Part shown: one piece after another, positions 1-64,000 of the stretch
Numbering within the stretch: the stretch's first letter is position 1
How the letters are laid out: every line of letters begins with the position of its first letter
Notes under the pieces: model-generated
The model's input: only the letters and a program-made list of their open reading frames with translations
What the model was told of the DNA's origin: nothing
Database searches by the model: none
Made by a program: the position numbers and the translations under genes
Source: Escherichia phage ECO319P1
Reading direction: 5' to 3' (one strand)
Sequence record: OP172790
DNA: 64,000 nt

Positions 1-301
1 AAAATCCCGCCTCTGTTACAAGGCATCCGCCACGTTGCATAAGTATTCACTTCTCCGCATAGTTGAGTATGAAATATTCCGTATGATTTAACATTCTTTT
101 GACCTTTTCTTTTCAGTGTAAGCAATTGATTTGTATGGGATAACATCTCACACGTTAATCATAGTGTTAATTCTATGTTAAATTCGTGTGGTTTATGTGG
201 GTTGATATGTTATTGAATTGTATAGAATCCTTATGAATCAATAGGTTAGCGATAGGGCAATCAAGCTCGCATCAATTAAAGTGAACGGGTATCATTATTC
301 C

Positions 302-490
302 TGTGGATAAGTTAAGGATTAATGAGAAGTTATCCACAATCTGAAGAAATCCACCTTCCCGAAATCCCTGTGGATAACTCACTAACTATCTGTTTTATAT
401 AATCTTTTATCACTGAAATAAGTTATACATTTAACGAAAAAGTTAAGCTAGACGTAGACCTGTGGATAACTAACGTTTCAATGTGGATAA
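302..490. promoter_or_regulatory. cluster of five perfect DnaA boxes with adjacent AT-rich tract; candidate origin or DnaA-binding control region
   Basis: TGTGGATAA at 302-310, 369-377, 461-469, 482-490 and TTATCCACA at 330-338; AT-rich stretch about 380-440; no ORF. Confidence 0.6.
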
Positions 491-683
491 GATGAAAGTT
501 ATACATGAGATAATGATTGACAAGTGATAGGAATGTATGTTAATCAAAGACTTATTCATATTATCAAGATAAGACAAGGTGATAAAAGTCTATATAAATC
601 AATAAGTTATAGAATGAATACACTTTATGACTAACTAAAATCCTTTATAAATCAGTGAGTTAGTAAATAGTTTAAAATACTTG

Positions 684-712
684 TTGCAATCCCTAAACGT
701 TATCCCTAATAT
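684..712 (+). promoter_or_regulatory. sigma70-like early promoter candidate
   Basis: TTGCAA (684-689), 17 bp spacer, TAATAT (707-712). Confidence 0.4.
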
Positions 713-928
713 AGCCAGCGTTGACACGGCAACGGGTTAACAAGAAAGATTAATCAGATAATGATTGACTTTCTCTGATAGGTTAGTAATACTATCAACG
801 CTCTTTAATAATCTGGCTTGTTACTGTTAAATCATTATGATTCTTTCAGTTACCTATAATGTGAGCTTAACTGTTTAAATGTACAGTGTACGGGTGAACT
901 AGGAATTGAAAAAGAATTTAAAAAGTGG

Positions 929-958
929 TTGACAGTGTGAAACAAGCTAGGTTAGAAT
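929..958 (+). promoter_or_regulatory. sigma70-like early promoter candidate
   Basis: TTGACA (929-934), 18 bp spacer, TAGAAT (953-958); upstream of the first plus-strand genes. Confidence 0.5.
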
Positions 959-1011
959 GAGCATCAAGTTAACAGAACAACGTTAACGAGTGAGAGACAA
1001 GAAATTATCTC

Positions 1012-1034
1012 TTATTATAATGTGCAATAATTAC
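1012..1034 (-). promoter_or_regulatory. phage promoter element TAATTATTGCACATTATAATAAG, inverted copy firing leftward
   Basis: reverse complement of 1012-1034 is identical to the element at 40331-40353. Confidence 0.5.
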
Positions 1035-1045
1035 GGGGTAACAGT

Positions 1046-1153
1046 ATGGTTACTTACAGCAATGAATTAACGTCTAAACAGATGTTAAAATCAGCCAACA
1101 AATTTTGGTTGATTGTAGGGTTGACAGTCGCCGCATTGATTGTTATCCTGTAA
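1046..1153 (+). CDS. small hydrophobic peptide (35 aa), hypothetical
   Basis: ATG 1046, stop 1151-1153, predicted TM segment FWLIVGLTVAALIVIL; not in ORF track (under 60 aa). Confidence 0.25.
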   Translation: MVTYSNELTSKQMLKSANKFWLIVGLTVAALIVIL

Positions 1154-1775
1154 GCACAAATTGAGGCGTAGTCACTGCCTCGCTGGTTACTAAGCTGCCA
1201 GTATAATTCGCGGGTCTTTAAACACTTGATTGTGTACCTGTGTATCTGGATTGGTGGAGTATAAAGGCAAATAGTACGCCGCAAATCATCGCGGTAAAGT
1301 CTGCTCAATAGTGTTAGCATGGCGGCTAGTATTGCGTCACTGGTGAAACTCCAGCTAGTGTTAACATATGACTATAAACAAAACAGTGCTGAGGCTGGCT
1401 GTGAGCAAATAGGGCAAAACATCGCCTAACATCCGAGCGTTTCCATTCTCACTTTGAGTTGTGAGACTGACAAGGCGTAGACCTGTCGGGGCGTTCCCAG
1501 CAATACGGGAAAATATGGGGCAAGAGTTTTACGCTTGCAGTTTAAGCGGTTCTCTTGTGTCAATGGTGAGAGGTTTTTGACTCACTAACGACAAACTAAA
1601 AACATGGCGATAAGTTAACAGGTTGATTGAGACTCCGTATACAATAAAGCTCCGCCATTGCCCTACTTGCTAGGGGTCAGAAATAACGGCAAGGATGTTT
1701 GAGTTATGCAATTAGTTAGGCGGCTGTTACATACTAACGATTGCATAGCCCGTCAAACATTAACGAGGAATAGTT

Positions 1776-2120
1776 ATGAGTAAGAAACGTGCAATCGGTC
1801 GCATGATTCATAACGGTGTACAAATTAACAAGATTGTTACGCCGAACATGGTTAAGGCAATCAAACGCCGTGAAAACCTTGTTAAAGAATTGAATACGGT
1901 TATTGACAATGTTGATAAACGTTTCACCTTTGAGCAAGTGATGCGAGCTAAAACGGCTCTGCGTAAATTGTATGCTCAAAGTCATGCGCTTGATGAAAAG
2001 CCACTGACTAACAATAAAGATAGTTGGTGTGCGAAAGGCAAGCGTTACGCAACTGGTAAACAAAAAGCTAAACGTTTACCGTCACAACCACGCGTTGAAT
2101 TTTCACGCAAATCTAAATAA
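1776..2120 (+). CDS. hypothetical basic early protein
   Basis: ORF with AGGAA RBS upstream; Lys/Arg-rich. Confidence 0.5.
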   Translation: MSKKRAIGRMIHNGVQINKIVTPNMVKAIKRRENLVKELNTVIDNVDKRFTFEQVMRAKTALRKLYAQSHALDEKPLTNNKDSWCAKGKRYATGKQKAKRLPSQPRVEFSRKSK

Positions 2121-2147
2121 CTTTTTCATACAATCGAGGATTATCAA

Positions 2148-2735
2148 ATGACTACTATCTCTACTTCTGCTCTGGTTCGCGGTCAGTCTAACATCAACAA
2201 CGCTTTTGCTGCACTGACTGGCAAACGCTCTGAAATCATCGCAGAAACTAACCTGCTGCTGGTATCTTCCATCGTTCACGCTCACGAACATGGTGATGTT
2301 ACTGTCCTGAATGCGTGGGCTACTGCTTTCCCTGCTAAATCCACAAGCAACGCGCAAGTAATGGCATTCATCAAGAAATTTGCGCCTGCAAAATGGGTGA
2401 AAGCTGATGGTGCGTTCAAGCTGGATAAAAACAACCGCGTAGCTGAGGGCTTCACTGAGTCCGAGTTAGGCCAACTGCTGCTGTCCTCCTCTTATCATGA
2501 CTTCATGAAAGAGAAGAAAGAGAAAACCGAAAAGGTTTACAACGCCGACCTGATGGCGTGGAATGCTGTTAAATCTCTGGAAGCGTCATTCGAAAAACAG
2601 GGCGTAGCTCTGAGTGCTGAGGCACTGGCACACCTGAACGCTTTCAAAGAAGCGGTTAAACGTGGTGCGGTTGACTTTACTCTGGCTGAGTCTGAGAAGG
2701 CTAACCGTGAGAAAGCTCTGAAGAAATTCGCTTAA
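2148..2735 (+). CDS. hypothetical early protein
   Basis: 195 aa ORF, GAGGA RBS, codon usage typical of expressed genes. Confidence 0.6.
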   Translation: MTTISTSALVRGQSNINNAFAALTGKRSEIIAETNLLLVSSIVHAHEHGDVTVLNAWATAFPAKSTSNAQVMAFIKKFAPAKWVKADGAFKLDKNNRVAEGFTESELGQLLLSSSYHDFMKEKKEKTEKVYNADLMAWNAVKSLEASFEKQGVALSAEALAHLNAFKEAVKRGAVDFTLAESEKANREKALKKFA

Positions 2736-2762
2736 TCTTACAGTGTAATCATCAAGCTCGTG

Positions 2763-2774
2763 ACTACGGTGACG
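2763..2774 (+). repeat. copy 1 of over-represented 12-mer ACTACGGTGACG (intergenic)
   Basis: exact match. Confidence 0.9.
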
Positions 2775-2802
2775 GGCTTTATTGGTAGCATTGGAGGATT
2801 CG

Positions 2803-3180
2803 ATGGCACGACTGACTAAGGCGCAACGTTCTGAACTGCGTCACGTTCGCAATGAAGCATTCAAACGTAACAATATCAAAGGCGCTCAATCTCGCCACCC
2901 TGATAAACCTGTCACTGAGTATAAGCGACGGGCTAATTGTGTACGTCTGGAAAGCGACAAGGCACGACGTCCAGATAAAAGTAACGTTGTCTTTGGTGAT
3001 GTTGAGCCGCCGTCTGAAAAGCCAGACACTAACATTGAATCATTCCGCAACGCTTTCAGTGATAAGCTGGCAGCATTGGGTTGGACTCGTGACGATTGGG
3101 CTTTGTGGAAGCAAGCACGTAACGATAATCCGTCTTTAACTTTGCACGACTATAGAGAATCATTAAAGGTATCAAAATGA
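2803..3180 (+). CDS. hypothetical protein
   Basis: start moved to ATG 2803 preceded by GGAGGA; track ORF began at an upstream TTG. Confidence 0.5.
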   Translation: MARLTKAQRSELRHVRNEAFKRNNIKGAQSRHPDKPVTEYKRRANCVRLESDKARRPDKSNVVFGDVEPPSEKPDTNIESFRNAFSDKLAALGWTRDDWALWKQARNDNPSLTLHDYRESLKVSK

Positions 3181-3359
3181 GTAAGGCCGCACACATTGGC
3201 ATGACTGAGAGCGCACTAGACCGCCGTGAACGTCTGCTTAACGCTTACACCAAACCTAAGCGCCCTGTGAGTGAGAACGTTCGCATCAACAACGAAAACC
3301 AATACACGACTCGTAAAGAGTACGCCACCAAAAATCAAGCGTTCGGTGCTGTATGGTAA
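3177..3359 (+). CDS. hypothetical small protein
   Basis: ATGA overlap with upstream gene. Confidence 0.4.
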   Translation: MSKAAHIGMTESALDRRERLLNAYTKPKRPVSENVRINNENQYTTRKEYATKNQAFGAVW

Positions 3360-3502
3360 ACTATAACGTTGGTCATTTTGATACAGAGAAAATGTCTCTG
3401 AAAGAATTTGTCGCCTATTGCAAGGCGCAAGACTCAATCCACACCTGCCCGACTCGTGAAGTTGCTGAGTTAGGCGCAATCATTGAGGCGTTAGGTTACT
3501 AA
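3353..3502 (+). CDS. hypothetical small protein (49 aa)
   Basis: ATG overlapping upstream stop; under 60 aa. Confidence 0.3.
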   Translation: MVNYNVGHFDTEKMSLKEFVAYCKAQDSIHTCPTREVAELGAIIEALGY

Positions 3503-3621
3503 TGGCTACTCGTAATTCAGAAGTTACTACGGTGACGGCTCGCGTGGTGTCTGGTGTGCTGTCGTTGTCTGCATTCGGTGCGTTCTTTGGTCTGCTGATT
3601 GGTGGATTCATTGGACTTTGA
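3502..3621 (+). CDS. small single-TM membrane peptide (39 aa)
   Basis: hydrophobic C-terminal half; contains 12-mer copy 2. Confidence 0.3.
   Translation: MATRNSEVTTVTARVVSGVLSLSAFGAFFGLLIGGFIGL
3526..3537 (+). repeat. copy 2 of 12-mer ACTACGGTGACG
   Basis: exact match, read as T-T-V-T. Confidence 0.9.
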
Positions 3622-3801
3622 CAAGCATATAAAGCTCGCTGATTTGATGCACGAATCGACGGGCTTTGCTCATTGTGTCGTGCAGCGTGGTGGCGAGTTG
3701 AAAGTGATTGAACATCGTCGTCATAAAAATAAACCTGTACACGGTGTTGTGTACTCGTCTAAACTTGGCAAGGAGAAGCGGGAATTTTTGAGAGGTAAAT
3801 A

Positions 3802-4062
3802 ATGGCGGCTGGTTATCTTGGTGGTGACTGTGTACAAGCGCAGATTGACGCGACTATTGACAGCGCGATTGATTTTGCACGTTCGCAGATTAGCAAAGGT
3901 GAGTCGTTAGAATTTTGTGCGGATTGTGATGAAGAAATTCCAGAGGCTAGACGTAAGATTATTACTGGCTGCCGTTACTGCGTTCTTTGTCAATCCAAAC
4001 ACGACCAAAAGGTTAGCTCTGGCTATAATCGTCGGGGTTCAAAGGATAGTCAAATAAGGTGA
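3802..4062 (+). CDS. TraR/DksA-type C4 zinc-finger protein (probable RNAP-binding regulator)
   Basis: CADC...(x17)...CRYC spacing typical of the DksA/TraR zinc finger. Confidence 0.55.
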   Translation: MAAGYLGGDCVQAQIDATIDSAIDFARSQISKGESLEFCADCDEEIPEARRKIITGCRYCVLCQSKHDQKVSSGYNRRGSKDSQIR

Positions 4063-4283
4063 ACGAAATGCGTATTCCATTACCGTATTATCTCGAAGAG
4101 AAAGAAATTACAGACATTGAGGACTTGAAAGGTACTCGTGTTCTGTACCGTTACCACCGTCAAAGCCGTAAAGTATACGGTAAAATTGACCAATTTTCTT
4201 TCAAAACGGGTAAGGCTTATGTGCTGTGGGAAGATGGTAAACAGCAATGGGTTTGTGCTGTATCTCTTGAGGTAATCGTATGA
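4059..4283 (+). CDS. hypothetical protein
   Basis: ORF overlapping upstream stop. Confidence 0.4.
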   Translation: MNEMRIPLPYYLEEKEITDIEDLKGTRVLYRYHRQSRKVYGKIDQFSFKTGKAYVLWEDGKQQWVCAVSLEVIV

Positions 4284-4687
4284 AGAAGCAATTTGTTAAG
4301 TCAATGTTAATCGCATTGACTATCGCCGGTTGTCACCCTGTACCAGCCAGTGCGTCCCCATTAAAGGGAGAGATGCGCGAGATGGCTCTTGAGTTGTGCG
4401 CTAAGTCTGTCGCTGCTAATGACCTGATGCTTGAGTGCATCGAAATGGTGAGCAGTGACTACTATGACGCCGCCATGCAGGGTGGTCAACGTGTGCTTGA
4501 CAAGCGCATTCCCTCTGACAACGAGATTGTGGCTATCACTCGCCAACATCTTGACTGTGATGTTGCTAGTCCAATCTGTCAGCAAACGCAATACAACTAC
4601 ATGACGTGGTTCAAGTATGGAGCCATGTCTATTATGGACAACGACAAAGAGTTTAAGAGCGAAGTTAAAGCTTATTACTCTGAATGA
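4280..4687 (+). CDS. putative lipoprotein (early)
   Basis: N-terminal signal with lipobox LTIAGC; Cys-rich mature part. Confidence 0.5.
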   Translation: MKKQFVKSMLIALTIAGCHPVPASASPLKGEMREMALELCAKSVAANDLMLECIEMVSSDYYDAAMQGGQRVLDKRIPSDNEIVAITRQHLDCDVASPICQQTQYNYMTWFKYGAMSIMDNDKEFKSEVKAYYSE

Positions 4688-4703
4688 TAGAAGGTAATAC
4701 AAG

Positions 4704-5138
4704 ATGAAGTTCTCGCCTGAAATGTATGAGGCTTACCAAACTATCAAACCAATGATGATGGATTTGTATCCGCTTGCTATGAAGCCGAACGACCCATTGC
4801 CATTGACGATTGAAGCTCAACAGAAAATGCAGACCGACCCATACATTCGTTTCAGTGATAACGAGTTGGCTTGGTTCTTTACTATCTGGCTGGCTCGCCG
4901 TGAGTACACTATGAACATCTGCCGCTTGCAAAAGCTGTATGATGAAAATGGTGTTGAAGTTTGTGATGTTCCTCATGAAGTTCTTGCTGACCGTGCGTAC
5001 CATCTAGCCAGATTCACCCGTACATTGGATATGTCCAATCGTACATGGAAAAGGTTAAAAGCAAAGGCACATGGCTACAGTAAACAGACAACAGGTAAAG
5101 ATGATTTCAACCCTTGGGGCAGACGAAGCGACGTGTGA
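4704..5138 (+). CDS. hypothetical protein
   Basis: 144 aa ORF. Confidence 0.45.
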   Translation: MKFSPEMYEAYQTIKPMMMDLYPLAMKPNDPLPLTIEAQQKMQTDPYIRFSDNELAWFFTIWLARREYTMNICRLQKLYDENGVEVCDVPHEVLADRAYHLARFTRTLDMSNRTWKRLKAKAHGYSKQTTGKDDFNPWGRRSDV

Positions 5139-5362
5139 CCGTTACGAACGTCTAAGCCAACGCCGCTATGAGCGTCGAATCTCTGAGAATTTGGAGAAGC
5201 GATTGCTTGAAGCGGCTAAAGATAGTGTTGATAAGTCGAAAGCCAATGTTATTAATGGGAGTCGTTGGTAATGATTGACCGTAAAGGTTTTGGTATTCGT
5301 ATGCCTGATGGTTCTATCTTCTGGTTCCACAATTCTAATCCACGAGCTAAAAAGGTGTAGTC

Positions 5363-5659
5363 ATGGATATCGTAATGCAAGAGTACGAGGACGCTCTAGT
5401 TACCATGCAGTTAGCGGTAACGGCTGAACAGATAAATGCACGTATGGACAAGCGTATGTCCAAACCTAATCGCGCATTAACAGCCTGCATTAATGAAGTG
5501 TTGAAGCGCATCACCTCTGACCAAGTTCGTCGTGTGATGATTGGTATATCTTTTCAGGGGCAGCCAGTAGCAGGTCTTACAAAGACTGTGCGTGAGTATC
5601 TGGAAGTCAAGGCTAAGATTGAACGCGATGGATATGTGATTTTAAAAATGAAGGATTAA
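5363..5659 (+). CDS. hypothetical protein
   Basis: 98 aa ORF. Confidence 0.45.
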   Translation: MDIVMQEYEDALVTMQLAVTAEQINARMDKRMSKPNRALTACINEVLKRITSDQVRRVMIGISFQGQPVAGLTKTVREYLEVKAKIERDGYVILKMKD

Positions 5660-5662
5660 CTT

Positions 5663-6163
5663 ATGTTAGCTTCTGATGTGCCATTCAACACTGTAATAAT
5701 TAAAATGGGTGAGAAGATTAAGAATGCGAACAATCGCCACCTTGTCTTTGATTTTACTGTCGCCCAATTTCAGCGTCTCTTTGTCCGTGGCACCTGTGCT
5801 TACAGTGATAAAGAGTTTCAGAGTACGTCTGATATGACTATTGAACGTCTCGACCCACTAATCGGTTACGTGCATGGTAACTGTGTACTCGTGTGTAACA
5901 GGCTGAATCAGTTACGCAAGCCAATTGATGAATTCCTCAAAGACGTTCGCGTTGACGACGAGGATAAGATTCGCATGTTAGAGCTTGCACTGAAGACTGT
6001 TAAACGTCGAGTCGTTGAAGCTGGTCGTGCTGAACAAGAAGCTATCATGGCTAAACAAATCCGAGCGTCTAACCTCGCTGCGATGGCGAATGATATGAAG
6101 CGTAAGCGCTTTACTACGGTGACGCCCGCCAATGGAGAGTCCCCAAATGAATCATCATGCTGA
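5663..6163 (+). CDS. hypothetical protein with degenerate HNH-like motif
   Basis: segment YVHGNCVLVCNRLNQLRK resembles the distal half of an HNH motif; first His not evident. Confidence 0.4.
   Translation: MLASDVPFNTVIIKMGEKIKNANNRHLVFDFTVAQFQRLFVRGTCAYSDKEFQSTSDMTIERLDPLIGYVHGNCVLVCNRLNQLRKPIDEFLKDVRVDDEDKIRMLELALKTVKRRVVEAGRAEQEAIMAKQIRASNLAAMANDMKRKRFTTVTPANGESPNESSC
6113..6124 (+). repeat. copy 3 of 12-mer ACTACGGTGACG
   Basis: exact match, read as T-T-V-T. Confidence 0.9.
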
Positions 6164-6383
6164 ACTGCATAACGCAACGCTGTATAAACATGACGGTGGT
6201 GCATGGCTTGAAGGTCGTATTTATAACGACACCCATACCCACGGCAATCATCCGTTCCGTGATGGTACTCCAGTCACCACAACTAATGTGAGTGATGAAG
6301 TTCTGGATGGTGGCAACACCTATATGATTACCCGCAACACGACTTATAAAATGGTCGGTGTGGTTCGTGAGGTGGAGTTATGA
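6132..6383 (+). CDS. hypothetical protein
   Basis: 83 aa ORF, start uncertain. Confidence 0.35.
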   Translation: MESPQMNHHAELHNATLYKHDGGAWLEGRIYNDTHTHGNHPFRDGTPVTTTNVSDEVLDGGNTYMITRNTTYKMVGVVREVEL

Positions 6384-7267
6384 TTAAGCTGCTGCTTAAC
6401 AATGTGGAAATGCACTTGAATCGTAAGCGTTTCCCTGATATGGCCACCGGTATTGAAATCGTTGGTCAAGTTCCTGCCCGTGTTGAAGTGGCAACTATTG
6501 ACGCCCGCTTTGATGGAGTTGCAAGCCCAAATGACATGCTCTTTGACATTGCGCAAGCGGTTGATGTGGTGCGCTCTATTAACAGTACTGCGGTTATTCG
6601 TCTGTTTATTCCGTATCTCCCATACGCAAGACAAGACCGCCGCATGACCAAGCATGACGCTTTCAGTTTGAAAGTGTTCGGTAACCTGTTGAATTCATTG
6701 AAGATTAACACAATCATGTGCTTCGATGCTCATTCAGATGTTGCCGCAGGTATCATTGATAACCTGACTGTGATTGGTCAAGACCGAATCATGGGCATCA
6801 GTGAAGTCAGTCACGCATTGACTGTCAACGACCCGCTGATTGTTGCGCCTGATATGGGTGCTGTGAAGAAGATTCACAAAGTCTGTGCGAGCCTTAACCG
6901 TGCTGATTCACCGATTGTCATGGACAAAGAGCGTGAGCCGTCAACTGGTAAGATTGGTAATCATAAGATTATCTTTGGTACTGAGCGTGTTGATGGTCGT
7001 AACTGCTTGATTGTAGACGACATTTGTGATGGTGGTCGTACATTCATTAGCGCAGCGACTGAGTTAAAAGCTGCTGGGGCTGCAACAGTTAGTCTGTATG
7101 TAACTCACGGCATCTTCTCTCAGGGCATTGACGCTCTGTTAGGTGGTGGTATTGATAAAGTATTCACCACTGACTCTTTAATCGACACTGGAACTCTGGC
7201 ATCTGAAAAGGTGCGTGTGTTTAAGTGTAACGATATTCTTTCTGCCTTTTCGATGGGACGTATCTAA
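6380..7267 (+). CDS. adps: PRPP-synthetase-family kinase; candidate ADP-ribose pyrophosphokinase (Adps-like)
   Basis: Prs motifs PYARQDRR, DAHS and PRPP-binding loop LIVDDICDGGRTF; GAGGTGGAG RBS. Confidence 0.75.
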   Translation: MIKLLLNNVEMHLNRKRFPDMATGIEIVGQVPARVEVATIDARFDGVASPNDMLFDIAQAVDVVRSINSTAVIRLFIPYLPYARQDRRMTKHDAFSLKVFGNLLNSLKINTIMCFDAHSDVAAGIIDNLTVIGQDRIMGISEVSHALTVNDPLIVAPDMGAVKKIHKVCASLNRADSPIVMDKEREPSTGKIGNHKIIFGTERVDGRNCLIVDDICDGGRTFISAATELKAAGAATVSLYVTHGIFSQGIDALLGGGIDKVFTTDSLIDTGTLASEKVRVFKCNDILSAFSMGRI

Positions 7268-8932
7268 ATGAAACTGAATCCTCTGTTTGCTGTTGATGGT
7301 TATAAGTTCTCTCATGGCCCGGCCTATCCGAAAGGCACTAACAAGCTGTATGATGTGTTCACACCTCGCAGCGATAAGTATTTCAACAGTCCGTTCTTTA
7401 AGAACTTGGACATTCGTAGCCCGCTGATTTGGGTTGGTATGCAAACCTTCATTCAGCATTGGTTAGTGGACGAGTTCAATGAGAGCTTCTTCAAAGCTGA
7501 TAAAGGTGCTGCTGTTGCCGAATTCAAGGAATTCCTTGATGCTTACTTCGGCGCAGATGCTGTATCTACAGATAACATCGCTGGTCTTCATGACCTTGGT
7601 TATCTGCCACTTGTAATCAAGACGATTCCTGAAGGTTGCAATGTGGATATGAAGGTTGCGACCTGCACCTTCGTCAACACCCATGACGACTTCGCATGGC
7701 TGGTTGGCTATCTCGAAACTTTGGTCAGTGCTGAACTGTGGCCTGCTGCAACTGCTGCCACTATCGCAATGAACTACAAGGCAATCGGCACCTATTGGGC
7801 TGAACTGACTTGTGAAACCAAAGACCACCTGCTGTGGCAATTCCACGACTTCAGTGCTCGTGGTGACATGGGCATGTGGGCTTGTAGCTTAGTTGGCCTC
7901 GGTCACTTAGCATCTTTCCGTGGTACTGACTCGGTGTTCGCACTGAAACGTACAATGACGCACTATGCTGTGCCTAATGTTCCTGCGACTGGCTACCTGT
8001 ACGGTGGTTCTGTTCCGGCAACTGAGCACTCAGTAATGTGCATGGGAGAAAAAGTAAGTGAACTCGAAACGTTCTCGCGGCTCATTCAAGAAGTATATCC
8101 AACGGGAATCGTCAGTATTGTCTCGGACACATGGGATTACTGGAAGGTTATCACCGAATTCCTCCCGACCCTTGCTGACACGATTAATGAACGTGACGGC
8201 AAAGTGGTCATTCGTCCAGATTCTGGTGACCCTATTGATATCATTTGTGGACGCCTATTTACTGACCTGAATGGTTGTGAACATCTGGGTCATGTACAGA
8301 CTGTGCTCATGTCAAAACCGGGTGCTGTTGGTCTGTACAAAGGAACCTATTATGAGTTCAAACGTGCAAGCGAAGAACTTGTAGTTGTGCCTGAGCATGT
8401 AGTTGCTGGCTCAATCGAAATGATGTGGCGTACCTTTGGTGGCACCATCAATAAGAAAGGCTTCAAGGTTCTGAATCCGAAGATTGGCCTGATTTATGGT
8501 GATTCAATCACTATGGAACGTGCCGAAGAAATCTTTGCTCGCCTCGCCGCGAAGGATTTCGCATCTTCAAACGTTGTGCTGGGCATCGGTTCATACACTT
8601 ATCAGTATGTGACCCGTGACACCTTCGGCTTCGCCATGAAAGCAACTTATGGTGAAGTAGACGGCGTTGGTCGTGAAATCTTTAAAGACCCTGCGACTGA
8701 CGATGGCACTAAGAAGTCCGCCAAAGGTCTGCTGAAACACGCATTCATTGATGGCGTATGGACTCAGACAGACATGGCATCTGCTCGTGAAGAACAAGAC
8801 ACTGAGCTGTTGACAGTGTTCCGCGACGGTGTTGCATATCCACATTGCGACATTGAAGTTGTTCGTCAGCGTGTAGACGCTCTGGTCGATGGTCTGGTTT
8901 ACTATCGCATGAAGAAGGAAGGACTGATTTAA
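7268..8932 (+). CDS. namat: Nampt-family phosphoribosyltransferase; candidate nicotinamide ADP-ribose transferase (Namat-like)
   Basis: N-terminus LFAVDGYKFSHG typical of nicotinamide phosphoribosyltransferases; 554 aa; immediately follows the Prs-like gene. Confidence 0.75.
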   Translation: MKLNPLFAVDGYKFSHGPAYPKGTNKLYDVFTPRSDKYFNSPFFKNLDIRSPLIWVGMQTFIQHWLVDEFNESFFKADKGAAVAEFKEFLDAYFGADAVSTDNIAGLHDLGYLPLVIKTIPEGCNVDMKVATCTFVNTHDDFAWLVGYLETLVSAELWPAATAATIAMNYKAIGTYWAELTCETKDHLLWQFHDFSARGDMGMWACSLVGLGHLASFRGTDSVFALKRTMTHYAVPNVPATGYLYGGSVPATEHSVMCMGEKVSELETFSRLIQEVYPTGIVSIVSDTWDYWKVITEFLPTLADTINERDGKVVIRPDSGDPIDIICGRLFTDLNGCEHLGHVQTVLMSKPGAVGLYKGTYYEFKRASEELVVVPEHVVAGSIEMMWRTFGGTINKKGFKVLNPKIGLIYGDSITMERAEEIFARLAAKDFASSNVVLGIGSYTYQYVTRDTFGFAMKATYGEVDGVGREIFKDPATDDGTKKSAKGLLKHAFIDGVWTQTDMASAREEQDTELLTVFRDGVAYPHCDIEVVRQRVDALVDGLVYYRMKKEGLI

Positions 8933-9126
8933 TGTTCGAAGCCTTAAAGAAATTCTTTAACTGGCTTGACACAAAGACAGCAGACCGTGTGTTTGCTGTT
9001 CTCTTTGCTGTCTTCGCTGTCCTTGACTTGAGCAAAGGTCATTATTGGTCTGCATTGTTCGATGTAGTCCTGATGTTACTGAGCATCTGGTCACTCAAAC
9101 GCAAACTCGCTAAAGGTAAAAACTAA
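8932..9126 (+). CDS. small two-TM membrane protein (holin-like topology)
   Basis: two hydrophobic segments and charged C-terminus KRKLAKGKN. Confidence 0.4.
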   Translation: MFEALKKFFNWLDTKTADRVFAVLFAVFAVLDLSKGHYWSALFDVVLMLLSIWSLKRKLAKGKN

Positions 9127-10053
9127 ATGGAACATATCGCACTGTTCGGTGTGCTCGCTGTTGTACTCGTTCTGAGTATCGGCATTGACTTCTTTGGTCA
9201 CAAAGATGGTCACGAAATGTCGTTCAAAGAGAGTGCCATGTGGTCTCTGTTCTGGATTGCAATGGGCATTGGTGTTGGCGGCTTCATCTGGTTTGACTAC
9301 GGTGACGTTGCCGCTAGTGAGTACTTCGCTGGCTACGCAATGGAAAAGGCTCTGTCAATCGACAACCTGATGGTGTTCATGGCAATCTTTACGTTCTTCG
9401 GAATTAAAGATAGCGCTCGTGAGCATAAGATTCTGTTGTGGGGTATCGCTGGTGCATTGGTATTCCGTGGCATCTTTGTTGCTGCTGGTTCTGCCTTGTT
9501 CCATCTGTGGTGGCCTATTCAGGTATTCTTCGGTCTGGTCGTAATCTGGTCGGCTCGTGGCATCCTTGGTGGTGGAGATGATGATGAAGAAGTGGACTTT
9601 AGCCAGAAATGGTTTGTACGTGCAATCAAGAAGTTCTATCCTGTTAGCACTGACAATACAACTTCTAAGTTTTTCACTCGCATCGGCGGTCGTCGCGCTG
9701 TTACTGTTATGTTCCTGTGCTTGGTCACTATTGAACTGTGTGACGTCATGTTCTCGTTCGATAGCGTACCGGCTGTTATCGGCGTAACCAAAGAGCCTGC
9801 ACTTATCTACGCAGCCATGATTATGGCAGTGCTGGGTTTACGTGCTCTGTTCTTCGTGTTAGGTTCACTGATGAAGCACCTGACCCGTCTCGACTTCTTT
9901 GTTGCGATTGTTCTGGTGTTTGTTGGTGTCAAACTTATCGCGGCTCCGTTCGGCTATGAGATGGACGCTATTAGTAGTCTGTGTGTAGTCCTCGGATTGC
10001 TGGGCGCTGGTGTGGTAACATCTCTGGCTTTCCCAAAGCGTGAAAGTTACTAA
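9127..10053 (+). CDS. terC: TerC-family integral membrane protein
   Basis: multi-TM with EKALSIDNLMVFMAIF signature; contains 12-mer copy 4. Confidence 0.7.
   Translation: MEHIALFGVLAVVLVLSIGIDFFGHKDGHEMSFKESAMWSLFWIAMGIGVGGFIWFDYGDVAASEYFAGYAMEKALSIDNLMVFMAIFTFFGIKDSAREHKILLWGIAGALVFRGIFVAAGSALFHLWWPIQVFFGLVVIWSARGILGGGDDDEEVDFSQKWFVRAIKKFYPVSTDNTTSKFFTRIGGRRAVTVMFLCLVTIELCDVMFSFDSVPAVIGVTKEPALIYAAMIMAVLGLRALFFVLGSLMKHLTRLDFFVAIVLVFVGVKLIAAPFGYEMDAISSLCVVLGLLGAGVVTSLAFPKRESY
9296..9307 (+). repeat. copy 4 of 12-mer ACTACGGTGACG
   Basis: exact match, read as D-Y-G-D. Confidence 0.9.
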
Positions 10054-10110
10054 GTAATATCTTCGGAGTCGCTCAATGAGCGGCTTCTATAGGTGTTTCT
10101 TGGAGGTCAT

Positions 10111-10317
10111 ATGAAATATATGTTATTGATTCTTATAGCTTTTAATTGTTATGGGTATCAAACTGACGAAACTGATATGCTGTTCAGTGCTGAGGATTAT
10201 GCACAAGAGCGTCATGTTCAGCGAGTTAAGCCTCACAAAGAAGACAAGAAAGTTATTGTTGTAACTCAAGAGGAACTCGACCGAGTCCTCAAATCAACCA
10301 AAGAAGGAAGTAAATAA
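10111..10317 (+). CDS. small secreted or membrane protein
   Basis: start at ATG 10111 after GGAGGT RBS; N-terminal hydrophobic segment. Confidence 0.45.
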   Translation: MKYMLLILIAFNCYGYQTDETDMLFSAEDYAQERHVQRVKPHKEDKKVIVVTQEELDRVLKSTKEGSK

Positions 10318-10892
10318 TGGCTGTTGTTCTCCGTAAAAACGCATCCCTGAACCTGTCCAAATCTGTAGCGGCTCTGACCACTTACCGTTTCGGCCTGTCT
10401 TGGGACGAAAGCGCTGACCTCGATGCTGTTGCAATGGTTGTTGATGAAAACGGTAAGCTGTTCCCGCCTGTTGAAAACAACATGGCATACTACGGCAACT
10501 GCACCGCTAACAAATTCGGCAATGCTGAAAACCCTGTTCCAGGTCTGACTCACTCCGGTGATGCTCGTGACGGCTCTGCTGCTGGCGACGACGAAACCAT
10601 CGTTATCGACACCACTAAGCTTCAGAAAGACCGCATCATCATTGCTGTAACCTCTTACAGTGAAAATGGCCCGGTTCCGTTCGCTGCTTCCGTTAATCCG
10701 GTTGCTAAACTGTACGACGACAAAGGCAATGTACTGGTCGAAGTTAAGCTGGACGAAAACGTTGCATTCAGCACCGCTGTTGAGTTCGTAGAGATTGCGA
10801 AAGTTAATGGCGACTGGACTGTAACCAACCTGACCAACCCGGCTGGTAACTCCGAAAACGGCCTGACCGACCTGCTGGCTGCACGTAGCTAA
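10317..10892 (+). CDS. terD: TerD-family protein
   Basis: GLSWDESADLDA and HSGDARDG...GDDE motifs align with E. coli TerD as recalled; length 191 aa. Confidence 0.75.
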   Translation: MAVVLRKNASLNLSKSVAALTTYRFGLSWDESADLDAVAMVVDENGKLFPPVENNMAYYGNCTANKFGNAENPVPGLTHSGDARDGSAAGDDETIVIDTTKLQKDRIIIAVTSYSENGPVPFAASVNPVAKLYDDKGNVLVEVKLDENVAFSTAVEFVEIAKVNGDWTVTNLTNPAGNSENGLTDLLAARS

Positions 10893-11154
10893 TGTGGGGC
10901 AGCGGTCGCAGGGCTAACAGCATGTCCAAAGGGCGTGTTGGGCATACTTCGATTCGCAGACCCTCAACTGGTACTGAAACCCCGTTCGGACAACTCCGGG
11001 CGGGTGACTTCTTTACCCACAACGGGCGTCTGTTCTTAAAGACCAACCTGATTGATGCTGTTGAAGTCCCTGACGGGTCTGACGCAATGATAGGGACTAA
11101 TCAGTTCTCTGAAGAGTTCTTAGTTCAGGTTGAAAATGTGGTAATCCACATCCA

Positions 11155-11180
11155 ATAATTATTGCACATTATTATAAGGA
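11155..11180 (+). promoter_or_regulatory. phage promoter element (TAATTATTGCACATTATTATAAGGAG)
   Basis: one of five copies of the conserved element; directly upstream of a gene. Confidence 0.5.
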
Positions 11181-11187
11181 GTATCTC

Positions 11188-11283
11188 ATGCAACTTCCTA
11201 CTGGATTCATAGTGCTCCTTGTTATCTTGTATACACTGAATGCACTGCAACAAGAAGGATATCTTTCATGGCTCTCATTCTGA
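11188..11283 (+). CDS. small hydrophobic leader peptide (31 aa)
   Basis: strong AAGGAG RBS straight after the promoter element; overlaps the start of the following TerD-family gene. Confidence 0.3.
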   Translation: MQLPTGFIVLLVILYTLNALQQEGYLSWLSF

Positions 11284-11927
11284 AGAAGAACCAATCCACT
11301 GACCTCGTATCTGATAAAGGTACTCCGGTTCTGAACCTCACTGTTGGTGCTAATTGGGGTATGATTAGCAAAACTGGTGATAGCAAAGCGGCTGGCTTCT
11401 TCAACCGTATGGCATCTGCTCTGGGTGCTGGAGATACAGTGAAAACCGCTGTTGACCTTGACCTGTCAATGGTCTTCGCTAACGCCAAAGGCGAACTGGT
11501 AGACATGTGCTACTACGGCAATAAGCGTCTGTTCAGTGGTGCAGTTCTGCACTCTGGTGACGACCTCGTTGGTGACGACGAGCAGAACGAAGATGATAAC
11601 GAACTGATTAAGTTCGAAGGCATGAAGGTTCCGTTCGATGTTACCACTGTGTACGTTGTACTGAACTCCTTCCGCCATCAGATGTTCGATGAAATCCCAT
11701 ACATCGGCATCTCTTTCTACGAAGGTCTGGTGAACAAGGGCTCCAAAGGTCTGCGATTCGCTGAGGCTCGTGTTGAGAAAGAGAAAGAAGCTGCTGGCAA
11801 AGAGTGCTGCATCCTCGCTAAGATTGTCCGTACTGGCAAAGGCTGGAACGTGACTCCGCTGTTCGACTACACCTCGGACACCAATCTGCGCGACCTTGCT
11901 CGCACTGCAATTCGTAAGCACGGCTAA
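11268..11927 (+). CDS. TerD-family paralog
   Basis: VDLDLS and HSGDDLVGDDE motifs. Confidence 0.65.
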   Translation: MALILKKNQSTDLVSDKGTPVLNLTVGANWGMISKTGDSKAAGFFNRMASALGAGDTVKTAVDLDLSMVFANAKGELVDMCYYGNKRLFSGAVLHSGDDLVGDDEQNEDDNELIKFEGMKVPFDVTTVYVVLNSFRHQMFDEIPYIGISFYEGLVNKGSKGLRFAEARVEKEKEAAGKECCILAKIVRTGKGWNVTPLFDYTSDTNLRDLARTAIRKHG

Positions 11928-11986
11928 TCGTGCCAAGCCCACTTTAGGATAGAGGTGGGCAACAACTATAAGGAGAGTAATCCCCG

Positions 11987-12412
11987 ATGAGTTGGTTTAT
12001 GTGCTGGTTAGCACTAACTCTTAACATTTACACGGAGGCAGGTGGAGAGGGTGAGCAAGGTATGAGGATGATTGCTGATGTAGCGGTCACTCGTACTACG
12101 CACAAAGATTACCCAGATAACATTAGCAAAGTTATTCTTCAACCGGGTCAATTTTCTTGGACTTATAACTTAAAGTCGAGGTCTGAGAAAGGATTAGTTG
12201 CTTATAATAAGCGTCTCTTAAAGTCTAAGAGAATGACTAATCCAAAAGAAAGAGAAGCATATGCCATAGCGATGAAAGTCGCGTACAGAGCTTTACAGCC
12301 GGGGTATAAACCCAAGTACAGGTATACTCACTTCTACAGTGGGACAGACAAGCCCAAGTGGGCTAAAAACAAACGTGCCGTCAAACACGGCAACCATTAC
12401 TTTATCAAATAA
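11987..12412 (+). CDS. SleB-like cell wall hydrolase
   Basis: NIYTEAGGEGEQG...VAVTRTTH...QPGQFSW pattern of the Hydrolase_2 family; no signal peptide. Confidence 0.55.
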   Translation: MSWFMCWLALTLNIYTEAGGEGEQGMRMIADVAVTRTTHKDYPDNISKVILQPGQFSWTYNLKSRSEKGLVAYNKRLLKSKRMTNPKEREAYAIAMKVAYRALQPGYKPKYRYTHFYSGTDKPKWAKNKRAVKHGNHYFIK

Positions 12413-12421
12413 GGATTCACA

Positions 12422-12634
12422 ATGTTCTCCTCCAACAAACCAACCTTCTCCTCGGCAATGAAGATGTTCACCAAAGCTCAGGAAGAACTGAAAGCTGCTG
12501 GTGAAGTGAATGCTGCCGAACTGGCAGAAGCCGAAGCCGCTGTAGCTGCTGCGAAAGAAGAACGTGATAACATCAATCGCGTTACCTCTTTCTTCGACAA
12601 CCTGCTGGGTAAAGGCCCGGAGTTGACTAAGTAA
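12422..12634 (+). CDS. hypothetical Ala-rich small protein
   Basis: 70 aa ORF. Confidence 0.4.
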   Translation: MFSSNKPTFSSAMKMFTKAQEELKAAGEVNAAELAEAEAAVAAAKEERDNINRVTSFFDNLLGKGPELTK

Positions 12635-13182
12635 TGCGTAAAGTTGCAATCATTGGAGCCTGTATCGGCTCCTTGTTCCTTCTGAGTGGTTGTGATGATA
12701 ACACTTCCAAGCTGACCGCTGACCAACAGTTCCAACTGAAACAGATGGAAATGCAGCAAGCTGAGAAGATGCGCAACCAACGTCATGAGTTGGAAATGGC
12801 TCGTGCCATGAATCCTGCTCCTGTTATTCAATCTGAGACTCGCTATGTTGAGTCAGAGCCACAGGTGATTTACCGCGATGTTCCAGCACAACCTGCACCT
12901 CAACCCCATTCTGTCAGCCCTGATAGCTATGGGTACAGTAGCAGCAATAGTGATTCTGGGAGCGGTATTGGCTCACACGTCGCAACGGCAGCCGTAGGTG
13001 CTGCTGCTGGCTATTATGCTGGCAAGTACACCTCAACGCCGAAAGGCCAGCAACAAGTACAGACGATGAAGTCTAAGACTAAATCAATGTACGACACTGG
13101 TAAGAAGAAAGCCTACACAGGCTATCGCTTTACCAAAAGCAAAACAACCTCAGCGTATCGCTCATTCAAGAAACGAAAGTAA
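12634..13182 (+). CDS. lipoprotein with Gly/Ala-zipper segment
   Basis: lipobox LLSGC; Pro-rich linker; basic C-terminus. Confidence 0.5.
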   Translation: MRKVAIIGACIGSLFLLSGCDDNTSKLTADQQFQLKQMEMQQAEKMRNQRHELEMARAMNPAPVIQSETRYVESEPQVIYRDVPAQPAPQPHSVSPDSYGYSSSNSDSGSGIGSHVATAAVGAAAGYYAGKYTSTPKGQQQVQTMKSKTKSMYDTGKKKAYTGYRFTKSKTTSAYRSFKKRK

Positions 13183-13194
13183 CGGAGATTCAAC

Positions 13195-13563
13195 ATGAAC
13201 CTGATTGAAGTACTGAAAGACCAACTGGATAAAGAAGGCGCGATTCTGGACAACGCAAAGCGTGACGATAAAAACGTTCGTGCTGCGATTCAAGTCTCGA
13301 AAGAGATTCGTAAAGTGCTGGCTGAAAACATTCGCGGCATCAAAGCGCAGATTAAAGAGTCTGACCGTGCATCGAATGGTGCTAAGTCAAGCCTGCTGCG
13401 TCGCTCTCTGGCGTTCTTCCGTGAACAGTACAACGACCTGTTCGAAGAAATCTACATGCTTCGTGCTCAGAAGGGCATGATTACTTCCTATCTGAAAACT
13501 CAGACGGAACTGGTTGTGTCGCTGGATGCCGAATGGGAGAAAGCGAAACGTGAAGCTCAGTAA
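13195..13563 (+). CDS. hypothetical coiled-coil protein
   Basis: 122 aa charged helical ORF. Confidence 0.45.
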   Translation: MNLIEVLKDQLDKEGAILDNAKRDDKNVRAAIQVSKEIRKVLAENIRGIKAQIKESDRASNGAKSSLLRRSLAFFREQYNDLFEEIYMLRAQKGMITSYLKTQTELVVSLDAEWEKAKREAQ

Positions 13564-13798
13564 GTTCAACATCTTTAAGTTGTGCTTTGTAGCTGTGTTG
13601 GCGGCCTTAATGGCTGCCTTCTTCTACTTCCGTGGCATCGACTTCAAAGACTGTCTCATGGCGAAGTATGACCTTCAGCGTGAAACAACCTTCCGCATCC
13701 TGACTGGTGCTTGCACTACGAAGGGCAAAGACGGAAGTCTGATTTATGTTAAGCAACTTCGTGGCTTCGGCGATGATGTTGTTGACGACCATCAATAA
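13526..13798 (+). CDS. small membrane protein
   Basis: TM segment LCFVAVLAALMAAFFYF; start uncertain (TTG 13514, ATG 13526 or GTG 13550). Confidence 0.3.
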   Translation: MPNGRKRNVKLSKFNIFKLCFVAVLAALMAAFFYFRGIDFKDCLMAKYDLQRETTFRILTGACTTKGKDGSLIYVKQLRGFGDDVVDDHQ

Positions 13799-13808
13799 GA
13801 GGTGACAA

Positions 13809-14681
13809 ATGGTTTGGGCAGTTATTGAAAACCACAAAGGCCAACGGGAAGATTTCCGTAAGCCGTGCTTTGGTTTCATGTCCTACATTCATCAGTGGTA
13901 CGAAACTGACGAGTGGGACGACGAAGAGGACGATTGGGAATACGAATACCTTGAAGGTTTCGAACCCGCCGAACTCAACCTCATGCACTACTTCCCTGAT
14001 TTCCGCAACCATATGCCGAGTCAGGATTTGCCTGAGTTCCGTGAGAAGTATCTGCCTGTGCTGTTGGAAGCTGTGAAGCTTCTGCCTCAGTATTACTCGA
14101 ACGTTGAGTACACTGCTCCAACTGATAGCACTCAGGAGACGTTTACGTTCGCCCTGCAAGATGCGAACATGCAAACGACAATCATCGGTGCTATGATGCT
14201 GCGTAACATTGCTCAGTATTCTGGTATGCGTCGCGTGTTCCGTCTTTGCGTTGACGCTGGCCTTGACCCTGTAACCTGCTTCGTTATGGGTAACATGTAC
14301 AGCAGCAACTACTGCTCGTTTGGTGCTGATGCTGGTAAGTATCTGGCAAACCCTGTTCACTACGGTGACGAGTCAATCTTCCCAGATGAAACTCGCGCTT
14401 GTGATATCCAGGCGTTCATTGACGGTAAGCTCGGTCACATCTACCAAGGTGTGTGGGGCGATACTGAAAATGGTTATGGTCGTTATGGTGAGTATGACGG
14501 TGATACCGCACCTCGCTTTGAACGTACCGGTAATCGTTCAACCATCACTGACACTCTGCTGTTGGCTGATGATTACGTTGACTCACCATTGCTGATGGAT
14601 ATCGAAATCGGTGTTTGTTCATCGGCTCGCTTCAGTGATGAAGAGTTGATTGTTCTTGCTGGTAAAATTACTGGTAAATAA
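13809..14681 (+). CDS. hypothetical protein with acidic N-terminal tract (part of ligase cluster)
   Basis: 290 aa ORF; contains 12-mer copy 5. Confidence 0.5.
   Translation: MVWAVIENHKGQREDFRKPCFGFMSYIHQWYETDEWDDEEDDWEYEYLEGFEPAELNLMHYFPDFRNHMPSQDLPEFREKYLPVLLEAVKLLPQYYSNVEYTAPTDSTQETFTFALQDANMQTTIIGAMMLRNIAQYSGMRRVFRLCVDAGLDPVTCFVMGNMYSSNYCSFGADAGKYLANPVHYGDESIFPDETRACDIQAFIDGKLGHIYQGVWGDTENGYGRYGEYDGDTAPRFERTGNRSTITDTLLLADDYVDSPLLMDIEIGVCSSARFSDEELIVLAGKITGK
14359..14370 (+). repeat. copy 5 of 12-mer ACTACGGTGACG
   Basis: exact match, read as H-Y-G-D. Confidence 0.9.
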
Positions 14682-14692
14682 AGGATAAAACA

Positions 14693-15637
14693 ATGTCAGT
14701 AAAATTCGACGTAGTTTACAAGGATGGATTCAAATTGAAAATGACCTCAATTTGTTTCGGTGTAATGGAGAAGGGGCGCTGGAATGAAATCAACGGGTAT
14801 CGCAATATGCCCGCTGAGAATCATCAGGATGCAGACCAGCGCTTCATTCAGTTCTACACCAACGCTTACATTCACCCGATGTGGGCGTATGAAGAAGGTA
14901 TTAAGCGCGATTGGCCTCGTGGTGAAGATAACCAAGAAGGTCGAAACAAAGCTTCGAAGAACTTCATCAATGAGATGAAAGAACTTCAGAAAGACATGCC
15001 GTTCCTGCAAGGGCTTGTCACCTTCCATCCATTGTTACACGTTGCCCGTGTGCATATCAAAAATCACACGGTTGACCAGATTATGCTGGCATTGTTTTTG
15101 GTACGTAACATGTGCCATTACAGCAACAACTGTTTCACTTACCGCTGGTTACGTGAGACATACAACATGCGTCCAATGCTGGCGGCAGTAATGTGCCATC
15201 AGTTCTCAATGGACTTAGGCTCGTTCGGGCGTCATTCGTTCTCTCCAGCATGTCTGGGTGAGTACAACTGGATTAACCCCCAGACGTTCGGTAAAGAGTC
15301 GTTGCTTCGTTTCATGACCCATACGAAAGAAACAGAATTCGAATATCGTCAGGGCATGTGGAAGGACAGTAAAGGTTATCGTCGTGACGACCACTTTGCT
15401 CGTAACGATGTTATCTTCGACAGCGAAATCGGCGGCTCGAACAAATACTGGAAGATGGTAGCACCATTCAGTATTCCGGGCGACGAAGCGATTAATGCCA
15501 ATCAATGTAAAGACCGTTATAGCGGTATGGTGATTGGTCGCAGTTGGAACCACGAACTGAGCCAAGGTGAAGTAGAGAACTACATCAGTGGTGTTCTCGA
15601 ACTTCTGGCAGAAAACAATATCCCAGCAACTCTCTAA
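14693..15637 (+). CDS. hypothetical protein (part of ligase cluster)
   Basis: 314 aa ORF with RBS; no recognisable motif. Confidence 0.5.
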   Translation: MSVKFDVVYKDGFKLKMTSICFGVMEKGRWNEINGYRNMPAENHQDADQRFIQFYTNAYIHPMWAYEEGIKRDWPRGEDNQEGRNKASKNFINEMKELQKDMPFLQGLVTFHPLLHVARVHIKNHTVDQIMLALFLVRNMCHYSNNCFTYRWLRETYNMRPMLAAVMCHQFSMDLGSFGRHSFSPACLGEYNWINPQTFGKESLLRFMTHTKETEFEYRQGMWKDSKGYRRDDHFARNDVIFDSEIGGSNKYWKMVAPFSIPGDEAINANQCKDRYSGMVIGRSWNHELSQGEVENYISGVLELLAENNIPATL

Positions 15638-15649
15638 GGTAATAAAGAC

Positions 15650-16447
15650 ATGCGTAAGATTTACTTAGGTTCAGACCCAGAGCTGTTTACTCGTGATGCA
15701 AACGGCCTCGTATCATCTGTAGCTGGTAAGCTCGGTGCTGATAAGTATCACAAACGCCATGTCACGGACGACATTCGCATTCAGGAAGATAACGTGCTGG
15801 TTGAATTTGATATCAACCCGCATGGCACATTTGCAGGGTTCAACGATAACATGATGCGTGGTATCGCTGCCTGTAATGACGCTGCGAAATCTGTCGGTCA
15901 CGAAGTTGACCTGACTATCTGCTCTCACGTTTTCAGCGATGCAGAGCTTCGTACTTTCCACAAAGACGCATTCGTGTTTGGCTGTGAGCCAGACTTCAAT
16001 GCCCTGACTGGTTCTCGTAATGCGAAACCGGCTGCTGCGGATGTAGGTCTGCGTACTGCCGGTGGTCATATTCATATCGGTTATAACGAAGACCGCAACG
16101 TTGACTCTGAATCTCAGAAGATTCTGGGTGTAATGTGTGATTACTTCCTCGGTATGCCAGCTATCCTTCTGGATGGTGACGACCGTCGTAAAGAACTGTA
16201 TGGTAAAGCTGGAGCTTGCCGCTTCAAAACCTACGGTATCGAGTATCGTGTTCTGTCCAACTTCTGGACTCTGGACGATAAGATGCGTCTGTGGGCTTGG
16301 GAACAGGCTCATAAAGCATACGACTTCACTGTTGGTGATGCAATGGTGTTGGCGTCAATTGTTGACCCGGAAGAAATTCAGCGTGTCATTAATAACAATG
16401 ACAAGGCAATGGCTGAACATTACATCAAGCTGCTGGAGATTATGTAA
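15650..16447 (+). CDS. predicted COOH-NH2 ligase (GCS2-like, phage type)
   Basis: N-terminal GSDPELF and central GGHIHIGY resemble the phage COOH-NH2 ligase type 2 family as I recall it; not verified by search. Confidence 0.5.
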   Translation: MRKIYLGSDPELFTRDANGLVSSVAGKLGADKYHKRHVTDDIRIQEDNVLVEFDINPHGTFAGFNDNMMRGIAACNDAAKSVGHEVDLTICSHVFSDAELRTFHKDAFVFGCEPDFNALTGSRNAKPAAADVGLRTAGGHIHIGYNEDRNVDSESQKILGVMCDYFLGMPAILLDGDDRRKELYGKAGACRFKTYGIEYRVLSNFWTLDDKMRLWAWEQAHKAYDFTVGDAMVLASIVDPEEIQRVINNNDKAMAEHYIKLLEIM

Positions 16448-17025
16448 TGGCTTTACACGATGATTTTGCAATGTACTATAATGGTACATATGTTGGTTAT
16501 CGTAAAGATGGGGATGTAGTCCCCTTCTACATCGAAGCGGTTGATACTGACCGCTCAATCTTTGATTACTCAGAAGCGTCTGAGTCAGAGATGTTCGGTG
16601 ACCAAGCGCTGAGTGCGTTGACCTTCTACGGAAGTATCGACGGCAACCGTGCAACGATTAACCACGACGACCCGAATCTGGTTCTTGAAATGCCAGATAG
16701 TAAGTACATCCAGTTCCGTGGACGTTACTATTGGGTTCAATGGCGAGCGAACCGTTCCACTAAGAAGGGAATGGGTCAGCGTCGTCTCTCAGGCATTCCG
16801 CAATTCAACCATGAAGTCGCTCGTGCGATGTTCTCGGAGCGGTCTGCACCAAACGTAATCGCAGGATGCTTGTTACGTCAGAATAATGAACTTCACTACA
16901 AGGGTGTGGTGGTCGGTTCAATCAATGGCAACGAAGTTGTGTTGGTTTCCGAAGCTGCTCACCTGTTACGTTTTGTATCACGGGAGATGCAGGAATGCCA
17001 AGTTTCGGTAGCACAAGCGGGCTAA
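16447..17025 (+). CDS. hypothetical protein (part of ligase cluster)
   Basis: 192 aa ORF; overlaps the next gene by 31 nt. Confidence 0.4.
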   Translation: MALHDDFAMYYNGTYVGYRKDGDVVPFYIEAVDTDRSIFDYSEASESEMFGDQALSALTFYGSIDGNRATINHDDPNLVLEMPDSKYIQFRGRYYWVQWRANRSTKKGMGQRRLSGIPQFNHEVARAMFSERSAPNVIAGCLLRQNNELHYKGVVVGSINGNEVVLVSEAAHLLRFVSREMQECQVSVAQAG

Positions 17026-18506
17026 GTGAGTCGTCATTAGCAACCCTCCGCGAAGCGGGGGTGATTGACTCAGAAGGTAACTGGTTAACTGGTAACATGC
17101 CTTCACCTTTTGGTGGAGGTTTGGTTGGTTATAACACTGCTGATGTTATTCCTGACACACCACCACCAAGACCAGCACGGACAAGACACGATGGGCGACC
17201 ATTGCGTTCAAGTTCGTATGCCGACATGTTCGGTGGTCTTCGTGCTCAGCCGGTTGCTATGGATGAAATGCCTGAGACTTCAGGTGATTATTATATTTCT
17301 GGTAATGTAGAGGCCGATTCAGAAATGCAAACTATTGCGCAAATTGTTGGGCACCGTGCAACTTATCCAACTCTTGAGAAGCATCCGCTGATTGTAGGTA
17401 CAAATTTGGCAGGTGTTGAGATTGAGTTGGAGGGCATCACTGCTCGTGCTCCACGTTTCAACTACTGGACAGCAAAAGGTGATGGCTCTCTCCGTAACCG
17501 TGGGATGGAATTTGTTTGTTCATCTCCGTGGGGTGGTCGTGACCTGTACAATGCAGCCATTGAAATTGATGGTTGGTTGTTCACTGCTCAGCCAGAAGAT
17601 ACTTGGCGTTGTTCTACTCACGTACACATTGATGTTCGTGATATGACTGTGCCGCAGTTGAAGCGAATGATTCTGGCATATGCAGTTTACGAACGTATTC
17701 TGTTCAAATGCTCAGGCTTCCATCGTTACAAGAATAACTTCTGTGTAGCGTTGGGCTTCGCTCAGGAGTTGGTAACAACTCTGTCTAATGCGTGGGCACT
17801 TCCTGATAACCAGTTCATCAGTCGTTTGACTGGAAATTGGGATAAGTATTCCAGCATCAACATGCTTCCGATTCAGCAGTTCGGCTCTGTCGAATTCCGT
17901 ATCAGTGAAGCGAAGTGGCGCAAAGGTCGTCTGATTCGTTTGGTTAACCGCTTCCTGTCTCTGAAAGAGATTGCGATGCAGCCATTCGAGGGTTCAGAGT
18001 CTGAATTCATTCAGATGCTGGTCAATACCCCGATTAGCAAAATCATTCGTAAAGGTCTGCCGAAGGTTCTTCCAGATGCAGAGATGGATATCGAGATTGG
18101 TTATAAACTGGCTCACGATATCATTAGCATGGCGGCCTTGCGTCGCCTGTCTATCCGCCCTCTGGTTCCGAATCTGTCAGATGATTCACGACAGTTTAAC
18201 GTTGAAATCTTCGAGCCGGGTTATGAGCATATTATGACTCGTATCAACCGCTCAGATAATAACGTTGAGTTGCCTCGTGAAGCCCCTGCAACTATCAACT
18301 TTAGTTGGTGGTATGAAGTTGAGAATCTGATGCTTCAGATGGGTCATACCTACGAGCGCAGTTGGTTCACAGCATCAAGCAACAACCGTCAGATTCACTC
18401 ACTGTTCGAAGAGTATTGTCGTGAACGTCGTGCTGAGCGTCGTCGTCAGGATGAAATCGTTGAACGTGAAGATGATGAAGACGATACCTCTCCAGAGTTC
18501 TGGTAA
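16995..18506 (+). CDS. predicted amidoligase (glutamine-synthetase-like)
   Basis: GVEIELEG...RNRGMEFV...STHVHIDV pattern; 503 aa. Confidence 0.6.
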   Translation: MPSFGSTSGLSESSLATLREAGVIDSEGNWLTGNMPSPFGGGLVGYNTADVIPDTPPPRPARTRHDGRPLRSSSYADMFGGLRAQPVAMDEMPETSGDYYISGNVEADSEMQTIAQIVGHRATYPTLEKHPLIVGTNLAGVEIELEGITARAPRFNYWTAKGDGSLRNRGMEFVCSSPWGGRDLYNAAIEIDGWLFTAQPEDTWRCSTHVHIDVRDMTVPQLKRMILAYAVYERILFKCSGFHRYKNNFCVALGFAQELVTTLSNAWALPDNQFISRLTGNWDKYSSINMLPIQQFGSVEFRISEAKWRKGRLIRLVNRFLSLKEIAMQPFEGSESEFIQMLVNTPISKIIRKGLPKVLPDAEMDIEIGYKLAHDIISMAALRRLSIRPLVPNLSDDSRQFNVEIFEPGYEHIMTRINRSDNNVELPREAPATINFSWWYEVENLMLQMGHTYERSWFTASSNNRQIHSLFEEYCRERRAERRRQDEIVEREDDEDDTSPEFW

Positions 18507-18565
18507 GAATAAATGTGGGGTGTAAAAGCCCCAACTTCAATGTAAATAGATGAAAGGATTTTTGT

Positions 18566-20536
18566 ATGTGTGGGATTGTTCTCGCTGGTGGTAACTTAAT
18601 CGCTCGTGATGTTGAACTGTTCGGTCGTCTACTGTATGCAGATATCGTTCGTGGTGAGCATTCAACGGGTGTGTTCGCAGGGTTTCGTCCTTTTGGTCAT
18701 GACCCAATCCTGAAACTTCGTAAAGCCGCTGTTCCGGCAGATATCTTCTTACGCCGCAAAGAGTTATGGGGTGAAGTGCGTGAACACGCAGTTCCTTCAA
18801 AGACTGTTGCAAATTCTTTCACAACTGCCTATCCGAAATTTATGGTAGGCCACAACCGTTATGCAACTCAGGGTGCAATTAACGATACGAACGCTCACCC
18901 GTTCAACCACGGTAAAATCACTCTGGTTCACAATGGTACATTGACTGACCAGTCTCTGCTCCCAGACCATAAGAACTTCGCTGTTGACAGTGAAAACGTC
19001 GCATGGTCAATCAACAAAATCGGTATTGATGAAACTATTCAGAAATTGAATGGTGCATTCACTCTGGTTTGGCATAACGCCGAAGACAGCACGGTGAACA
19101 TCATCCGTAACGAAGAACGTCCATTCCATCTGGTTGAAACAACTGGTGGTGATTGGTTCGGTGCTTCGGAAGAAGACATGCTTCTGTGGTTAATTAACCG
19201 CAAGAAGTTTGCTCCAACAATCAAACGTCACTTTGAATGTGAAGTAGGTGTTCAGTACGTCTTTGACGTATCCGAAGGCTTCAAGTTCAAGGAGGAACGG
19301 AAGCATACGCTTCCAACCTTTCGCTCATATTCCTACACTGGAAGAACTGGTGGTTATTGGTATGACCAGTGGGATGATGACTATGGGTACGGAAACGGAC
19401 GAGGAACTTCAACAACTTCTCGCAACCAATCCAATAGCCAGAGCTTTAGCTCAAGCTCTTCTAGCGTAACACCGGACAGCCGTTACAAGCAGTTCAATGA
19501 TATGCTGGAAAGCCACGGCATCAACGTCAAAATGGGTGAGCAACTCCGCTTCGAGAGCTTCCAGTTTGACCAGTATCCTAAGTCTCTGGGCAAGGGTAAA
19601 ATGACCGGGTATACTGGCACTGGCGAGTATATTGAGGTTCAGGCTCACGGCACTGATATGGGCATCTTTGTTGAAGGTGCTGAGTACGATGGTAAGATTA
19701 TCTCGTGCTATGAGCAGAATTACATTCTGACAATTATCGTTCAAGACCCAAAACCTGCTCATGTTAATCAGACACTGACCCTCGGTGATTTGGTTAACTC
19801 GGCGGCAAAGGAAACTCCAATTCCTGATACAGGGATTAGTCAGGAAGAGTTGAACGAAGAGTACTACGGTGACGAGGAAGAAGACGACGGCAACGAAGTC
19901 GAAGTAACCTTGAACGGTGAGGTGTACTCAAAAAAGGAATGGGAGGGAAACGACTCATTAAATACTTGCGCAAACTGTTCCTCTCCAATCCCCTTCGACG
20001 ACGTGATTGATACGGTTGTCGATAATGGCGCTGCATTCTGCCATGATTGCGCAAAGCATTACAACCTGTTACCCCCTGAGACGGAGGAGCCAATTGCTCC
20101 TAACCGTTTCGTCTGCCAAAGCTGTGCCAACGAATTGCCGGAAGATTTAGAATCGGCAAAGCCGGGTGTCTGCATTCCTTGTCTTTGCGCTGTAACTAAA
20201 GACAACAATACGGAAATGGCACGTCAACAGTTAATCGAAAAGTACGACCGTTGGGAATCCAATTTGATGCCAGAGGAAGTGGTCACTCCACTGCTTCCGA
20301 AACCAACTGAAGTCTCTCTCGGTGAAATTTCACTGATTCGCAAGAAGTTGAAAAACAACTTGCTGGTTACTGTTAAGCAGTGGATGAAGATGAACAACTG
20401 TGGTTGGTGTCAAAAGCCAATCCAGTGGGTTGATGCTGAAGCCACTGAATTTGTTGGTCAGCAGCCATGCTGTCCGGGATGCTCCAAGAAATTAGAGATG
20501 GGCATCCTTCCAAAACCTATCAATAAGGATAAATGA
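18566..20536 (+). CDS. class II glutamine amidotransferase (Ntn) domain fused to Ser-rich linker and three C-terminal zinc ribbons
   Basis: MCGI N-terminal nucleophile, GHNRYATQG, VHNGTL; CxxC pairs in the C-terminal 200 aa; contains 12-mer copy 6. Confidence 0.7.
   Translation: MCGIVLAGGNLIARDVELFGRLLYADIVRGEHSTGVFAGFRPFGHDPILKLRKAAVPADIFLRRKELWGEVREHAVPSKTVANSFTTAYPKFMVGHNRYATQGAINDTNAHPFNHGKITLVHNGTLTDQSLLPDHKNFAVDSENVAWSINKIGIDETIQKLNGAFTLVWHNAEDSTVNIIRNEERPFHLVETTGGDWFGASEEDMLLWLINRKKFAPTIKRHFECEVGVQYVFDVSEGFKFKEERKHTLPTFRSYSYTGRTGGYWYDQWDDDYGYGNGRGTSTTSRNQSNSQSFSSSSSSVTPDSRYKQFNDMLESHGINVKMGEQLRFESFQFDQYPKSLGKGKMTGYTGTGEYIEVQAHGTDMGIFVEGAEYDGKIISCYEQNYILTIIVQDPKPAHVNQTLTLGDLVNSAAKETPIPDTGISQEELNEEYYGDEEEDDGNEVEVTLNGEVYSKKEWEGNDSLNTCANCSSPIPFDDVIDTVVDNGAAFCHDCAKHYNLLPPETEEPIAPNRFVCQSCANELPEDLESAKPGVCIPCLCAVTKDNNTEMARQQLIEKYDRWESNLMPEEVVTPLLPKPTEVSLGEISLIRKKLKNNLLVTVKQWMKMNNCGWCQKPIQWVDAEATEFVGQQPCCPGCSKKLEMGILPKPINKDK
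19863..19874 (+). repeat. copy 6 of 12-mer ACTACGGTGACG
   Basis: exact match, read as Y-Y-G-D. Confidence 0.9.
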
Positions 20537-20537
20537 T

Positions 20538-20771
20538 ATGGATAATTCAATGAGTGAAGTGAAGGTTTTGCGTCTGGATTCACCTGTGGTGGTTCGAAAA
20601 GTTCCAATGACTGACTTCGGTAGTGATATGCTCCGAGCCATTCGTCGCTTCCAAACTGAGGCGTATGAACGTGCAAAAGGTCAGAAGGTGGAAATCCCTT
20701 ATCCTGTGTGTATTCACATGATGATGTCGGATTACTGCAAGCTGAAAGGCATCCAAGTAACCAATGGCTGA
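20538..20771 (+). CDS. hypothetical protein
   Basis: 77 aa ORF. Confidence 0.4.
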   Translation: MDNSMSEVKVLRLDSPVVVRKVPMTDFGSDMLRAIRRFQTEAYERAKGQKVEIPYPVCIHMMMSDYCKLKGIQVTNG

Positions 20772-20976
20772 TAAAGATGTCGAAAAGGCTCGCAAGGAAA
20801 GCGAGTCTTGGCACAACCGTCAGATTGGAAACTTGTTAGAAGAAGAGTGGGAGTACGCAAAACAAATGGGTACTCAGGAGGGCCAAGAGGCCATCTGGTA
20901 TCTCACTCTTTCTTATGAAACACTGGAAGCAGAAATCATGGAACACAAACGTGATATCCGTGAACTTCATCTTTGA
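20764..20976 (+). CDS. hypothetical protein
   Basis: 70 aa ORF. Confidence 0.4.
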   Translation: MADKDVEKARKESESWHNRQIGNLLEEEWEYAKQMGTQEGQEAIWYLTLSYETLEAEIMEHKRDIRELHL

Positions 20977-21046
20977 GTGAGTTATTTATAGGGTGTCGGT
21001 GAAGCGCCCTATGTGAAATTCATTCTCAACTAAAAGGTACTTATCA

Positions 21047-22246
21047 ATGGCACGTTTAGCAATCTACTCCCACGCTCCTTCTGATTCTGTTAATGCACTT
21101 AAAGCGCACTTATCAGTGGAAGGCGTTGACCTGATTAAAATCAAGCGTCAGAACAGCCGCTTCGCTGGTCGTGAAGGCGATGTAATCATTAACTATGGTT
21201 CATCCTCTTTCCCAATGGAACGTGTTGGTCGTGGTCGTCTGCTGAACAATCCGGGAGCAATCTCTCTGGCTTCTAACAAACTTCGTGCATTCGAGGTGTT
21301 CCAGAACGCTGGGGTTAAGACTGTAGAGTGGACTAATCAACACTCAATCGCTCAAGGTTGGGTAGAACAAGGTGGTATGGTTTATGCAAGAACAACGCTT
21401 CAAGGACATTCTGGTGCCGGTATCGTTATTGGCTACGGAAATCCTGCCGGAGTGGGAGATGCGGGCGACGTACAGGTTACTAGCACCCTTCCTCGCGCAC
21501 AACTGTACACCAAAGCAATCCTGCAAGAACGTCGAGAGTTCCGAATCCATGTAATGGATGGTAAGATTACTTACGTTCAGCAGAAACGTCGTCGTGATGG
21601 TTTCCGTGAGAATGAAACCTACAGCAATCTGGTTCGTAACCACCACACTGGTTGGATTTATGCAACTCAGAACGCTGATGTGTGTGACGAAGCGAAGCGC
21701 GAAGCAATCAAAGCAATCGAAGCTTTAGGTCTGGACTTCGGTGCAGTAGATGTAATCACACGCCGTGGTGAAGCATGGGTTCTCGAAGTCAACACTGCTC
21801 CGGGCATGTCTGGCACTAACCTCGAAACTTATGCAAACAACTTCACTCGCCTGATGAACGGTGAACCCGTTGAAGGTGTAGTGGTTGATATGTCTATCCC
21901 TGTGGAGACGAACAATGATAACCGCAACACCCGTAATGAACGCCAGTCTGGCAATCGCAATACACAACCTCAACCAGAACAACCTCAACCAGAACAACCG
22001 ACGCCAACCCCTGTCGCTACCCCAGCGCCAACAGCACCAGCCGAAGCGCCGGTTTCCTCAGCGACAACCCGCAACACCAATGGTACTGCATTAATTGATA
22101 ACGGTGTTTACAAACTGTTGGTTGATGGTAATGCCACTGTTGGTAAATTCGTTCAAGATTGTGCCCACTTCGAAATTCTTGGCTGGGAGGTTCCGGTCGA
22201 GCATGAAGATGCAACTATTGGGGAACTCCTGTGCACTTTGAACTAA
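21047..22246 (+). CDS. ATP-grasp ligase (RimK/glutathione-synthetase-like) with Pro/Glu-rich linker and extra C-terminal domain
   Basis: GAVDVITRRGEAWVLEVNTAPGMSG ATP-grasp core; QPQPEQPQPEQPTPTP linker. Confidence 0.65.
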   Translation: MARLAIYSHAPSDSVNALKAHLSVEGVDLIKIKRQNSRFAGREGDVIINYGSSSFPMERVGRGRLLNNPGAISLASNKLRAFEVFQNAGVKTVEWTNQHSIAQGWVEQGGMVYARTTLQGHSGAGIVIGYGNPAGVGDAGDVQVTSTLPRAQLYTKAILQERREFRIHVMDGKITYVQQKRRRDGFRENETYSNLVRNHHTGWIYATQNADVCDEAKREAIKAIEALGLDFGAVDVITRRGEAWVLEVNTAPGMSGTNLETYANNFTRLMNGEPVEGVVVDMSIPVETNNDNRNTRNERQSGNRNTQPQPEQPQPEQPTPTPVATPAPTAPAEAPVSSATTRNTNGTALIDNGVYKLLVDGNATVGKFVQDCAHFEILGWEVPVEHEDATIGELLCTLN

Positions 22247-22476
22247 GTAATGGTGACAGTGTAGAACTGCGGGGAAACTCACAGGCTGCACGTTTCATCT
22301 ACTTGGCTATGCCCTTCCAAGGACTCCAGTTTGCGGAGGGGCAAGAGAAGCCAAGAATTACAATGACCCCAGAGGTCAAGGCAATCATCCGGTTGTCTGA
22401 AAAGTTTCGTGCTCGCTTAATTGAGCGGGCTTTGAAAGTCGAGGACTTGTTCCAAGACGAAGACATTCCCTTTTAA
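22231..22476 (+). CDS. hypothetical protein
   Basis: 81 aa ORF. Confidence 0.35.
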   Translation: MHFELSNGDSVELRGNSQAARFIYLAMPFQGLQFAEGQEKPRITMTPEVKAIIRLSEKFRARLIERALKVEDLFQDEDIPF

Positions 22477-22484
22477 GGTGTGAA

Positions 22485-23018
22485 ATGGAAACTGCACATA
22501 GTTTAATTCATAATGGATTCTTAAAAGTACATTCAACAACTGTTGATGGTAAAACTTATGAGTATCTGGAAAGCAAGCCGACTGTCTCTACGCTTCTTGT
22601 GGAACAACAAGGGAACCCTCTGGATGATATCCTCACCATTGGTGTTCAACATCGTATTGGTGCATCTGCTGGGGAGTTGAAAGAAAATGCTATCTACACA
22701 CTCGCCTCTGGTTACGTTGATGGTAATGAGACCACAACTGATGCTGCGCATCGTGAAGCCGAGGAAGAATTTGGGGCACGGGGTCATGTTTTTAAATTGG
22801 GAGCAGGATATAACTCGCCTGGAATCTCAACTCAAATTACGGAAATGTTCTGGATGAATGTCCAAGAATGGCATGAGCCGATTGACCCCGGCGAAGGTGT
22901 GAAGCCTATCAAGTTAACTCTTGGTCAGGTTCTGCACATGGTTAAATCCCCGTTCACAGTGCTCAGTATGCCACTGACGAACACAATCCTGCTTTATGCT
23001 GCAATGCGTGGTGTCTAA
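22485..23018 (+). CDS. Nudix hydrolase (ADP-ribose pyrophosphatase-like)
   Basis: Nudix box GYVDGNETTTDAAHREAEEEFGA. Confidence 0.7.
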   Translation: METAHSLIHNGFLKVHSTTVDGKTYEYLESKPTVSTLLVEQQGNPLDDILTIGVQHRIGASAGELKENAIYTLASGYVDGNETTTDAAHREAEEEFGARGHVFKLGAGYNSPGISTQITEMFWMNVQEWHEPIDPGEGVKPIKLTLGQVLHMVKSPFTVLSMPLTNTILLYAAMRGV

Positions 23019-23245
23019 TGTCTGAACAATACCGCCCGAAACTGATGGTAATGGGTGTTCCACACCGTGTTACCTATACCAACTACAAAGGTGAAACTCG
23101 GGAACGAACCATAATCCCGATTAACATGTGGTTTGGTCACACTGACTTCCATAAAGAAGACCAGTGGTTACTCCGCGCACTTGACAAAGAGAAAGGTCAA
23201 GTACGTGATTTCGCCCTTAACGATATGACTCCCAACTGGAAATAA
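23018..23245 (+). CDS. hypothetical protein
   Basis: 75 aa ORF. Confidence 0.35.
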   Translation: MSEQYRPKLMVMGVPHRVTYTNYKGETRERTIIPINMWFGHTDFHKEDQWLLRALDKEKGQVRDFALNDMTPNWK

Positions 23246-23249
23246 TCAA

Positions 23250-23435
23250 ATGAAAATTCAAGTTACGCTGTGCTCTGGTATTAAACATGAAGCTGATGCT
23301 GATAATATTACTACTGACCCTTCTTGGGTTGTTCTTTCCAAGAAGATTGAAAAGCGTGATACGATTGTTGCCGTATTCCCGGCACACACTGTTGTTGAAG
23401 TTGTTAATAAAACTCATGTTAAGGAAGTGAAATAA
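23250..23435 (+). CDS. hypothetical protein
   Basis: 61 aa ORF. Confidence 0.3.
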   Translation: MKIQVTLCSGIKHEADADNITTDPSWVVLSKKIEKRDTIVAVFPAHTVVEVVNKTHVKEVK

Positions 23436-23947
23436 TGTTGAAACTGATTCCTGCTCGTGGTGGTGTTCGTCATACTTTTGCAAACGGTAGCATCATTAAA
23501 ATTAAACGTGGTGCTGCTCTGACTGGTGAAATCCGAATCGAGTCAGCGCCTCGTGGTAATCGTGCTGTCCTGTACAGCCCAACTGGCGATATCATTCGCT
23601 CTCGTGAGAACACCTTCGCTCTGACCTCTCACAACATCCGTAGCCAGTTCTGGAGCGAGACTTATGGTTGTGCTCTGCATCTGGTTGTACCGGAGCCAAC
23701 TGTTGCTCCTGCTGTCTCTCAGGAACCTGTTGATGATAAGACCAAAGTCATTGACGAGTTCGATGTTGATGGTAAATACATCGTCTGGTGTCCGGGTTCT
23801 GAACTGCCACCTCGCGTAGTTCTGGAAGGTCGTAAACAAGCGAAAGCTGTTGCGATTAGCATGGCTCAACGCCACGGAAAAGAATTCCATTGGTGTCGCC
23901 TGATGGGTTCCGCTAAACCAGTGACCACTATTACTGTAACGGAGTAA
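23435..23947 (+). CDS. hypothetical protein
   Basis: 170 aa ORF. Confidence 0.45.
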   Translation: MLKLIPARGGVRHTFANGSIIKIKRGAALTGEIRIESAPRGNRAVLYSPTGDIIRSRENTFALTSHNIRSQFWSETYGCALHLVVPEPTVAPAVSQEPVDDKTKVIDEFDVDGKYIVWCPGSELPPRVVLEGRKQAKAVAISMAQRHGKEFHWCRLMGSAKPVTTITVTE

Positions 23948-23952
23948 CAGAC

Positions 23953-24918
23953 TTGAAATTCGAGAAATTCCAATCTCTCGTAAATGAGTCTATGAAGAAC
24001 GTTGGAGGTTTCCTTCGGGATTCCTCCTTCGGGAAACGTAAGGCCATTGTTACCGAGAAAATCCACGGTGCTAACTTCTCTGTCTACTTCGGTTGTAAAG
24101 ACAATGTGGTTGGTATCAACTTCGCTTCTCGTTCTCAGATGCTGTGCCCTGAAACTAACTTCATGAATTGCCAACGCTACTTCACTGAAGAAAAGATTCA
24201 GGAATTGCTGGAACATGCTTCCACAATCATGGCTCTGGACAAATGTGAACTTCGTATCATCGGTGAAATTTACGGTGGCATGGATATCGCTGGAATCAAA
24301 CCCGTTCAGCGAGAAGTCCACTACTCCGGTGATATTGGCTTCCGTGTGTTCCATGCACAAATTGCCAACAACGAAACTGGTGAAGTCTTTGACTACAACT
24401 GGAAGAATGTGAAAGCTCTTGCCAAAGATTTTGGCTTTGAGGTCGCACCAATTGTGGCTGAAGGTCTGACCTTTGAACAGGCTTATGCACTTGACCAGAA
24501 GGTTAAGTCTGCTCTGTCTGACAAAGACCAGATTTGTGAAGGTTACTGTATCCGCGTTGATGCAGATGAAGAAGGTCAAGCACCTTTAATCTTCAAGAAG
24601 CGTAATACTGAGTTCCTTGAAACCAAGGGCACTGTGAAGGCTCCTCAGAATACTGTAGAGCAGACGCAACTCGGTATGGAAGCAATGGCACGTATTGGTG
24701 CATTCATCACACCACAGCGTGTTTCTAACGTCAATAGCCACCACGGTTTCGATAGTCCAAAAGACTTCCAGAAACTGATGGAAGCTGTACTTGATGATGT
24801 GCTCAATGAGTACAAAGCCGAGTATGACGTAGACCTTCGCAATGAGTTGGTCTGGAAAGAAATTAAGCGTTCAGTTGGAGCACAGGTAGTGCCGCTGGTA
24901 CGTGAAGTTCTGCTGTAA
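23953..24918 (+). CDS. RNA ligase-like nucleotidyltransferase (Rnl2-type)
   Basis: motif I lysine in TEKIHGANF; TTG start after GGAG RBS. Confidence 0.6.
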   Translation: MKFEKFQSLVNESMKNVGGFLRDSSFGKRKAIVTEKIHGANFSVYFGCKDNVVGINFASRSQMLCPETNFMNCQRYFTEEKIQELLEHASTIMALDKCELRIIGEIYGGMDIAGIKPVQREVHYSGDIGFRVFHAQIANNETGEVFDYNWKNVKALAKDFGFEVAPIVAEGLTFEQAYALDQKVKSALSDKDQICEGYCIRVDADEEGQAPLIFKKRNTEFLETKGTVKAPQNTVEQTQLGMEAMARIGAFITPQRVSNVNSHHGFDSPKDFQKLMEAVLDDVLNEYKAEYDVDLRNELVWKEIKRSVGAQVVPLVREVLL

Positions 24919-24944
24919 TTATTGCACATTAATATAGGTTAAGG
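24916..24944 (+). promoter_or_regulatory. phage promoter element (TAATTATTGCACATTAATATAGG)
   Basis: conserved element copy. Confidence 0.5.
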
Positions 24945-24952
24945 ATAATCTT

Positions 24953-25561
24953 ATGTTTTTACTTCTGAATGGCTCCAACATCACTGGTATTTCTTCAAAC
25001 GTTGCTGACTTGGTTGCTCATATTAAGAACCTTCATGATTCGGAAAAGTTGAAGTTTGAAACTCCGAATGCTATTCCAGCTTATACAGTGAATAGCTACA
25101 ACAACGCTACGAATTATGCAGCACAGATGATTCGTAACTTGAAGATTATGAAAGTTGTGGGTGACAACCTGTTGCCAATCAACAACAATCCATATCTCCA
25201 ACTGATGAACTGGCAAGGTCATATTCTGGTTGATGGTGTTACTGATATTACAAGTCAGTACTTCACTGTTGAGCAGACAACTTATGACGGCCCACAGAAA
25301 GTGTTTGCAACGGTTGCTAAGAAGGGCTTGAAGTCTTCAGGTATGGATGTTATTGTTGACCCTAATCAGGTCGGTCGTGGCGTTCGTACACCAGAGCAGT
25401 ATGAAGAGTTGTGTGGAACCTTTGCGAAAGTTAAGGTGTCACTGAATATCAATGCAAATGGTTGGTATGGTGCTACACTGTTCATGAGTGCTGACTCTCT
25501 GACAAACTATCGAGTTGAAACTCAGCAGGTCACTGGCTTCAAAGCAGTGTTCGCAGAGTAA
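24953..25561 (+). CDS. hypothetical protein
   Basis: 202 aa ORF bracketed by promoter element and hairpin. Confidence 0.5.
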   Translation: MFLLLNGSNITGISSNVADLVAHIKNLHDSEKLKFETPNAIPAYTVNSYNNATNYAAQMIRNLKIMKVVGDNLLPINNNPYLQLMNWQGHILVDGVTDITSQYFTVEQTTYDGPQKVFATVAKKGLKSSGMDVIVDPNQVGRGVRTPEQYEELCGTFAKVKVSLNINANGWYGATLFMSADSLTNYRVETQQVTGFKAVFAE

Positions 25562-25569
25562 TTTGCAAG

Positions 25570-25600
25570 AAGGCTTCTACGGGAGCCTTGTTTCGAATTT
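25570..25600 (+). terminator. candidate intrinsic terminator
   Basis: stem AAGGCT/AGCCTT with 8-nt loop followed by GTTTCGAATTT. Confidence 0.4.
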
Positions 25601-25616
25601 GTAAAAGGAAAACAGA

Positions 25617-25973
25617 ATGTTAGTAAAAGATGAAAGAGGTAGTATCAATTTTATCGACGAAGAAGATAACTTCGTTGGTTTCAGAAGCTACCAGTGCTGC
25701 TGTGAAAACTTCGGTTGGCATATTACTGACTCGAACGACGAGCACATAAACATTGTGGAAAATGACCCAGAGTTTCTCCGTGGATTCCTCTTCAACACTG
25801 ACAAAGAGCCGACTGAATCTGCTGACTCTGATTATGGTGATGGTGGTAGCGTTAGCTTCCAACTGATAAACAGTATGACAGGTGAAACACTTTGCCTGAC
25901 CCTGTATAACCACCACAACGGTTATTATAGTCACGGATGGCAATCATCCTTTGGTGGAAGTGGCTCCCTCTAA
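25617..25973 (+). CDS. hypothetical protein
   Basis: 118 aa ORF. Confidence 0.4.
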   Translation: MLVKDERGSINFIDEEDNFVGFRSYQCCCENFGWHITDSNDEHINIVENDPEFLRGFLFNTDKEPTESADSDYGDGGSVSFQLINSMTGETLCLTLYNHHNGYYSHGWQSSFGGSGSL

Positions 25974-25982
25974 AAATTTACT

Positions 25983-26015
25983 AAAGGGTTCTTTTTAAGA
26001 ATCCTTTGTTGAATT
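25983..26015 (+). terminator. candidate hairpin terminator
   Basis: 9-bp stem AAAGGGTTC/GAATCCTTT then TTGTTGAATT. Confidence 0.35.
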
Positions 26016-26039
26016 AACCCAAACTGAATAGGATTTAAA

Positions 26040-26474
26040 ATGAAAGAGTTTATGAACCCAAAAGCTGACCACGTATTCATTGCAACTTATGGCTCACTGC
26101 GTCGTAACATGCAGAACTTCCGAGTCAATGCAAGTGGTGGCGGTGAGTTCATCGGTATGGGTAAGACTGATGATAAATACAATCTGTATCGTTATTCAGG
26201 TTGTTATTTCCCAAGCGTCTCACTGAAACACAGCAGCAATGATAAGCAAGTTGTTGTGGATGTATTTGAAGCTCCGGTGGATGGCATGGAAGGGGCATAT
26301 GATATGCTCGAAGGTTATCCGAGCTTCTACAATCGCACTCAGATTCCGGTGACTCTGGAAGATGGTCGTAGCGTTATGGCGTGGATTTATCACATCGACA
26401 CAGAACAATCTGAACTGATTGAATCTGGTGACTGGTGTGAACATAATGTCGAAGACTACTACAAATCACTGTAA
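26040..26474 (+). CDS. gamma-glutamyl cyclotransferase-like (AIG2/GGCT fold) protein
   Basis: N-terminal YGSL motif and YDMLEGYPSFYNR segment. Confidence 0.55.
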   Translation: MKEFMNPKADHVFIATYGSLRRNMQNFRVNASGGGEFIGMGKTDDKYNLYRYSGCYFPSVSLKHSSNDKQVVVDVFEAPVDGMEGAYDMLEGYPSFYNRTQIPVTLEDGRSVMAWIYHIDTEQSELIESGDWCEHNVEDYYKSL

Positions 26475-26495
26475 GTTTTGATATAGAGGTATCCG

Positions 26496-27005
26496 ATGAA
26501 GAAGATTATTGCTGTTGATATCGAACAGGCTGAAGGTGTAGGCTTTGTTGTCTACAACGAAGGAAGTGAGGTTCCCGTGAAAGCGGGAGTCTTTAAGATT
26601 GGTGATGGTGTTAAGATTAAGAATAATGATATTCTTTCTAATACCACAGCAGGCACCCTACAGGGTTTTAGCTACAGTTCAGCGAAAAACTTACTGGCTC
26701 ATATTCATTGGCTGGCTGGTGCTCCTCCGATTAAAACCCTTTTGTCAAACATTGTCCTCGACCGACCTCAGAAGTTTTGGTTAGTTGCGGGTGATATGGA
26801 GAGTACAGGGCAGCCAGCCCATGCTCACTATACAACTGGCGGTCTTCGTGACGTCCGAGCGGGGACTCATGCTCCTCGTGTTCGCTACTGGTCTGAGCAA
26901 GAAGCCATCCAGCAAGCGACTCAAATGACTAATACCTACGGAATCAGGCACTTAGTCTTTGAGGCCACATTTGGTTGTAATTCTGACAACCACTTTGCAC
27001 TATAA
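26496..27005 (+). CDS. hypothetical protein
   Basis: 169 aa ORF. Confidence 0.45.
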   Translation: MKKIIAVDIEQAEGVGFVVYNEGSEVPVKAGVFKIGDGVKIKNNDILSNTTAGTLQGFSYSSAKNLLAHIHWLAGAPPIKTLLSNIVLDRPQKFWLVAGDMESTGQPAHAHYTTGGLRDVRAGTHAPRVRYWSEQEAIQQATQMTNTYGIRHLVFEATFGCNSDNHFAL

Positions 27006-27054
27006 TCGGATACGGTGCAACTAGGAATAATTTTCTGACACGGAATAATGGAAT

Positions 27055-28854
27055 ATGTCAAAAGTATACGGAGCTAAACGGATTATCGGTGACTCACCTT
27101 GCCCAACTTGTACAGCGGCAGGTCGTGACAGAACCGGTAATCACTTGCAACACTGGATTAACGATGATACAGGCGAAGAGTGGGTTTATTGCGGACGTGA
27201 TGGTTACTATGAAAAGGTAACTGATGCAAACCGTGCTGACCTTGAATCTGTTCGTCATGTTCATCGTGAATTAACTGATGAAGAACGTGCAGCGGTTCTC
27301 GCTGAGGTTGACGAGTTGCCAATTCAGGAACTCACATCTCGTGGTATCCGAAAGGAAATCGCTGAACGTTATGGTGTTCGTGTTGGCCTGTCCAGCACTA
27401 ACCGTGAACAAATCTCTCACTTCTATCCGAAAGAGAAAGATGGTGAGGTGGTCGCTTATAAAGTTCGTAGTCTTGAGCCGAAGTATTTCTATGCGGTTGG
27501 TTCAGGTAGCGGATGTGATTTCTTTGGCATGTCTCAGGCTCGTCTGGGTGATGTGTACAGTGGCAAACTGTTCGTATTCGAAGATGAACTGAGTGCAATG
27601 TCAGGTTTCCAAGCTCTCATTGACGCATCCAAGTCAACTTACAAACCAGCATGTGTGGCTTTGCCAGATGGTGCAGGTTCGGCAGCAAGTGCATTTGCAC
27701 GTTGTCGTCAGTTTGTTGAGTCATTCCAAGATATCGTGGTCTGTATGGATAACGATGAAGCGGGTGATGATGCAGTTAACAAGCTGAGAGCGATGTATCC
27801 AAACATCAAGATTGCTCGTATTCCGAAGGGTATCTACGGTGACGGTAAGCATATCAAAGACGCCAATGACATGATTATGGCTAAGCGTTCTTTGGAGTTA
27901 AACAACTGCTTACGCTTCAATGCTGCAAAAGAATCTCCAGCAGGTTCAACAACTGTAGCGGAATGTATTGAAGATGCGCTGAAGAAACCTGAATGGGGTC
28001 TGAGTTATCCGTGGAAAGGTCTTACTGACTTAACCTTTGGTTTACGTTATGGTGAGGTGATTGCAATTGGTGGTGGTGTAGGTGGTGGTAAAACATTACT
28101 GGCACACGAACTGAGTGCTCACTTAATCAACGTTCACAAAGAGAAAGTTGGTGCATTCATGTTGGAAGAAACTGTAGGTAATACCATCAAGAACATTGCT
28201 GGTAAATCTGCAAATATTCCATTCCATCGTCCAGATGCTGAGTTCGACCCAGAACTGCTGAAAAGCGAAGCACTGAAATACGATGGTCACTTGTTCCTGT
28301 ATCGTAACTTCGGTCAAAACGATTGGGAAGATATCAAACGTTGTATGCGTTTCTGGGTTGTTGAACATGGTGTCAAGTTCATCTTCCTCGATAACATCAC
28401 AGCATTGGTATCACACTTGACAGCAACTGAGATTAACACTGAAGTTGCGAAGATTGCTGTTGAGTTGGCAGGTATGTGTAACGAGTTGGACTTCACTTGT
28501 TTTGTATTTAGCCACTTGAACCCACCGAAAGGTGGTGCTCCTCACGAGGAAGGTGGTCAAGTACAAGAGGTGCAGTTCACGGGTTCCCGTGCTCTGATGC
28601 GTTTCTCTCAGTTAATTCTGGGCTTTGAACGCAACAAGCAGGCAGATGGTGATGCTCGTAACCTTTCTCAGATTCGTCTGTTGAAAGACCGTAACTTCGG
28701 GCAGACAGGTCTTGTACCAACATCTTATAATCCAGTGACAGGCCGCTTAACACAGCGTCGTGATGAAGATTATGACCCGAAAAATCCGTTCCGCTTACCG
28801 GGTGAGCATGAGGACGACATGCAGGAAGATAATGGAAAGGATAAACCATTTTGA
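27055..28854 (+). CDS. bifunctional primase-helicase (T7 gp4-like)
   Basis: N-terminal Zn-binding Cys cluster, Toprim acidic motifs (FEDE, MDNDEAGDD), Walker A GGGVGGGKT. Confidence 0.85.
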   Translation: MSKVYGAKRIIGDSPCPTCTAAGRDRTGNHLQHWINDDTGEEWVYCGRDGYYEKVTDANRADLESVRHVHRELTDEERAAVLAEVDELPIQELTSRGIRKEIAERYGVRVGLSSTNREQISHFYPKEKDGEVVAYKVRSLEPKYFYAVGSGSGCDFFGMSQARLGDVYSGKLFVFEDELSAMSGFQALIDASKSTYKPACVALPDGAGSAASAFARCRQFVESFQDIVVCMDNDEAGDDAVNKLRAMYPNIKIARIPKGIYGDGKHIKDANDMIMAKRSLELNNCLRFNAAKESPAGSTTVAECIEDALKKPEWGLSYPWKGLTDLTFGLRYGEVIAIGGGVGGGKTLLAHELSAHLINVHKEKVGAFMLEETVGNTIKNIAGKSANIPFHRPDAEFDPELLKSEALKYDGHLFLYRNFGQNDWEDIKRCMRFWVVEHGVKFIFLDNITALVSHLTATEINTEVAKIAVELAGMCNELDFTCFVFSHLNPPKGGAPHEEGGQVQEVQFTGSRALMRFSQLILGFERNKQADGDARNLSQIRLLKDRNFGQTGLVPTSYNPVTGRLTQRRDEDYDPKNPFRLPGEHEDDMQEDNGKDKPF

Positions 28855-29345
28855 TTAAACTTGCAGCCACGGATATTGAAACGAATGGATTGTACTTTGA
28901 TGTAAATCTATTTCACTGTGCATGGATTGTGGAGCCATTAACCGGAAAACGGTTTGGCTTCCGTCCAGACCAACTTAAAGAATACGTTGAGAAGTTAATG
29001 ACTTATGACATTCTCATTGGTCACAACGTAATCGACTATGACTTCCCAACTATTAAGAAACTTTGTCCGGGATTTGAATGTCCGGCTGTTTTTGATACGT
29101 TGGTTCTTAGTCGTATGTTGGAACCAGACAGACCACAAGGTCACTCGTTGAAATCTTGGGGTGTAGCTCTTGGTTTGCTGAAAGGTGATTATGGTGAACA
29201 GGAAGATGCGTGGGACGTATTCACAGAGGACATGTATGTTTACTGTGAACGAGACGTTGACGTAACGGTTCTGCTCTATAAACACCTGTGTGAAAAGGCC
29301 GGTTTTGACTGGCAAAATCCACCATCAAATACTTTCAAATTCTGA
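28851..29345 (+). CDS. 3'-5' exonuclease domain of T7-type DNA polymerase, encoded as a separate gene
   Basis: Exo I DIETNGL, Exo II HNVIDYDF, Exo III YCERDVD; close to my recollection of T7 gp5 N-terminus; TTG start overlapping upstream stop. Confidence 0.75.
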   Translation: MIKLAATDIETNGLYFDVNLFHCAWIVEPLTGKRFGFRPDQLKEYVEKLMTYDILIGHNVIDYDFPTIKKLCPGFECPAVFDTLVLSRMLEPDRPQGHSLKSWGVALGLLKGDYGEQEDAWDVFTEDMYVYCERDVDVTVLLYKHLCEKAGFDWQNPPSNTFKF

Positions 29346-29361
29346 GTAAGGATACTCTGCG

Positions 29362-29383
29362 TTGGGTACTATAATATGTACCC
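29362..29383 (+). promoter_or_regulatory. variant promoter-like element inside a short palindrome
   Basis: TTGGGTACTATAATAT resembles the TTGCACATTATAATA core; GGGTAC/GTACCC inverted repeat around TATAAT. Confidence 0.3.
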
Positions 29384-29488
29384 TCGCTATTTTATTATGG
29401 ATAGCCTAATGGAAATCGCTGGAATCATGTTCCAGTATGATAGCGACCTTGATATTATTTTCGTAACTGATGAAATGGAGATTCTATA

Positions 29489-30043
29489 ATGTTACTTTCT
29501 GCACCCCAACTGCATAACTTAATCGACGATGGTGTTATTGATGCGTTACATGAAAACGTTAACTCAGCAAGTATCGACGTTCGTATTGGCTCTGAAATTC
29601 TGGTGGAAGCTAAGGTCAGCGAACTCACCGCTCCCGTGGACATCGCAGCTAAGGAATCTCCTCAGTTCGACAAAGTGACAATCCCCGAAGAAGGCGTTGT
29701 TATTAAGCCGGGTCAGTGCTTCTTGGCTCACACCGTTGAGACATTTAACCTGCCCGACACTATCAGTGGTCAATTCATTGAACGTTCCACTGTTGCTCGT
29801 TGTTTCCTTGAACACATGCAGGCTGGTTGGGCTGATGCTGGTTGGCATGGCGCTCAGCTCACTCTTGAGTTCAAGAACATGAACGAACACCACTCCCTGT
29901 TAATCAAGCCGGGTATGCGTATCGGTCAGATGGTATTCTTCCAGCACGAAACTGTTGGTGAGGATTCCTATGCTGTAAAAGGCAACTACAACAACCAACG
30001 TGGTGCAACTCAAGCTTACTCAGGAGAAGGTCATAATGTATAA
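29489..30043 (+). CDS. dcd: dCTP deaminase
   Basis: dUTPase-fold Dcd-like N-terminus; 184 aa. Confidence 0.7.
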   Translation: MLLSAPQLHNLIDDGVIDALHENVNSASIDVRIGSEILVEAKVSELTAPVDIAAKESPQFDKVTIPEEGVVIKPGQCFLAHTVETFNLPDTISGQFIERSTVARCFLEHMQAGWADAGWHGAQLTLEFKNMNEHHSLLIKPGMRIGQMVFFQHETVGEDSYAVKGNYNNQRGATQAYSGEGHNV

Positions 30044-30320
30044 GATTATTAAGTTCTACAGCGACACTTGTGCGCCTTGTAAAGCAATGGCTCCAATCTT
30101 TGACGACATTGCAGAAGAACTGTCCACAGATACTGTGGTATTCGGTTCAACCAACATCGGTGAAAGTGACAACCGCGCTGTTGCTCAGTCATTCGGTGTT
30201 CGTGGTCTTCCGACTGTTGTGATTCTGAAAGATGATGAAGCAGTTGGCATCAAAACTGGTGCTCAGACTAAAGATTCACTGAAGAAATTCATTACCGACA
30301 CAATTGGGGAGGCCAGCTAA
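30036..30320 (+). CDS. thioredoxin
   Basis: CAPC active site; start at ATG 30036 after GGAGAAGG RBS. Confidence 0.7.
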   Translation: MYKIIKFYSDTCAPCKAMAPIFDDIAEELSTDTVVFGSTNIGESDNRAVAQSFGVRGLPTVVILKDDEAVGIKTGAQTKDSLKKFITDTIGEAS

Positions 30321-30589
30321 TGGCCTTACTTAATCACATCCACCGCGACATGCTTAATCGTGTTATCAAACATGAAGATATTGTCGTCTGGTCAAATGGT
30401 AAGTACAACCAAAAGATGCGCTTAGCGCGTGTGGTTGATACTACACCTCAGAAGGTTCGCATCCAGTTGATTGACTCCCAGACAACCACACTGGCTCGCC
30501 CTCGGAATTTAATCGTTATCAGTGCTCAGATTGCTGCTAATCTGGAAGGTAACGTTGGTGCTAACATGGATATGGAGGCCACCCGATGA
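30320..30589 (+). CDS. hypothetical protein
   Basis: 89 aa ORF. Confidence 0.4.
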   Translation: MALLNHIHRDMLNRVIKHEDIVVWSNGKYNQKMRLARVVDTTPQKVRIQLIDSQTTTLARPRNLIVISAQIAANLEGNVGANMDMEATR

Positions 30590-31038
30590 TTCCTACGAAA
30601 CCTAAATCTTCAAGCAAGTCAAGTACAGACACTCTGCAAAGTTTGACTGGCAACCTGACTCTGCTTTACATCAAAGCAAAGAACTATCACTGGAATACAA
30701 CCGGCCCGAACTTCTACGGAGACCATCACACCTTTGATGGGATTCAGGATGGAGCATTGGACTGGATTGATACAGTTGGTGAACGTATTCGTGCACTGCA
30801 ACAGGGCATCTGTGCTTGTGCTGCTGCGTATCTTGAAGATGCGTGGTTCCCAGAAGGTGACTTTGAGTTAGACGCCGAGGGAATGAAAGCGGATATGGTT
30901 AAAACTCTTGACTGTATCAGTGCTCATATCATGGACATGATTAAGAGCGGCGAATTCGATGAAGTAACCTCTAACATCCTTCAGGATTTATGTGCATTCA
31001 TTGATAAGCAGAATTACTTTGTACGTAGTTCTCTGTAA
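30586..31038 (+). CDS. Dps-like ferritin-fold protein
   Basis: LYIKAKNYHWNTTGPNFYGDHHTFDGIQDG...VGERIRAL pattern of Dps. Confidence 0.55.
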   Translation: MIPTKPKSSSKSSTDTLQSLTGNLTLLYIKAKNYHWNTTGPNFYGDHHTFDGIQDGALDWIDTVGERIRALQQGICACAAAYLEDAWFPEGDFELDAEGMKADMVKTLDCISAHIMDMIKSGEFDEVTSNILQDLCAFIDKQNYFVRSSL

Positions 31039-31044
31039 GTAATA

Positions 31045-31070
31045 GGCTGGCGGATGCTGGCCTTTTCTGT
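31045..31070 (+). terminator. intrinsic terminator
   Basis: 7-bp stem (two G-U pairs), GGAT loop, TTTT tail. Confidence 0.5.
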
Positions 31071-31088
31071 CTATACAAGGAGTGTATA

Positions 31089-33212
31089 ATGGTTCGTGTA
31101 ACTAAACGTGATGGTAAGAACGTCGAGTTTGATATTAACCGTGTGATTAATGCCATTATGGCTGCTCAAAGCAATTTGGGTAAATCAAACTTTGATGAAG
31201 CACTGTCGATTGCAATGGCTGTGCAAGACCGATACATCAACGAAGAAAGTGTAACGATTGCTGATATTCAGAGTATGGTTGAAGACCTGCTGATGGTGAA
31301 AGACCCAGAGGTGGCTCGTAAGTATATCGAATATCGTGCAAAGCGTGACCGTGCTCGTGAGGAACAGTCCCCATTGGCGGTTGCCATTCGTGGATTAGTG
31401 GAGCAGACGGATGAATCAATCCTCAAAGAAAACGCTAACAAGGACGCAAAAGTCTTCCCTGTACAGCGAGATTTACTGGCAGGCGTGGTGTCTAAGCACT
31501 TCGCTCGCAATTACCTTCTTCCTCGTGATATTGTTGATGCTCACGAGAGAGGCGAAATTCATTACCACGATTTGGACTACTCTCCATTCCTACCTATGAC
31601 CAACTGTTGTTTGGTTGACCTCAAGGGTATGTTGAAGAATGGTTTCAAGTTAGGTAACGCTCAGATTGAGTCACCGAAATCTATTGGTGTGGCATGTGCA
31701 GTAATGGCTCAGATTACCGCTCAAGTTGCTTCTCACCAGTACGGTGGGACGACGTTCGCTAATATTGACCAAGTACTCGCACCGTATGCAGAGACAACCT
31801 TTAATAAGCACATGCAACGTGGTTATGATTGGGGGGTTTCAGATACGGAAGCCTATGCCAAAGAACTCACTGTTAAAGAAATTTATGATGGGATTCAAGC
31901 ATATGAATACGAAATTAATACCCTCTTCACCACAAATGGACAGCAACCATTCGTTACTGTTACATTCGGTATGGGAACTAGCTGGTTCGAACGAGAAATC
32001 CAGAAAGCAATCCTCAAGGTTCGTATTAAGGGTCTCGGCGCGGAAGGTCTCACTGCGGTTTTCCCGAAACTCGTAATGTTCATGGACGAGGGTATCAACC
32101 TTAAACCGGAAGACCCGAATTATGATATTAAGCAGCTTGCACTTGAATGCTCCTCCAAGCGTCTGTATCCAGATATTATCAGCGCGAAAGCTAACAGAGC
32201 TATCACTGGCTCAAACGTACCTGTTAGTCCTATGGGGTGTCGTTCTTTCCTCAGTGTGTGGAAGGACGGAGATGGAAATGAGGTGCTCGACGGACGCAAC
32301 AACCTCGGCGTTGTTAGTCTCAACCTTCCTCGTATTGCCATCGAATCAGGGAAGGATTTCAACAAATTCCTCACTATCCTTGACGAACGCCTTACACTTG
32401 CTAAAAGAGCACTTGATACCCGCATTGAACGCTTACGTGGTGTTAAAGCTGCTGTTGCCCCAATTCTCTACACCGAGGGAGCGTTTGGAGTTCGTCTCCA
32501 ACCCGATGATGATATCATCAATATCTTCAAGCACGGTCGAAGCTCTATTAGCTTGGGATACATCGGACTCCATGAAGTCGGACTTCTGATGTGGGATAAG
32601 TCCCCTTCGGATGATGAAGAAGTTGCACGTTCTTGTCGAGCAATTATTCGTCATTTAGCTAATGCTACTGAGAGGTGGAAGGAAGAGTCTGAAGAGGGCT
32701 GGGGTTATAGCTTATACGCTACACCTTCAGAGTCTCTGTGTGACCGATTCTGTCGTTTGGATAAAGAACAATTTGGGGAGATTGCTGGTGTCACTGACAA
32801 AGATTATTACACTAATAGTTTCCATCAGGATGTTTATAAGCATTCTAACCCTTTCGACAAGATTGACCATGAAGCGCCTTATCACTTTATTTCAAGTGCG
32901 GGTCATATTAGCTATGCTGAGTTTCCGAATGTTCGTAACAACCTCCAAGGTTTGGAAACAGTTTGGGACTACGCAATGAGCCATCTGGACTACTTCGGGA
33001 CAAACACTCCGAGCGATAAATGCTTGAAGTGCCACTTCGAAGGTGAGTTCAAGATTAACAGTGAAGGTTTCCACTGTCCGAATTGCGGCAATCATGACAG
33101 CAAATCAATGTCAGTGATTCGTCGTGTATGTGGGTATTTGGGTTCTCCAAATGCTCGTGGATTTAACCACGGAAAGAACGAGGAGGTCATTCGTCGTGTC
33201 AAACATGTCTGA
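31089..33212 (+). CDS. nrdD: anaerobic ribonucleoside-triphosphate reductase
   Basis: ATP-cone N-terminus, C-terminal glycyl-radical motif RRVCGYLGS and Zn ribbon CLKC...CPNC. Confidence 0.9.
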   Translation: MVRVTKRDGKNVEFDINRVINAIMAAQSNLGKSNFDEALSIAMAVQDRYINEESVTIADIQSMVEDLLMVKDPEVARKYIEYRAKRDRAREEQSPLAVAIRGLVEQTDESILKENANKDAKVFPVQRDLLAGVVSKHFARNYLLPRDIVDAHERGEIHYHDLDYSPFLPMTNCCLVDLKGMLKNGFKLGNAQIESPKSIGVACAVMAQITAQVASHQYGGTTFANIDQVLAPYAETTFNKHMQRGYDWGVSDTEAYAKELTVKEIYDGIQAYEYEINTLFTTNGQQPFVTVTFGMGTSWFEREIQKAILKVRIKGLGAEGLTAVFPKLVMFMDEGINLKPEDPNYDIKQLALECSSKRLYPDIISAKANRAITGSNVPVSPMGCRSFLSVWKDGDGNEVLDGRNNLGVVSLNLPRIAIESGKDFNKFLTILDERLTLAKRALDTRIERLRGVKAAVAPILYTEGAFGVRLQPDDDIINIFKHGRSSISLGYIGLHEVGLLMWDKSPSDDEEVARSCRAIIRHLANATERWKEESEEGWGYSLYATPSESLCDRFCRLDKEQFGEIAGVTDKDYYTNSFHQDVYKHSNPFDKIDHEAPYHFISSAGHISYAEFPNVRNNLQGLETVWDYAMSHLDYFGTNTPSDKCLKCHFEGEFKINSEGFHCPNCGNHDSKSMSVIRRVCGYLGSPNARGFNHGKNEEVIRRVKHV

Positions 33213-33237
33213 TGAACATCCGGATTTTTAGTATCGA

Positions 33238-33266
33238 GGGGCTCCTGCGGGAGCCTTTTCTTTTTG
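33238..33266 (+). terminator. intrinsic terminator after nrdD
   Basis: GGCTCC-TGCG-GGAGCC hairpin followed by TTTTCTTTTT. Confidence 0.7.
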
Positions 33267-33276
33267 GAGGTTTAAA

Positions 33277-33429
33277 TGATTGTTCGTAACCGATTGACTG
33301 GTCAATTCGAAAATGCCACTTTCAAAGATGGCTGTTGGGGTTTCCATGAAACTGACGTACAAGAAGGGCTGCCTGATTGCAGCACTGAAGAACAAAGAAG
33401 TGGAAGCGATAGCTCACCAAGCTAATTGC
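33277..33429 (+). CDS. small upstream ORF (50 aa) overlapping the macro gene start
   Basis: strong GGAGG RBS 5 nt upstream of ATG 33277; different frame from macro gene. Confidence 0.3.
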
Positions 33430-33816
33430 TTTTGCACCATGAAGTCTGGCATAGCACCACAGATTGCTAATGCTTGGCCTCAAGTCCGTGAAGTCGATAA
33501 GTTGACTAACTACGGTGACAAGGATAAGATGGGTTCATACTCACTTGCCACTGTTCCCGAAGGTTTTGTGTTCAACATCTATGGTCAATACCATTGGAAT
33601 CGGAGAAACGCTGGTTATGGCACTTCTTATGAGCATCTTGGGATGGGGCTGTCTAGCGTCGCTGACTTTATGGTTAATCATAAGGTTCAAACTTTGGGTC
33701 TGCCTCGAATTGGTTGTGGACTTGCTGGAGGCGATTGGGGGATTGTAGAACACCTAATCAAACACCACTTTGCACACACCGACATTGAAGTAATTGTCTA
33801 CGAACTGGAGAAGTAA
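33346..33816 (+). CDS. macro domain protein
   Basis: KLTYKKGCLIAALKNKEVEAIAHQAN aligns with the macro N-terminal G...AN motif; start placed at ATG 33346. Confidence 0.65.
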   Translation: MKLTYKKGCLIAALKNKEVEAIAHQANCFCTMKSGIAPQIANAWPQVREVDKLTNYGDKDKMGSYSLATVPEGFVFNIYGQYHWNRRNAGYGTSYEHLGMGLSSVADFMVNHKVQTLGLPRIGCGLAGGDWGIVEHLIKHHFAHTDIEVIVYELEK

Positions 33817-34943
33817 TGTTAAAGTTAAAAGTACTGGAAGAACTCGGTAAGCCATACAAAATCTTCACAGACCATGTGGAGAGCAGTGCTATTGAGCAGT
33901 TTGTTGCAGTGATGCAGCAGCCTGATGTGAAACAAGGTGCATTAATGCCTGATGTTCATGCAGGTTATGTTCTGCCAATTGGTGGTGTAGTTGCTACTGA
34001 GTGGACAATCTACCCATCGTTTGTCGGTTACGACATTGGTTGTGGTGTCTGCACCATGCCAACGGATATCAGTGCTCTCGACTTACTGGAAAACCCAGCT
34101 AAGTATAAAGCAGCAGTTGAAAAGGTTGTACCTGTGGGCTTCACTGTCCATCAGCAACCATTCGACTTAGCTGAACTGGAACGCCACATTGGTCGTGCTC
34201 CAGAAAGTATTCGTGACATTGCTGAGAGCCATCTGACTCAGGTTGGTACTCTTGGTGGTGGTAATCACTTTGTTGAAATCGGTATCGCTGAGAAAGATGG
34301 TCGTGTTCACATCAGCATTCACTCAGGCTCTCGTGGCATGGGTGCTCGTGTTGCTGAGAAATACATGCAGCTTTCAGGTGGTGAAGGTATCAACCCAATT
34401 GACACTCGTGAACCACTTGGTCGTGAGTATCTGGCTGCTATGAATTACTGCTTACGTTGGGCATTGTTCAACCGTAAGATGATGGTTAAGAATATTATGG
34501 AAGAGTTAGGTCTGGAGTTTAACACCTATCGTACACCTGATATCTTCATCAACCGTAATCATAACCACGCAGAATTCAAGGATGGTTTGTGGATTCATCG
34601 TAAGGGAGCTACACATGCTGAAGATGGAATGTTCGGCGTTATCCCAGCTAACATGCGTGATGGAGTTTACATTGTACGTGGGCGCGGTAACCCTGACTCT
34701 CTTTGCTCTTCTTCTCACGGCGCTGGTCGTGTCATGTCTCGGTCAAAAGCCAAAAAGACTTTCTCTCTGGAAGACTTCCAGTATCAGATGGGTAATGTCG
34801 ATGCTGATGGGTTTACTATTGATGAAAAGCGTATTGACGAAGCACCGGGTGCATATAAAGACATTCACGAAGTGATGAAAAATCAGACTGACTTGATTGA
34901 CATCATTGACCATGTTAAACCAGTTGTAAACGTTAAGGGTTAA
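33816..34943 (+). CDS. rtcB: RtcB-type RNA ligase
   Basis: GGNHF, HNHAEF and SSSHGAGR motifs. Confidence 0.8.
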   Translation: MLKLKVLEELGKPYKIFTDHVESSAIEQFVAVMQQPDVKQGALMPDVHAGYVLPIGGVVATEWTIYPSFVGYDIGCGVCTMPTDISALDLLENPAKYKAAVEKVVPVGFTVHQQPFDLAELERHIGRAPESIRDIAESHLTQVGTLGGGNHFVEIGIAEKDGRVHISIHSGSRGMGARVAEKYMQLSGGEGINPIDTREPLGREYLAAMNYCLRWALFNRKMMVKNIMEELGLEFNTYRTPDIFINRNHNHAEFKDGLWIHRKGATHAEDGMFGVIPANMRDGVYIVRGRGNPDSLCSSSHGAGRVMSRSKAKKTFSLEDFQYQMGNVDADGFTIDEKRIDEAPGAYKDIHEVMKNQTDLIDIIDHVKPVVNVKG

Positions 34944-34945
34944 TT

Positions 34946-35194
34946 ATGAGCTTCACAACAATGCCAACTTGTCCACGCTGTAGCTTCAAGATGCACATCA
35001 GTGCTCGCGGTCAGTATAGTTGTTCCAATTGTGGACACCGTAAGGATATTCCGGGAAGTTCTTCTAACAGTGGAACTCCGGCATATGACCCTTGGGTTAT
35101 GAGTCAGTACGACTCTACTCCGAGCTATGACCCAACACCATCTTACTCAAGTGACTGCTCAAGCTCTGACTTTGGCAGTTGCTCTTTCGACTAA
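34946..35194 (+). CDS. small zinc-ribbon protein with Ser/Pro-rich tail
   Basis: CPRC...CSNC. Confidence 0.4.
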   Translation: MSFTTMPTCPRCSFKMHISARGQYSCSNCGHRKDIPGSSSNSGTPAYDPWVMSQYDSTPSYDPTPSYSSDCSSSDFGSCSFD

Positions 35195-35203
35195 GGCGGA
35201 ATA

Positions 35204-35704
35204 ATGAATTACCATCAATATTACCCAACGGATATGCTAAATGGGCCGGGAATCAGGAACGTACTCTTCGTCAGTGGTTGCACACACGGATGCAAAGGTT
35301 GTTACAATGAGTCTACTTGGAATCCAAAATCGGGTATGGCCTTCACAAAAGAGTTGGAAGACCAGATTATCCGAGACCTCCAAGATACGCGAATCAAGCG
35401 TGATGGACTCACCCTCTCCGGAGGTGACCCGCTTCATGAAAGAAATATTCTACCCCTCATTCAGTTAGTACAGCGAGTGAGAAAAGAGTGCCCCGATAAG
35501 ACAATCTGGATGTGGACTGGATATACGCTTCCTGAACTGGAGGCTATGCGTGACCACACTCAGGTTCACAGTGACCGGTATTATCTGGCAACACTTGTTG
35601 ATGTTCTTGTTGATGGTAAGTTTGTTCAAGAGTTGCATGACCCTACGCTGAAGTTTGTTGGGTCGTCCAATCAAAACATTATCGAAATTAAAAATGTATC
35701 GTAA
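35204..35704 (+). CDS. nrdG: anaerobic RNR activating enzyme (radical SAM)
   Basis: C-x3-C-x2-C cluster in GCTHGCKGC near N-terminus; 166 aa. Confidence 0.75.
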   Translation: MNYHQYYPTDMLNGPGIRNVLFVSGCTHGCKGCYNESTWNPKSGMAFTKELEDQIIRDLQDTRIKRDGLTLSGGDPLHERNILPLIQLVQRVRKECPDKTIWMWTGYTLPELEAMRDHTQVHSDRYYLATLVDVLVDGKFVQELHDPTLKFVGSSNQNIIEIKNVS

Positions 35705-35867
35705 CCTGCAACGTCGAAATCCAGAATGTGACTGGTGTTTTTGTCTCTTACAAGTTGTAAGGGGTGAAGATTATAATGACTATTATAAATGTCCGCAATG
35801 TGGTGAGACTACTCCAATGCCTCAACCCAACTTCGACGATTACGACGATTTAGATTACTTAAATTAA
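35694..35867 (+). CDS. small zinc-ribbon protein
   Basis: CDWCFC...CPQC; start uncertain. Confidence 0.3.
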   Translation: MYRNLQRRNPECDWCFCLLQVVRGEDYNDYYKCPQCGETTPMPQPNFDDYDDLDYLN

Positions 35868-35881
35868 GGGAGAAGAGATTC

Positions 35882-36027
35882 ATGGAAGATAAACAATCAA
35901 TTGCGGAATGGTGCTATACTCAGCGTGACTTGGCTTTTGCAGAAGGTCGTGTTGATGATGGCAATAATTATCAACGCCTCGGCGCAATGTGGCAAGAGCG
36001 CGAGGAGAAGAAAGCTAAGGAGGCATA
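35882..36027 (+). CDS. hypothetical small protein (48 aa)
   Basis: GGGAGAAGAG RBS; under 60 aa. Confidence 0.3.
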
Positions 36028-36369
36028 ATGCCTAGCTCTCCGGGATACGTCCGCAATTATAAACAAGAACGCTTGACAGCCATTAAACGCGGTGAAACAA
36101 GCGTAGGTGCCAAGTCTAAGGATGCAATGCGACACAAAGCTCGTCGTCTTGTTGAGAAACGACTTGGTAAGAAGTTGCCAACATCAGTTCAGGTTGACCA
36201 TAAGAAAACACTGAAATCTGGTGGTGGTAATACGAGTTCAAACTTACGAGTCCGTGATGCACATAGCAATATGTCGGCGGGTGGTAAGTCAGGTTCTCGT
36301 GCTGGTAAGGCTGCTGGTGGTCGCAAAGGTGCTAGCAAACGTTTACCGGTAAAGAAACCTAGCAAATAA
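36028..36369 (+). CDS. basic protein with HNH-like segment
   Basis: VDHKKTLKSGGGNTSSNLRVRDAHSN; Lys/Arg-rich. Confidence 0.4.
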   Translation: MPSSPGYVRNYKQERLTAIKRGETSVGAKSKDAMRHKARRLVEKRLGKKLPTSVQVDHKKTLKSGGGNTSSNLRVRDAHSNMSAGGKSGSRAGKAAGGRKGASKRLPVKKPSK

Positions 36370-36372
36370 GGA

Positions 36373-36397
36373 AGCTGCCTTCGGGCGGCTTTTGTTG
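36373..36397 (+). terminator. intrinsic terminator (UUCG tetraloop)
   Basis: AGCTGCC-TTCG-GGCGGCT then TTTTGTTG. Confidence 0.65.
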
Positions 36398-36539
36398 TCT
36401 ATGAGATTCAAGTTCTGTAAATGTTGTAACAAGTGGCTTATGCCATTTGATTTTAAACTCTCTGAGAATTCGGATGATGGACGCTTTCCGATTTGCAAAG
36501 AGTGTGTTGAAGATTTATACTTAACTCAGGTAGAAAACT

Positions 36540-36815
36540 ATGAAAGATATTATGCGTGATATGGAAATCCGTACTTACTCCACTAAAGGTCATTTTGTTG
36601 AAGCGGAAGCTCTGACAATTCTGTACCCGAGTGAAGTTGACCTGTTCGTTGAGGCATTTGTTGATGCCACTGAAAGTGAGTTAAGCTTTGCAGCTAAGCT
36701 GTATCGCTCGCAAGGTAAGCTGGACACCAACGACCATGTAGCACGTACACTCCGCACTAACATCGCAATCCGTGACCCTAAGACTGGTCGCTTTCTGCCG
36801 TGGAGCAAGAAATAA
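36540..36815 (+). CDS. hypothetical protein
   Basis: 91 aa ORF. Confidence 0.35.
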   Translation: MKDIMRDMEIRTYSTKGHFVEAEALTILYPSEVDLFVEAFVDATESELSFAAKLYRSQGKLDTNDHVARTLRTNIAIRDPKTGRFLPWSKK

Positions 36816-37123
36816 TGATTGGCGAAATCATCACTACAGCACGAGTAATGAATCAGAGCCGCGACACAAGAAGTGTTGCGCTCAAAGTTGCTGAAGAAAC
36901 TGGTGAGTTGGCTCAAGCAGTCAACAAGAATCAGGGATATGATGAAATCGTTAGTGAAGTTGCTGACGTTATCATCGCAGTGACAGATGTGGGCTGGCAA
37001 GCTTTCCTCGATAAGTGGGGTAAATATGCACTTGACAATGATGTTAAAGAAAAATACGAAGCCGACTTAATGACCGCTATTGGTGAGAAACTGAACAAAT
37101 GGGTTCAGGTGTACGGCGAGTAA
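36815..37123 (+). CDS. MazG-like nucleotide pyrophosphohydrolase
   Basis: EETGELAQAV...VSEVADVIIAV helix pair; ATG overlaps upstream stop. Confidence 0.55.
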   Translation: MIGEIITTARVMNQSRDTRSVALKVAEETGELAQAVNKNQGYDEIVSEVADVIIAVTDVGWQAFLDKWGKYALDNDVKEKYEADLMTAIGEKLNKWVQVYGE

Positions 37124-37137
37124 ACTAAGGAGAAGAT

Positions 37138-38973
37138 ATGGAAATCACATCAAGCTGGGACAAACCGTTCCAACTCGAACAGAAAGTGGCTCACATTATT
37201 AGCCAACAAGCAAAGCATGGATGCGACTTCAATAGTCGTAATGCTCATTGGTATGTTCATCTGTTAACTGAACGTATCATCAACATTGATTTGCAGTTGG
37301 TTCCAACTCTGCCACCTATGATGCACAAAGGCACTGAATACAAGGCTCCGTTCAAGATGAATGGTAAGCCGAAGGTGTTTGTCCAGAAGTATATGGACGC
37401 TCAAGGTCTGACAGAGGATATGGTAGGTGGCCCGTTTACAGCGGTGTGGTTTACCCCGTTCGACCCAAGTAAAACTTCACGTCTAAAAGATGTGATGTTG
37501 GACATGGGGTGGATGCCTACTGAATGGAACCAGAAGAAGATGCCGTTTCAACTTTGGACGTATAAAAAGCGTCTGGAGAAGACGACCTTCCGCAAGTTCA
37601 TGGAAGAGCAGACAAGTACCGACGAACGTGAACTATTTCTTCCCTTAGTTAATGGTTTTGTTGCTCAACATTTTGTTGGGAAATCAAAAGGTTACATGAA
37701 AGCAATCCTCAGTGCTCTGGGGTTTGATTTAAAGCGTGTACCGAATTTTGACCAGATTAAGAAGCGTCTTTTGTTGAGTCAGTTCTGGCCGACTTCTCCA
37801 AAAATCACTGAAGATTCATTTGAGTCAGTAAGTGAGGAAGAAGGTCATTCACTGAAACTCCTGAAAGAGCGTATGGTGTGGTCGCACCGTCGTTCACTGA
37901 TTCAGGGTTTGATTGAACTGACTCGTCAGGATGGTAAAATCTCTGGTGAAGCTAACCCATGTGCAACTCCGACAGCACGTATGAGACACAAGGGTATTGT
38001 AAACATTCCAGCCGCAGGTGCTCCTTTCGGTGAAGAGTGTCGCTCATTGTTCCGTGGTAATAAACGTACTGGAACAAAAGCAAAGATTATTCATAAACTT
38101 ACTGCACAGATGGTTGAATCTGGTAAGTTTCGTCGTAAACCGTTCACTAATATCATGCAGGTTTCAAATGGTAAAGGTGGATGGGAAGACGAAGGTCATG
38201 TATCATTCCTGATTCCAGCGGGGCAAGATGCTTTCGTTGGTGGTGATGGTGCAGGTCTTGAACTTCGAATGTTGACTCACTACCTGATTGCAGTATCCAA
38301 AATGCTTCTGAAAGACGCTGAGGAAGCGGGTAATGATAAGTTAATCCGTTACTACGGTGCCGCTTTACAGTCAGCATATGAGTATCGTGAGGTTCTTCTG
38401 AATGGTGATATTCACAGTCACAACCAGAAGCTCGCAGGTCTGCCAACTCGTAAGTCAGCTAAGACGTTTATCTACGCATTCTTATATGGTGCTGGTGATG
38501 CGAACTTGGGTGGTCAACTTGGTGCAGGCCGTGAAGAGGGTGCAGCTTTACGTGCTCGATTCTTGAAAGAATGTCCTTGTATTCCAGTTCTGATTGAGTG
38601 GGTTCAGGATTTTGCCAAGAAGAATGGTTGGGTTCCGGCAATTGATGGTCGTAAACTTATCATGCGTCGTGACCCTTTCAGTGGCGAAGTTATGGCTCAC
38701 AAAGCACTGAATACAATGTTACAAGCAGCAGGTTCAATCGTGATGAAATATGCAGGTTGTTATCTGACTTCTTGGAATGCTCGTGATTGCTTAGATGCAC
38801 ATCAGGTTATCATGATGCACGATGAATATCAGTTCACTTGCAAATGGGAAGATGTTGAAGCTTTACGTCGTAACATTGACTCGTGTGTTAAGAAAGCTGG
38901 TGAATATTTGAAAATGGAATGTCCATTAGCGTCTGACTCAATGTTAGGTGCAAACTGGCTTCATACCCACTAA
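37138..38973 (+). CDS. family A DNA polymerase, polymerase domain only (T7 gp5-like)
   Basis: motif A DGAGLELRM, motif B KTFIYAFLYGAG, motif C HDEYQF. Confidence 0.85.
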   Translation: MEITSSWDKPFQLEQKVAHIISQQAKHGCDFNSRNAHWYVHLLTERIINIDLQLVPTLPPMMHKGTEYKAPFKMNGKPKVFVQKYMDAQGLTEDMVGGPFTAVWFTPFDPSKTSRLKDVMLDMGWMPTEWNQKKMPFQLWTYKKRLEKTTFRKFMEEQTSTDERELFLPLVNGFVAQHFVGKSKGYMKAILSALGFDLKRVPNFDQIKKRLLLSQFWPTSPKITEDSFESVSEEEGHSLKLLKERMVWSHRRSLIQGLIELTRQDGKISGEANPCATPTARMRHKGIVNIPAAGAPFGEECRSLFRGNKRTGTKAKIIHKLTAQMVESGKFRRKPFTNIMQVSNGKGGWEDEGHVSFLIPAGQDAFVGGDGAGLELRMLTHYLIAVSKMLLKDAEEAGNDKLIRYYGAALQSAYEYREVLLNGDIHSHNQKLAGLPTRKSAKTFIYAFLYGAGDANLGGQLGAGREEGAALRARFLKECPCIPVLIEWVQDFAKKNGWVPAIDGRKLIMRRDPFSGEVMAHKALNTMLQAAGSIVMKYAGCYLTSWNARDCLDAHQVIMMHDEYQFTCKWEDVEALRRNIDSCVKKAGEYLKMECPLASDSMLGANWLHTH

Positions 38974-38982
38974 GGTGATAAC

Positions 38983-39156
38983 ATGCACGGATATGGTGAC
39001 AACAGAAAGGTAGACTGGATGTGGTGCTCTTGTAAGAAGTGCATGAAGTCCAGTAGCTACAAACTTTCAAACGACTACAAGGCTGAGAAGAAGCTCGGTC
39101 GTAGTAAAGCTCGTCAAATTGCTAAACAAGAATGTCAGGAGTTAAGTTATGAGTAA
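38983..39156 (+). CDS. small Cys-rich protein (57 aa)
   Basis: CSCKKC motif; under 60 aa. Confidence 0.3.
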   Translation: MHGYGDNRKVDWMWCSCKKCMKSSSYKLSNDYKAEKKLGRSKARQIAKQECQELSYE

Positions 39157-39391
39157 GACACTCACTAAAACCACTTGGGAAGTCGTCACAACGTTTTCTT
39201 GGGGTAACCAAGTCAAATCCTCATACCCAACAAGAAGTCAAGCCAGAAGTGGTCTGAAGAGCGCTAAAGCTACTTATGTGAATGGTAAACCACCTTCATA
39301 TATTGAATCAGTTGATTTATTCCGAGTTAAGACTCTCACTGATGTTGTTGGTACTGGCGAAGCAGTTGCATTTTATAAGAAGGCGCGTTAA
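39149..39391 (+). CDS. hypothetical protein
   Basis: 80 aa ORF. Confidence 0.35.
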   Translation: MSKTLTKTTWEVVTTFSWGNQVKSSYPTRSQARSGLKSAKATYVNGKPPSYIESVDLFRVKTLTDVVGTGEAVAFYKKAR

Positions 39392-39541
39392 TATGGAAAA
39401 GAAATTTTATTGGTTACACAGTTTCCTCGTTTCCTCTGGCAAAGAGCGTAAGCTGATTCAAAAGATTTACGACGATGAAAAGGTTGCTAATGAAAACCTA
39501 GTGCTGATGGGTGGCGCTTTAAATAAACTTGTGGAGGTATA

Positions 39542-39751
39542 ATGCAGTACATTGATAAATATAGTGGTGAGAAGGGTGAAGAAACCCTGTTTATCTTTAA
39601 AACAGATTGTCTGGAGCAAGGTCAGTTGATTAACTTCACTGAACTGGCTAACCTGAAAGAAGAGATTGACCGCTTGTATGGTGATGAACAGTCTCGTATC
39701 CTGAACGAATCACTTCTTGGTGATTACACTTGTGATGGTTGCACAATATGA
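39542..39751 (+). CDS. hypothetical protein
   Basis: 69 aa ORF. Confidence 0.3.
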   Translation: MQYIDKYSGEKGEETLFIFKTDCLEQGQLINFTELANLKEEIDRLYGDEQSRILNESLLGDYTCDGCTI

Positions 39752-39951
39752 GTCTTGCAAAAGAGTTCATGGACTTTATCGTTGACAATGAAATACCACT
39801 ATCAGACAGGGCTGCTGCCCTGATTGGTAAGCTTGGTGTTGCTGACGAAGAACTTGAGTGGCTTTCCTGTCTCAATGCTGCTGGTGTTGATAATTGGGAA
39901 GGCTGTGACTATGCTGCTGACTTGCTGAGGGAGAGAACAGATGAATGTTAA
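39739..39951 (+). CDS. hypothetical protein
   Basis: 70 aa ORF. Confidence 0.3.
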   Translation: MHNMSLAKEFMDFIVDNEIPLSDRAAALIGKLGVADEELEWLSCLNAAGVDNWEGCDYAADLLRERTDEC

Positions 39952-40333
39952 ACTAAGTAAGAAAGGTCAGGCTCTTCTGGCTACTCGTAAACAGGCACTT
40001 CAAGATGTGATTAATAAGTCCTTTGAGAAGATGCCGTTCGATATCACAATTCTCGCAAGTACAGTGCGTACTGAAGAGGAGCAACGAGCTAACATAGCCA
40101 AAGGTGTGTCTTGGACAATGAAGTCTAAGCACCTCACTGGAGAGGCCGTGGACATGGCTCCTTATCCGGTTGACTGGAACAACCTTGAACGGTTTGTACA
40201 GATGGCTGAAGTGGTTCTGACTACTGCCAAAGAAATGGGTATTCCCATTGTCTGGGGTGGTACTTGGAAAGAAACCACTGAAGGTTGGAAACAGAATAAA
40301 CGGTTCGATGGGCCTCATTTCGAACTGAAATAA
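39941..40333 (+). CDS. peptidase M15 (VanY-like) endolysin
   Basis: SKHLTGEAVD and DGPHFE zinc-binding motifs. Confidence 0.7.
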   Translation: MNVKLSKKGQALLATRKQALQDVINKSFEKMPFDITILASTVRTEEEQRANIAKGVSWTMKSKHLTGEAVDMAPYPVDWNNLERFVQMAEVVLTTAKEMGIPIVWGGTWKETTEGWKQNKRFDGPHFELK

Positions 40334-40355
40334 TTATTGCACATTATAATAAGAG
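40331..40355 (+). promoter_or_regulatory. phage promoter element (TAATTATTGCACATTATAATAAGAG)
   Basis: conserved element copy. Confidence 0.55.
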
Positions 40356-40360
40356 TCACT

Positions 40361-40816
40361 ATGGCAAGAAAACCCACTGTAATTGATAACTCATTCCTTG
40401 TTGATATGTTCAATTCTATTGACGGTATCGGAGATTTGGGAAGTTGGATGCAAGATGTAATTTATGGAAGTGCTCGTCTTGGTCATTCTAACCCATCAGC
40501 AGCAGTGGCAATTTTCAAGGCTTTAGCGACTCTTCCAGTTATTAGCTTTGACACTGTAAAGCACTTCGTAAACAACAGGTCAGAGGTAATTGACCAACGT
40601 ACATTCAGTGACAGACATGTTTATGCCTTCATGAACAGAGTCTTATCAGCACGGAAAGGTATTGAGTTTTACTATGAACGTAAGACTGGTCAGAAATTTC
40701 ATAGCATTGAACCAGTGGAAGATGTTGATTCTACTGATTTTGTCTATGCTGATGGTGTAAAAGCCAGTGAATTAGTTTACGAAAATGTTGTAAGAAATCA
40801 TGGAACCGAACACTAA
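40361..40816 (+). CDS. hypothetical protein
   Basis: start at ATG 40361 downstream of promoter element. Confidence 0.5.
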   Translation: MARKPTVIDNSFLVDMFNSIDGIGDLGSWMQDVIYGSARLGHSNPSAAVAIFKALATLPVISFDTVKHFVNNRSEVIDQRTFSDRHVYAFMNRVLSARKGIEFYYERKTGQKFHSIEPVEDVDSTDFVYADGVKASELVYENVVRNHGTEH

Positions 40817-40891
40817 TGTATAGTGTCTAATGAGCGAAGGACGTTTTAACTGAGCCTTCACAATTGAGTTTTATATAAGGAAATATATCAT

Positions 40892-41659
40892 ATGTCTACT
40901 GCAATCCCTTCTACCTCCTCTTCTAAAAAATCTCGCACTGTTTATGATGCAATTGAAAACGATGTTTACGACGCACGTATCGTCCGCTTCATTGGTCTGG
41001 GTGTTCAGGAACAACCTGAATGGCAGGGTGAGAAGAAATCTCCAGCCTTTAAATGCTCCATCTCTTTTGAACTGATTGATATCGACGCAACTGGTCGCAC
41101 TTTCGAAGGTGATGAAGATAAAGTCGGTAAGCCGATTGACCCTCGTCCTTCTTGCATGTTCAAAGATTACTACCTGTTCCCAGGCGCTAAACGTGGCGGT
41201 GTGTTCGACCTGTGTAAAGCAATCGACCCATCAATCACTGAAGTTCCTCGTAATCTGGAATGGTTCATGGATAAGCTGGGTGAAGTTGTGAGTGTTGGTG
41301 TTGGTTCTTATACTACCAAAGCTGGTGTAACTCGTAACAAAGTTACTTCTGTTGGTGCTGTAAGTTCTCGTAACAAGCCTAAAGTTGGTGAAGCACGTTC
41401 TGAACTGGTTGGTTTCAACCCGTATGTAGATTCTCCGGAAATGGTTCAGGCCTACGGTAAAGTTTACAAATTCCAGCGTGACATGCTGACTGAAGCACAC
41501 GATAAAGCGAATATCCCGTTTGCTGGTAAAGAGCCAGTTAACGACAGCGGTGATGGTGAGCGTCCAAGCAACACTGAAACTCGTGAAGAGCAGAAGTACT
41601 CCAAGACTTCTAATCAAACTCCTAACGATGTTCCTTTCGACGACGATATCCCGTTCTAA
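40892..41659 (+). CDS. ssb: single-stranded DNA-binding protein with host-type acidic tail
   Basis: C-terminus ends DDDIPF as in E. coli SSB; followed by terminator. Confidence 0.6.
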   Translation: MSTAIPSTSSSKKSRTVYDAIENDVYDARIVRFIGLGVQEQPEWQGEKKSPAFKCSISFELIDIDATGRTFEGDEDKVGKPIDPRPSCMFKDYYLFPGAKRGGVFDLCKAIDPSITEVPRNLEWFMDKLGEVVSVGVGSYTTKAGVTRNKVTSVGAVSSRNKPKVGEARSELVGFNPYVDSPEMVQAYGKVYKFQRDMLTEAHDKANIPFAGKEPVNDSGDGERPSNTETREEQKYSKTSNQTPNDVPFDDDIPF

Positions 41660-41684
41660 TTTAACGCGTTGCACCGTTAAGACT

Positions 41685-41707
41685 GAGGCCTTCGGGCCTC
41701 TTTATTT
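41685..41707 (+). terminator. intrinsic terminator (UUCG tetraloop)
   Basis: GAGGCC-TTCG-GGCCTC then TTTATTT. Confidence 0.7.
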
Positions 41708-41731
41708 GGATTGTAATAACAAGGATGTGTT

Positions 41732-42289
41732 ATGGCAAAGCGACTAAGTGCTCCAGTTCCAAAGAAGGAACATTATAAAGACTTCGATGAATTATATCGT
41801 GAGTATTGGGCACCACTTCAGAAACAATTCTTCTACATGGAAAAGGATTATCAGCTTGCTGAGGATTTAGCTCAGGAAACGATGCTCCGAGTGTGGCAGT
41901 ATTGGGACAGAATCCAGTGGGATAAACTTGGTGGTGTGATTGGTACAATTGCCAACAACGTCCGGTACGGTTATGTTCGAAAAGAATTTGACCGAGTTGA
42001 TACAGAGATGTACGACAACATTCTGGATTTTGAATGTCATGATGATGGCTTAACTGACCCAATTCGTGATGTATTAAATAATGAGGCAAGCACTTTTGTT
42101 CAGTATGCTTTTGAGAAGCTTAAACCACAGGAACGTGAGTTGTTCTCGGATGTTTATCTGAAGAACCTGAAAACAAAAGATGTTGCAAAGAAACATGGTA
42201 TGACTACTGGCCATATCTATGTTCAATTGTTCCGTATTCGAACTCAACTGGTTACTAACCTTGAGCGTCACGATATTGGAACAAACTAA
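41732..42289 (+). CDS. phage sigma factor (sigma70 family, ECF-like size)
   Basis: region 2-like AEDLAQETMLRVWQYW and region 4 HTH-like LKTKDVAKKHGMTTGHIYVQLFRIR. Confidence 0.6.
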   Translation: MAKRLSAPVPKKEHYKDFDELYREYWAPLQKQFFYMEKDYQLAEDLAQETMLRVWQYWDRIQWDKLGGVIGTIANNVRYGYVRKEFDRVDTEMYDNILDFECHDDGLTDPIRDVLNNEASTFVQYAFEKLKPQERELFSDVYLKNLKTKDVAKKHGMTTGHIYVQLFRIRTQLVTNLERHDIGTN

Positions 42290-42301
42290 GGAGAATATAA
42301 C

Positions 42302-42502
42302 ATGGAAGTTGTATACCAGAACGGCATGTATGAAGTAAAAGTTAATCGGTACGATAATGAGTACCTAGTTGTTAACGTGAAGACTGATGTGGTTGAGGCT
42401 CGTGAATCGGCATTGCCCACAGCAGAATACAAAGCTGATGCTCTTCGTGAAGTTACGCTGAAACGTAATGAAGTTAAGGGTAAAGCGGAGGCAGCACAAT
42501 AA
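42302..42502 (+). CDS. hypothetical protein
   Basis: 66 aa ORF. Confidence 0.35.
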   Translation: MEVVYQNGMYEVKVNRYDNEYLVVNVKTDVVEARESALPTAEYKADALREVTLKRNEVKGKAEAAQ

Positions 42503-43398
42503 TGCGAGTCCTCCTTGATTGCGACATTCTAAGATATCAAATCGGTTCAGTGAAAGCTGCTCACCCATTCTTAAAGGGAGAGTTTGTTCCTGCTCCTGAG
42601 TCGGAGATTTGTCGGTTGGTCGAGGATTTGATTCAGCATGTGATTAAGATTAATAAGGCAGACAGTTATGTCTGTCCTTTATCCGGTAAAGGTAATTTCC
42701 GATTGGACATTGCCAAACAGGAACCCTATAAGGGTAATCGAGACCCAAACGTAACACGACCTTTTCACTATGACACTGTTGGTGACTACATCATTAAGAA
42801 CCACCCTCACGTAATTGTTGATGGGATGGAAGCAGATGATTGGCTAGGCATCGAGCAGCGTAAAGACCCAGAGAATACTTGTATTGCGTCAAGGGATAAA
42901 GACCTTGGAACCGTATTTGGTTATCACTACCGTTGGGCTTGTGGCGAATATCAGCCAGAAAGAACAATTCACTGGATAACTCCATACGAAGCAACTGAGT
43001 TCTTCTTCCACCAAATGCTCACAGGCGACAACACAGATAATATTCTTGGGTGTGGTAAGCGTGAGATGGTTAAGTGGGGAGGCAAAATGATGCTTCGCCG
43101 CAAGGGTGTTGGTAAGGGTGCTGCTGATAAGATTTTAGCAACTTGCTCAACCGTACAAGAAATGTATGATGCTGTTAAGGCTGAATACGAAAAAATTTTT
43201 AGTGACGAGCACGAGGATGTGATGCTCGAAAATGCCAGATTGCTCTACATTGGGCAAACACCAGACAAACTGTTTGAGTGGGACTGGCTTGACTACCAAC
43301 TAAGTAAGGATACTAACGATGAACTTTTACCAACTGAACAGCCTGAATGCACCGGACACCCTACTGATGGTGAATCTGAGCCTTATCACGAAGATTGA
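42502..43398 (+). CDS. 5'-3' exonuclease / flap endonuclease
   Basis: N-terminal VLLDCDILRY and SRDKDLGTV motifs. Confidence 0.65.
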   Translation: MRVLLDCDILRYQIGSVKAAHPFLKGEFVPAPESEICRLVEDLIQHVIKINKADSYVCPLSGKGNFRLDIAKQEPYKGNRDPNVTRPFHYDTVGDYIIKNHPHVIVDGMEADDWLGIEQRKDPENTCIASRDKDLGTVFGYHYRWACGEYQPERTIHWITPYEATEFFFHQMLTGDNTDNILGCGKREMVKWGGKMMLRRKGVGKGAADKILATCSTVQEMYDAVKAEYEKIFSDEHEDVMLENARLLYIGQTPDKLFEWDWLDYQLSKDTNDELLPTEQPECTGHPTDGESEPYHED

Positions 43399-43738
43399 AG
43401 AGTTTGATGAATTCTTCCGAATCTATCTGGTAAGCGGTGATGTGGAAGAGATTGAGCATGATTCATTTATGAGTGCATTGAATGCTTCCGAGACTGGCTA
43501 CTTCAAGTATCAGGTTCAAGCAAAAGAAGTAAACACAGCGATGATGGGCGTCTCCGATGATGATATTGAAGACATGACCAATCTGAGTACTGTAGAAGTT
43601 GTTCCAGAGAGTGCTCTTTCTGATGGTAACACAGGTAATGCATATGCAGAAGGTAGTAGCGCAGTAGATGTTCGTGATGTGATTAATAACATGTCCAAAG
43701 ATGAACTTATTGCACTTCTGTCCAAATTGCAGAAGTAA
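43319..43738 (+). CDS. hypothetical acidic protein
   Basis: 139 aa ORF, overlaps upstream gene by 80 nt. Confidence 0.4.
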   Translation: MNFYQLNSLNAPDTLLMVNLSLITKIEEFDEFFRIYLVSGDVEEIEHDSFMSALNASETGYFKYQVQAKEVNTAMMGVSDDDIEDMTNLSTVEVVPESALSDGNTGNAYAEGSSAVDVRDVINNMSKDELIALLSKLQK

Positions 43739-43746
43739 TCAAATAA

Positions 43747-43772
43747 GGCTGTCTTCGGACGGCCTTTCTTTT
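43747..43772 (+). terminator. intrinsic terminator (UUCG tetraloop)
   Basis: GGCTGTC-TTCG-GACGGCC then TTTCTTTT. Confidence 0.7.
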
Positions 43773-43792
43773 ACCCAAAATTTGAGTGTATT

Positions 43793-44881
43793 ATGAAAAA
43801 AGAGCTATTTGCTGTTGATAAGAACGACAACATTAAACATTGGACTGTCGAAACTAATGGTGCTGAGATTATTGTCTGTCATGGACGATACCAAGGCAAG
43901 ATGCAGAAGAAAGTGACAGTCTGTAAAGCTAAGAATATTGGGAGGGCGAATGAAACAACACCCGAAGACCAAGCGATTCTGGAAGCAGAAGCTAAGTACA
44001 CCAAGCAAATCGACAAGTGCTATCGGGCGACTATTGAAGAGGCAAGACGAGTCGGTCAAGTCCTTCCTATGCTCGCTCATAATTTCCTTGACCACGGGCA
44101 TCGTATTAGCTTTCCTTGCTATGTCAGTGCTAAGCTGGATGGTGTACGATGCGTTGCAACTGTGGAAGATGGTGCTGTCACACTAACAAGTCGTGGTGGT
44201 AAGGAATATCCTTGCCCAGAGGCAATTCATGATGAACTGGTTCACCTTAGTTATCTCACTGGAATTACTAAGTTTGATGGCGAGCTTTATATTCATGGTA
44301 CGAAGCTTCAACACATTGTGTCGGCTGTTAAAAAACCTAACGACTTGACTCCGAAGTTGAAGTATTGTATCTTTGACTTACCGAACACTGATAAGTGGGA
44401 AGACCGTTGGTTAAAGCTCAAAGACATTAAGAATAAATATCGTCTTGACCACATGGAAATCGTTGATTGTATCAAAGTTGAGAACAAACTCTCAGCGGAA
44501 ATGATGCTTCACAAATACATGGGTCAAGGTTACGAGGGTCTGATGCTTCGTAATCTGGATGGGAAGTATGAATACAACCATCGTTCAGCAGATTTACAGA
44601 AGTGGAAAATCATGCAAGACCTCGAAGCCAAGGTAATTAGTGTTGCAGAAGATAAGAATGGTGAGGGTGTCCTGACTTGCCATATAGCGGGTGAACCCGA
44701 TAAAATCTTCGATGTTAAAATGCGTGGGACACATGAGGAACGTCTGGTTGACAATCAGAAGAAGTTGATTGGCAAGTGGATTGTTGTTATTTATCAGGCA
44801 TTTACAGAAGCAGGGTTGCCTCAGTTCCCGGTAGGCAGCCATGTCCGTGAATGTGATGAAGAGGGGAACCCAATTGAATAA
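43793..44881 (+). CDS. ATP-dependent DNA ligase
   Basis: motif I KLDGVR; 362 aa. Confidence 0.8.
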   Translation: MKKELFAVDKNDNIKHWTVETNGAEIIVCHGRYQGKMQKKVTVCKAKNIGRANETTPEDQAILEAEAKYTKQIDKCYRATIEEARRVGQVLPMLAHNFLDHGHRISFPCYVSAKLDGVRCVATVEDGAVTLTSRGGKEYPCPEAIHDELVHLSYLTGITKFDGELYIHGTKLQHIVSAVKKPNDLTPKLKYCIFDLPNTDKWEDRWLKLKDIKNKYRLDHMEIVDCIKVENKLSAEMMLHKYMGQGYEGLMLRNLDGKYEYNHRSADLQKWKIMQDLEAKVISVAEDKNGEGVLTCHIAGEPDKIFDVKMRGTHEERLVDNQKKLIGKWIVVIYQAFTEAGLPQFPVGSHVRECDEEGNPIE

Positions 44882-45197
44882 TGTAGCCGAAGGTGTTCTG
44901 AGAGAATTAGAACGTGCTGTAGCAATCGCAGAAGTTGATGGTGTTCATGAGAAAGTTGCTCTGATTACACTGTTAACTTCAGTGAAACGTGTTGTTCGTG
45001 AAATGCGGACTCACTCTACAACGTGTCCTTCCTGTGGTCAACCTAATATGGGTGCTCACTATTGTGTCGGTTCAATGCAAACTGCAAAGACTGGACTGAG
45101 GGATTTGCTCGGTAAAGAAGGTTATTATCGAGACAGTTCTGAGATACTCAAGGACGTTTGGCCCGGTTGTGATACGAGTAAGATTGGAGCTTGGTAA
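44841..45197 (+). CDS. hypothetical Cys-containing protein
   Basis: 118 aa ORF; start uncertain. Confidence 0.35.
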   Translation: MSVNVMKRGTQLNNVAEGVLRELERAVAIAEVDGVHEKVALITLLTSVKRVVREMRTHSTTCPSCGQPNMGAHYCVGSMQTAKTGLRDLLGKEGYYRDSSEILKDVWPGCDTSKIGAW

Positions 45198-45409
45198 TGG
45201 CTCGAAAACCACGTAAACCAAAAGTTAAACCGATTATCAATGTTTGGGACATGGATGAAGAAACGATTCAGAAGGTTATTACGCATCTGGAGAAGGATTT
45301 CCCGCTCTCAGGAATGTTAATCCGTTACAAAGCAGAGATTGGTCGTCGTAATGACGGCCTTTCCGTTGAAGATTTCTATAAAGTTAAGGAAGACGATGAA
45401 GATTTATAA
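45191..45409 (+). CDS. hypothetical protein
   Basis: 72 aa ORF. Confidence 0.35.
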   Translation: MVMARKPRKPKVKPIINVWDMDEETIQKVITHLEKDFPLSGMLIRYKAEIGRRNDGLSVEDFYKVKEDDEDL

Positions 45410-45953
45410 TGCCGGTCATATGCTTACCCGTGGTGCTCAGTTCCAACGTCAAGTTGAAAAAGATGAACTGAATAGTGTTGCTGATGATTTACAGTGGTAC
45501 GACCCGAAGGAAAATAAAGAAATCAACGATAAGGCTAATCTGGATAATAACGATGGACTCGCTGAGAAGATTGTTCGCCAAGACACAAATGCTCTGTTTT
45601 GGGCTGATACTGTGGTCATTGAGCCCCTACCTGAAGCTCTTGGAACTCATGTCGAACTCGGACAGCTCAAAGGCATGCGGGATATGGCGATTGCGATTGT
45701 TAATCTTATCAATAACGCTACCTCCGTCGATGATGCTTTTATGCAAATCGGTGCTCTCTGTGACAAACAAATAACTCGTTCTGTATACCCACACTATGAG
45801 GATATCCGCAGATTCAAAGGGGCGAATGAGTCCGAAGACCGTCGTTCTTGGGGTATCAATCAATATGTGTATGGTGTATGCCTTGACTTAACAGACGGTA
45901 AGGGTTTATACGACTGGAGCGAGGTTCTGAGGGAACTTAGCAATGAAGATTGA
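45396..45953 (+). CDS. nucleoside 2-deoxyribosyltransferase-like protein
   Basis: N-terminus MKIYNAGHM resembles the NDT-family start; AAGGA RBS 6 nt upstream of ATG 45396. Confidence 0.45.
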   Translation: MKIYNAGHMLTRGAQFQRQVEKDELNSVADDLQWYDPKENKEINDKANLDNNDGLAEKIVRQDTNALFWADTVVIEPLPEALGTHVELGQLKGMRDMAIAIVNLINNATSVDDAFMQIGALCDKQITRSVYPHYEDIRRFKGANESEDRRSWGINQYVYGVCLDLTDGKGLYDWSEVLRELSNED

Positions 45954-46347
45954 TATCTACCGCAAGAGAGAGGGGGAAAACGTCGTAGGCTTTCCTATGG
46001 CGTTTGCCAGAAAGGTTTATGAGGGTTGCCCCATTTTCCAACACCGGGATTTCTCCGAGTTTTTCTTTTCAACATCAATGACAATTCGTAATACCCTTCG
46101 TTGGGAGTACGTTGTTACAGATGATGATGGCAATGTGACGGCCTCTATGGCTGTCTACAAAGACTTTGATATGCATGTAGGCGAATGCCTTAGTGTATTG
46201 GTAGCGTTCAGCACAGACGACCACAGCTTGTTTAAAGCGTACCGTTGGTTGATGAAGCTGGCAAAAGAAGAGATGTGCCCTTTCGTAGCTTATACACGGA
46301 AGACTGGTGATTTTACAATGGATTTAGTTTACAGGAAGGTTTCATGA
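45943..46347 (+). CDS. hypothetical protein
   Basis: 134 aa ORF. Confidence 0.4.
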   Translation: MKIDIYRKREGENVVGFPMAFARKVYEGCPIFQHRDFSEFFFSTSMTIRNTLRWEYVVTDDDGNVTASMAVYKDFDMHVGECLSVLVAFSTDDHSLFKAYRWLMKLAKEEMCPFVAYTRKTGDFTMDLVYRKVS

Positions 46348-46613
46348 GCGCATTAGATACTATGGTAGGTGGTTCACATTATCAAGCTGAAGGTGGTATT
46401 CAGCCAATTCAGTTCTATCATGCAAATCCACAGCTTGACTTTCAACAGTGTAATATGATTAAATACGCATATCGACACAAAGATAAGAACGGTTTGCAGG
46501 ACTTACTGAAGGTTATTCACTATGCGCTGCTCGAAGCTGAGTTTGACTACGGTGACGACAAAGATAAGTTCGAAGCGTTTAAGGAGCAAGTACGTGGCCT
46601 CGTCAAAATCTAA
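46344..46613 (+). CDS. hypothetical phage protein
   Basis: 89 aa ORF; contains 12-mer copy 7. Confidence 0.4.
   Translation: MSALDTMVGGSHYQAEGGIQPIQFYHANPQLDFQQCNMIKYAYRHKDKNGLQDLLKVIHYALLEAEFDYGDDKDKFEAFKEQVRGLVKI
46546..46557 (+). repeat. copy 7 of 12-mer ACTACGGTGACG
   Basis: exact match, read as D-Y-G-D. Confidence 0.9.
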
Positions 46614-46706
46614 AAAGAAAGAAAAGAAAGAGGAGGCTCCGAAGGAGTTCTCCCCTGAAGTGATAGAAGCTGTACGAAAAGAACTCGAATCGCTTCCATT
46701 TTAATC

Positions 46707-46732
46707 AAATAATTATTGCACATTATAATAGA
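46707..46732 (+). promoter_or_regulatory. phage promoter element (AATAATTATTGCACATTATAATAGAG)
   Basis: conserved element copy. Confidence 0.55.
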
Positions 46733-46772
46733 GTTCTTTCTTAACACAATTCAAAAGGATTTGTCAATACTT

Positions 46773-47393
46773 ATGTTAAAATTTATTTGGTCTATTATAG
46801 CCACTGTAGGTGTACTTGCTTCCTGTTACATATCTGATGCTTCTCCTATCATCACAACAGCTTCTGTCATTGGTGTCTTATTTGTTCTTGGTGTAGCTTT
46901 CAAGAATGCTTGGACAAACCTGTTAGGTGCTGCATTAACGCTGATATATGGATACCTTTCTTACAGTGCAGGTTATTATGCTAACGCACTGATAAATGTG
47001 ACAGTGCTATTCCCACTACAGTTAATAGCTTTCTGGTTCTGGAAGAAGACAGAAGGTAAGACGTTTACATTAACTGAAGATTGGAAGAAAGCAATCATAG
47101 TGTTATCTGGTATAGGTATCCTCATTTCCTGCACACTGACTAAATCCTATGGTTCACATCTTTGGCTTCATGATGGAATCTCAGCGGTATTAGTTATTGT
47201 TGCTACTTTCCTCCTGATGTTAAAAGTGAAAGAACAGTGGTATGCTTGGATTCCTTATAATGCACTTGAAGTGTTTATGTGGTTCATGGCTGCTTCTTTA
47301 AATCCTGATATGTTGGCTATCTTTGTGATGCGTAGCATCTTCTTTGCTAACTCTCTGATTGGTGCTTACGAGTGGTTCGGTAAGAAATCTTAA
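46773..47393 (+). CDS. pnuC: PnuC-like nicotinamide riboside transporter candidate
   Basis: multi-TM protein of about 206 aa with W...N..G and LINVT segments; start at ATG 46773, not the TTG inside the promoter element. Confidence 0.5.
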   Translation: MLKFIWSIIATVGVLASCYISDASPIITTASVIGVLFVLGVAFKNAWTNLLGAALTLIYGYLSYSAGYYANALINVTVLFPLQLIAFWFWKKTEGKTFTLTEDWKKAIIVLSGIGILISCTLTKSYGSHLWLHDGISAVLVIVATFLLMLKVKEQWYAWIPYNALEVFMWFMAASLNPDMLAIFVMRSIFFANSLIGAYEWFGKKS

Positions 47394-47450
47394 TAACATT
47401 CACTATTATATAATGTCATGGTTTTAATCCTCATATGTAATGGTGAATTT

Positions 47451-47579
47451 ATGAAAGTCAAAGATTATAATGAAGAACGTTGGGAACGCAACTCTGAATC
47501 AAACAAAGAGCGTAAGATTGCTAAGAAACGTTTTAAAGAGAAACATAATCCTTGGGCTAGTTTGAGTAATAAAAAATAA
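47451..47579 (+). CDS. small basic protein (42 aa)
   Basis: ORF followed directly by a terminator. Confidence 0.3.
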   Translation: MKVKDYNEERWERNSESNKERKIAKKRFKEKHNPWASLSNKK

Positions 47580-47583
47580 GTTA

Positions 47584-47609
47584 GGGCTGCCTTCGGGCGG
47601 CCTTTTTTC
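47584..47609 (+). terminator. intrinsic terminator (UUCG tetraloop)
   Basis: GGCTGCC-TTCG-GGCGGCC then TTTTTT. Confidence 0.75.
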
Positions 47610-47626
47610 GTTTATGGAGGCCAAGG

Positions 47627-48064
47627 ATGGCAAGAAAGTTTAAGAAGCGCTATGCACCAAAGAAGCAGAATCTAATCAAGGGAACACCTTATGATTCACT
47701 GTTCGAGAAGGAAATTCACGAGAGGCTCCTTCAAGACGCACGTTTTCACGATAAATCGGATAGAGTTGACTATAAAGTTCCCCATTATTACGAACCCGAC
47801 TTCGTGCTTGAAAAGGACGGTAAGACCTTTTATATTGAGACGAAAGGGAGATTTCGTGATTCGAGCGAGGCTAGGAAATATCTATTTGTTCGGGAGAATT
47901 TGCCGGAAGATGCAGAGCTAGTCTTCATTTGGGAGAAAGCCAACACTGTATTCCCGTTCGCTAAGAAGCGCAAAGACGGAACTAAGGCGACTCACGGAGA
48001 GTGGGCAGACAAGAATGGTTTTCGTAATTGGGTACAGACGGAGTTTACAGTGGAGAAATTATGA
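47627..48064 (+). CDS. endonuclease I-like Holliday junction resolvase (T7 gp3-like)
   Basis: YYEPDFVLEKDGKTFYIETKG PD-(D/E)xK core. Confidence 0.65.
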   Translation: MARKFKKRYAPKKQNLIKGTPYDSLFEKEIHERLLQDARFHDKSDRVDYKVPHYYEPDFVLEKDGKTFYIETKGRFRDSSEARKYLFVRENLPEDAELVFIWEKANTVFPFAKKRKDGTKATHGEWADKNGFRNWVQTEFTVEKL

Positions 48065-48504
48065 TTAAATATATTGTCGCTGTTCTTGCAATAGTGGCAT
48101 CATACACAGGGACATTCTATCTGGGAGTAAGTCACGGTGTGATTGAAACTCAGAATGGGATGTTAAAGAAGAATACTGAACAGTTAGAAGATTTGATTTC
48201 TAATGTTCAAACAGTTGACACGAAACTGAATAACAATGCTATGGTTCAAGAAGAAATCAAAGCGAAGCTCAGTTTGAGACAGAATGAAGTAACGAAGGAG
48301 GTTATTAAATATGCTCAAAGGCCTGATGCTAACGATGTTGTGCTTGATGATGATTGGGTGCGGGTCTACAACGATTCCAACGCCTCAGCAGGAACCGGAG
48401 ATACCAGTTCCAGCCAAGTACAAGGTCAAACCGGAAGAGCCAGTAGCGATGCCTCTAAGCCCCTCAAAATTGAAGTCTCTGGAAGTAGTAAAGGACAACA
48501 ATGA
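48061..48504 (+). CDS. i-spanin (Rz-like)
   Basis: N-terminal TM anchor, coiled-coil periplasmic region; embedded o-spanin ORF. Confidence 0.55.
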   Translation: MIKYIVAVLAIVASYTGTFYLGVSHGVIETQNGMLKKNTEQLEDLISNVQTVDTKLNNNAMVQEEIKAKLSLRQNEVTKEVIKYAQRPDANDVVLDDDWVRVYNDSNASAGTGDTSSSQVQGQTGRASSDASKPLKIEVSGSSKGQQ

Positions 48505-48580
48505 TGCTTGGGCACGGCTGAGACAGCGATATCTTGATTTGCTCGAATGGACTGAATCTGTTAAGCATACCAGAAAATAA
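48311..48580 (+). CDS. o-spanin (Rz1-like lipoprotein), overlapping the i-spanin
   Basis: signal with MMIGC lipobox-like site, Pro-rich mature region. Confidence 0.5.
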   Translation: MLKGLMLTMLCLMMIGCGSTTIPTPQQEPEIPVPAKYKVKPEEPVAMPLSPSKLKSLEVVKDNNDAWARLRQRYLDLLEWTESVKHTRK

Positions 48581-48583
48581 GAA

Positions 48584-48608
48584 AGGGGCGCAATGCCCCT
48601 ATTCTTTT
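48584..48608. terminator. bidirectional intrinsic terminator between convergent gene blocks
   Basis: AGGGGC-GCAAT-GCCCCT hairpin with U-rich tract on both strands. Confidence 0.7.
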
Positions 48609-51600
48609 ATTTAATGTCTGGTGCATCAATACCAAACTCACCAATTGCCCCTTCCCCAATCGTAGCGGCTTTCTGACGTTTACGCTCCTCAGCCATCAAT
48701 TCTTTCAACTTCTTAGTTGTGTGAACAACCATATCAGAAGTATTACTCGAACCAAACACTGCAAGACGAGCACGAACACCCAAATCACCCATATACGTTG
48801 AAGTCTGGTCAGGACGACGTTTCAATGCATCATTAACTGCTCGCATATCAGACTGAGACAACCACAGGTCTGGATTGTTAGGGAACTCTTCTTTACGTTT
48901 TAGTGCATCACGAATCGCATCACGGGTCAGGCGAATTGCTTTCGCATCATCACGAAGACCTACACGGTTCAGACTACCTGCCAACGTATTAACAGAGGTA
49001 TCAAACATCTGATAACCAATGTCAGAAGTAGAACTCAGGTTTTCAGGAATATTGTTAACCAGAGCCTCAGAGATAGCACCCACTTCATCTGGATTCTTAC
49101 CCTTCATCTCAGCTTCAATAGCTTTCTTCATACTCTCTTCCACATTCCCACCTTTCACCTCAGCCTTGTCGATAGCTTCATTGAGTTTAGCTTCATCAGC
49201 TTTCTTCTTCGCAGCTTCCATACGTTCAGCTTTGGCTTTAGCTTTTTCCTGAGCAAGTTCAACACGACGAGTCTGAGCATCATTTGCTTTCTTAACATTA
49301 TCACGGAACAACTCAAGGTTATTCACCTGACGACGCCAGTTAGCAACTTCAGTAGGCTGTGCCGTATTTGGCTTAGCAAGAGCAGCTTGTAAGGCTTCCA
49401 GTTCATTATCAATGTAGCTGTGCATTTTATTCATGACACTCTTCATGCCAGAATCACTCAGGCCTACACCTTTGTTACCACGATTACGAGTACGTGTAGC
49501 TTTCTCGATTTCCTGACGGATTTCACGAGGAATTGAAACATTACCTTCACCATCTACAAACAGGTCACGAGCATATTCATTCAACTCATTGTAACTGTCT
49601 TGAGCAGTTGGTTTTGGTTTAGCCTCTGGCTTAGCAGCTTTTGACTTAGTTTCAGTCTTAGCTGGAGCTTCCTCAGCGAGCAAACGCTTAACAAAGTTAC
49701 CAACCTGACGAGCAGTATACATCTGACCTTCTGGTGCATTATCCTCAGCCATACGTACAGCACGGGAGAACAATTCATCAGTAACCATGTCAGAAGCAGA
49801 ACGCATATCAGTTTTAAGCTGTGCTACAGCCTCATCACGCTGTTTAATTGTCTTGGCCTGAGTAGACTCTTCAACATTATCAACAACACGTTGAGCGGCT
49901 GCTTTCGCATCTTCTGCCAGCTTAACCTTATACTCAGCAACAACAGAAGGCAGAGCCTCTTTAACACTGGAGTAACCACGCTCTTCCATTGTACGAGTCA
50001 GAGCATCCATACCACCGTGATAGTCGATAGCAGCATAAATACCTTGTTCAGAGATACCTGAGTTTGGCTGTGCAGCATAACGTTTGATGTTCTGCTCAGT
50101 GCTTTCACGGAACTCTTTAGCTTTACGCCATTCTGGAGTACGTGGCATTGCAGAAGAAACATCTTTGTTACGAACTTTTGAGAACTCAGCTTCACGTTGT
50201 TTCAGTGGTAGCATTACCTTCTCTTTATAGTCCACAGGTTCGCTAGGAGCCTCTGTACGGGCTTCTGGAGCTTCGGTAGTAGAAGTGCCTTCTGTAGCGG
50301 CTGGAGCTTCTTGTGGAGCCTCTGGTGCAGTCTCAACAGGTTCTTCTGCTGGAGCACGACGCTGAGAATCAACACGAGCATCCTGAGCCATCTGTTCTTG
50401 ACGAGCAGCACGTTCAGCAGCTACCACTTCTGGGTCAACTACAGGCTCATTCACAGGCGCTTCACGGCTTGGAGTACGTGCCATAGTATCATCCATAGGT
50501 GCACGAGGTGTTGGCTCTACAGGAGCTTCTACAGGCGTTTCTACAGGTGCTACAGGTTCTACTGGAGCAGTTTCCATTGGAGCAGTCGTATCTGCTGGGT
50601 TGATACCCATATCACGCAGGTTATTAGCTGCTTCATCAGCGGCTGCTGCTGTGTTACCTTGTTCCAAATGTTCCTGCATACGTGCTTGAGAAGTATTCTG
50701 TGCATTTTCGATGAATTCATCAGCCTCAGAACGTGCTTGGTCAAACGCCTTACGATTACGCATAGGGCGGAGTGCACCACGAGCCAGACGGGTTACTGTA
50801 CGTACTGGAGGAAGGCCAAACTTCATCAGGAGAGCATCAGAAGCTAAATCACCAGCAACAGCACCTTTACTATTCTCTTTACCTTCCTGTTTCAGAGTAT
50901 TTGGATTATACTCATGAATACTTGGATTCTGCGCATGGAATACATCAGAGTAAGTATAAGCTGCTTTTGCAGTCTTAACAGGGTTGAATGCAGTACCATC
51001 AAAGTTTTTCAGGTCTTTCAGCATACCAACTTCATTCAAAGCTCGCATTAGGGTGATAGAGTTGTTACGAAGTGAACCATCATCTAGTTTATGCAAAGAT
51101 TTACCAGAAGAGTATTTACTAATACCATCATCCAAGGCTTTAGCAGCATTCAGTGCAACGTTATAGTTAGGGTCAATACGACCATCAGAATATAGAGAAC
51201 TGTTTTTATCCTGAATTAAGTTAGTCAGGTTGTTACGAAGAGAACGAATAGGAGACAGAATCTCAGCATAACCTTCATCGAAAGAGTTACGGAGGTTTTT
51301 CATCTGAATTTCAGAGTTATAACCTTGTTCTTTAGCTTTCTCTTTACCGAACATCAATGGAGACATATCAGCGTACAGAGTACCACCTGCCTGTTCCAAT
51401 TCACGCTCTGATTTACCCATAATATCACGGGCTAAGTTACGACCACCAACTTCCACATCCATTGCTTTAGCAGTTAATGGAGCACCTTTACGCTGAGCAA
51501 GAGCCAAAGCTGAGAGGGCTGCATCATCTGCACCTGCCGCACTCATAGACACATCAACCATATCATTGATTTTTGCACTAGAGTCTGCTGTGATTGGCAT

Positions 51601-52521
51601 ATCCATCAATTCATTGAACTGGTTACCATATTCGTTAGCATGCTCTGCTGCGTTGTTACCAAAGTCTGAATGAACACCACCAGTTTCCTGATTGATTACA
51701 TTCACATCACTCTGAACACGACGACCATCATCATTGATTGGTCGCTGGAAACGCTGAGCAAAACCACCCATATTACGGGCTGCCATATTAGCACCATGTA
51801 AACCAGCACCTGCAACAGCACCAATACCAAATGCTTCACCTACGTTTTCGTCCCAAGGACGACCCATAGCGATGTTCTGATAAGCTGTCATAGCTGCGTT
51901 ACTTGAACCAGCCTGTGCTGCCTGAGCACCTAATTCACCTGCCACACGAGCAGTAGGACGGGTCAGACCACGAGCAATATTAACACCTTTACTTGCCAGA
52001 CCTGCTGTAGCATAGTCTGTAACACCAGATGCAATACCAGTCGTTAATGCGTTACCCATGTCGTAATTCTGACCAGCTTCCTGCTGTTGAGCAAGAGTAT
52101 CTGCTGTTGCCAGACCACCAAGAGCCACAGCACCTGCTTCTGGAGCCGCAATACCCGCTGCAACTACTGGAGCATAAGTACCAACATCAGCCGCAAAACC
52201 TGAAATAGTACCTAATTTACTACGCTCTTGCTGGTACTCTTTACTTGCAATTTTAGCTTTAGCCAGTTCATAGTCAGACGCATCTTGGTCTGTTACAGTG
52301 GCTGCTAGTACGTTACGACCCATACGTGACCAACCAGACGTCATAGTGTCCCAGATGGAACCATCATCTGCTGGCTGTGCTTGAGGAGCTTCTTGAGGGG
52401 CTTGCTGAGGGGCTGGAGTATCACTATAACCGTTTTGGTTGTTAATGTACTCAATCATCTGGTCTTGAGACGTTCCTTCCGGGAAGTTGTAAGTCTGACC
52501 ATTAAAAGTAGCACTAGGCAT
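48607..52521 (-). CDS. large virion protein (1304 aa), internal/ejection-protein-like
   Basis: GGAG RBS; long Gly/Ala-rich and coiled-coil regions; last gene of minus-strand block. Confidence 0.55.
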   Translation of the reverse strand: MPSATFNGQTYNFPEGTSQDQMIEYINNQNGYSDTPAPQQAPQEAPQAQPADDGSIWDTMTSGWSRMGRNVLAATVTDQDASDYELAKAKIASKEYQQERSKLGTISGFAADVGTYAPVVAAGIAAPEAGAVALGGLATADTLAQQQEAGQNYDMGNALTTGIASGVTDYATAGLASKGVNIARGLTRPTARVAGELGAQAAQAGSSNAAMTAYQNIAMGRPWDENVGEAFGIGAVAGAGLHGANMAARNMGGFAQRFQRPINDDGRRVQSDVNVINQETGGVHSDFGNNAAEHANEYGNQFNELMDMPITADSSAKINDMVDVSMSAAGADDAALSALALAQRKGAPLTAKAMDVEVGGRNLARDIMGKSERELEQAGGTLYADMSPLMFGKEKAKEQGYNSEIQMKNLRNSFDEGYAEILSPIRSLRNNLTNLIQDKNSSLYSDGRIDPNYNVALNAAKALDDGISKYSSGKSLHKLDDGSLRNNSITLMRALNEVGMLKDLKNFDGTAFNPVKTAKAAYTYSDVFHAQNPSIHEYNPNTLKQEGKENSKGAVAGDLASDALLMKFGLPPVRTVTRLARGALRPMRNRKAFDQARSEADEFIENAQNTSQARMQEHLEQGNTAAAADEAANNLRDMGINPADTTAPMETAPVEPVAPVETPVEAPVEPTPRAPMDDTMARTPSREAPVNEPVVDPEVVAAERAARQEQMAQDARVDSQRRAPAEEPVETAPEAPQEAPAATEGTSTTEAPEARTEAPSEPVDYKEKVMLPLKQREAEFSKVRNKDVSSAMPRTPEWRKAKEFRESTEQNIKRYAAQPNSGISEQGIYAAIDYHGGMDALTRTMEERGYSSVKEALPSVVAEYKVKLAEDAKAAAQRVVDNVEESTQAKTIKQRDEAVAQLKTDMRSASDMVTDELFSRAVRMAEDNAPEGQMYTARQVGNFVKRLLAEEAPAKTETKSKAAKPEAKPKPTAQDSYNELNEYARDLFVDGEGNVSIPREIRQEIEKATRTRNRGNKGVGLSDSGMKSVMNKMHSYIDNELEALQAALAKPNTAQPTEVANWRRQVNNLELFRDNVKKANDAQTRRVELAQEKAKAKAERMEAAKKKADEAKLNEAIDKAEVKGGNVEESMKKAIEAEMKGKNPDEVGAISEALVNNIPENLSSTSDIGYQMFDTSVNTLAGSLNRVGLRDDAKAIRLTRDAIRDALKRKEEFPNNPDLWLSQSDMRAVNDALKRRPDQTSTYMGDLGVRARLAVFGSSNTSDMVVHTTKKLKELMAEERKRQKAATIGEGAIGEFGIDAPDIK

Positions 52522-52567
52522 GTTAATCTCCTTTGGAAGGGGCTGTTACACCCCTTTAGATTTTAGA

Positions 52568-54217
52568 TTAATGAAACGTCACGTTGTTACGAGACGCTTT
52601 TGGTTCCCAATTCCCGATACCAGAGCCATTAGCTTGGAACTTAACTGCTGCACGAGCACGGTCGGCACCAATCTTAGGAATAAGGTTTTCGTACATTGAC
52701 TGAAGGTTGTCAACAACAACTTGGTGTTCAGTGTTGATACCACGGTTAGAAGATGCAATAGCACGTTCAATCTCACCAGAGGTAGGAGCACCACGTACAC
52801 CACGAACAACTGCGTTAGAAGCCTGACCCCACCAAGTACGTGGGCCTGCAATATCAGACGCATCATGACGGTCGATTTTACCCAAACCACCCTGCATTGC
52901 TTTACCATATGATTCCTCATACTGGTCATAAGCTGCTGCTGCACCTGCGGTATCACCTGCTTCAAGTAACTGTTTCGCTTTCTGGGCTGCTTCTTGAGCA
53001 ACTGCCATACGAGAACGTTTAAGGTTACTATCATCGGTAAATTTCTTACCTTGCTGGAGAACCATACGTGCTTCTGGGTTTGTAATACCCCACTCTGGGT
53101 CTTCACCTGCTGCTGCCTGTTTAGCTGCATACTTCGATTTCTCAAAGTTGAGACGCTCACGAGACAGACCAAGCTGAGCATTAGAGTTCGCAATTGAGTT
53201 ACGAATCTGCGCTTCAGTGAGAGCATCTTTACGCTGTTCACGACCAAGCTGATACTGACGCATTTCAGGAGAACCTTCGTACAGTGCATTATCAAGCTGC
53301 TGCATCTGGAGTCTCTGCTGAATCATCTTCATCTGTTTCTCTTGTGGAGAAGTCAGAACTTTAGAATCACCAGTACGTTTCCACTCTTCGATTTCAACAG
53401 GGTCATAGCCTTGCTTAGCCAAATCTTCAGCCCAATAGCTTCGACGTTCTTCACCATACATCTGGTTGAACGCTTCACCTGCTGCACCAAAAGATGTTGC
53501 CAAATCATTACCGCTTAACAGGTTCAGACCAAAAGAGATAAGACCCATGTTAAAAGAGTTAGATTTGTACCAAGCAGGAATCTTGTTCTGGTCAAAAGCA
53601 GCCTGTTTACCTTGAGCATTCAAATTCATATCCTGAACTTGAGTCTGAGTAGGAGGAGTTGGTAATGGTGTATTTACATTACCTGAGAAGCCACCAACAC
53701 CTTTTGATTTATTTTCATTCAGTGCTGAGATGTGACCAACGGGGTCTTGACCTGCATCTGGGACTTGTTTATATCCCTGAGCCTGTAAATCAGCCTGTTT
53801 CTGCTGACTCTCTTGGATACCCGCTTGAATCTCATTCTGCTTATCCTGTGCCTGAGTTGCTGGAGTACTTAAAGCACCTTGCATATCCTTTGCTTTATAG
53901 CTTTTATAAGCTGCAAGCTCCTCTGGAGAGGCTGGATACTGACCACCATGTTCTGCTGCATAATCACGTTCAGCCATAGAATCTGATACATAGTTTGCTG
54001 TTGGGCCGACTACATAATCAGACAATGGTTGAGCAACATACCTGTTTGTCAAATCATTTGCATATAAATACGCATCTTTAGGTACATTAAGAACAGCCTT
54101 ACCAGCATCAATCAAGCTGTTAAGTGTAGACTTACTATTAGAAGTCTGAGGGTTATAGTTACCAGAAATGGTATCAATCATACCACTTGCGGAAACACCA
54201 TCATACATGCCAGCCAT
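52568..54217 (-). CDS. virion protein (549 aa)
   Basis: AAGGAGG RBS; Gln-rich coiled-coil. Confidence 0.5.
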   Translation of the reverse strand: MAGMYDGVSASGMIDTISGNYNPQTSNSKSTLNSLIDAGKAVLNVPKDAYLYANDLTNRYVAQPLSDYVVGPTANYVSDSMAERDYAAEHGGQYPASPEELAAYKSYKAKDMQGALSTPATQAQDKQNEIQAGIQESQQKQADLQAQGYKQVPDAGQDPVGHISALNENKSKGVGGFSGNVNTPLPTPPTQTQVQDMNLNAQGKQAAFDQNKIPAWYKSNSFNMGLISFGLNLLSGNDLATSFGAAGEAFNQMYGEERRSYWAEDLAKQGYDPVEIEEWKRTGDSKVLTSPQEKQMKMIQQRLQMQQLDNALYEGSPEMRQYQLGREQRKDALTEAQIRNSIANSNAQLGLSRERLNFEKSKYAAKQAAAGEDPEWGITNPEARMVLQQGKKFTDDSNLKRSRMAVAQEAAQKAKQLLEAGDTAGAAAAYDQYEESYGKAMQGGLGKIDRHDASDIAGPRTWWGQASNAVVRGVRGAPTSGEIERAIASSNRGINTEHQVVVDNLQSMYENLIPKIGADRARAAVKFQANGSGIGNWEPKASRNNVTFH

Positions 54218-54750
54218 TACTGACCTCCTTGCATCTGAGCAGCCTGTTCAGGGGTAACACCCTCTGGAGGAACACCTTGAGGCTCCTGCTGCTGAGGTTG
54301 CTGACCTGAGAATTGGTTGATAATACCCATAATCTGCTGCTGTTCTTGTTCTGCTTTTGCTTTTTCCATGAGAGGTTTCTCATTACGCTGGAAATGGGCA
54401 GCAGAGTCTTGTACAAACTGACGAAGACGTTGTTCAGCGATTGGCTGTGGCATATAACCCTGTTTAACCTGTTCACGAAGACCAGTGGCAAGCTGTGTTA
54501 ATTCATCCATGACACCACCAAAATACGGGTCATTCTGTTTGAAGTGGTCAAAGTTTTGATAGAAAGTAGATTCTTTATAGGAATTATCTTCTTCTGGCTT
54601 TGGTGACTGTCCCGTAGGAACACCACTTGGGGGTTGATTGGTTTGGGGACGATTGATAGGAAGGCCAGAAGCCTGAGCAATTTCGTCAGCACGTTGACGA
54701 CGCTGAGCCTCTAGTTCTCCCATTCGTTCCAAATAAGCATTAGTGGCCAT
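54217..54750 (-). CDS. Gln-rich structural or assembly protein
   Basis: 177 aa ORF. Confidence 0.45.
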   Translation of the reverse strand: MATNAYLERMGELEAQRRQRADEIAQASGLPINRPQTNQPPSGVPTGQSPKPEEDNSYKESTFYQNFDHFKQNDPYFGGVMDELTQLATGLREQVKQGYMPQPIAEQRLRQFVQDSAAHFQRNEKPLMEKAKAEQEQQQIMGIINQFSGQQPQQQEPQGVPPEGVTPEQAAQMQGGQ

Positions 54751-54760
54751 CTAATTCTCC

Positions 54761-55609
54761 TTATTTGATTCTTAACGGGGAATACATTGGTTGACTATAA
54801 ATATCATTCATAGTTCTAGTTAGTAGCTGATTTTCCATTTTATTACCACGGAAGTTGGCCCTGTACGCTGGAGCAAGTTGTGGGGCACTAACACGCTGCT
54901 GTTCTTGCTCATTTGGTTTCACACTATTAATAACACGAGAAACCTGACTCCAAGTATTTGGGTCACTTAGTGCAGAACCACTAGAAGCACCAGTTGATGT
55001 AGGAACAGTGCCAAGAGCGCTTGCGGATGCTGGAGCACTTGCTGCACCATAAGTACCACCTGATGCTGCTGCACCTTGAGTTGTTAACATAGCAGGCGTG
55101 AAAGAAGATGCACCAGCAGTAGAACCAGCAGCACCGACACCAGCATGACCCATGCTAAGCAAAGACGAGGTTGCTGGCGCTGAGCTTGCCAATGCACCAC
55201 CTGTGGTAGAAACACCACCGGCTGCTGTAGGAGCCATATAAGCACCTGCACCCACACCGCCAACTGCACTAGCACCTGTACCTGCTGCTCCAGCACCACC
55301 CGCCCCTGCTGCACCTGCCGTACCAGCAGCACCCGCACCATAAGCACCAGCCGCAGCCCAACCACCAAAGATTGTACCAACAACTGCTGCTGCTGTTTCT
55401 TGTGGGTGTTTACCTACCCAACCACCAATCCCACCCTTACCAAGCATCTGACTATCATTTCGCTCGTTCTGACCCGGAATCTTCTTCAGCGTATCAAAAC
55501 CATGCTTTGGGTCTTTGATAATATCACGAGTTACTTGAAAAGGTTGTTCAATAAGTTCACCTGCACGATGAATACCACCTTTAAACAGACCACCTAAATC
55601 GAATCCCAT
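54761..55609 (-). CDS. Gly/Ala-rich virion protein
   Basis: start at ATG 55609 after GGAGG; track start was a TTG inside the RBS. Confidence 0.5.
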   Translation of the reverse strand: MGFDLGGLFKGGIHRAGELIEQPFQVTRDIIKDPKHGFDTLKKIPGQNERNDSQMLGKGGIGGWVGKHPQETAAAVVGTIFGGWAAAGAYGAGAAGTAGAAGAGGAGAAGTGASAVGGVGAGAYMAPTAAGGVSTTGGALASSAPATSSLLSMGHAGVGAAGSTAGASSFTPAMLTTQGAAASGGTYGAASAPASASALGTVPTSTGASSGSALSDPNTWSQVSRVINSVKPNEQEQQRVSAPQLAPAYRANFRGNKMENQLLTRTMNDIYSQPMYSPLRIK

Positions 55610-55621
55610 TATAACCTCCAA

Positions 55622-55645
55622 AAGAGGGCCGAAGCCCCCTTATTA
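55622..55645 (-). terminator. intergenic hairpin (UUCG loop), partial terminator or processing site
   Basis: GGGGGC-TTCG-GCCCTC then TTTTGG on the minus strand. Confidence 0.45.
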
Positions 55646-56881
55646 TTTGCGTTTACGTTTACTGTTCTTAGGTTTGACACCGACTTTATCGTAGTCAACT
55701 GCGAGAGCACCAGTTTTCTTGTCTTTAACAACAGCTTCAGGTTTGTCCTTCATGACCTGCTGAGCAAGTACGCCAGAACCCTTACCTTTCATGCCTTGTT
55801 TCTTACCAGATTCGTTCCACTCCCAATCATACGTTGAAGTACCATCAGCAGTTTCACCAGTTTTCTTCACATTCTTCTTCATAGAAGCATCTGACCACCA
55901 ACCAGCTTGAGCACCAGCACCGATAACACCAGCACCAGTAGAAGCAGCGCCAAGAATGTTACCAAACATACCACCACCGCCACCAGAAGCTGTAGTCTTA
56001 CCAGTGGAGTTGGAAGTACCACCCATCCCACCAATAGAACCAACCATATTCAGGTAGTTCTGTAGGTTCTGCCAACCAGCCTGAGATTGACCGTACTGGT
56101 TGAAGTAATCATTCAGTGCCTTGTTCTGCTCTTGAGTCTGACCAATGTTAGCTGCACCAAACTGGTTTTCAAGCATCTGTTGATAGATACTCTGGCTCCC
56201 CGCTGCAAGTTGGCCCTGATTCATACCTAACTGACCAAGAGAGTTGGCAGCATTCAAATTAGTCTGCTGATTACCCTGCAAAGTGCCAAGAGCTTGGTTA
56301 TAAGCATTAGTACGAGCAGTATTCTGAATATCAGCAGTACCTTTCGCTAATGCCTCGTTAGCTTTACCAGACATTACACCCTGAGCAACACCGGCACGAG
56401 AAGAACCCATATTACCAGATGCTGTAGCCTGCTGGTTGAGCTGATTAACCTGACCCTCGTATGCCTGATTTACATCTTGAGCAAGTTGTGCAGTCTGTGA
56501 TTTTACAGTGTCACTGTCATACAACTGACCTGCAAGTTCATTAACCTGCTGACCTGTAATACCACCTGAAGTCATACCACCAAGTGCATTTGATGCATTA
56601 TTGACGTTAGAAGCACCACTAGAAGTGATATTATTAATCTGGTTTGCAACATTCTGCAAGTTACCAGAGCTAGCCATATTCTGTAGGGCACTTTTCATAT
56701 CGTCTGTCAAATCTGGATAGTTTTTATCAATCCAGTTACCATCAAGACCACCAGTTTTCTCATACTCTTTTTGAGCTTCTGAAAGAATATCTTTTAGCTG
56801 GTCTTGGGCAGGTGCCCACGGATTATTCTCGGTCTTGGACTCGGTTTTCTGAGTCTGGGATTTTTTCTTACCCATTTTCAA
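55643..56881 (-). CDS. Gly/Asn/Gln-rich virion protein
   Basis: 412 aa ORF. Confidence 0.5.
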   Translation of the reverse strand: MKMGKKKSQTQKTESKTENNPWAPAQDQLKDILSEAQKEYEKTGGLDGNWIDKNYPDLTDDMKSALQNMASSGNLQNVANQINNITSSGASNVNNASNALGGMTSGGITGQQVNELAGQLYDSDTVKSQTAQLAQDVNQAYEGQVNQLNQQATASGNMGSSRAGVAQGVMSGKANEALAKGTADIQNTARTNAYNQALGTLQGNQQTNLNAANSLGQLGMNQGQLAAGSQSIYQQMLENQFGAANIGQTQEQNKALNDYFNQYGQSQAGWQNLQNYLNMVGSIGGMGGTSNSTGKTTASGGGGGMFGNILGAASTGAGVIGAGAQAGWWSDASMKKNVKKTGETADGTSTYDWEWNESGKKQGMKGKGSGVLAQQVMKDKPEAVVKDKKTGALAVDYDKVGVKPKNSKRKRK

Positions 56882-56887
56882 TTCTCC

Positions 56888-57154
56888 TTATTTCTGGTCT
56901 GGATATGGAAGTACAATCGGTGGCTTACCAGATGCAACCAGAAGTACGTTAACGTTATCCACGATGATATTAATCGAGTTAGTAACCCAAATGAGAGCCT
57001 GAGAAATACTCTCAAACTCCCTGTCAAGGTCACGTTTAAAATGATTTTCATCAAGGAACAGTGGTTTATAGATACGATAGGGTTGCTTTGTACGGTCAAC
57101 CGCTGTAGTATCTGCATAGGCATATAAAGCTGCCCTTGAGTTTGTAGGTGTCAT
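56888..57154 (-). CDS. hypothetical structural protein
   Basis: 88 aa ORF. Confidence 0.35.
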   Translation of the reverse strand: MTPTNSRAALYAYADTTAVDRTKQPYRIYKPLFLDENHFKRDLDREFESISQALIWVTNSINIIVDNVNVLLVASGKPPIVLPYPDQK

Positions 57155-58890
57155 TAACGATTCCCCTCTCTGAAGTAATCCACATCATAACCAATCATAT
57201 TCCACTCACCTTCCGCTGTATCAAGAATACGGATTGCAGGGTAACGATAGTTGCTGAAGCAGTCTACCTTGTGGTCAGTTTCAATGTCGAAGTCCTGCCA
57301 AGAATCCCATACAGGTGAACCATTCGGGCTATTAGAACCACCAATGAAGAATCGTACAGTACCTTTACCACCCATCTGGGGGTAAATCGTTCTCCACCAT
57401 TTGTGGTACGAGATATCTGGCTCTTGTTCATCGAAATCCAGTGCATCACGTCGTACTTCACAATAAACAGGTCGAGAAGTTACTGTAGTCTTAGCAGGGT
57501 CTAATGGGTTCCAACCCGGCCCACCAATCTTGGTGTAATCATAATAATCTTGCTTATAACCTGTATCAAGCATGTAGAAACATCTGTCCATCGAAGCACC
57601 AAACATCTGGTGTCGGGTAAATGTTTGTGCATACTGGTTCCAAACATCCTCTTTGATATCTTCTGAGTTCCATGCATAGTCATTAACACCGGAAGGGTCA
57701 TAATGCTCCCATGTACGGGAATCAGTCTCTGGACTAATACCAAGTGCGATATCATAGATGTTAGGTAGGTCTGCAAAAGTCCAAGTGTTATACTCCCAAG
57801 ACCAGATGGCTGCTTTGTCACAAGCATATTTATCTTCTGGAGCACTACCTGCTACTGCTGCTGGAGCATTCGTGGATACATAGGTAATCCAAATCTCTTT
57901 TCGAGTAGGGTAGGAATAAACACGAGTTGCATTAAAGTTCGTACTTGAAATCTGATTCATGAGGTAGTCTTTAATACGACCGGTTGCAACAGATTGACGA
58001 GTAGAACCGTTGTGTACGAAAATATCCTCTTCACTGATAACGAAGTGTTGACCTTCAAATTCTACACAACAGTTAGCTGCCAGAATACCAGAGTCAGAGA
58101 AGATTTTACGGAAGTTGAATACCATTGTACCACCTACATAGTCCATGATAAATGTATCACGGTTAGTGTAGATAACGAAGGAGTCACGAAGTGGACGTCC
58201 ATCAATGATGTGAGATTGTGAGTCAGTCAGGTCGTTAAAGCCGCCATCCTTGGTTTCATCATCTTCAATCCAGTCTGGTGGTAAAGTACCAACATATGCT
58301 GTATTCGACCAACGAACACGCTGAGGATAATTAACACCAGCTTCAGTGATGCCCATGCAAAGCAAGTAGGTTTTATAAGCACGAATACGATTTGTCTTCC
58401 AGTCAATTTTTGCCCCACCAGCTTTCTTAGGTTGTCCCCAACCCGGTAGGTCATGAAAGTTCTTTTCGCTTGGTGCAATACCCTGTGGGTCACTTTTGTT
58501 AGTGTTGAAGATAACTGTGTTGGACAGAGTTGTATACTCCCAAGGCTCACCCGGTTCAACTTCATAACGAACTGGATTATTATCTGAACCTAATTTGGAG
58601 ATATTCTTATGTGATACACCCTCTGCACGGTAAATAGAACCTTTGTTATCCGCAGGATTCCAAGTACCGTAAACAAGAGACTCCGTAATTGGCTGTTGTA
58701 CAACCCCTAGAGGAATCTCTTGTGGCATATCACGAAGAAGAGCAGCTTTAGCGCCTCCGATTTTCTGAACTCGATTAGCTTCAAACCGGACGTTATTAGC
58801 CCAAGACCAATCTGAAGGTGTCAAGTCATATGGTGGGATATCAGTTGTTACACCAGTTTTCCCAACATTACGTAAGCGCATAATTGTCAT
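57154..58890 (-). CDS. tail or baseplate protein
   Basis: 578 aa ORF in structural block. Confidence 0.5.
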   Translation of the reverse strand: MTIMRLRNVGKTGVTTDIPPYDLTPSDWSWANNVRFEANRVQKIGGAKAALLRDMPQEIPLGVVQQPITESLVYGTWNPADNKGSIYRAEGVSHKNISKLGSDNNPVRYEVEPGEPWEYTTLSNTVIFNTNKSDPQGIAPSEKNFHDLPGWGQPKKAGGAKIDWKTNRIRAYKTYLLCMGITEAGVNYPQRVRWSNTAYVGTLPPDWIEDDETKDGGFNDLTDSQSHIIDGRPLRDSFVIYTNRDTFIMDYVGGTMVFNFRKIFSDSGILAANCCVEFEGQHFVISEEDIFVHNGSTRQSVATGRIKDYLMNQISSTNFNATRVYSYPTRKEIWITYVSTNAPAAVAGSAPEDKYACDKAAIWSWEYNTWTFADLPNIYDIALGISPETDSRTWEHYDPSGVNDYAWNSEDIKEDVWNQYAQTFTRHQMFGASMDRCFYMLDTGYKQDYYDYTKIGGPGWNPLDPAKTTVTSRPVYCEVRRDALDFDEQEPDISYHKWWRTIYPQMGGKGTVRFFIGGSNSPNGSPVWDSWQDFDIETDHKVDCFSNYRYPAIRILDTAEGEWNMIGYDVDYFREGNR

Positions 58891-58900
58891 TCTTTACTCC

Positions 58901-59779
58901 TTATGCAGTACGACGGAACATGTAAACCACAATATATGGTTGGATGTTGTTGTGTTTTTGGTTACCACCCGTGGTCTGTACACCACCAGTAATCTGGAGT
59001 GAGTGTTCATGAGCACCATCAGTTGTAGTACGATAAATACCACCATTACCACCGTGAGAACGAGCATCATAGTTAATGTAACGTTCTTTATAGTTAAATG
59101 CTTCCAAACCATCATCACCCATGAACAAGTGATAGTGAGCACCGTTAGAAAGTGCACGACCACCAATATCATGTGGGTGTGAGTGAGCAGGCATTTCACC
59201 AGTAGTTAGTGTGTGATAATATTTACCACCTTGTGCCAGAACAGTGTTGTAGTTAATAGAATCAGTACCATCGTTACCAACACCATAACCAACAAGAACA
59301 CGACCCGGAGCAAACTGCTGCCAAGTACCGAAACCAAACAGGTCGGCTGGGTTTGTTGCAGTCGCTGAAATGTAGATAGAACCTACAGGCCATGATGCCA
59401 CCATACCACCATTACGTTCCAGATAACGACGAGATACCGCATCATCAAGACCAGCATCACCAGCACGAGGCAGTGGGACACCAGTTACAACGTTTTTATT
59501 GGTATTGATACCATCTTTGTTGAAGTTAATGGTCTTAGAAGTACCAGTCATTAAGAAAGTTTTGTTACAGCTAACGGAGTCAGCATCGAACTTCAAGTTT
59601 GCGTCTAACAAGTTCATAGTATCAGAACTGATAGTAAGCTTCTTATTAAAGCTTGAGAAAGTGTTAGTCAGAGTGGTTTTGATAAGACGAATGTGGTCGT
59701 CACCCTCTTTGATTAAGTCACCGCTCAGAGGCCAAGAAGTATTAAGTTCGCTGACAAATCCAGCCTTCTCTACCGTCAT
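58901..59779 (-). CDS. tail fiber protein
   Basis: Gly-rich; HSHPH motif near C-terminus. Confidence 0.5.
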   Translation of the reverse strand: MTVEKAGFVSELNTSWPLSGDLIKEGDDHIRLIKTTLTNTFSSFNKKLTISSDTMNLLDANLKFDADSVSCNKTFLMTGTSKTINFNKDGINTNKNVVTGVPLPRAGDAGLDDAVSRRYLERNGGMVASWPVGSIYISATATNPADLFGFGTWQQFAPGRVLVGYGVGNDGTDSINYNTVLAQGGKYYHTLTTGEMPAHSHPHDIGGRALSNGAHYHLFMGDDGLEAFNYKERYINYDARSHGGNGGIYRTTTDGAHEHSLQITGGVQTTGGNQKHNNIQPYIVVYMFRRTA

Positions 59780-60027
59780 TTATGTTTCTCCCGTTGGTTC
59801 AAATTATTTACTAAATCAGAGAGTGTTTTAATAGTTTCTGATTGAACTGCCTGAGTCTTATCAATCCTATTCAGAATCTCCCTCGTTGTGTTAACGATGC
59901 TCCCCTGTTCAGCCTGTGTGCTTTTGAGAATCTGTACATCCACATATGTGTTTATACCGACACCAATCGAAGCGACAGATAACGAGGTGGCTACACCGAT
60001 AAGAATATTTCTTAGTGCGTCTTCCAT
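59776..60027 (-). CDS. small single-TM protein
   Basis: TM segment ILIGVATSLSVASIGVGI. Confidence 0.4.
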   Translation of the reverse strand: MEDALRNILIGVATSLSVASIGVGINTYVDVQILKSTQAEQGSIVNTTREILNRIDKTQAVQSETIKTLSDLVNNLNQREKHK

Positions 60028-60088
60028 TTCATTTTTTCCTTAATTAACCGCCAATAACATTTCTATTAGTGACGGTTAAGGGAAAAGA

Positions 60089-60565
60089 TTACTTATTACT
60101 CTCTGGGTCAGGGTCTTCTGGGAATTCAGAACGTTTCCACTCTGCATACTTATCAATGAAGTCTTTATACTTAATTAAGAAGTCTGCATACTTAACACCA
60201 AAATCTGTATACTGAGTTGTGAACCCATCAATCATCTTCTGAGTGTTGGTAATCATACCGCTCAATGTGGTAATCTGAGTGTTAGTTTCAGTGACCTGTT
60301 TATCAATCACAGCAACCTGAGCCTGAATGTATTTCAGAGATTCAGCAGCAAAGTCTGCCTGTTCTTGTGCAGATTCAGCAGCCTCCTGAGCCTCTGATAC
60401 CCAAACAGCCAAATCTTTTACACCAGAAAGGTCACGAGAAGTCCAACCAAATTGACCTGCGTTTGGAAGAGAAGCTTCTGTAATCATGACTGCTGAGTTT
60501 GGGTCAGTTGCCATTGGGTTAACACGGAGTACACGACGTACCCCGTTAGAACTATACAAAGCCAT
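60089..60565 (-). CDS. structural protein
   Basis: 158 aa ORF. Confidence 0.45.
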   Translation of the reverse strand: MALYSSNGVRRVLRVNPMATDPNSAVMITEASLPNAGQFGWTSRDLSGVKDLAVWVSEAQEAAESAQEQADFAAESLKYIQAQVAVIDKQVTETNTQITTLSGMITNTQKMIDGFTTQYTDFGVKYADFLIKYKDFIDKYAEWKRSEFPEDPDPESNK

Positions 60566-63483
60566 TATAAGCCTCCTTGTTCGTACATATCATCTCCCGG
60601 TTTGAGATGCTTGTACATCATATATAAGCTAAGTCCGCGGTAAATCTCACCAGACCAGAAACCAAAGAACATGCCATTGTTTTCAGGGCCATTACCAGTG
60701 TTCAAGCGCAAACCCGGACTCCAAGAGCCATTCATTACATGGTTTGGAATACCAGTAATGTGATAGTTTGAAGTCAGTTCATTAACCAACATCTCAATCA
60801 ACCTATCATCGTGTTCAACTTTAGAACCAGCTAAGTGGGCAATACAAGCGCCAGCTAACCACAAACCACACATATGTCCAGTAAAGTCAGTTGGGTCACA
60901 AACAACCTTACCATCTGTAGTGAAATCTGTTGGAGAGACGCCACCATTGGCTTTCATTGTTTTGTACAGGAACTTAGTCCAGTTCTCAACATATGTAACC
61001 AGTTTTGGTGGTACAGGATACTTCTTGATTACCAATTCATACCAAGCACGAGCAGCACTGAAATAAGCACGAGGTTGATAACCAGCCCAAGCATGACCAT
61101 CACCCCAATGGTACATAGTCCAAGTGTTTGGAGTACCATATTTGTAGTTATCCCATCTATCCCAAATATATGCTGATGCACCCGGCCCAAGTTGACCATA
61201 TTTGTTATAGAACCACTGTTGTGATTGATATAAGAACTCAACCATGTTATTCAATTTACGACCATCAACATCACCCGGATTGTCAATCCAAATCATTGGG
61301 TGTTGGTAACCCGGATAAGGCATACCATGCCAACCATCAAACTGACCAGATGCTGATTCATTGTTGTAAATGTTTGAGAATGGAATTGTACCCGGAGTAC
61401 AGAACAGACCACCATCCACAGCGTTAGTAACACGACAATCACCAAGTTTGAAAGTGAAAGCATCACTACCCGCAACAGTTAGGGTGTACATCATGAGAAC
61501 ACGAGTGTTTCCATAGTTGTAAGTGCCCGGTAAGCTGTTTACACAATACCAAGTGGCATAAGCGAGTGGTGCATTATCAAGTTTCTTAGACAAGTTCATC
61601 TGAGTAACTTTCTCCTCACCATTCCACTTTGTAGGTCGAGTAGGCGGAACCCAAGGCTGACCCGGATGTTCAATATCCCAATTAGGTGGCTTCTGCTCAT
61701 TTTCCTGATAATTATTCAAAGTAATCTTTGTCCAATCAAGAGGCGCCTGAGTCCACTGTTCATTAGTGTTTGCAATATCCCAACCCCAAGTCCAATTCTG
61801 AGAATCAGTTACAGAAACTCGCATCGGAGAGTTACACTTGATTGCAATGCTTTCAGGTTTAATCTTCTCCTCTTCAGTCAGCCAGAAGCCAATAACAGTA
61901 CCATCATTGTCAGTTGGCATATTACAGTGGGATACGATAGAGCTACGACCATCCACGACACCAGTTTCATATTGCAGAATTGATTGAGCGTCACCGTAGT
62001 CAACAATGATTCGCTTGTCAGCCATGATGAAGTCTTTACCATTGGCATCAACCAGTTGGTAGAAGTCAGTCATTTTGGTTTCGATTGATACGGGAACAAA
62101 GCCCGGAGAGTACGGAAGTTTTGCCTGCCATGTTTCCCACTGAGATTCTGGGGTTTGGCGAGAGTTTGCAACTTTGATTTTAACAGAAGCTTCAAGGTAA
62201 GTACCAGTTCTGTCTTGACCAGACATTGTGGTTAGTACACTTGATTTATTGTTAACATCAAACCAAACCGATTGCTGTTCAAGGGTGTGTTGTGCAGCCC
62301 TGTCAGCAGCAACATCAATGTAACCTTGAGAATCTCGACCATAAGTAATGTTCACACCATCCGGATAAGTATAATCGTAAGAGATACCGTCAGTGTAAGG
62401 TGAGAGTGCACCAACTTCTTTACGGAAGAAATAGTCATTACTATCAATTCGAGAATACTCGTCAACAGTAACCATTGCACATTTCCAAACCATCTCATAC
62501 TTAGATTTATCTGGGTCACTATCATCAGCAATCTTCCACATCACATACGCAGCATCAAGGAACCACTGTTCTGCATCCGAAGCATTACCAAAGTTCAAAG
62601 TACCTTCAACTGGAACGTTCATTGGGCGGTTATGCCAAGGTTTGTTACGACCCATCAAATAGCCACCATGTTCAACAGGTTGACGGTTACACCAGTTAGC
62701 TTTGTGCTGACCGTTAACAGAAGTGTTCTTCAGTTTGACTGTACCAATCTCCGACAGTGGGTGACCCTCTGAAAGAACATTACCATCCCAATCAATCTTC
62801 TGACCAGTATAAGCAATTACCCAATCAACGTCATATTGAACACCCTTCTTGTTCCAGTCAGTTGTTACACCATCATCTTTCAAACCATAAACAGTAGCAA
62901 CAATTGATTTCCAACCTAAAGCACCATCAAATGCAAAGGTAAACTTATCAAGGTATTCACCCCAAAGAGGAGCACCATGAGGAATCTTAGTCTGTCCATT
63001 TGTCCAGTTAAGCATCTCACCTTGGAAGCCACCATGAGTTGGGTATCCATCTTCAGCCAGAGGCCAGTTAGCCAGAACAGGCTCTTTACCGTTTATAATC
63101 CAGTTACAGATATAACGTTTAGGAGTGTCAGGAATAGGGTTATCACCTGCACTGTTATAGAAATGGTCAATATACGCATCAAAACACTCCTTAGCTGCTG
63201 TACGATACTCCTCTAAGCCTGTGGCCATGTAAGCATACGCAAAACCAAGAATCTGTAGGGATTGACCTTCAGTAGTTGCGTCACCATTAGGTTGAGCTTC
63301 CATCTGAGCACGGGCAATGAAGTGTCGGTTATTGGAGAGGATTTTCTCCGGGTTGAAAACATAATGCTCTTTACTTGCATCATTAGTGAGGCCAGTATTA
63401 ACATCAAGGAATTTTTTGTGCCCACGCATCATCGAGAGCACATCACTCTGCTCAAAATTGCTATTGAAAAAGCTATTAAGCAT
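60565..63483 (-). CDS. tailspike / receptor-binding protein (972 aa)
   Basis: start at ATG 63483 after GGAGG, two nt past upstream stop; Trp/Tyr/Asn-rich. Confidence 0.55.
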   Translation of the reverse strand: MLNSFFNSNFEQSDVLSMMRGHKKFLDVNTGLTNDASKEHYVFNPEKILSNNRHFIARAQMEAQPNGDATTEGQSLQILGFAYAYMATGLEEYRTAAKECFDAYIDHFYNSAGDNPIPDTPKRYICNWIINGKEPVLANWPLAEDGYPTHGGFQGEMLNWTNGQTKIPHGAPLWGEYLDKFTFAFDGALGWKSIVATVYGLKDDGVTTDWNKKGVQYDVDWVIAYTGQKIDWDGNVLSEGHPLSEIGTVKLKNTSVNGQHKANWCNRQPVEHGGYLMGRNKPWHNRPMNVPVEGTLNFGNASDAEQWFLDAAYVMWKIADDSDPDKSKYEMVWKCAMVTVDEYSRIDSNDYFFRKEVGALSPYTDGISYDYTYPDGVNITYGRDSQGYIDVAADRAAQHTLEQQSVWFDVNNKSSVLTTMSGQDRTGTYLEASVKIKVANSRQTPESQWETWQAKLPYSPGFVPVSIETKMTDFYQLVDANGKDFIMADKRIIVDYGDAQSILQYETGVVDGRSSIVSHCNMPTDNDGTVIGFWLTEEEKIKPESIAIKCNSPMRVSVTDSQNWTWGWDIANTNEQWTQAPLDWTKITLNNYQENEQKPPNWDIEHPGQPWVPPTRPTKWNGEEKVTQMNLSKKLDNAPLAYATWYCVNSLPGTYNYGNTRVLMMYTLTVAGSDAFTFKLGDCRVTNAVDGGLFCTPGTIPFSNIYNNESASGQFDGWHGMPYPGYQHPMIWIDNPGDVDGRKLNNMVEFLYQSQQWFYNKYGQLGPGASAYIWDRWDNYKYGTPNTWTMYHWGDGHAWAGYQPRAYFSAARAWYELVIKKYPVPPKLVTYVENWTKFLYKTMKANGGVSPTDFTTDGKVVCDPTDFTGHMCGLWLAGACIAHLAGSKVEHDDRLIEMLVNELTSNYHITGIPNHVMNGSWSPGLRLNTGNGPENNGMFFGFWSGEIYRGLSLYMMYKHLKPGDDMYEQGGL

Positions 63484-64000
63484 CGAACCAACCTCCATTA
63501 TAGAAGCCGAACCACTTAGCACCAGAATCTTTCGTTAACAGTGTGATAACATCAATCTTGCCATTATCATATGACAGGACAGGTTCACGACCATTGTTCC
63601 AGCGAACTGTGGTAGGCCATTTAATTTTGTTAGCACCAGTACCCTGTTGAACCATGAGTGTAATCTGACGACACAGGTCAGGTTCATTGGTTGGTGAGTC
63701 AATTGTCAAAGTCGTAGTTGAAGCTGTCAGTTTCAGAAGTTGTACTGTAGCATCTGTTACGTGAACAGTATGTGATGTACCTTCTGCTTTATCTTCATAA
63801 TACTTATACACTGAAAGCATCTGATATTTCATAATCTCTGCTCGCCAAGCATCAATCTGATTATACTGATTGTTTACTGCAACTTGGATATTTCTTGCTT
63901 CATCAACATACTTATGAATTTCGTTAACATCAACGTTGATTGTGTCAGCGAGTTTCTTCATATCTTCGTACTGTTGGTCAATCTTAACAACAATAGCTTC
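63476..64000 (-). CDS. tail fiber/adaptor protein, 5' end probably beyond window
   Basis: ORF open to the window edge. Confidence 0.4.
   Translation of the reverse strand, partial: EAIVVKIDQQYEDMKKLADTINVDVNEIHKYVDEARNIQVAVNNQYNQIDAWRAEIMKYQMLSVYKYYEDKAEGTSHTVHVTDATVQLLKLTASTTTLTIDSPTNEPDLCRQITLMVQQGTGANKIKWPTTVRWNNGREPVLSYDNGKIDVITLLTKDSGAKWFGFYNGGWFDA

Follow-up and report, generated by a model that had tools for sequence, protein, structure and literature searches.

What do the clustered amide-bond enzymes at positions 13809-22246 of Escherichia phage ECO319P1 (record OP172790; a stretch of 64,000 nucleotides, referred to here as the window) make, and do they belong to a known system? A sequence-only reading had described the locus as an eight-gene cluster of a kind predicted by comparative genomics to build peptide tags or peptide-derived metabolites. 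All plus-strand open reading frames (ORFs) on which that reading was built were present, coordinates included, in the ORF listing of the window, and the window is completely syntenic with Cronobacter phage GAP52, at 85% nucleotide identity. Judged by its sequence, the block is a real copy of the phiEco32/LUZ24-type amidoligase cassette, which encodes three ligases that form amide bonds at the expense of ATP, along with enzymes acting on gamma-glutamyl groups. The cassette is already known and named in the literature, and the ECO319P1 copy is a further member. According to later papers (PMC5498523, PMC4819975, PMC6256558, PMC11945000), it was described computationally in Iyer 2009 (Mol Biosyst) and Hardies 2013 (J Virol), and it also goes by the names 'gamma-glutamyl amide / unusual peptide bond operon' and 'peptidoglycan modification cassette'. 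The earlier appeal to comparative genomics matches a named system, and in the literature searched, no experiment on the product or target of the cassette was found, as had been supposed.

The block contains nine genes (A to I, in order) rather than eight, because positions 20538-20976 hold two ORFs and not one: 20538-20771 (77 aa) and 20764-20976 (70 aa) are in different frames and overlap by 8 nt (ATGGCTGA), and two genes are annotated at this position in GAP52. The cassette also extends past 22246, where it had been taken to end, since a gamma-glutamyl cyclotransferase gene (R) is found at 26040-26474. In LUZ24 and its relatives, the cyclotransferase gene lies directly 3' of the ATP-grasp gene; by family match and gene order, R belongs to the cassette and is displaced in ECO319P1 by an insertion at 22231-25973. 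The inserted plus-strand block of ~3.5 kb, by which ECO319P1 differs from LUZ24-type cassettes, contains small ORFs, a Nudix gene (22485-23018, plus strand; Pfam NUDIX), an Rnl2-type RNA ligase gene (23953-24918, plus strand; Pfam RNA_ligase, T4_Rnl2_C), and others. Genes of this block recur in just 1-6 of 87 cassette loci, and it is probably outside the cassette proper. On the upstream side, the earlier statement that the cluster immediately follows the NAD+ and Ter genes is only approximate, as an endolysin gene and several small ORFs (11987-13798) lie in between. The layout of the cassette, all of whose genes are on the plus strand, is operon-like, with tight or overlapping intergenic gaps. 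Promoter-like and terminator-like sites in the block showed no excess over the shuffled expectation, and ten proteins tested against PADLOC models of anti-phage defence gave zero matches.

The four enzyme assignments made earlier (COOH-NH2 ligase, amidoligase, class II glutamine amidotransferase (GATase), and RimK-like ATP-grasp enzyme) held up in Pfam, PHROG, and PDB matches, and all five enzymes, R included, keep their catalytic residues and look active. Pfam scores of C, E, and I barely exceed the cut-offs. Core gene C (15650-16447, 265 aa) encodes a COOH-NH2 ligase of the phiEco32 type (GCS2/glutamine-synthetase-like), matching Pfam PF14395, whose family name refers to phage phiEco32, with 27.3 bits (cut-off 25) and PHROG 3815 with an E value of 3e-106; 40+ residues are invariant among 81 sequences. 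The second core ligase gene, E (16995-18506), encodes a glutamine-synthetase-like amidoligase (Amidoligase_2, Pfam PF12224, 23.6 bits against a cut-off of 22; PHROGs 38711 and 7469, the latter with an E value of 1.5e-115). The first ~100 amino acids of E are a lineage-specific low-complexity extension, followed by residues E142, E144, D163, E172, H209, H211, E300, and R302, invariant in 81 sequences. Both C and E retain their Glu/His/Arg sets in the alignments. Between them lies core gene D (16447-17025, 192 aa), whose start overlaps the C stop and whose 3' end overlaps the E start. It is near-universal in cassette loci (78/87) and was found on phage-sized contigs only. The D protein, a non-enzymatic subunit, was confidently modelled as small SH3/Tudor-like beta-barrels and therefore looks like an adaptor; barrels of this kind typically bind peptides or proteins.

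Gene F (18566-20536) encodes a class II (Ntn) GATase domain (aa 1-~240; GATase_6, 51.7 bits), after which come a linker, a middle region rich in beta structure, and three zinc-ribbon-like modules (CxxC...CxxC), whose Cys pairs are kept in 13-17 of 19 long forms. Residues C2, R98, N123-G124, and D141 are conserved in the alignment, and from the motifs we take them to be the counterparts of GlmS Cys1, Arg73, Asn98-Gly99, and Asp123; a local alignment matches F 94-132 with GlmS 69-107. Past residue ~205, G348 is the sole conserved position. Membership in an ordinary biosynthesis family, for example that of true asparagine synthetases, was checked: Pfam and NCBIfam revealed no SIS, PRTase, or Asn synthase domain in F, i.e., no acceptor/synthase domain. 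Matches to NCBIfam glmS, purF, and EgtC were far under the cut-offs and confined to the GATase domain (EgtC: E 0.006, 16 bits, cut-off 219). For F, the product name in RefSeq, 'L-glutamine-D-fructose-6-phosphate aminotransferase', has no justification, because the protein lacks both a synthase domain and, G348 apart, conserved residues beyond about aa 205. Its domain content marks F as a predicted glutaminase or gamma-glutamyl hydrolase and not as a ligase; the cluster of amide-bond enzymes is real, but F is not one of those that form such bonds.

Of the two small genes that follow, G (20538-20771) encodes a 77-aa protein of DUF7195 (Pfam PF23825, E 7e-37; 25 loci) with a beta-alpha-alpha sequence pattern that appears ribbon-helix-helix-like. 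No conserved C-terminus was found among 20 distinct G sequences, which vary in length as well. The key element of a peptide-tag system is therefore missing, G with its variable C-terminus being the only small conserved protein. The adjoining gene H (20764-20976; gp035 in the GAP52 annotation) encodes an acidic, helical protein of 70 aa, whose position is kept while its sequence is not; ORFs of 68-84 aa occur there in Kuravirus and Proteus phage loci.

Core gene I (21047-22246) encodes a RimK-like ATP-grasp ligase (aa 1-~280; Pfam RimK, 27.5 bits), to which a linker rich in PQPEQ and a further small domain at the C-terminus are joined. The closest solved relative is RimK (PDB 5zct/4iwx, E 1e-5), and MptN, rimK_fam, and CofF are the best NCBIfam matches, all under the cut-off; with 35.2 bits against 143.4, the curated threshold of TIGR00768 rimK_fam is missed. 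Residues K78, E164, K180, D235, E247, and N249 are invariant in 74 sequences, so that the Lys of the ATP-grasp fold and the metal-binding Asp, Glu, and Asn are kept. Gene I thus shares the fold and the conserved ATP and metal ligands of the RimK family, but differs from it in its far sub-threshold scores and in the extra proline-rich linker and C-terminal domain. These matches place I closest to RimK, MptN, and CofF, alpha-L-glutamate ligases whose substrates end in glutamate. The RefSeq name of I, 'ribosomal protein S6 glutaminyl transferase', is based on homology only. Gene R matches the AIG2/GGACT-like gamma-glutamyl cyclotransferases (Pfam GGACT, E 2e-17; 32 loci), and its YGSL motif and catalytic Glu, E91, are present in 28/28 sequences.

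Upstream of the core are genes A (13809-14681, 290 aa; PHROG 24882, E 4e-140) and B (14693-15637, 314 aa), which encode distant paralogues (BLASTP E 2e-5; hhalign probability 97%). Invariant in the A family are a Cys in a CFG motif, an Arg, a Gln, and a Gly-x-x-Arg, and in B, residues C21, G23, R138, Q220, G228, and R231. The confident model of B is without a structural relative, and no known fold was found for either protein. Thus, of the four proteins earlier said to be of no recognisable family, A and B do lack a known fold, though they are related to each other, while the 77-aa protein belongs to DUF7195 and the 16447-17025 product is a core subunit. A and B are lineage-specific accessory proteins, A being present in 15 of 87 loci. 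Their slot is filled by a class I GATase/peptidase C26-like hydrolase in 56 other loci and by gp14/gp15 in LUZ24; no class I GATase-like protein was found in the ECO319P1 window. The lineage is further set apart from other phiEco32/LUZ24-type cassettes by its long GATase with three zinc ribbons.

The cassette was found in hundreds of bacterial viruses. Among 87 loci, C was present in 87, E in 86, F in 81, D in 78, and I in 78, and the order of the core (COOH-NH2 ligase, 192-aa protein, Amidoligase_2, class II GATase, RimK-like ATP-grasp) was nearly fixed. D and E were adjacent in 74/76 loci, C and D in 65/75, and E and F in 68/81. The same genes in near-identical order recur in 80+ divergent viral contigs, so their linkage, on which the sequence-only reading had staked its case, is extremely strong in related phages and far beyond chance. 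The ECO319P1 cassette has the five enzyme families of other phiEco32/LUZ24-type cassettes in the same order (ligase, small protein, Amidoligase_2, GATase, small protein, ATP-grasp, cyclotransferase), matching LUZ24 gp14-gp22 and NJ01; in CW02, the crAss-like phage cr108_1, and O4, the same core enzyme genes are partly rearranged. Relatives of C were found in 312 phage records and numbered 515 in IMG/VR, whereas 100,044 species genomes yielded 18 loci, almost all of them on short phage-like contigs. The cassette is a tailed-phage module, almost confined to viral sequence in the data surveyed. Some contigs carrying it are binned with archaea and Patescibacteria; the binning is unconvincing and carries little weight for or against the peptidoglycan reading discussed below.

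In ECO319P1, as in other phiEco32/LUZ24-type phages, the cassette sits in the early region, upstream of the primase/helicase gene. A primase or primase/helicase gene was at most four genes away in 35 of the 35 loci that show one, and in cr108_1, the cassette is flanked by primase and UDG/exonuclease/RNR genes. The SU10 homologues of I, F, and R have been detected by mass spectrometry and listed among early products. The cassette is probably expressed early in infection.

Several known pathways use a gamma-glutamyl 'handle' that a GS/GCL-like or ATP-grasp ligase adds and a GATase-like hydrolase or GGCT removes. In ergothioneine synthesis, the EgtA ligase is paired with the class II GATase-like hydrolase EgtC; in butirosin synthesis, the ATP-grasp enzyme BtrJ is paired with the cyclotransferase BtrG; and in Puu/Pau polyamine gamma-glutamylation, the GS-like PuuA is paired with the C26 hydrolase PuuD. 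The cassette resembles these pathways in this logic, but is not a member of any of them at the sequence level, is without tailoring enzymes, carrier protein, or transporter, and has the phage-only barrel subunit D, which they do not. Pupylation (PafA/Dop/Pup) is similar in that a member of the carboxylate-amine ligase superfamily is paired with an amide-cleaving enzyme, but the cassette has no small tag with a conserved C-terminal ligation residue, the G C-terminus being variable. A LysW/amino-group carrier pathway, with a Zn-ribbon carrier whose acidic C-terminal acceptor is conserved beside a LysX-like ATP-grasp gene, was not matched either, the small Zn-ribbon proteins near the cassette in 40 loci having unconserved acidic tails; in ECO319P1, such a gene (36392-36559) is ~14 kb from the ATP-grasp gene. 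The cassette thus encodes no conserved tag or carrier. Nor was a match to MurT/GatD-type amidation found: Pfam and NCBIfam showed no Mur ligase domain in the cassette proteins, and the window holds no class I GATase-like protein.

The most likely mechanism, which we hold with about even confidence, is that the cassette encodes a multi-enzyme cytoplasmic system that forms L-gamma-glutamyl amide bonds and also takes them apart; its chemical steps are all deduced from family membership at low sequence identity. Assuming that the proteins reside in the host cytoplasm, C and E would use ATP to convert a carboxylate to an acyl-phosphate and then join it to an amine; the analogy with GCL, GS, and PuuA makes the gamma-carboxyl of L-glutamate the likeliest carboxylate. 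D may hold C and E together in a complex, as suggested by the adjacency of the three genes, which is nearly always kept and in ECO319P1 extends to overlapping ends. Because F has the full GlmS/PurF glutamine-binding and catalytic set and no acceptor domain, it would either supply ammonia to its neighbour E or hydrolyse gamma-glutamyl amides as EgtC does; the former would be unprecedented, since to our knowledge no class II GATase donates ammonia in trans. I would add an alpha-linked amino acid, probably glutamate, onto the terminal glutamyl carboxylate, and R would strip off, as 5-oxoproline, a gamma-glutamyl group whose alpha-amine is free. Together these steps would yield a short amide or peptide that contains gamma-glutamyl, assembled on an amine-bearing substrate and then partly removed.

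In a rough division of the whole among substrate classes, a free small molecule or short peptide is favoured, though at somewhat less than even likelihood; a protein is a less probable candidate, a peptidoglycan precursor is unlikely, and a nucleic acid or nucleotide, like any other substrate, is improbable. The universal adaptor D and the three zinc ribbons of F count against a free metabolite and point to a macromolecular target. Such a target could be a host or phage protein that receives glutamate or a short peptide, by RimK-type polyglutamylation or as a pupylation-like gamma-glutamyl-lysine, with D and the F zinc ribbons for targeting and F, R, and perhaps A/B as erasers. We regard this explanation as a possible one, with the odds clearly against it. 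RimK, the closest solved relative of I, has a protein substrate, the barrels of D are of a peptide- and protein-binding type, the three zinc ribbons of F are conserved, the invariant Cys of A/B could serve as a hydrolase nucleophile, and PafA/Dop, which have a carboxylate-amine ligase fold and act on proteins, provide a precedent. It is weakened by the lack of a conserved tag (G combines a variable C-terminus with a DNA-binding-like sequence pattern, and the acidic tails of the small Zn-ribbon proteins are unconserved, the ECO319P1 copy being distant as well), by the size of C (265 aa), which is far smaller than PafA, and by the need of R for a gamma-glutamyl group with a free alpha-amino group.

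In a peptidoglycan reading, which later papers trace to Iyer 2009 and Hardies 2013, the ligases would add or amidate stem-peptide residues of cytoplasmic murein precursors, and the altered wall would keep other phages from superinfecting. The naming of the cassette in the literature follows this reading, and gamma-glutamyl links in stem peptides, glutamine-dependent amidation in some bacteria, and the E-F gene pair, which would suit a glutamine-dependent amidoligase, all fit it. The enzymes that carry out this amidation are MurT/GatD and AsnB1/LtsA. In the cassette, however, neither a Mur-ligase fold nor a recognisable enzyme for D-amino acids is present. Cyclotransferases such as R, and likewise the F pocket (R98, D141), require L-gamma-glutamyl groups whose alpha-amine and alpha-carboxylate are both free, a condition that the D-isoglutamate of murein does not satisfy. 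The module is still termed 'putative' in a 2025 paper, and we find the peptidoglycan reading rather improbable. The proximity of primase genes and the cr108_1 neighbourhood speak for a third alternative, the attachment of an amino-acid-derived group to a nucleotide, DNA, or RNA within the replication module. Nucleic-acid binding would also be conceivable for the zinc ribbons of F and for G, with its possible ribbon-helix-helix pattern. Yet no hydroxymethylase, kinase, glycosylase, or transglycosylase was present among the recurrent neighbours (representatives of the four largest families), and a spot before the replication genes is the ordinary place of early/middle genes in these podoviruses; this alternative is the least probable of the three.

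A bolder reading, which we consider doubtful, is that of a virus-exclusive machine that places a gamma-glutamyl or oligo-glutamyl mark on macromolecules and takes it off again; the marked molecule could be, for example, a host protein of translation or transcription or the end of a nucleic acid. D would be a new targeting adaptor made of small beta-barrels, the zinc-ribbon tail of F a second targeting module, and A/B a previously unseen cysteine-dependent amidohydrolase fold in the place that a class I GATase-like hydrolase takes in other lineages.

All plus-strand open reading frames that the sequence-only reading had listed for the block at 13809-22246 are present at the positions it gave them, with the exception of 20538-20976, which consists of two ORFs in different frames, G (20538-20771, 77 aa) and H (20764-20976, 70 aa). 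These ORFs share 8 nt, ATGGCTGA. Because of this split, the block has nine genes rather than the eight originally counted. Pfam matches bear out the four enzyme types that had been proposed: gene product C (15650-16447) matches COOH-NH2_lig, “Phage phiEco32-like COOH.NH2 ligase-type 2” (27.3 bits, cut-off 25), E (16995-18506) matches Amidoligase_2 (23.6 bits, cut-off 22), F (18566-20536, 656 aa) matches GATase_6 over the first ~240 residues (51.7 bits), and I (21047-22246) matches RimK ATP-grasp (27.5 bits). Four further proteins had been described as having no recognisable family. The description stands for the paralogues A (13809-14681) and B (14693-15637), which are without a known fold, but not for the 77-aa part of 20538-20976, since G is Pfam DUF7195 (E 7e-37). 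Strong PHROG matches were obtained for all nine block proteins but the 70-aa H. Internal promoters and terminators were not enriched in the block compared with shuffles.

Across 98% of its length, the window shares 85% identity with phage A24 and with Cronobacter phage GAP52 (Crifsvirus, Grimontviridae), and the block is syntenic, gene for gene, with GAP52 gp028-gp036. All testable membership features of the phiEco32/LUZ24-type amidoligase cassette were found in the block, which is a new, ~85%-identical (to GAP52) copy of this computationally described cassette, with a footprint of 8-9 kb within a ~76 kb genome. The LUZ24 version (gp14-gp22) encodes two ~320-aa proteins, a COOH-NH2 ligase, a 189-aa protein, an amidoligase, a GATase and a 73-aa protein, followed by a RimK-like ATP-grasp enzyme, a cyclotransferase and then primase/helicase; Kuravirus NJ01 has the same gene order. 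The core enzyme genes are partly rearranged in Salinivibrio phage CW02, crAss-like cr108_1 and Pseudomonas phage O4, with the GATase gene before or immediately after that of the COOH-NH2 ligase. In the Bacteroidota-associated cr108_1 (6694-13750), the genes code for an ATP-grasp enzyme, two ~300-aa proteins without assignment, a class I GATase-like protein, the ligase, the GATase and a long amidoligase; this cassette is without a D-like protein and is flanked by primase and UDG/exonuclease/RNR genes.

A seven-gene “peptidoglycan modification cassette” has been described as common to phiEco32, 7-11, PA11, tf, LUZ24, PaP3 and CW02 (PMC5498523), was proposed to be a module that modifies host peptidoglycan (PMC6256558), and was still termed “putative” in 2025 (PMC11945000). 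Its source papers (Iyer 2009; Hardies 2013) are represented here through the papers that cite them. In Kuravirus SU10, homologues of the ATP-grasp enzyme, the GATase and the cyclotransferase were seen by mass spectrometry and classed as early gene products (PMC4281155). The literature found on the cassette consists of genomic descriptions, with no experimental product, target or phenotype more than 15 years after the first prediction. The sequence-only reading knew of no experimentally defined product of a phage version, and the full-text literature found on the cassette agrees with it.

A tblastn search with C matched 312 phage records, including 121 of Pseudomonas and 93 of Escherichia phages, with other matches in Vibrio, Aeromonas, Proteus and Salmonella phages and one crAss-like phage; LUZ24-like Pseudomonas phages, Kuravirus coliphages and the crAss-like gut phage are among the deposited genomes. 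A profile scan of IMG/VR with the ligase returned 515 relatives, 80 of which were taken with their flanks for locus comparison. Gene counts in 87 loci come from iterative HMM searches that started from the proteins of the window, and they are minima, because many contigs are incomplete. By construction, C is present in 87/87 loci. The amidoligase E is found in 86, the GATase F in 81, the 192-aa D (16447-17025) and the ATP-grasp enzyme I in 78 each, the gamma-glutamyl cyclotransferase R in 32, the DUF7195 protein G in 25, and A/B in 15. Gene order is nearly invariant (D-E adjacent in 74/76 loci, C-D in 65/75, E-F in 68/81), and a primase gene lies at most four genes from the cassette in 35/35 loci where one is visible. 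Linkage in related phages therefore holds, by co-occurrence as well as by order, and the true core consists of the cyclotransferase together with C, D, E, F and I.

In this sampling, viral sequence accounts for essentially all copies of the cassette. A profile scan of one genome per species (100,044 species) yielded 18 loci, nearly all of which look like binned phage, because they are short MAG contigs carrying the same cassette and a primase gene. The sole match on a large cellular contig was found at ~9200-10600 of a 546-kb contig from a Bacteriovoracaceae MAG. There, a COOH-NH2-ligase-like gene adjoins a homologue of a ~245-aa family that lies just 3' of the ATP-grasp gene in 20 viral loci, and the remaining cassette is absent; the locus may be either a remnant or a cellular relative.

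The slot 5' of C holds one of three alternatives, and no locus among the 87 has two kinds, a count inflated by the shared ancestry of the loci. A class I GATase/peptidase C26-like protein, with a GVCRGAQ nucleophile elbow and a GHPE motif in a representative sequence, occupies the slot in 56 loci, A/B in 15 and LUZ24 gp14/gp15-type proteins in nine, while seven loci have none of these. Since the alternatives never co-occur, A/B is suggested to be equivalent in function to the class I GATase-like hydrolase. Homology of A/B to LUZ24 gp14/gp15 was considered but not supported (hhalign probability at most 14%; BFVD Foldseek E 1.9, non-significant). This alternation was not found described in the literature on the cassette, and the variable slot offers natural material for comparison.

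The enzymes of the cassette look active, judging from their conserved catalytic residues. E and C keep the Glu/His/Arg sets expected for the glutamine-synthetase fold, in I the ATP-grasp lysines are conserved together with the Asp/Glu/Asn metal ligands, and 28/28 sequences of R (26040-26474, AIG2/GGACT type) have both YGSL and the catalytic glutamate. The best PDB match of I is RimK (E 1e-5), and its best NCBIfam matches are the alpha-L-glutamate ligases MptN, rimK_fam and CofF, all far below cut-offs. F keeps Cys2, Arg98, Asn123-Gly124 and Asp141 in motifs GHNRYATQG, LVHNG and VDSE; by our reading of these motifs the residues would correspond to GlmS Cys1, Arg73, Asn98-Gly99 and Asp123, which bind and hydrolyse free glutamine, and a local alignment pairs F 94-132 with GlmS 69-107. 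Pfam and NCBIfam searches found no SIS, PRTase or asparagine-synthase domain in F, so it is not placed in an ordinary asparagine-synthetase family. Beyond residue ~205, family-wide conservation is limited to Gly348, and in long forms of F, including the window copy, three CxxC...CxxC pairs are kept in 13-17 of 19 sequences. With no acceptor domain and no family-wide C-terminal conservation, the RefSeq name “L-glutamine-D-fructose-6-phosphate aminotransferase” is unjustified. Two enzymes carry lineage-specific segments: a ~100-aa Pro/Ser/Gly-rich low-complexity N-terminus of E (16995-17300), whose coding sequence overlaps that of D by 31 nt, and a PQPEQ-repeat linker before the small C-terminal domain of I (21900-22100).

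The near-universal D looks like an adaptor rather than an enzyme. Neither its sequence nor its profile matched solved structures, and a search for D fused within long Amidoligase_2 forms in loci without D gave no signal. G has a beta-alpha-alpha sequence pattern resembling ribbon-helix-helix. It ends in ...TNG, but was excluded as a Gly-terminal, Ubiquitin/Pup-like tag because its C-terminus is unconserved. H is small and acidic, conserved in position and unconserved in sequence. A 55-aa Zn-ribbon protein (CxxC...CxxC; 36392-36559) is one of a family of small proteins whose acidic tails vary. Genes of this family lie within a few genes of the cassette in 40 loci, most of them uncultured viral contigs and some of them marine phages. 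A role as a LysW-like carrier was rejected: the tails differ between members, and ~14 kb separate the window copy from the cassette ATP-grasp gene.

Gene content, conservation of catalytic residues, gene order and viral restriction are directly established, as is protein expression in a relative. The well-studied relatives of all five enzyme families (GCL, GS, PuuA, GshB, RimK, MptN, CofF, GlmS, PurF, EgtC and GGCT) have as substrates L-glutamate, glutamine or an L-gamma-glutamyl group with free alpha-amine and alpha-carboxylate. Gamma-glutamate serves as a temporary handle in the ergothioneine (EgtA/EgtC), butirosin (BtrJ/BtrG) and polyamine (PuuA/PuuD) pathways, whose mix of writers and erasers is the same as that of the cassette. 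Because of this chemistry and this mix, we favour, by analogy, a complex that would make and remove gamma-glutamyl bonds. C, D, E and possibly F would form the complex and work with I and R in the cytoplasm, early in infection, on a substrate bearing an amine, at which gamma-glutamyl amide bonds would be added, extended and removed. The glutamine-synthetase-fold ligases C and E and the ATP-grasp ligase I could together form as many as three amide bonds, while F may be a source of ammonia for E or else a hydrolase of a gamma-glutamyl amide.

What such a complex would act on can be narrowed. The cassette is not RimK sensu stricto, GlmS/PurF/AsnB, pupylation, the LysW pathway or MurT/GatD, since at least one defining feature of each was tested and not found. 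PADLOC defence models matched no cassette protein. A small molecule or short peptide is a serious candidate, at somewhat below even chances, but the universal adaptor D and the zinc ribbons on F speak against a small molecule alone. These two features leave room for a protein substrate, which we nevertheless consider doubtful: the unconserved C-terminus of G and the unconserved Zn-ribbon tails removed the tag and carrier-protein models, and no conserved tag or carrier is present among the cassette-linked small proteins. A virus-only writer/eraser of a macromolecular gamma-glutamyl mark, in which both the adaptor and a cysteine-hydrolase fold would be new, seems unlikely.

A murein precursor, the substrate implied by the name under which the cassette is known, is less probable still. 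The cassette has no Mur-ligase and no D-amino-acid enzyme, and acylated D-isoglutamate fits poorly with the requirements of R and of the F glutamine pocket; the cassette contig binned with Halobacteriales (32% GC, not clearly halophilic) says little for or against this model. For a nucleic acid or nucleotide the proximity of primase might be invoked, but this is the usual early-gene location in these phages, and no base-modifying partner was seen among recurrent neighbour families, with representatives of the four largest inspected, which makes this class very improbable; any other class has an equally slim chance. A virus-specific set, with three ligases and as many as three enzymes that cleave gamma-glutamyl groups, is kept across very distant podovirus lineages, and this retention implies that the cassette gives a strong, general selective advantage during infection. 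The cassette is a genuine, long-standing and widely distributed problem in phage biology, the answer to which would enrich phage-host biology with a new metabolite made by phages or else with a new modification, either post-translational or of the cell envelope.

In the window, a ~3.5 kb insertion (22231-25973) keeps the ATP-grasp and cyclotransferase genes apart; besides Nudix and an Rnl2-type RNA ligase it contains several small ORFs. The insertion genes were found again in just 1-6 of the 87 loci, and in LUZ24 the ATP-grasp and cyclotransferase genes are neighbours without an intervening block. Upstream of the block, a Nampt/NAPRTase-like gene directly follows one resembling ribose-phosphate pyrophosphokinase (Pribosyltran, Pribosyl_synth), the two spanning 6380-8932. 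This pair may be a counterpart of Adps and Namat of the phage NAD+ reconstitution pathway NARP1; this two-enzyme pathway, reported in 2024, is said to counter NAD+-depleting defences. This lytic phage also carries TerC (9127-10053) and two TerD paralogues within 9127-11927, with a SleB-type endolysin gene (11987-12412) just 3' of them. The Ter genes lie outside the cassette, because they are missing from the cassette-flanking LUZ24 and Kuravirus regions examined. Further downstream, GC skew changes sign at ~46000-50000, with a cumulative maximum near 48 kb, which would fit a coding-strand switch between two convergent gene arms.

Follow-up and report, generated by a model that had tools for sequence, protein, structure and literature searches.

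Canonical class II amidotransferases hand ammonia to a rigidly fused acceptor domain. In the window, which is the whole 64,000-nucleotide stretch of Escherichia phage ECO319P1 that was analysed, a glutamine amidotransferase gene carries in that place a long tail made of an OB-fold, zinc ribbons and linkers. The question raised by this locus is what such a tail does for the enzyme. The gene and its parts are the following:

18566..20536, + strand: glutaminase open reading frame, a phage cassette glutamine amidotransferase of 656 aa
18566..19330, + strand: class II (Ntn) glutaminase domain, aa 1-255 (Pfam, PDB profile, Foldseek; Cys2, R98, N123-G124, D141)
19331..19477, + strand: disordered Ser/Gly/Tyr-rich linker, aa 256-304 (pLDDT 34-38; composition)
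19478..19765, + strand: OB-fold domain, aa 305-400 (AF2, Foldseek, BFVD search, conservation)
19766..19891, + strand: acidic disordered linker, aa 401-442 (net charge -12)
19892..20074, + strand: zinc ribbon 1 (ZnR1, W-Zn-ribbon module), aa 443-503 (W459; C468, C471, C492, C495)
20099..20200, + strand: zinc ribbon 2 (ZnR2, short type), aa 512-545 (C517, C520, C536, C539)
20336..20500, + strand: zinc ribbon 3 (ZnR3, second W-Zn-ribbon copy), aa 591-645 (W606; C612, C615, C636, C639)

The glutaminase domain

The open reading frame starts at an ATG that is directly followed by a Cys codon (MCGIV...), with AGGA 8 nt upstream. The N-terminal domain of about 250 aa, described as Ntn GAT-II in the original prediction, is indeed of this type, and all the catalytic and glutamine-binding residues are present. 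It was matched by Pfam GATase_6 (E=1.1e-13), and the family profile compared with the PDB matched the GlmS glutaminase domain (1xff, E=7e-9) as well as PurF and AsnB. In the AF2 model this region is predicted, with a pLDDT of ~95, to adopt the four-layer alpha-beta-beta-alpha Ntn fold, for which Foldseek returned GlmS, PurF, AsnS and EgtC at E-values of 1e-11 to 1e-7, the GlmS glutaminase domain being the top match (E~1.5e-11). Alignment to 1xff places Cys2, R98, N123-G124 and D141 of the window protein on the catalytic and glutamine-binding residues of GlmS, which we take to be Cys1, Arg73, Asn98-Gly99 and Asp123 in GlmS numbering. R98, N123, G124 and D141 are invariant (121/121 sequences), and Cys2 is found in 102 of the 121 homologs, that is, in every one covering the position; the remaining 19 have an N-terminal gap and are apparently truncated gene calls. 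In the phiEco32 ortholog an ATT start stands immediately before the Cys codon. Judged by these residues, the window protein is predicted to have glutaminase activity.

The orthologs in GAP52, 7-11, phiEco32 and Privateer bear RefSeq product names that make them GlmS (L-glutamine:D-fructose-6-phosphate aminotransferase), and GlmS is, in fact, the best PDB match for the glutaminase domain. Nevertheless, whereas GlmS has two C-terminal SIS (isomerase) domains, no SIS domain was matched by Pfam at E<=0.01 over the whole protein, and the C-terminal 400 aa consist of the OB-fold, the ribbons and the linkers; nor did the Pfam search of the tail find a fused acceptor domain of any kind (SIS, PRTase, Asn-synthase or other). 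Identification as GlmS is thus already refuted by domain content, which corrects a widespread RefSeq misannotation. The PDB match to GlmS covers only glutaminase residues 69-132.

The tail and its modules

Behind the glutaminase domain the Ser-rich low-complexity linker that had been described was recovered at aa 256-304, with 12 Ser, 7 Gly and 6 Thr among its 49 residues and a pLDDT below 40; its length across the family is 17-68 aa. The acidic stretch of the same description, EEYYGDEEEDDGNEVE, corresponds to aa 431-446 (nt 19856-19903) and runs from the acidic linker into ZnR1. Between the two lies an OB-fold that was absent from the description. According to the AF2 model it is composed of an N-terminal helix and a five-strand barrel whose strands 3 and 4 are separated by a helix (pLDDT 94-98). 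All 50 top Foldseek matches of this domain in the PDB are OB folds, at E-values of only 4e-3 to 2e-2, the top structural matches being 2k75, RPA, Teb1, CST, the LysRS anticodon domain and S1. The domain is acidic, with a pI of 5.2 and a median net charge of -4, and its conserved residues are F329, Y337, G344, G348, Y355, E357 and H361, among which E357 and H361 are the polar ones.

The prediction of three CxxC...CxxC zinc ribbons held, since the six CxxC motifs at aa 468, 492, 517, 536, 612 and 636 form three pairs. At least six such motifs occurred in none of 100,000 shuffles of the protein, the shuffle maximum being 4. All 12 ribbon cysteines are kept in 98-118 of the 121 homologs, at identities down to ~35%, and the only substitutions at ligand positions are replacements by His, of C492 in 20 sequences and of C639 in 4. 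Replacement of Cys by His at ligand positions only is the pattern expected for metal ligands, and on these sequence grounds the ribbons probably bind zinc. The three pairs agree with the zinc-ribbon pattern of two CxxC or CxxH knuckles ~15-25 residues apart on beta-hairpins, and in the AF2 model short paired strands flank each knuckle. ZnR1 is modelled with a pLDDT above 95 and is recognised by its own module HMM at E=5e-18. Moreover, the HMMs of ZnR1 and ZnR3 each match both positions (E 1e-18 to 5e-20), so that by profile comparison the two are repeats of one module without a curated family. They differ in charge: ZnR1 has a pI of 4.3 and ZnR3, with a pI of 9.2, is the sole basic module of the tail. 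The ZnR2 model built from the window sequence recovered ZnR2 in only 3 of 85 loci, yet among the 121 closer homologs 106-109 retain its Cys columns. ZnR3 lies beyond the end of the phrog_4736 profile, which stops after ZnR2, and is accordingly an addition in the large-podovirus clade.

Structure prediction, proposed at the outset as a check, gave the Ntn domain, the OB-fold and the three ribbons each as a confident module (pLDDT >90). In the full AF2 model the domains are confident and separate, the linkers have a pLDDT below 50 and the pTM is 0.47, from which the domains would behave as beads on a string. Searches with the OB-fold, the ribbon region and a 37-sequence W-ribbon alignment against Pfam, PHROGs and PDB profiles returned only sub-threshold generic zinc-finger matches, and Foldseek of the tail against the PDB and BFVD identified the OB-fold alone, the ribbons not being resolved. 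Since an acceptor domain is lacking and none of its modules matches a Pfam or PDB family, the tail is, as was claimed, atypical of class II amidotransferases.

It had also been proposed that the C-terminal region could prove to be a separate gene, through an undetected frameshift. More broadly, the tail could be a separate gene joined by a frameshift or assembly error, or non-functional low-complexity sequence. One metagenomic relative does have a split gene, in which the glutaminase domain and OB-fold end at a stop codon and the three ribbons lie on a 167-aa ORF in another frame. However, the reading frame is unbroken in the window, in GAP52 and A24, and in over 100 homologs with identities as low as ~35%. 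Between the window and A24 the dN/dS reaches 0.31 for ZnR3 and lies at 0.065-0.13 for the OB-fold, for ZnR1 and for the linkers that flank the ribbons; by this sequence measure the tail is under purifying selection. Together with the confident modelling of every module, these observations essentially refute an artefactual origin, to which we leave only a very small probability.

Seen among its relatives the architecture is not unusual for this gene, as first thought, but standard, being conserved in a known phage family (GAP52, A24, 7-11, phiEco32). Cronobacter phages GAP52 and A24 carry the window protein at ~86% nucleotide identity, and phiEco32, 7-11 and Privateer have the same order of glutaminase, linker, OB-fold and ribbons. 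A glutaminase with an OB/zinc-ribbon tail is, therefore, already known and not new. A phmmer search of the tail against 1.84 billion representative proteins matched only this phage glutaminase family or fragments of it, with no other tail fusions and no stand-alone tails. Among 185,579 species genomes that were scanned, none had a resident copy, whether cellular or in a prophage; three short contigs matched, and the remaining matches, to part of the glutaminase domain and with weak E-values, resemble ordinary cellular glutaminases. Across the cassette family the tail shows no recognised module, an OB-fold only, one ribbon, or an OB-fold with two or three ribbons. The number of modules varies by lineage and the enzyme core is constant, as is expected of an adaptor and not of a catalytic channel.

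The amidoligase cassette

The glutaminase gene is placed within a group of genes that encode enzymes of amide-bond chemistry:

13809..15637, + strand: two paralogous cassette proteins, of 290 aa (13809-14681) and 314 aa (14693-15637) (no Pfam/PDB match)
15650..16447, + strand: COOH-NH2 ligase type 2 (PF14395), cassette core (82/85 loci)
16447..17025, + strand: 192-aa protein, usually basic, cassette core (83/85 loci)
16995..18506, + strand: Amidoligase_2 (PF12224), cassette core (84/85 loci)
20538..20771, + strand: DUF7195, basic 77-aa protein directly downstream of the glutaminase (Pfam E=7e-37)
21047..22246, + strand: RimK-like ATP-grasp ligase with a C-terminal extension, cassette core (80/85 loci)
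26040..26474, + strand: GGACT / AIG2-like gamma-glutamyl cyclotransferase, frequent member (57/85 loci)

In 85 related loci the neighbours of the glutaminase stand mostly in one fixed order, namely COOH-NH2 ligase, a ~200-aa protein, Amidoligase_2, glutaminase, ATP-grasp and often GGACT. In the window PF14395, PF12224, the glutaminase and the ATP-grasp gene are co-directional, which identifies an amidoligase / gamma-glutamyl cassette. This phage cassette was reportedly described by Iyer et al. in 2009 and Hardies et al. in 2013, and occurs in many phage groups, among them LUZ24-like and phiEco32-like phages, 7-11, RIO-1-like marine podoviruses and OM43 phages. In the papers searched it is read as a maker of gamma-glutamyl amides or unusual peptide bonds, without an experimental function (PMC4819975, PMC5498523, PMC10580990, PMC11706807). 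Cell-wall modification, superinfection exclusion and a secondary metabolite have been conjectured as roles; passages of citing papers (PMC5871853, PMC3267633, PMC10580990) credit the cell-wall chemistry to Iyer 2009. Phage SU10, which is phiEco32-like, encodes its glutaminase, ATP-grasp and GGACT-like proteins in the early gene region, and mass spectrometry has detected all three (PMC4281155).

The two paralogs upstream are related in that every protein matched by the model of one was matched by the model of the other, and their invariant residues are C21, R138, Q220 and R231. Profiles of these paralogs and of the 192-aa protein matched nothing in the PDB or Pfam. No ubiquitin- or Pup-like C-terminal tag (Gln, Glu or Gly-Gly) was found in the ~200-aa protein or in DUF7195, and a scan for promoters and terminators across the cassette gave nothing above chance. 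A co-variation of ZnR3 with the C-terminal extension of the ATP-grasp ligase was also looked for and did not hold up cleanly.

Two features of the neighbouring proteins may serve as candidate docking motifs. The Amidoligase_2 of the window has an acidic C-terminal tail that closes with an aromatic residue (...DDEDDTSPEFW), and such ends occur in 13 of 64 distinct Amidoligase_2 C-termini, compared with 0-1 for three other cassette proteins. The basic DUF7195 co-occurs with tails having two W-ribbons: it is present in every complete locus with an OB-fold and two W-ribbons, in none of the loci with an OB-fold only or a single ribbon, and also in one locus (L020) whose tail the models do not recognise.

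Possible roles of the tail

The original prediction suggested that the tail binds nucleic acid or a protein partner, and it is reasonable to suppose that it does bind a partner. The reading that we prefer, and to which we give a probability of about 45%, is that the glutaminase is a subunit of a phage-restricted cassette and that its acidic arm is a multivalent protein-docking device. The cassette would carry out ATP-dependent amide-bond chemistry by means of two glutamine-synthetase/GCS-like carboxylate-amine ligases, a RimK-like ATP-grasp ligase and, mostly, a gamma-glutamyl cyclotransferase. The Ntn domain would use Cys2 to cleave the amide of glutamine or a gamma-glutamyl/glutaminyl substrate. 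In place of an acceptor domain it would have a flexibly tethered arm of an OB-fold, two W-zinc-ribbons and one short zinc ribbon, which would hold it beside the separately encoded ligases, or beside their macromolecular target, and the release of ammonia or the gamma-glutamyl processing would then be coupled in trans to amide-bond formation. The complex, the identity of the partner and the final product are inferred here.

One line of evidence for docking is the charge of the arm. The median net charge of the tail across the family is -21, the OB-fold, ZnR1 and ZnR2 are all acidic, and conserved basic residues are essentially absent from the OB-fold and ribbons, with one basic-class column each in the OB-fold and ZnR3. 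An acidic tail with almost no conserved basic residues favours protein docking over generic nucleic-acid binding. Against this reading, the correlations of DUF7195 and of the Amidoligase_2 motif are confounded by phylogeny, and cassette glutaminases without a tail module recognised by the models do exist (e.g. L059, L060 and L062), which indicates that such a tail is not essential to the chemistry of the cassette. To our knowledge, class II glutaminases donating ammonia to a separate polypeptide have not been established. Moreover, nucleic-acid binding is the classic role of OB folds and zinc ribbons, every top structural match of the OB-fold binds nucleic acid, and ZnR3 is basic.

These last points are also the starting point for a different target, in which the OB-fold and ribbons would have ssDNA, RNA or tRNA as their ligand, or mimic SSB, and would recruit the glutaminase together with the ligases to replication forks or to a nucleic acid that is then amidated or modified in another way. 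Phage SSB-like proteins match the OB-fold in BFVD, and the cassette adjoins or lies upstream of primase/helicase, DNA polymerase and dCTP deaminase genes (in the window, A24, L003 and UFV-P2). The family-wide acidity of the OB-fold, ZnR1, ZnR2 and linkers speaks against it, and neither sequence conservation nor charge revealed a conserved basic or exposed aromatic binding face in the OB-fold. Many cassette glutaminases, moreover, lack the OB-fold or the ribbons. We consider this target unlikely. A narrower form is more doubtful still, namely that the OB-fold, an acidic linker mimicking the tip of host SSB and the ribbons make an SSB-like arm that plugs the cassette into the host SSB network or onto ssDNA. 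In phiEco32 and relatives the linker right behind the OB-fold contains DFDDDIPF, a match to the C-terminal tip of E. coli SSB, and DDDIPF-like motifs were found in 38 of 121 tails, with 2.1 expected from shuffles; DDDIPF is the conserved C-terminal interaction motif of SSB (PMC5872125). In these homologs, however, the motif stands inside the chain, whereas binding by the SSB tip uses the free C-terminal carboxylate, and the window protein lacks an IPF motif and has EEYYGDEEEDD in its place. In addition, hhalign of the OB profile with E. coli SSB gave a probability of 0.3%. If the SSB-like arm were nevertheless true, the targets of the cassette would be proteins of replication or repair, or nascent nucleic acid, instead of the cell wall; tip mimicry in the relatives, if real, would by itself indicate a replication-linked role.

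The enzyme could also be a stand-alone Ntn amidohydrolase of the EgtC or Dop kind that donates no ammonia. Acting on a peptide or protein which the ligases have made or tagged, it would trim a gamma-glutamyl group or deamidate a glutamine, and its tail would recognise this substrate. EgtC is a strong structural match (Foldseek E~2e-8), there is no acceptor domain in cis, the GGACT of the cassette points to turnover of gamma-glutamyl amines, and a genome paper has counted the glutaminase among the degradative members of the cassette (PMC5498523). The profile, however, lies nearer to true amidotransferases (GlmS at 7e-9, PurF, AsnB), EgtC not being found at E<0.01, and the small or universal cassette proteins lack a conserved C-terminal Gln, Glu or Gly-Gly tag signature, so that an amidohydrolase seems to us rather improbable.

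Whichever partner it has, the arm is the component most likely to reveal the target of the cassette, and the domain map of the glutaminase gives a concrete experimental handle on a cassette recognised since 2009. If a class II glutaminase feeds separate glutamine-synthetase-like ligases by way of a tethering arm, as in the docking reading, this would be a new amidotransferase organisation.

Compared with known systems, the window protein has in common with GlmS, PurF and AsnB the fold, the N-terminal Cys nucleophile, the glutamine-holding Arg and Asp and the Asn-Gly oxyanion hole. In those enzymes, however, a fused acceptor domain forms the ammonia channel, whereas here its place is taken by a flexible OB/zinc-ribbon arm, and the candidate acceptors are encoded separately. 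EgtC likewise has a glutaminase-fold domain without an acceptor domain, and its pathway also has a GCS-type ligase; it differs in being a single domain of ~230 aa without a tail, and in sequence it resembles the window family less than GlmS or PurF do. The peptidoglycan amidation complex MurT/GatD offers an analogy that would be functional only, a glutaminase subunit and an ATP-dependent ligase amidating a carboxylate in trans, which is the sort of cell-wall chemistry credited to Iyer 2009 for the phage cassette: GatD is a class I (triad) glutaminase and MurT a Mur-type ligase, their folds are unrelated, and there is no OB/ribbon arm. Bacterial SSB has the order OB-fold, disordered acidic linker and acidic/aromatic motif, as in the phiEco32-type homologs, but its motif is C-terminal, while in these homologs it is followed by zinc ribbons and in the window protein and the GAP52 group it is absent; the OB-fold of the glutaminase, which is acidic, has no detectable sequence homology to SSB. 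The closest likeness is with phrog_4736, the family of phiEco32 gp83 (phi32_83) and of the 'glutamine amidotransferase' of GAP52, A24, 7-11, Privateer and LUZ24-type phages, to which the window protein belongs. The cassette and its gene order are also those of the window, with no essential difference.

The glutaminase and its C-terminal arm

The ORF at 18566-20536 (+) encodes a protein of 656 aa with the N-terminus MCGIV, and an AGGA is placed 8 nt 5' of its ATG. The window is part of a phage genome, and its nearest isolates are the Cronobacter phages GAP52 and A24 (Grimontviridae, Crifsvirus), with 85.8% nucleotide identity in this gene, which they carry as one annotated CDS named 'glutamine amidotransferase' or, wrongly, GlmS. 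The protein contains, besides the zinc ribbon ZnR2:

N-terminal ~255 aa, class II (Ntn) glutaminase domain
aa 256-304, Ser-rich linker, predicted disordered
aa 305-400, OB-fold
aa 431-446, acidic stretch
aa 443-503, zinc ribbon ZnR1, a copy of the W-ribbon module
aa 591-645, zinc ribbon ZnR3, a copy of the W-ribbon module

The original prediction of an Ntn domain of about 250 aa was borne out by Pfam (GATase_6, E=1.1e-13), by a 121-sequence family profile that matched the glutaminase domains of GlmS (7e-9), PurF and AsnB, and by the AF2 model, which resembles GlmS, PurF, asparagine synthetase and EgtC (Foldseek E 1e-11 to 1e-7). R98, N123-G124 and D141 are invariant in 121/121 sequences and Cys2 is kept in all those covering its position; in the alignment these residues match Arg73, Asn98-Gly99, Asp123 and Cys1 of GlmS.

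In the tail, the predicted linker, acidic stretch and three ribbon pairs were all recovered. Six CxxC motifs are present, a number reached by 0 of 100,000 shuffles, and the 12 ligand positions are conserved in the family, with Cys-to-His swaps at ligand positions only. That inventory had omitted the OB-fold, a helix and five-strand barrel in the AF2 model. The top 50 Foldseek matches in the PDB are all OB-folds, with modest E values (4e-3 to 2e-2), and include Ta0387, RPA, Teb1, CST, the LysRS anticodon domain, S1 and CcmE; in BFVD its own family and other phage proteins were found, most of them unnamed and one annotated as SSB. The W-ribbon module consists of a beta-hairpin, a conserved Thr/Ser, a Trp and then CxxC...CxxC, and an HMM built from ZnR1 or from ZnR3 matches both positions (E 1e-18 to 5e-20). 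In profile searches neither this module nor ZnR2 matched a curated Pfam family or solved structure above noise. AF2 models of the isolated tail and of the whole protein, made with the 121-sequence alignment, show five confidently predicted domains (pLDDT mostly >90) with disordered linkers between them, and the pTM of 0.47 indicates no fixed arrangement among them.

It had been considered that the C-terminal region could be a separate gene joined through an undetected frameshift. The frame is unbroken in more than 100 homologs and dN/dS against A24 is low in the tail (0.065-0.31: OB 0.085, ZnR1 0.065, ZnR3 0.31, linkers flanking the ribbons 0.12-0.13) as in the glutaminase domain (0.08); a frameshift is therefore rejected, and a tail that is a fusion artefact is extremely improbable. 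At about 19330-19520, covering the Ser-rich linker and the start of the OB-fold, dS against A24 drops to 0.03 (neighbouring regions 0.4-1.1) with about 97% nucleotide identity, which could be due to recent recombination or to nucleotide-level constraint. Part of this patch also lies in an ORF of an alternative frame (19248-19469).

The family and its annotation

Among the annotated loci, searched with HMMs built here, the number of tail modules varies and the enzymes are constant. Some cassette glutaminases have no tail module recognised by these HMMs, a marine group carries just the OB-fold (proteins of 372-414 aa), a lone W-ribbon at the C-terminus is common (about 385-500 aa) and some combine the OB-fold with one ribbon. 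The OB-fold with two W-ribbons, with or without a short ZnR2, is found in a large-podovirus clade (phiEco32, 7-11, Privateer, GAP52 and the window); the phrog_4736 profile stops after ZnR2. Outside the glutaminases, the OB and ribbon models match no protein in 85 loci, with the sole exception of one locus (L004). There the GAT and OB part (9947-11191) stops and ZnR1-2-3 form a 167-aa ORF in another frame (11233-11736), which reflects a frameshift from sequencing or else a gene that is naturally split. A phmmer search of 1.84 billion representative proteins with the tail as query gave only 60 matches, all glutaminase-fused or fragments.

The tail is acidic throughout the family (median net charge -21; pI 5.2 for OB, 4.05 for linker 2, 4.3 for ZnR1, 4.7 for ZnR2), ZnR3 being the only basic module (pI 8.7). 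Conserved residues of the OB-fold and ribbons are core hydrophobics, glycines, zinc ligands, the Trp, E357 and H361; basic character is conserved in just one column in OB and one in ZnR3.

Orthologs in RefSeq (NC_019402, NC_015938, NC_010324, NC_048861 and others) are named 'L-glutamine-D-fructose-6-phosphate aminotransferase'. This name is rejected as a systematic misannotation, no isomerase domain being present, and the probability that the protein is GlmS is practically negligible in spite of the profile match. In phiEco32 the start of gp83 (10001-10003 of its locus, L017) is an ATT that immediately precedes the codon of the catalytic Cys, and an AGGTGG stands 8 nt 5' of it. Such starts, overlooked by gene callers, may explain some N-terminally truncated database homologs; the 63.8 kDa annotation in SU10 looks like an example.

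The glutaminase is a member of a known phage family lacking functional characterisation, and near-identical architectures are already deposited. New here are the domain map (OB-fold, repeated W-ribbon module, modularity, acidity), the corrected GlmS annotation and testable leads.

The amidoligase cassette and other genes

The glutaminase belongs to a co-directional gene block, compared here over 85 loci (80 from IMG/VR and four others fetched, with iteratively built HMMs), in which the order is usually identical:

13809-14681 and 14693-15637, two paralogous proteins, upstream end of the block
15650-16447, COOH-NH2 ligase type 2, in 82/85 loci
16447-17025, 192-aa protein of a family of ~200 aa, in 83/85 loci
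16995-18506, Amidoligase_2, in 84/85 loci
20538-20771, DUF7195, basic, 77 aa, next after the glutaminase
21047-22246, RimK-like ATP-grasp ligase, in 80/85 loci
26040-26474, GGACT, in 57/85 loci

The tandem paralogs have invariant Cys21, Arg138, Gln220 and Arg231 and a conserved PCFG motif, gave no Pfam or PDB match in profile searches and are possibly an undescribed enzyme. The ~200-aa protein, usually basic, is as universal as the ligases, and no homology was detected for it; the first 31 nt of Amidoligase_2 lie within its gene. Farther downstream of the ATP-grasp gene are NUDIX, a small WYL protein, Rnl2 and GGACT, followed by primase/helicase, dCTP deaminase, NrdD, RtcB, DNA polymerase and DNA ligase.

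True relatives were found on only three short contigs when 185,579 species genomes were scanned, and the family appears restricted to phages. The same cassette was tabulated for LUZ24-like phages (PMC3890496). In the phiEco32-like SU10, mass spectrometry identified three products of genes that are placed in the early group, namely the glutaminase, the ATP-grasp and the GGACT-like protein (PMC4281155). For the cassette, papers up to 2025 cite the 2009 prediction alone (PMC10580990, PMC11706807), and no experimental work on it was found in the literature searched. Ordinary in itself, the glutaminase bears on the open question of a widespread phage cassette, on which the domain map gives a direct experimental handle.

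Elsewhere in the window a PRPP-synthetase-like gene (6380-7267) adjoins a NAMPT/NAPRTase-like gene (7268-8932), a pair reminiscent of NARP1 (Adps + Namat), an anti-defence pathway that reconstitutes NAD+. Since Rnl2-type (23953-24918) and RtcB (33816-34943) ligases are both encoded, yet no tRNA genes are found in the window, an RNA-repair capacity is suggested.

Function of the arm

It is established that the glutaminase domain looks catalytically competent and has no acceptor domain in cis, that its gene is firmly linked to those of two carboxylate-amine ligases and an ATP-grasp ligase, and that the protein bears an arm which is tethered flexibly and evolves under purifying selection. Our preferred proposal, with a probability of roughly 0.45, is that the arm serves for multivalent docking to proteins and would keep the glutaminase complexed with the ligases or at the macromolecule they act on. 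This is suggested by the acidity of the arm and near absence of conserved basic residues, the variable copy number of its modules, their arrangement as beads on a string, their confinement to this one enzyme and the recurrence of candidate docking motifs in cassette partners. Amidoligase_2 ends in acidic residues and a terminal aromatic in 13 of 64 distinct C-termini (0-1 in three other cassette proteins), as in the window (18465-18506, EREDDEDDTSPEFW, with ...DDEDDTSPEFW at the end), and this end may be a docking motif. In addition, DUF7195 comes after the glutaminase in all complete loci whose tail has OB and two W-ribbons, is absent from every OB-only or single-ribbon locus and is present in one whose tail is unrecognised by the models; both correlations are confounded by phylogeny.

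An arm that targets nucleic acid or the replisome would suit the OB-fold and the basic ZnR3, and is unlikely beside the acidity of the other modules. It is likewise doubtful that the protein is a stand-alone amidohydrolase, EgtC- or Dop-like, whose tail recognises a substrate protein; the fold resembles EgtC, whereas the family profile matched GlmS, PurF and AsnB. The readings weighed here do not take up all of the probability.

A narrower form of the replisome proposal comes from bacterial SSB, whose C-terminus in E. coli is MDFDDDIPF. In phiEco32 (L017, 100% identical to EU330206) and relatives the linker directly after the OB-fold reads ...TTADFDDDIPFDMN..., and DFDDDIPF is found in the linker between OB-fold and ZnR1 in L017 (linker at aa ~279-300, own ORF call) and four related loci (L011, L013, L015, L003). 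DDDIPF-like motifs occur in 38/121 family tails, where shuffles predict 2.1, at a median of 26 residues N-terminal to the next CxxC. Bacterial SSB interacts through a conserved C-terminal motif, DDDIPF (PMC5872125), and the phiEco32-type glutaminases copy the SSB layout of OB-fold, acidic linker and tip-like motif. A tail that acts as an SSB mimic or replisome-targeting arm is nevertheless quite improbable, as the motif is internal, though often followed by Asp, the OB-fold shows no sequence relation to SSB and the window protein has EEYYGDEEEDD, with no IPF.

Follow-up and report, generated by a model that had tools for sequence, protein, structure and literature searches.

The window, that is, the whole stretch of 64,000 nucleotides analysed here from Escherichia phage ECO319P1 (OP172790), has about 88% identity to the Cronobacter phages GAP52 and A24 (Grimontviridae, Crifsvirus). 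It appears to be the DNA of a Cronobacter podophage of the GAP52/A24 type, and both of its RNA ligases would belong to the early/middle gene block. The predicted ligase genes and the features around them are as follows.

22485 to 23018, + strand: Nudix protein of 177 aa, about 0.9 kb upstream of the Rnl2 gene, weakly like ADP-ribose pyrophosphatases
23953 to 24918, + strand: Rnl2-family ATP-dependent RNA ligase of 321 aa with a TTG start (Pfam, PDB, AF2/Foldseek)
33236 to 33259, + strand: terminator-like hairpin (10-bp stem, then a T run) that separates nrdD from the macro-RtcB unit
33313 to 33816, + strand: macrodomain protein of the TARG1/DarG/SCO6735 class, 167 aa (PHROG, NCBIfam, PADLOC, PDB)
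33816 to 34943, + strand: RtcB 3'-phosphate/5'-hydroxyl RNA ligase of 375 aa (Pfam PF01139, structure alignments)
34946 to 35194, + strand: zinc-ribbon ORF of 82 aa, immediately downstream of RtcB in a shared transcription unit
36370 to 36393, + strand: terminator-like hairpin closing the unit of the macrodomain gene, RtcB, the zinc-ribbon ORF, nrdG and small ORFs

Both ligase ORFs are present exactly where the original prediction had placed them. About 9 kb separates the two genes, which lie in separate transcription units. The gap, which is outside the feature under study, contains genes for a primase/helicase, an exonuclease, dCTP deaminase, thioredoxin, a ferritin-like protein and NrdD. 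An ATP-dependent DNA ligase is encoded by a distinct gene at 43793-44881. Transcription units were drawn from strong hairpin terminators alone; a promoter scan, with 28 sites where 27.3 were expected, gave no information.

The Rnl2-family ligase and its neighbours

The first ligase ORF has GGAG 8 nt upstream of its start codon. It matches the Pfam families RNA_ligase PF09414 (E 7.5e-17, 62.4 bits) and T4_Rnl2_C PF18043 (E 1e-9, 39.1 bits), each above the gathering score of 27, and PHROG 548 'RNA ligase' (5.9e-57); RNA_lig_T4_1 gives only an overlapping, sub-threshold Pfam match. A nucleotidyltransferase domain occupies residues 1 to about 225, and a helical Rnl2 C-terminal domain residues of about 235 to 321. 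Among the PDB sequences matched, T4 Rnl2 (2hvq) ranks first (1.3e-11). The AF2 model (pLDDT 89.8) has C-terminal helices at 235-320, and its top Foldseek matches are 2hvr/2hvq, full-length, at E 3e-18. The product is thus identified, by sequence and model, as an Rnl2-family RNA ligase that is predicted to fold like full-length T4 Rnl2.

Motif I, in which the original prediction had recognised KIHGAN, reads E35-K36-I-H38-G-A-N41 and corresponds to T4 E34, K35, H37 and N40. E35, K36, H38 and N41 are invariant in the 17- and 32-sequence alignments, and K36 is the predicted AMP-accepting lysine. Motifs Ia, III and IV and the first lysine of motif V are represented by R60, E105, E196 and K215 (T4 R55, E99, E204 and K225), and F133 of motif IIIa corresponds to T4 F119; all are invariant or nearly so. 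Q119 (T4 Q106) is also conserved, and R256 and D282 of the C-terminal domain (T4 R266 and D292) are invariant in both alignments. That the enzyme might instead be a DNA ligase or a capping-type enzyme does not apply, given the Rnl2 signature residues and C-terminal domain, the separate DNA ligase of the phage and the fold matches of only E about 1e-3 to those two classes.

T4 RNA ligase 2 (gp24.1, RnlB; PDB 2HVQ/2HVR) shares the two-domain architecture and fold, the motif I lysine with its flanking signature Glu and Asn, and the further equivalents given above. In contrast, the phage enzyme is only about 26% identical to it, has a shorter insert before motif IV and differs at two catalytic-motif positions. 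The Asp of motif IIIa is missing, with H134 replacing T4 D120 at a position that is variable within the clade, and R217 replaces T4 K227, the second lysine of motif V. The resulting K-[KR]-R pattern is common to the whole Rnl2 clade, its Arg being near-invariant (at least 90% of sequences in alignment A3). In T4 Rnl2, K227 contacts the AMP phosphate and is important for enzyme adenylylation (PMC3149579). The ORF scores 87.6 bits against the NCBIfam equivalog TIGR02307 (Rnl2), the cut-off of which is 197; this score and the two replacements speak against the repair role favoured below.

Upstream, the Nudix ORF matches Pfam NUDIX (2e-4), NCBIfam YffH/AdpP (2.5e-5) and the PDB ADP-ribose pyrophosphatase 1v8i (0.005). 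Its orthologues in two distant relatives, L012 and L014, lie directly upstream of Rnl2. The protein is more likely to act in NAD+/ADP-ribose metabolism than in RNA repair.

Rnl2-type enzymes are nick-sealing ligases on duplex RNA and join 3'-OH to 5'-P ends. To our knowledge, no role of T4 Rnl2 in vivo has been established. The family preference for duplex nicks also counts against the favoured repair role, as anticodon-nuclease cuts fall in single-stranded loops. T4 Rnl2 accepts RNA:DNA hybrid nicks where the 3'-OH side is RNA, and in many relatives the Rnl2 gene has a fixed position in the gene order, immediately before GGACT and primase/helicase. Both points would suit an enzyme of replication or transcript processing, sealing for example RNA 3'-OH/5'-phosphate nicks in RNA:DNA hybrids, rather than one of defence evasion. 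Such a use is nevertheless highly improbable, given that Rnl2 is absent from phage 7-11, L101 and L102, related phages with the same replication machinery, and that the Rnl2 neighbours in relatives are commonly NAD+-salvage and other accessory counter-defence genes.

RtcB and the adjoining macrodomain gene

In the second ligase ORF, residues 28-375 match the whole Pfam RtcB model PF01139, positions 1-426 (E 7.5e-80), in agreement with its earlier naming as RtcB. The E-values of both ligase ORFs lie far outside what chance would give. Alignments to the P. horikoshii and T. thermophilus structures place the predicted metal/GTP site at D46, H48, D73, C76, N150, H151, H169 and H249, equivalent to P. 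horikoshii D65, H67, D95, C98, N202, H203, H234 and H329. P. horikoshii H404 corresponds to H301, the predicted GMP-accepting histidine. The active-site residues, including H301, are invariant in five phage orthologues. From these alignments the product is assigned as full-length RtcB, with all metal-binding residues and the putative His-GMP nucleophile kept. RtcB enzymes join 3'-P or 2',3'-cyclic-P ends to 5'-OH ends.

The phage enzyme is 37% identical over its full length to the RNA repair ligase RtcB1 of E. coli K-12, with the active-site residues all conserved. Unlike that enzyme, which is encoded in the RtcR-regulated rtcBA operon, it is about 30 residues shorter, and neither the RtcA cyclase nor RtcR of the bacterial Rtc operon (RtcA-RtcB-RtcR) is found among its neighbours, which are the macrodomain gene, the zinc-ribbon ORF and nrdG. 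E. coli RtcB2-PrfH is a ribosome repair module for colicin E3 damage (PMC9223846, PMC13166195). The phage protein resembles RtcB2 in length (375 against 379 aa), and short-form RtcB models are its best NCBIfam matches, but all fall far below their cut-offs (TIGR03073: 155 bits against 272). No release-factor domain or PrfH gene was found among the scanned window proteins. An RtcB2/PrfH-type identity was rejected because the enzyme is closer to RtcB1 than to intact PrfH-linked RtcB2 (37% against 28%).

The macrodomain ORF matches PHROG 335 (2.5e-53), DarG models of NCBIfam (3e-12) and PADLOC (3.6e-15), and the PDB entries 5e3b (1e-13) and 4j5r, TARG1 (1e-10). Its reading frame and that of RtcB share one base where stop and start codon meet (TAATG), and the unit sits between nrdD and nrdG. 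The 82-aa ORF downstream has weak Pfam zinc-ribbon matches below cut-offs, belongs to PHROG 29294 (unknown function) and is conserved in A24. The macrodomain gene adjoins RtcB in A24 and L103, and also in L101 and L102, where the two genes stand in reverse order on the opposite side of nrdD, so that adjacency survives rearrangement. The macrodomain may tentatively be regarded as functionally linked to RtcB.

TARG1-type macrodomains de-ADP-ribosylate RNA ends, and ADP-ribosylated ends are not ligated by E. coli RtcB (PMC9458441). This biochemistry, the DarG/TARG1 class of the protein, the overlapping genes, the adjacency in both gene orders and the flanking nrdD and nrdG would fit an action of RtcB and the macrodomain on damaged ends of nucleic acids, possibly DNA, instead of on tRNA cut by nucleases. 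The macrodomain would remove ADP-ribose (DarT-type or end-linked), and RtcB would join 3'-phosphate to 5'-OH. A role at DNA ends is possible because RtcB lies in a nucleotide/DNA-metabolism unit beside this macrodomain, and this counts against the repair role favoured below. We regard such a damage function as improbable. The macrodomain family occurs mostly without RtcB: phage 7-11 and eight IMG/VR loci (L004-L011) have it with neither RtcB nor Rnl2 nearby, and a macro-like ORF is present at merely one of 80 distant RtcB loci. Conversely, RtcB has no adjacent macrodomain gene in P59, L012 and L014. The macrodomain gene also stands beside an nrdD fragment in 7-11, so RtcB may just have been inserted alongside it.

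Adjacency in two gene orders and the same biochemistry are also the grounds for a narrower proposal, in which the macrodomain would be an unrecognised end-healing partner of RtcB, stripping off RNA (or DNA) 3'-phosphate ends the ADP-ribose caps with which a host ADP-ribosyltransferase would prevent repair, and restoring a sealable 3'-phosphate. This is quite unlikely. A general linkage of macrodomain and RtcB was rejected, and it is retained solely as a lineage-restricted lead.

End-healing enzymes and distribution of the ligases

Pfam searches of about 60 window proteins gave no Pnkp, 2H, KptA, HAD or Rnl1, and none is present in the full A24 annotation. Apart from the helicase, NrdD and the polymerase, no window protein showed a Walker-A, paired 2H or HAD motif in a motif scan. 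Three ORFs by Rnl2 (23435-23947, 24953-25561 and 25617-25973) were considered as a cryptic kinase or phosphatase and rejected; they match just PHROGs of unknown function and DUF7448. PADLOC gives nothing for the three, nor does NCBIfam for the first two. Partners among tRNAs and structured RNAs were likewise rejected: the window contains no tRNA genes and has zero Rfam matches. A24 has just three tRNA genes, all outside the region homologous to the window.

Both ligases are kept at the same places in A24, GAP52 and L103, all of the Crifsvirus-like genomes sampled. L012 and L014, two distantly related members of the phage group, have both ligase genes in a single gene string, separated by 1-2 kb. 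RtcB is found without Rnl2 in P59, L101 and L102, while L015, L016 and L017 have Rnl2 without RtcB within the sampled 10-kb flanks. Neither ligase is annotated in the examined region of phage 7-11, which has tRNA genes instead. The relatives thus gain and lose Rnl2 and RtcB independently, and this independent occurrence is an observation against the favoured repair role. Beyond the relatives, co-occurrence was judged from an 80-locus neighbourhood sample and the literature; a PF09414 RNA ligase lies within 10 kb of RtcB at seven to eight of the 80 unrelated viral loci.

The patchy distribution, the distance of 9 kb and the different transcription units would be expected if the ligases were unrelated accessory genes, separately acquired and kept, with no combined repair strategy. 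This is possible but on balance doubtful, considering the close spacing in L012 and L014, the retention of both genes throughout the sampled Crifsvirus-like genomes and the repeated presence of an ATP-dependent RNA ligase near RtcB in unrelated viral contigs.

Repair of RNA breaks and known systems

Gene presence, family, fold, catalytic residues, the missing healing enzymes and conservation in relatives were obtained here; from family knowledge we infer the enzymatic activity, substrates and biological role of both ligases. The explanation that we favour, and consider fairly probable, is that the two mechanistically unrelated RNA ligases act independently and complement each other in counter-defence, repairing tRNA, rRNA or mRNA of the host or the phage, and do not form a two-enzyme pathway.

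In RtcB (GTP, Mn2+), His301 would be guanylylated and would pass GMP onto the RNA 3'-phosphate, after opening of any 2',3'-cyclic phosphate, and the 5'-OH would then attack and seal the break. In the Rnl2-type enzyme (ATP), Lys36 would be adenylylated and would pass AMP onto the 5'-phosphate, which the 3'-OH of a duplex-held nick would attack. The targets of RtcB would be the cuts of metal-independent RNases, such as anticodon nucleases and colicin-type, MazF-type and HEPN-type enzymes, and those of Rnl2 would be 3'-OH/5'-P nicks from metal-dependent nucleases. With no kinase, phosphatase, 2H or KptA, each ligase would be limited to one type of break, that of its own end chemistry.

The original prediction had the two enzymes sealing different RNA end chemistries without needing a polynucleotide kinase. 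The family assignments are right, the chemistry being that known for the families, and both points hold since no Pnkp, 2H, KptA, HAD or Rnl1 was found and the DNA ligase is separate. Its further suggestion, that the ligases may jointly repair tRNA or rRNA, is conjectural and not new. The Burkholderia jumbo phages BcepSaruman and BcepSauron have RtcB, Rnl1 and Rnl2, and such multi-ligase sets are read as non-redundant repair of breaks by different RNases (PMC7824862).

These jumbo phages and the phage studied here have in common that they combine RtcB with an ATP-dependent RNA ligase. The latter is in contrast a podophage of about 75 kb and not a jumbo phage, has no Rnl1, polynucleotide kinase, HAD/2H phosphoesterase, KptA or RlaP, and has a close relative (A24) with only three tRNA genes. 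T4 Pnkp-Rnl1 tRNA repair against the PrrC anticodon nuclease has the same presumed purpose, the re-sealing of host-inflicted RNA breaks. T4 has Rnl1 and Pnkp in addition to Rnl2, whereas neither is found here; an end-healing step is lacking, and RtcB would join cyclic-phosphate and 5'-OH ends directly.

The two-ligase observation holds but is unremarkable. The GAP52 and A24 records already name these genes "RNA ligase 2" and "RNA-splicing ligase", and other phages have been described that combine the two enzymes, so that little is added as discovery. The small new points are the change of K227 to Arg and D120 to His in the Rnl2 clade, and the tight coupling of RtcB and macrodomain that survives rearrangement. 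If the family predictions are true, a medium-sized phage would re-seal both RNA end chemistries without any end-healing enzyme. This would be an economical answer to bacterial immunity that relies on RNases, and what Rnl2-type ligases do in vivo could then be studied readily in this 75-kb genome, two relatives of which, GAP52 and A24, are in culture.

The two RNA ligase genes

The window shares 88-89% DNA identity with the Cronobacter phages A24 and vB_CsaP_GAP52 across 90-95% of the length. Both phages belong to the Grimontviridae (Crifsvirus) and are related to Salmonella phage 7-11. The + strand carries one unbroken block of early and middle genes from about 1.7 to 48.5 kb; near 48500 these give way to structural genes on the - strand, and the GC skew flips there too. 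The early region includes a TerC membrane protein and two TerD-domain proteins (9127-11927), which are tellurite-resistance-type stress genes. A phiEco32/7-11-type cassette (15650-22246 and 26040-26474) is kept in all relatives examined, and comprises a COOH-NH2 ligase, an amidoligase, a glutamine amidotransferase, a RimK-like ATP-grasp protein, and a gamma-glutamyl cyclotransferase. Two RNA ligase ORFs lie at the predicted coordinates, with Pfam matches far beyond chance:

23953-24918, + strand: Rnl2-like RNA ligase ORF, 321 aa, TTG start
33816-34943, + strand: RtcB ORF, 375 aa, ATG start

The TTG start of the Rnl2-like ORF has GGAG 8 nt upstream and lies directly behind the stop of the previous ORF. 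The protein has two Pfam matches, to RNA_ligase (PF09414, 7.5e-17) and to the C-terminal domain of T4 Rnl2 (PF18043, 1e-9). By sequence, its closest solved structure is T4 Rnl2 (2hvq, 1.3e-11), and the trypanosome editing ligase comes second. It was aligned with T4 Rnl2, one T4-like RnlB, and 14 metagenomic homologues. The motif I nucleophile and both Rnl2 signature neighbours are kept (E35, K36, H38, N41), as are R60, E105, Q119, F133, E196, and K215 (T4 R55, E99, Q106, F119, E204, and K225) and the C-terminal R256 and D282 (T4 R266 and D292). Two T4 residues are replaced. D120 of motif IIIa is H134, a position with His or other residues in the clade, and K227 of motif V is R217, which belongs to a K-[KR]-R pattern near-invariant in the clade (at least 90% of 32 aligned sequences). 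In T4 Rnl2, K227 makes contact with the AMP phosphate and plays an important part in enzyme adenylylation (PMC3149579); the Arg at this position is therefore a caveat on the predicted activity. The replacements possibly reflect a changed adenylylation chemistry in the clade.

In the AlphaFold2 model (32 input sequences; mean pLDDT 89.8), a C-terminal domain of four helices follows an alpha/beta domain. The model's top Foldseek matches are full-length T4 Rnl2 (2hvr/2hvq, E 3e-18 to 2e-16), TbREL1, and the T4 Rnl2 N-domain, while DNA ligases and capping enzyme are reached only near E 1e-3. The refuting outcome named in the original prediction, an identity as DNA ligase or capping enzyme, does not apply, because T4 Rnl2 is the best fold match and a separate ATP-dependent DNA ligase is encoded at 43793-44881. 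The Rnl2 family assignment is upheld.

The RtcB assignment is upheld as well. PF01139 is matched over the whole model (7.5e-80), and the metal, GTP, and nucleophile positions are conserved. Alignment with P. horikoshii and T. thermophilus structures places these at D46, H48, D73, C76, N150, H151, H169, H249, and H301; all nine are invariant in the orthologues of A24, Proteus phage P59, and two metagenomic relatives. The best NCBIfam matches are short-paralogue models, including the release-factor-H-coupled type, all far under their cut-offs. Identity is 37% end to end with E. coli K-12 RtcB, versus 28% with the intact PrfH-linked RtcB2 of E. coli RM10466. These values rule out the short, PrfH-coupled RtcB2 type and assign the protein, on sequence grounds, to canonical RtcB in a slightly shortened form. 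Metagenomic relatives of 365-390 aa number in the thousands.

End-healing enzymes and tRNAs

The original prediction held that the pair could repair RNA with no polynucleotide kinase, and the gene content agrees. Pfam scans of ~60 window proteins detected no polynucleotide kinase/phosphatase, 2H, KptA/Tpt1, HAD, or Rnl1 protein. Motif scans confine Walker-A to the helicase, NrdD, and the polymerase, and find neither paired 2H motifs nor HAD motif I. The complete A24 annotation, including ~12 kb beyond the window, lists no end-healing enzymes. With none detected, each ligase would work only on its own native end chemistry. The window has no tRNA genes and no Rfam match. The additional A24 region has three tRNA genes:

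A24 1808-2245: tRNA-Trp, tRNA-Pro, and tRNA-Phe, adjoining the terminase gene, outside the window-homologous region

Distribution among relatives

Members of the Rnl2 clade share 40-70% identity. Their slot is fixed in many contigs from the same phage group (L012-L017, L103, L104), with an ATP-grasp gene on one side and GGACT/primase-helicase on the other, and NAD+-salvage genes often adjoin. A DUF7448 ORF (25617-25973) lies two genes downstream of Rnl2; in a single case, an unrelated IMG/VR contig (L076), a homologue (4548-4874; 36% identity, E 2e-12) is directly upstream of RtcB.

The position of RtcB is more mobile. It follows nrdD in the window, A24, and L103, precedes it in L101 and L102, and lies elsewhere in P59. 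In L012 and L014 it precedes Rnl2 by just 1-2 kb, with the gene order NadR-like, Nudix, RtcB, Nudix, Rnl2, PnuC; in L015-L017 it is missing from the 10-kb flanks of Rnl2. For phage 7-11, the analysis covered a 49-kb region (replication and early genes), whose annotation has tRNA genes and a Sir2 in place of any RNA ligase. Because position and presence vary, the two ligases are accessory genes gained and lost independently, sometimes clustered, and no obligate pair. Their co-occurrence recurs in phages generally: of 80 diverse IMG/VR RtcB loci, 7-8 have an RNA ligase of family PF09414 no more than 10 kb away.

The macrodomain neighbour and the role of the ligases

The gene directly upstream of RtcB is labelled "phosphatase" in the A24/GAP52 records:

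33313-33816, + strand: macrodomain ORF, TARG1/DarG/SCO6735 class

Its phage 7-11 orthologue is noted as like the Tk.4 protein of T4-like phages. The RtcB ATG overlaps the macrodomain stop (TAATG), and the two ORFs are translationally coupled. A strong terminator-like hairpin lies on each side (33236 and 36370) of one unit consisting of macrodomain, RtcB, Zn-ribbon ORF, nrdG, and small ORFs. nrdD and nrdG (31089-35704) are split by a terminator-like hairpin and the macrodomain, RtcB, and zinc-ribbon insert; their L101 and L102 counterparts have just one or two small ORFs between them. A24 and L103 keep the macrodomain gene next to RtcB. L101 and L102 do as well, but with the two genes swapped and placed on the opposite side of nrdD, yet the gaps are 0-5 nt throughout (window 33313-34943; L101 10001-11616; L102 10001-11615).

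TARG1-type macrodomains strip ADP-ribose off RNA ends, and 3'- or 5'-ADP-ribosylated RNA is not ligated by E. coli RtcB (PMC9458441). An end-healing role for the macrodomain is hence coherent but improbable; the family is mostly found without any RNA ligase, which counts against a link to RtcB. In L013 (6181-8381), Rnl2 is followed by two metallophosphoesterase genes around a macrodomain orthologue, which could be an alternative end-healing set.

NAD+/ADP-ribose genes (6380-8932, 46716-47393, 22485-23018, and 33313-33816) comprise a ribose-phosphate pyrophosphokinase, nicotinamide phosphoribosyltransferase (NadV), PnuC NMN transporter, ADP-ribose-pyrophosphatase-like Nudix, and the macrodomain. 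These genes resemble a kit for rebuilding NAD+ in the face of NAD-depleting defences. An NMN adenylyltransferase was not detected in the window, but a NadR-like enzyme of this kind occurs in L012 and L014.

The ligase finding is already known as annotation, since the A24/GAP52 GenBank/RefSeq records carry "RNA ligase 2" or "RNA ligase" and "RNA-splicing ligase" or "tRNA splicing ligase", and as a concept, the same reading having been published for jumbo phages by Iyer et al. (PMC7824862). The literature search found no paper discussing the pairing for GAP52 or 7-11-like phages. The mechanism of both ligases follows from family knowledge, any joint action of the two would be hypothetical, and their predicted role, RNase counter-defence, is plausible.
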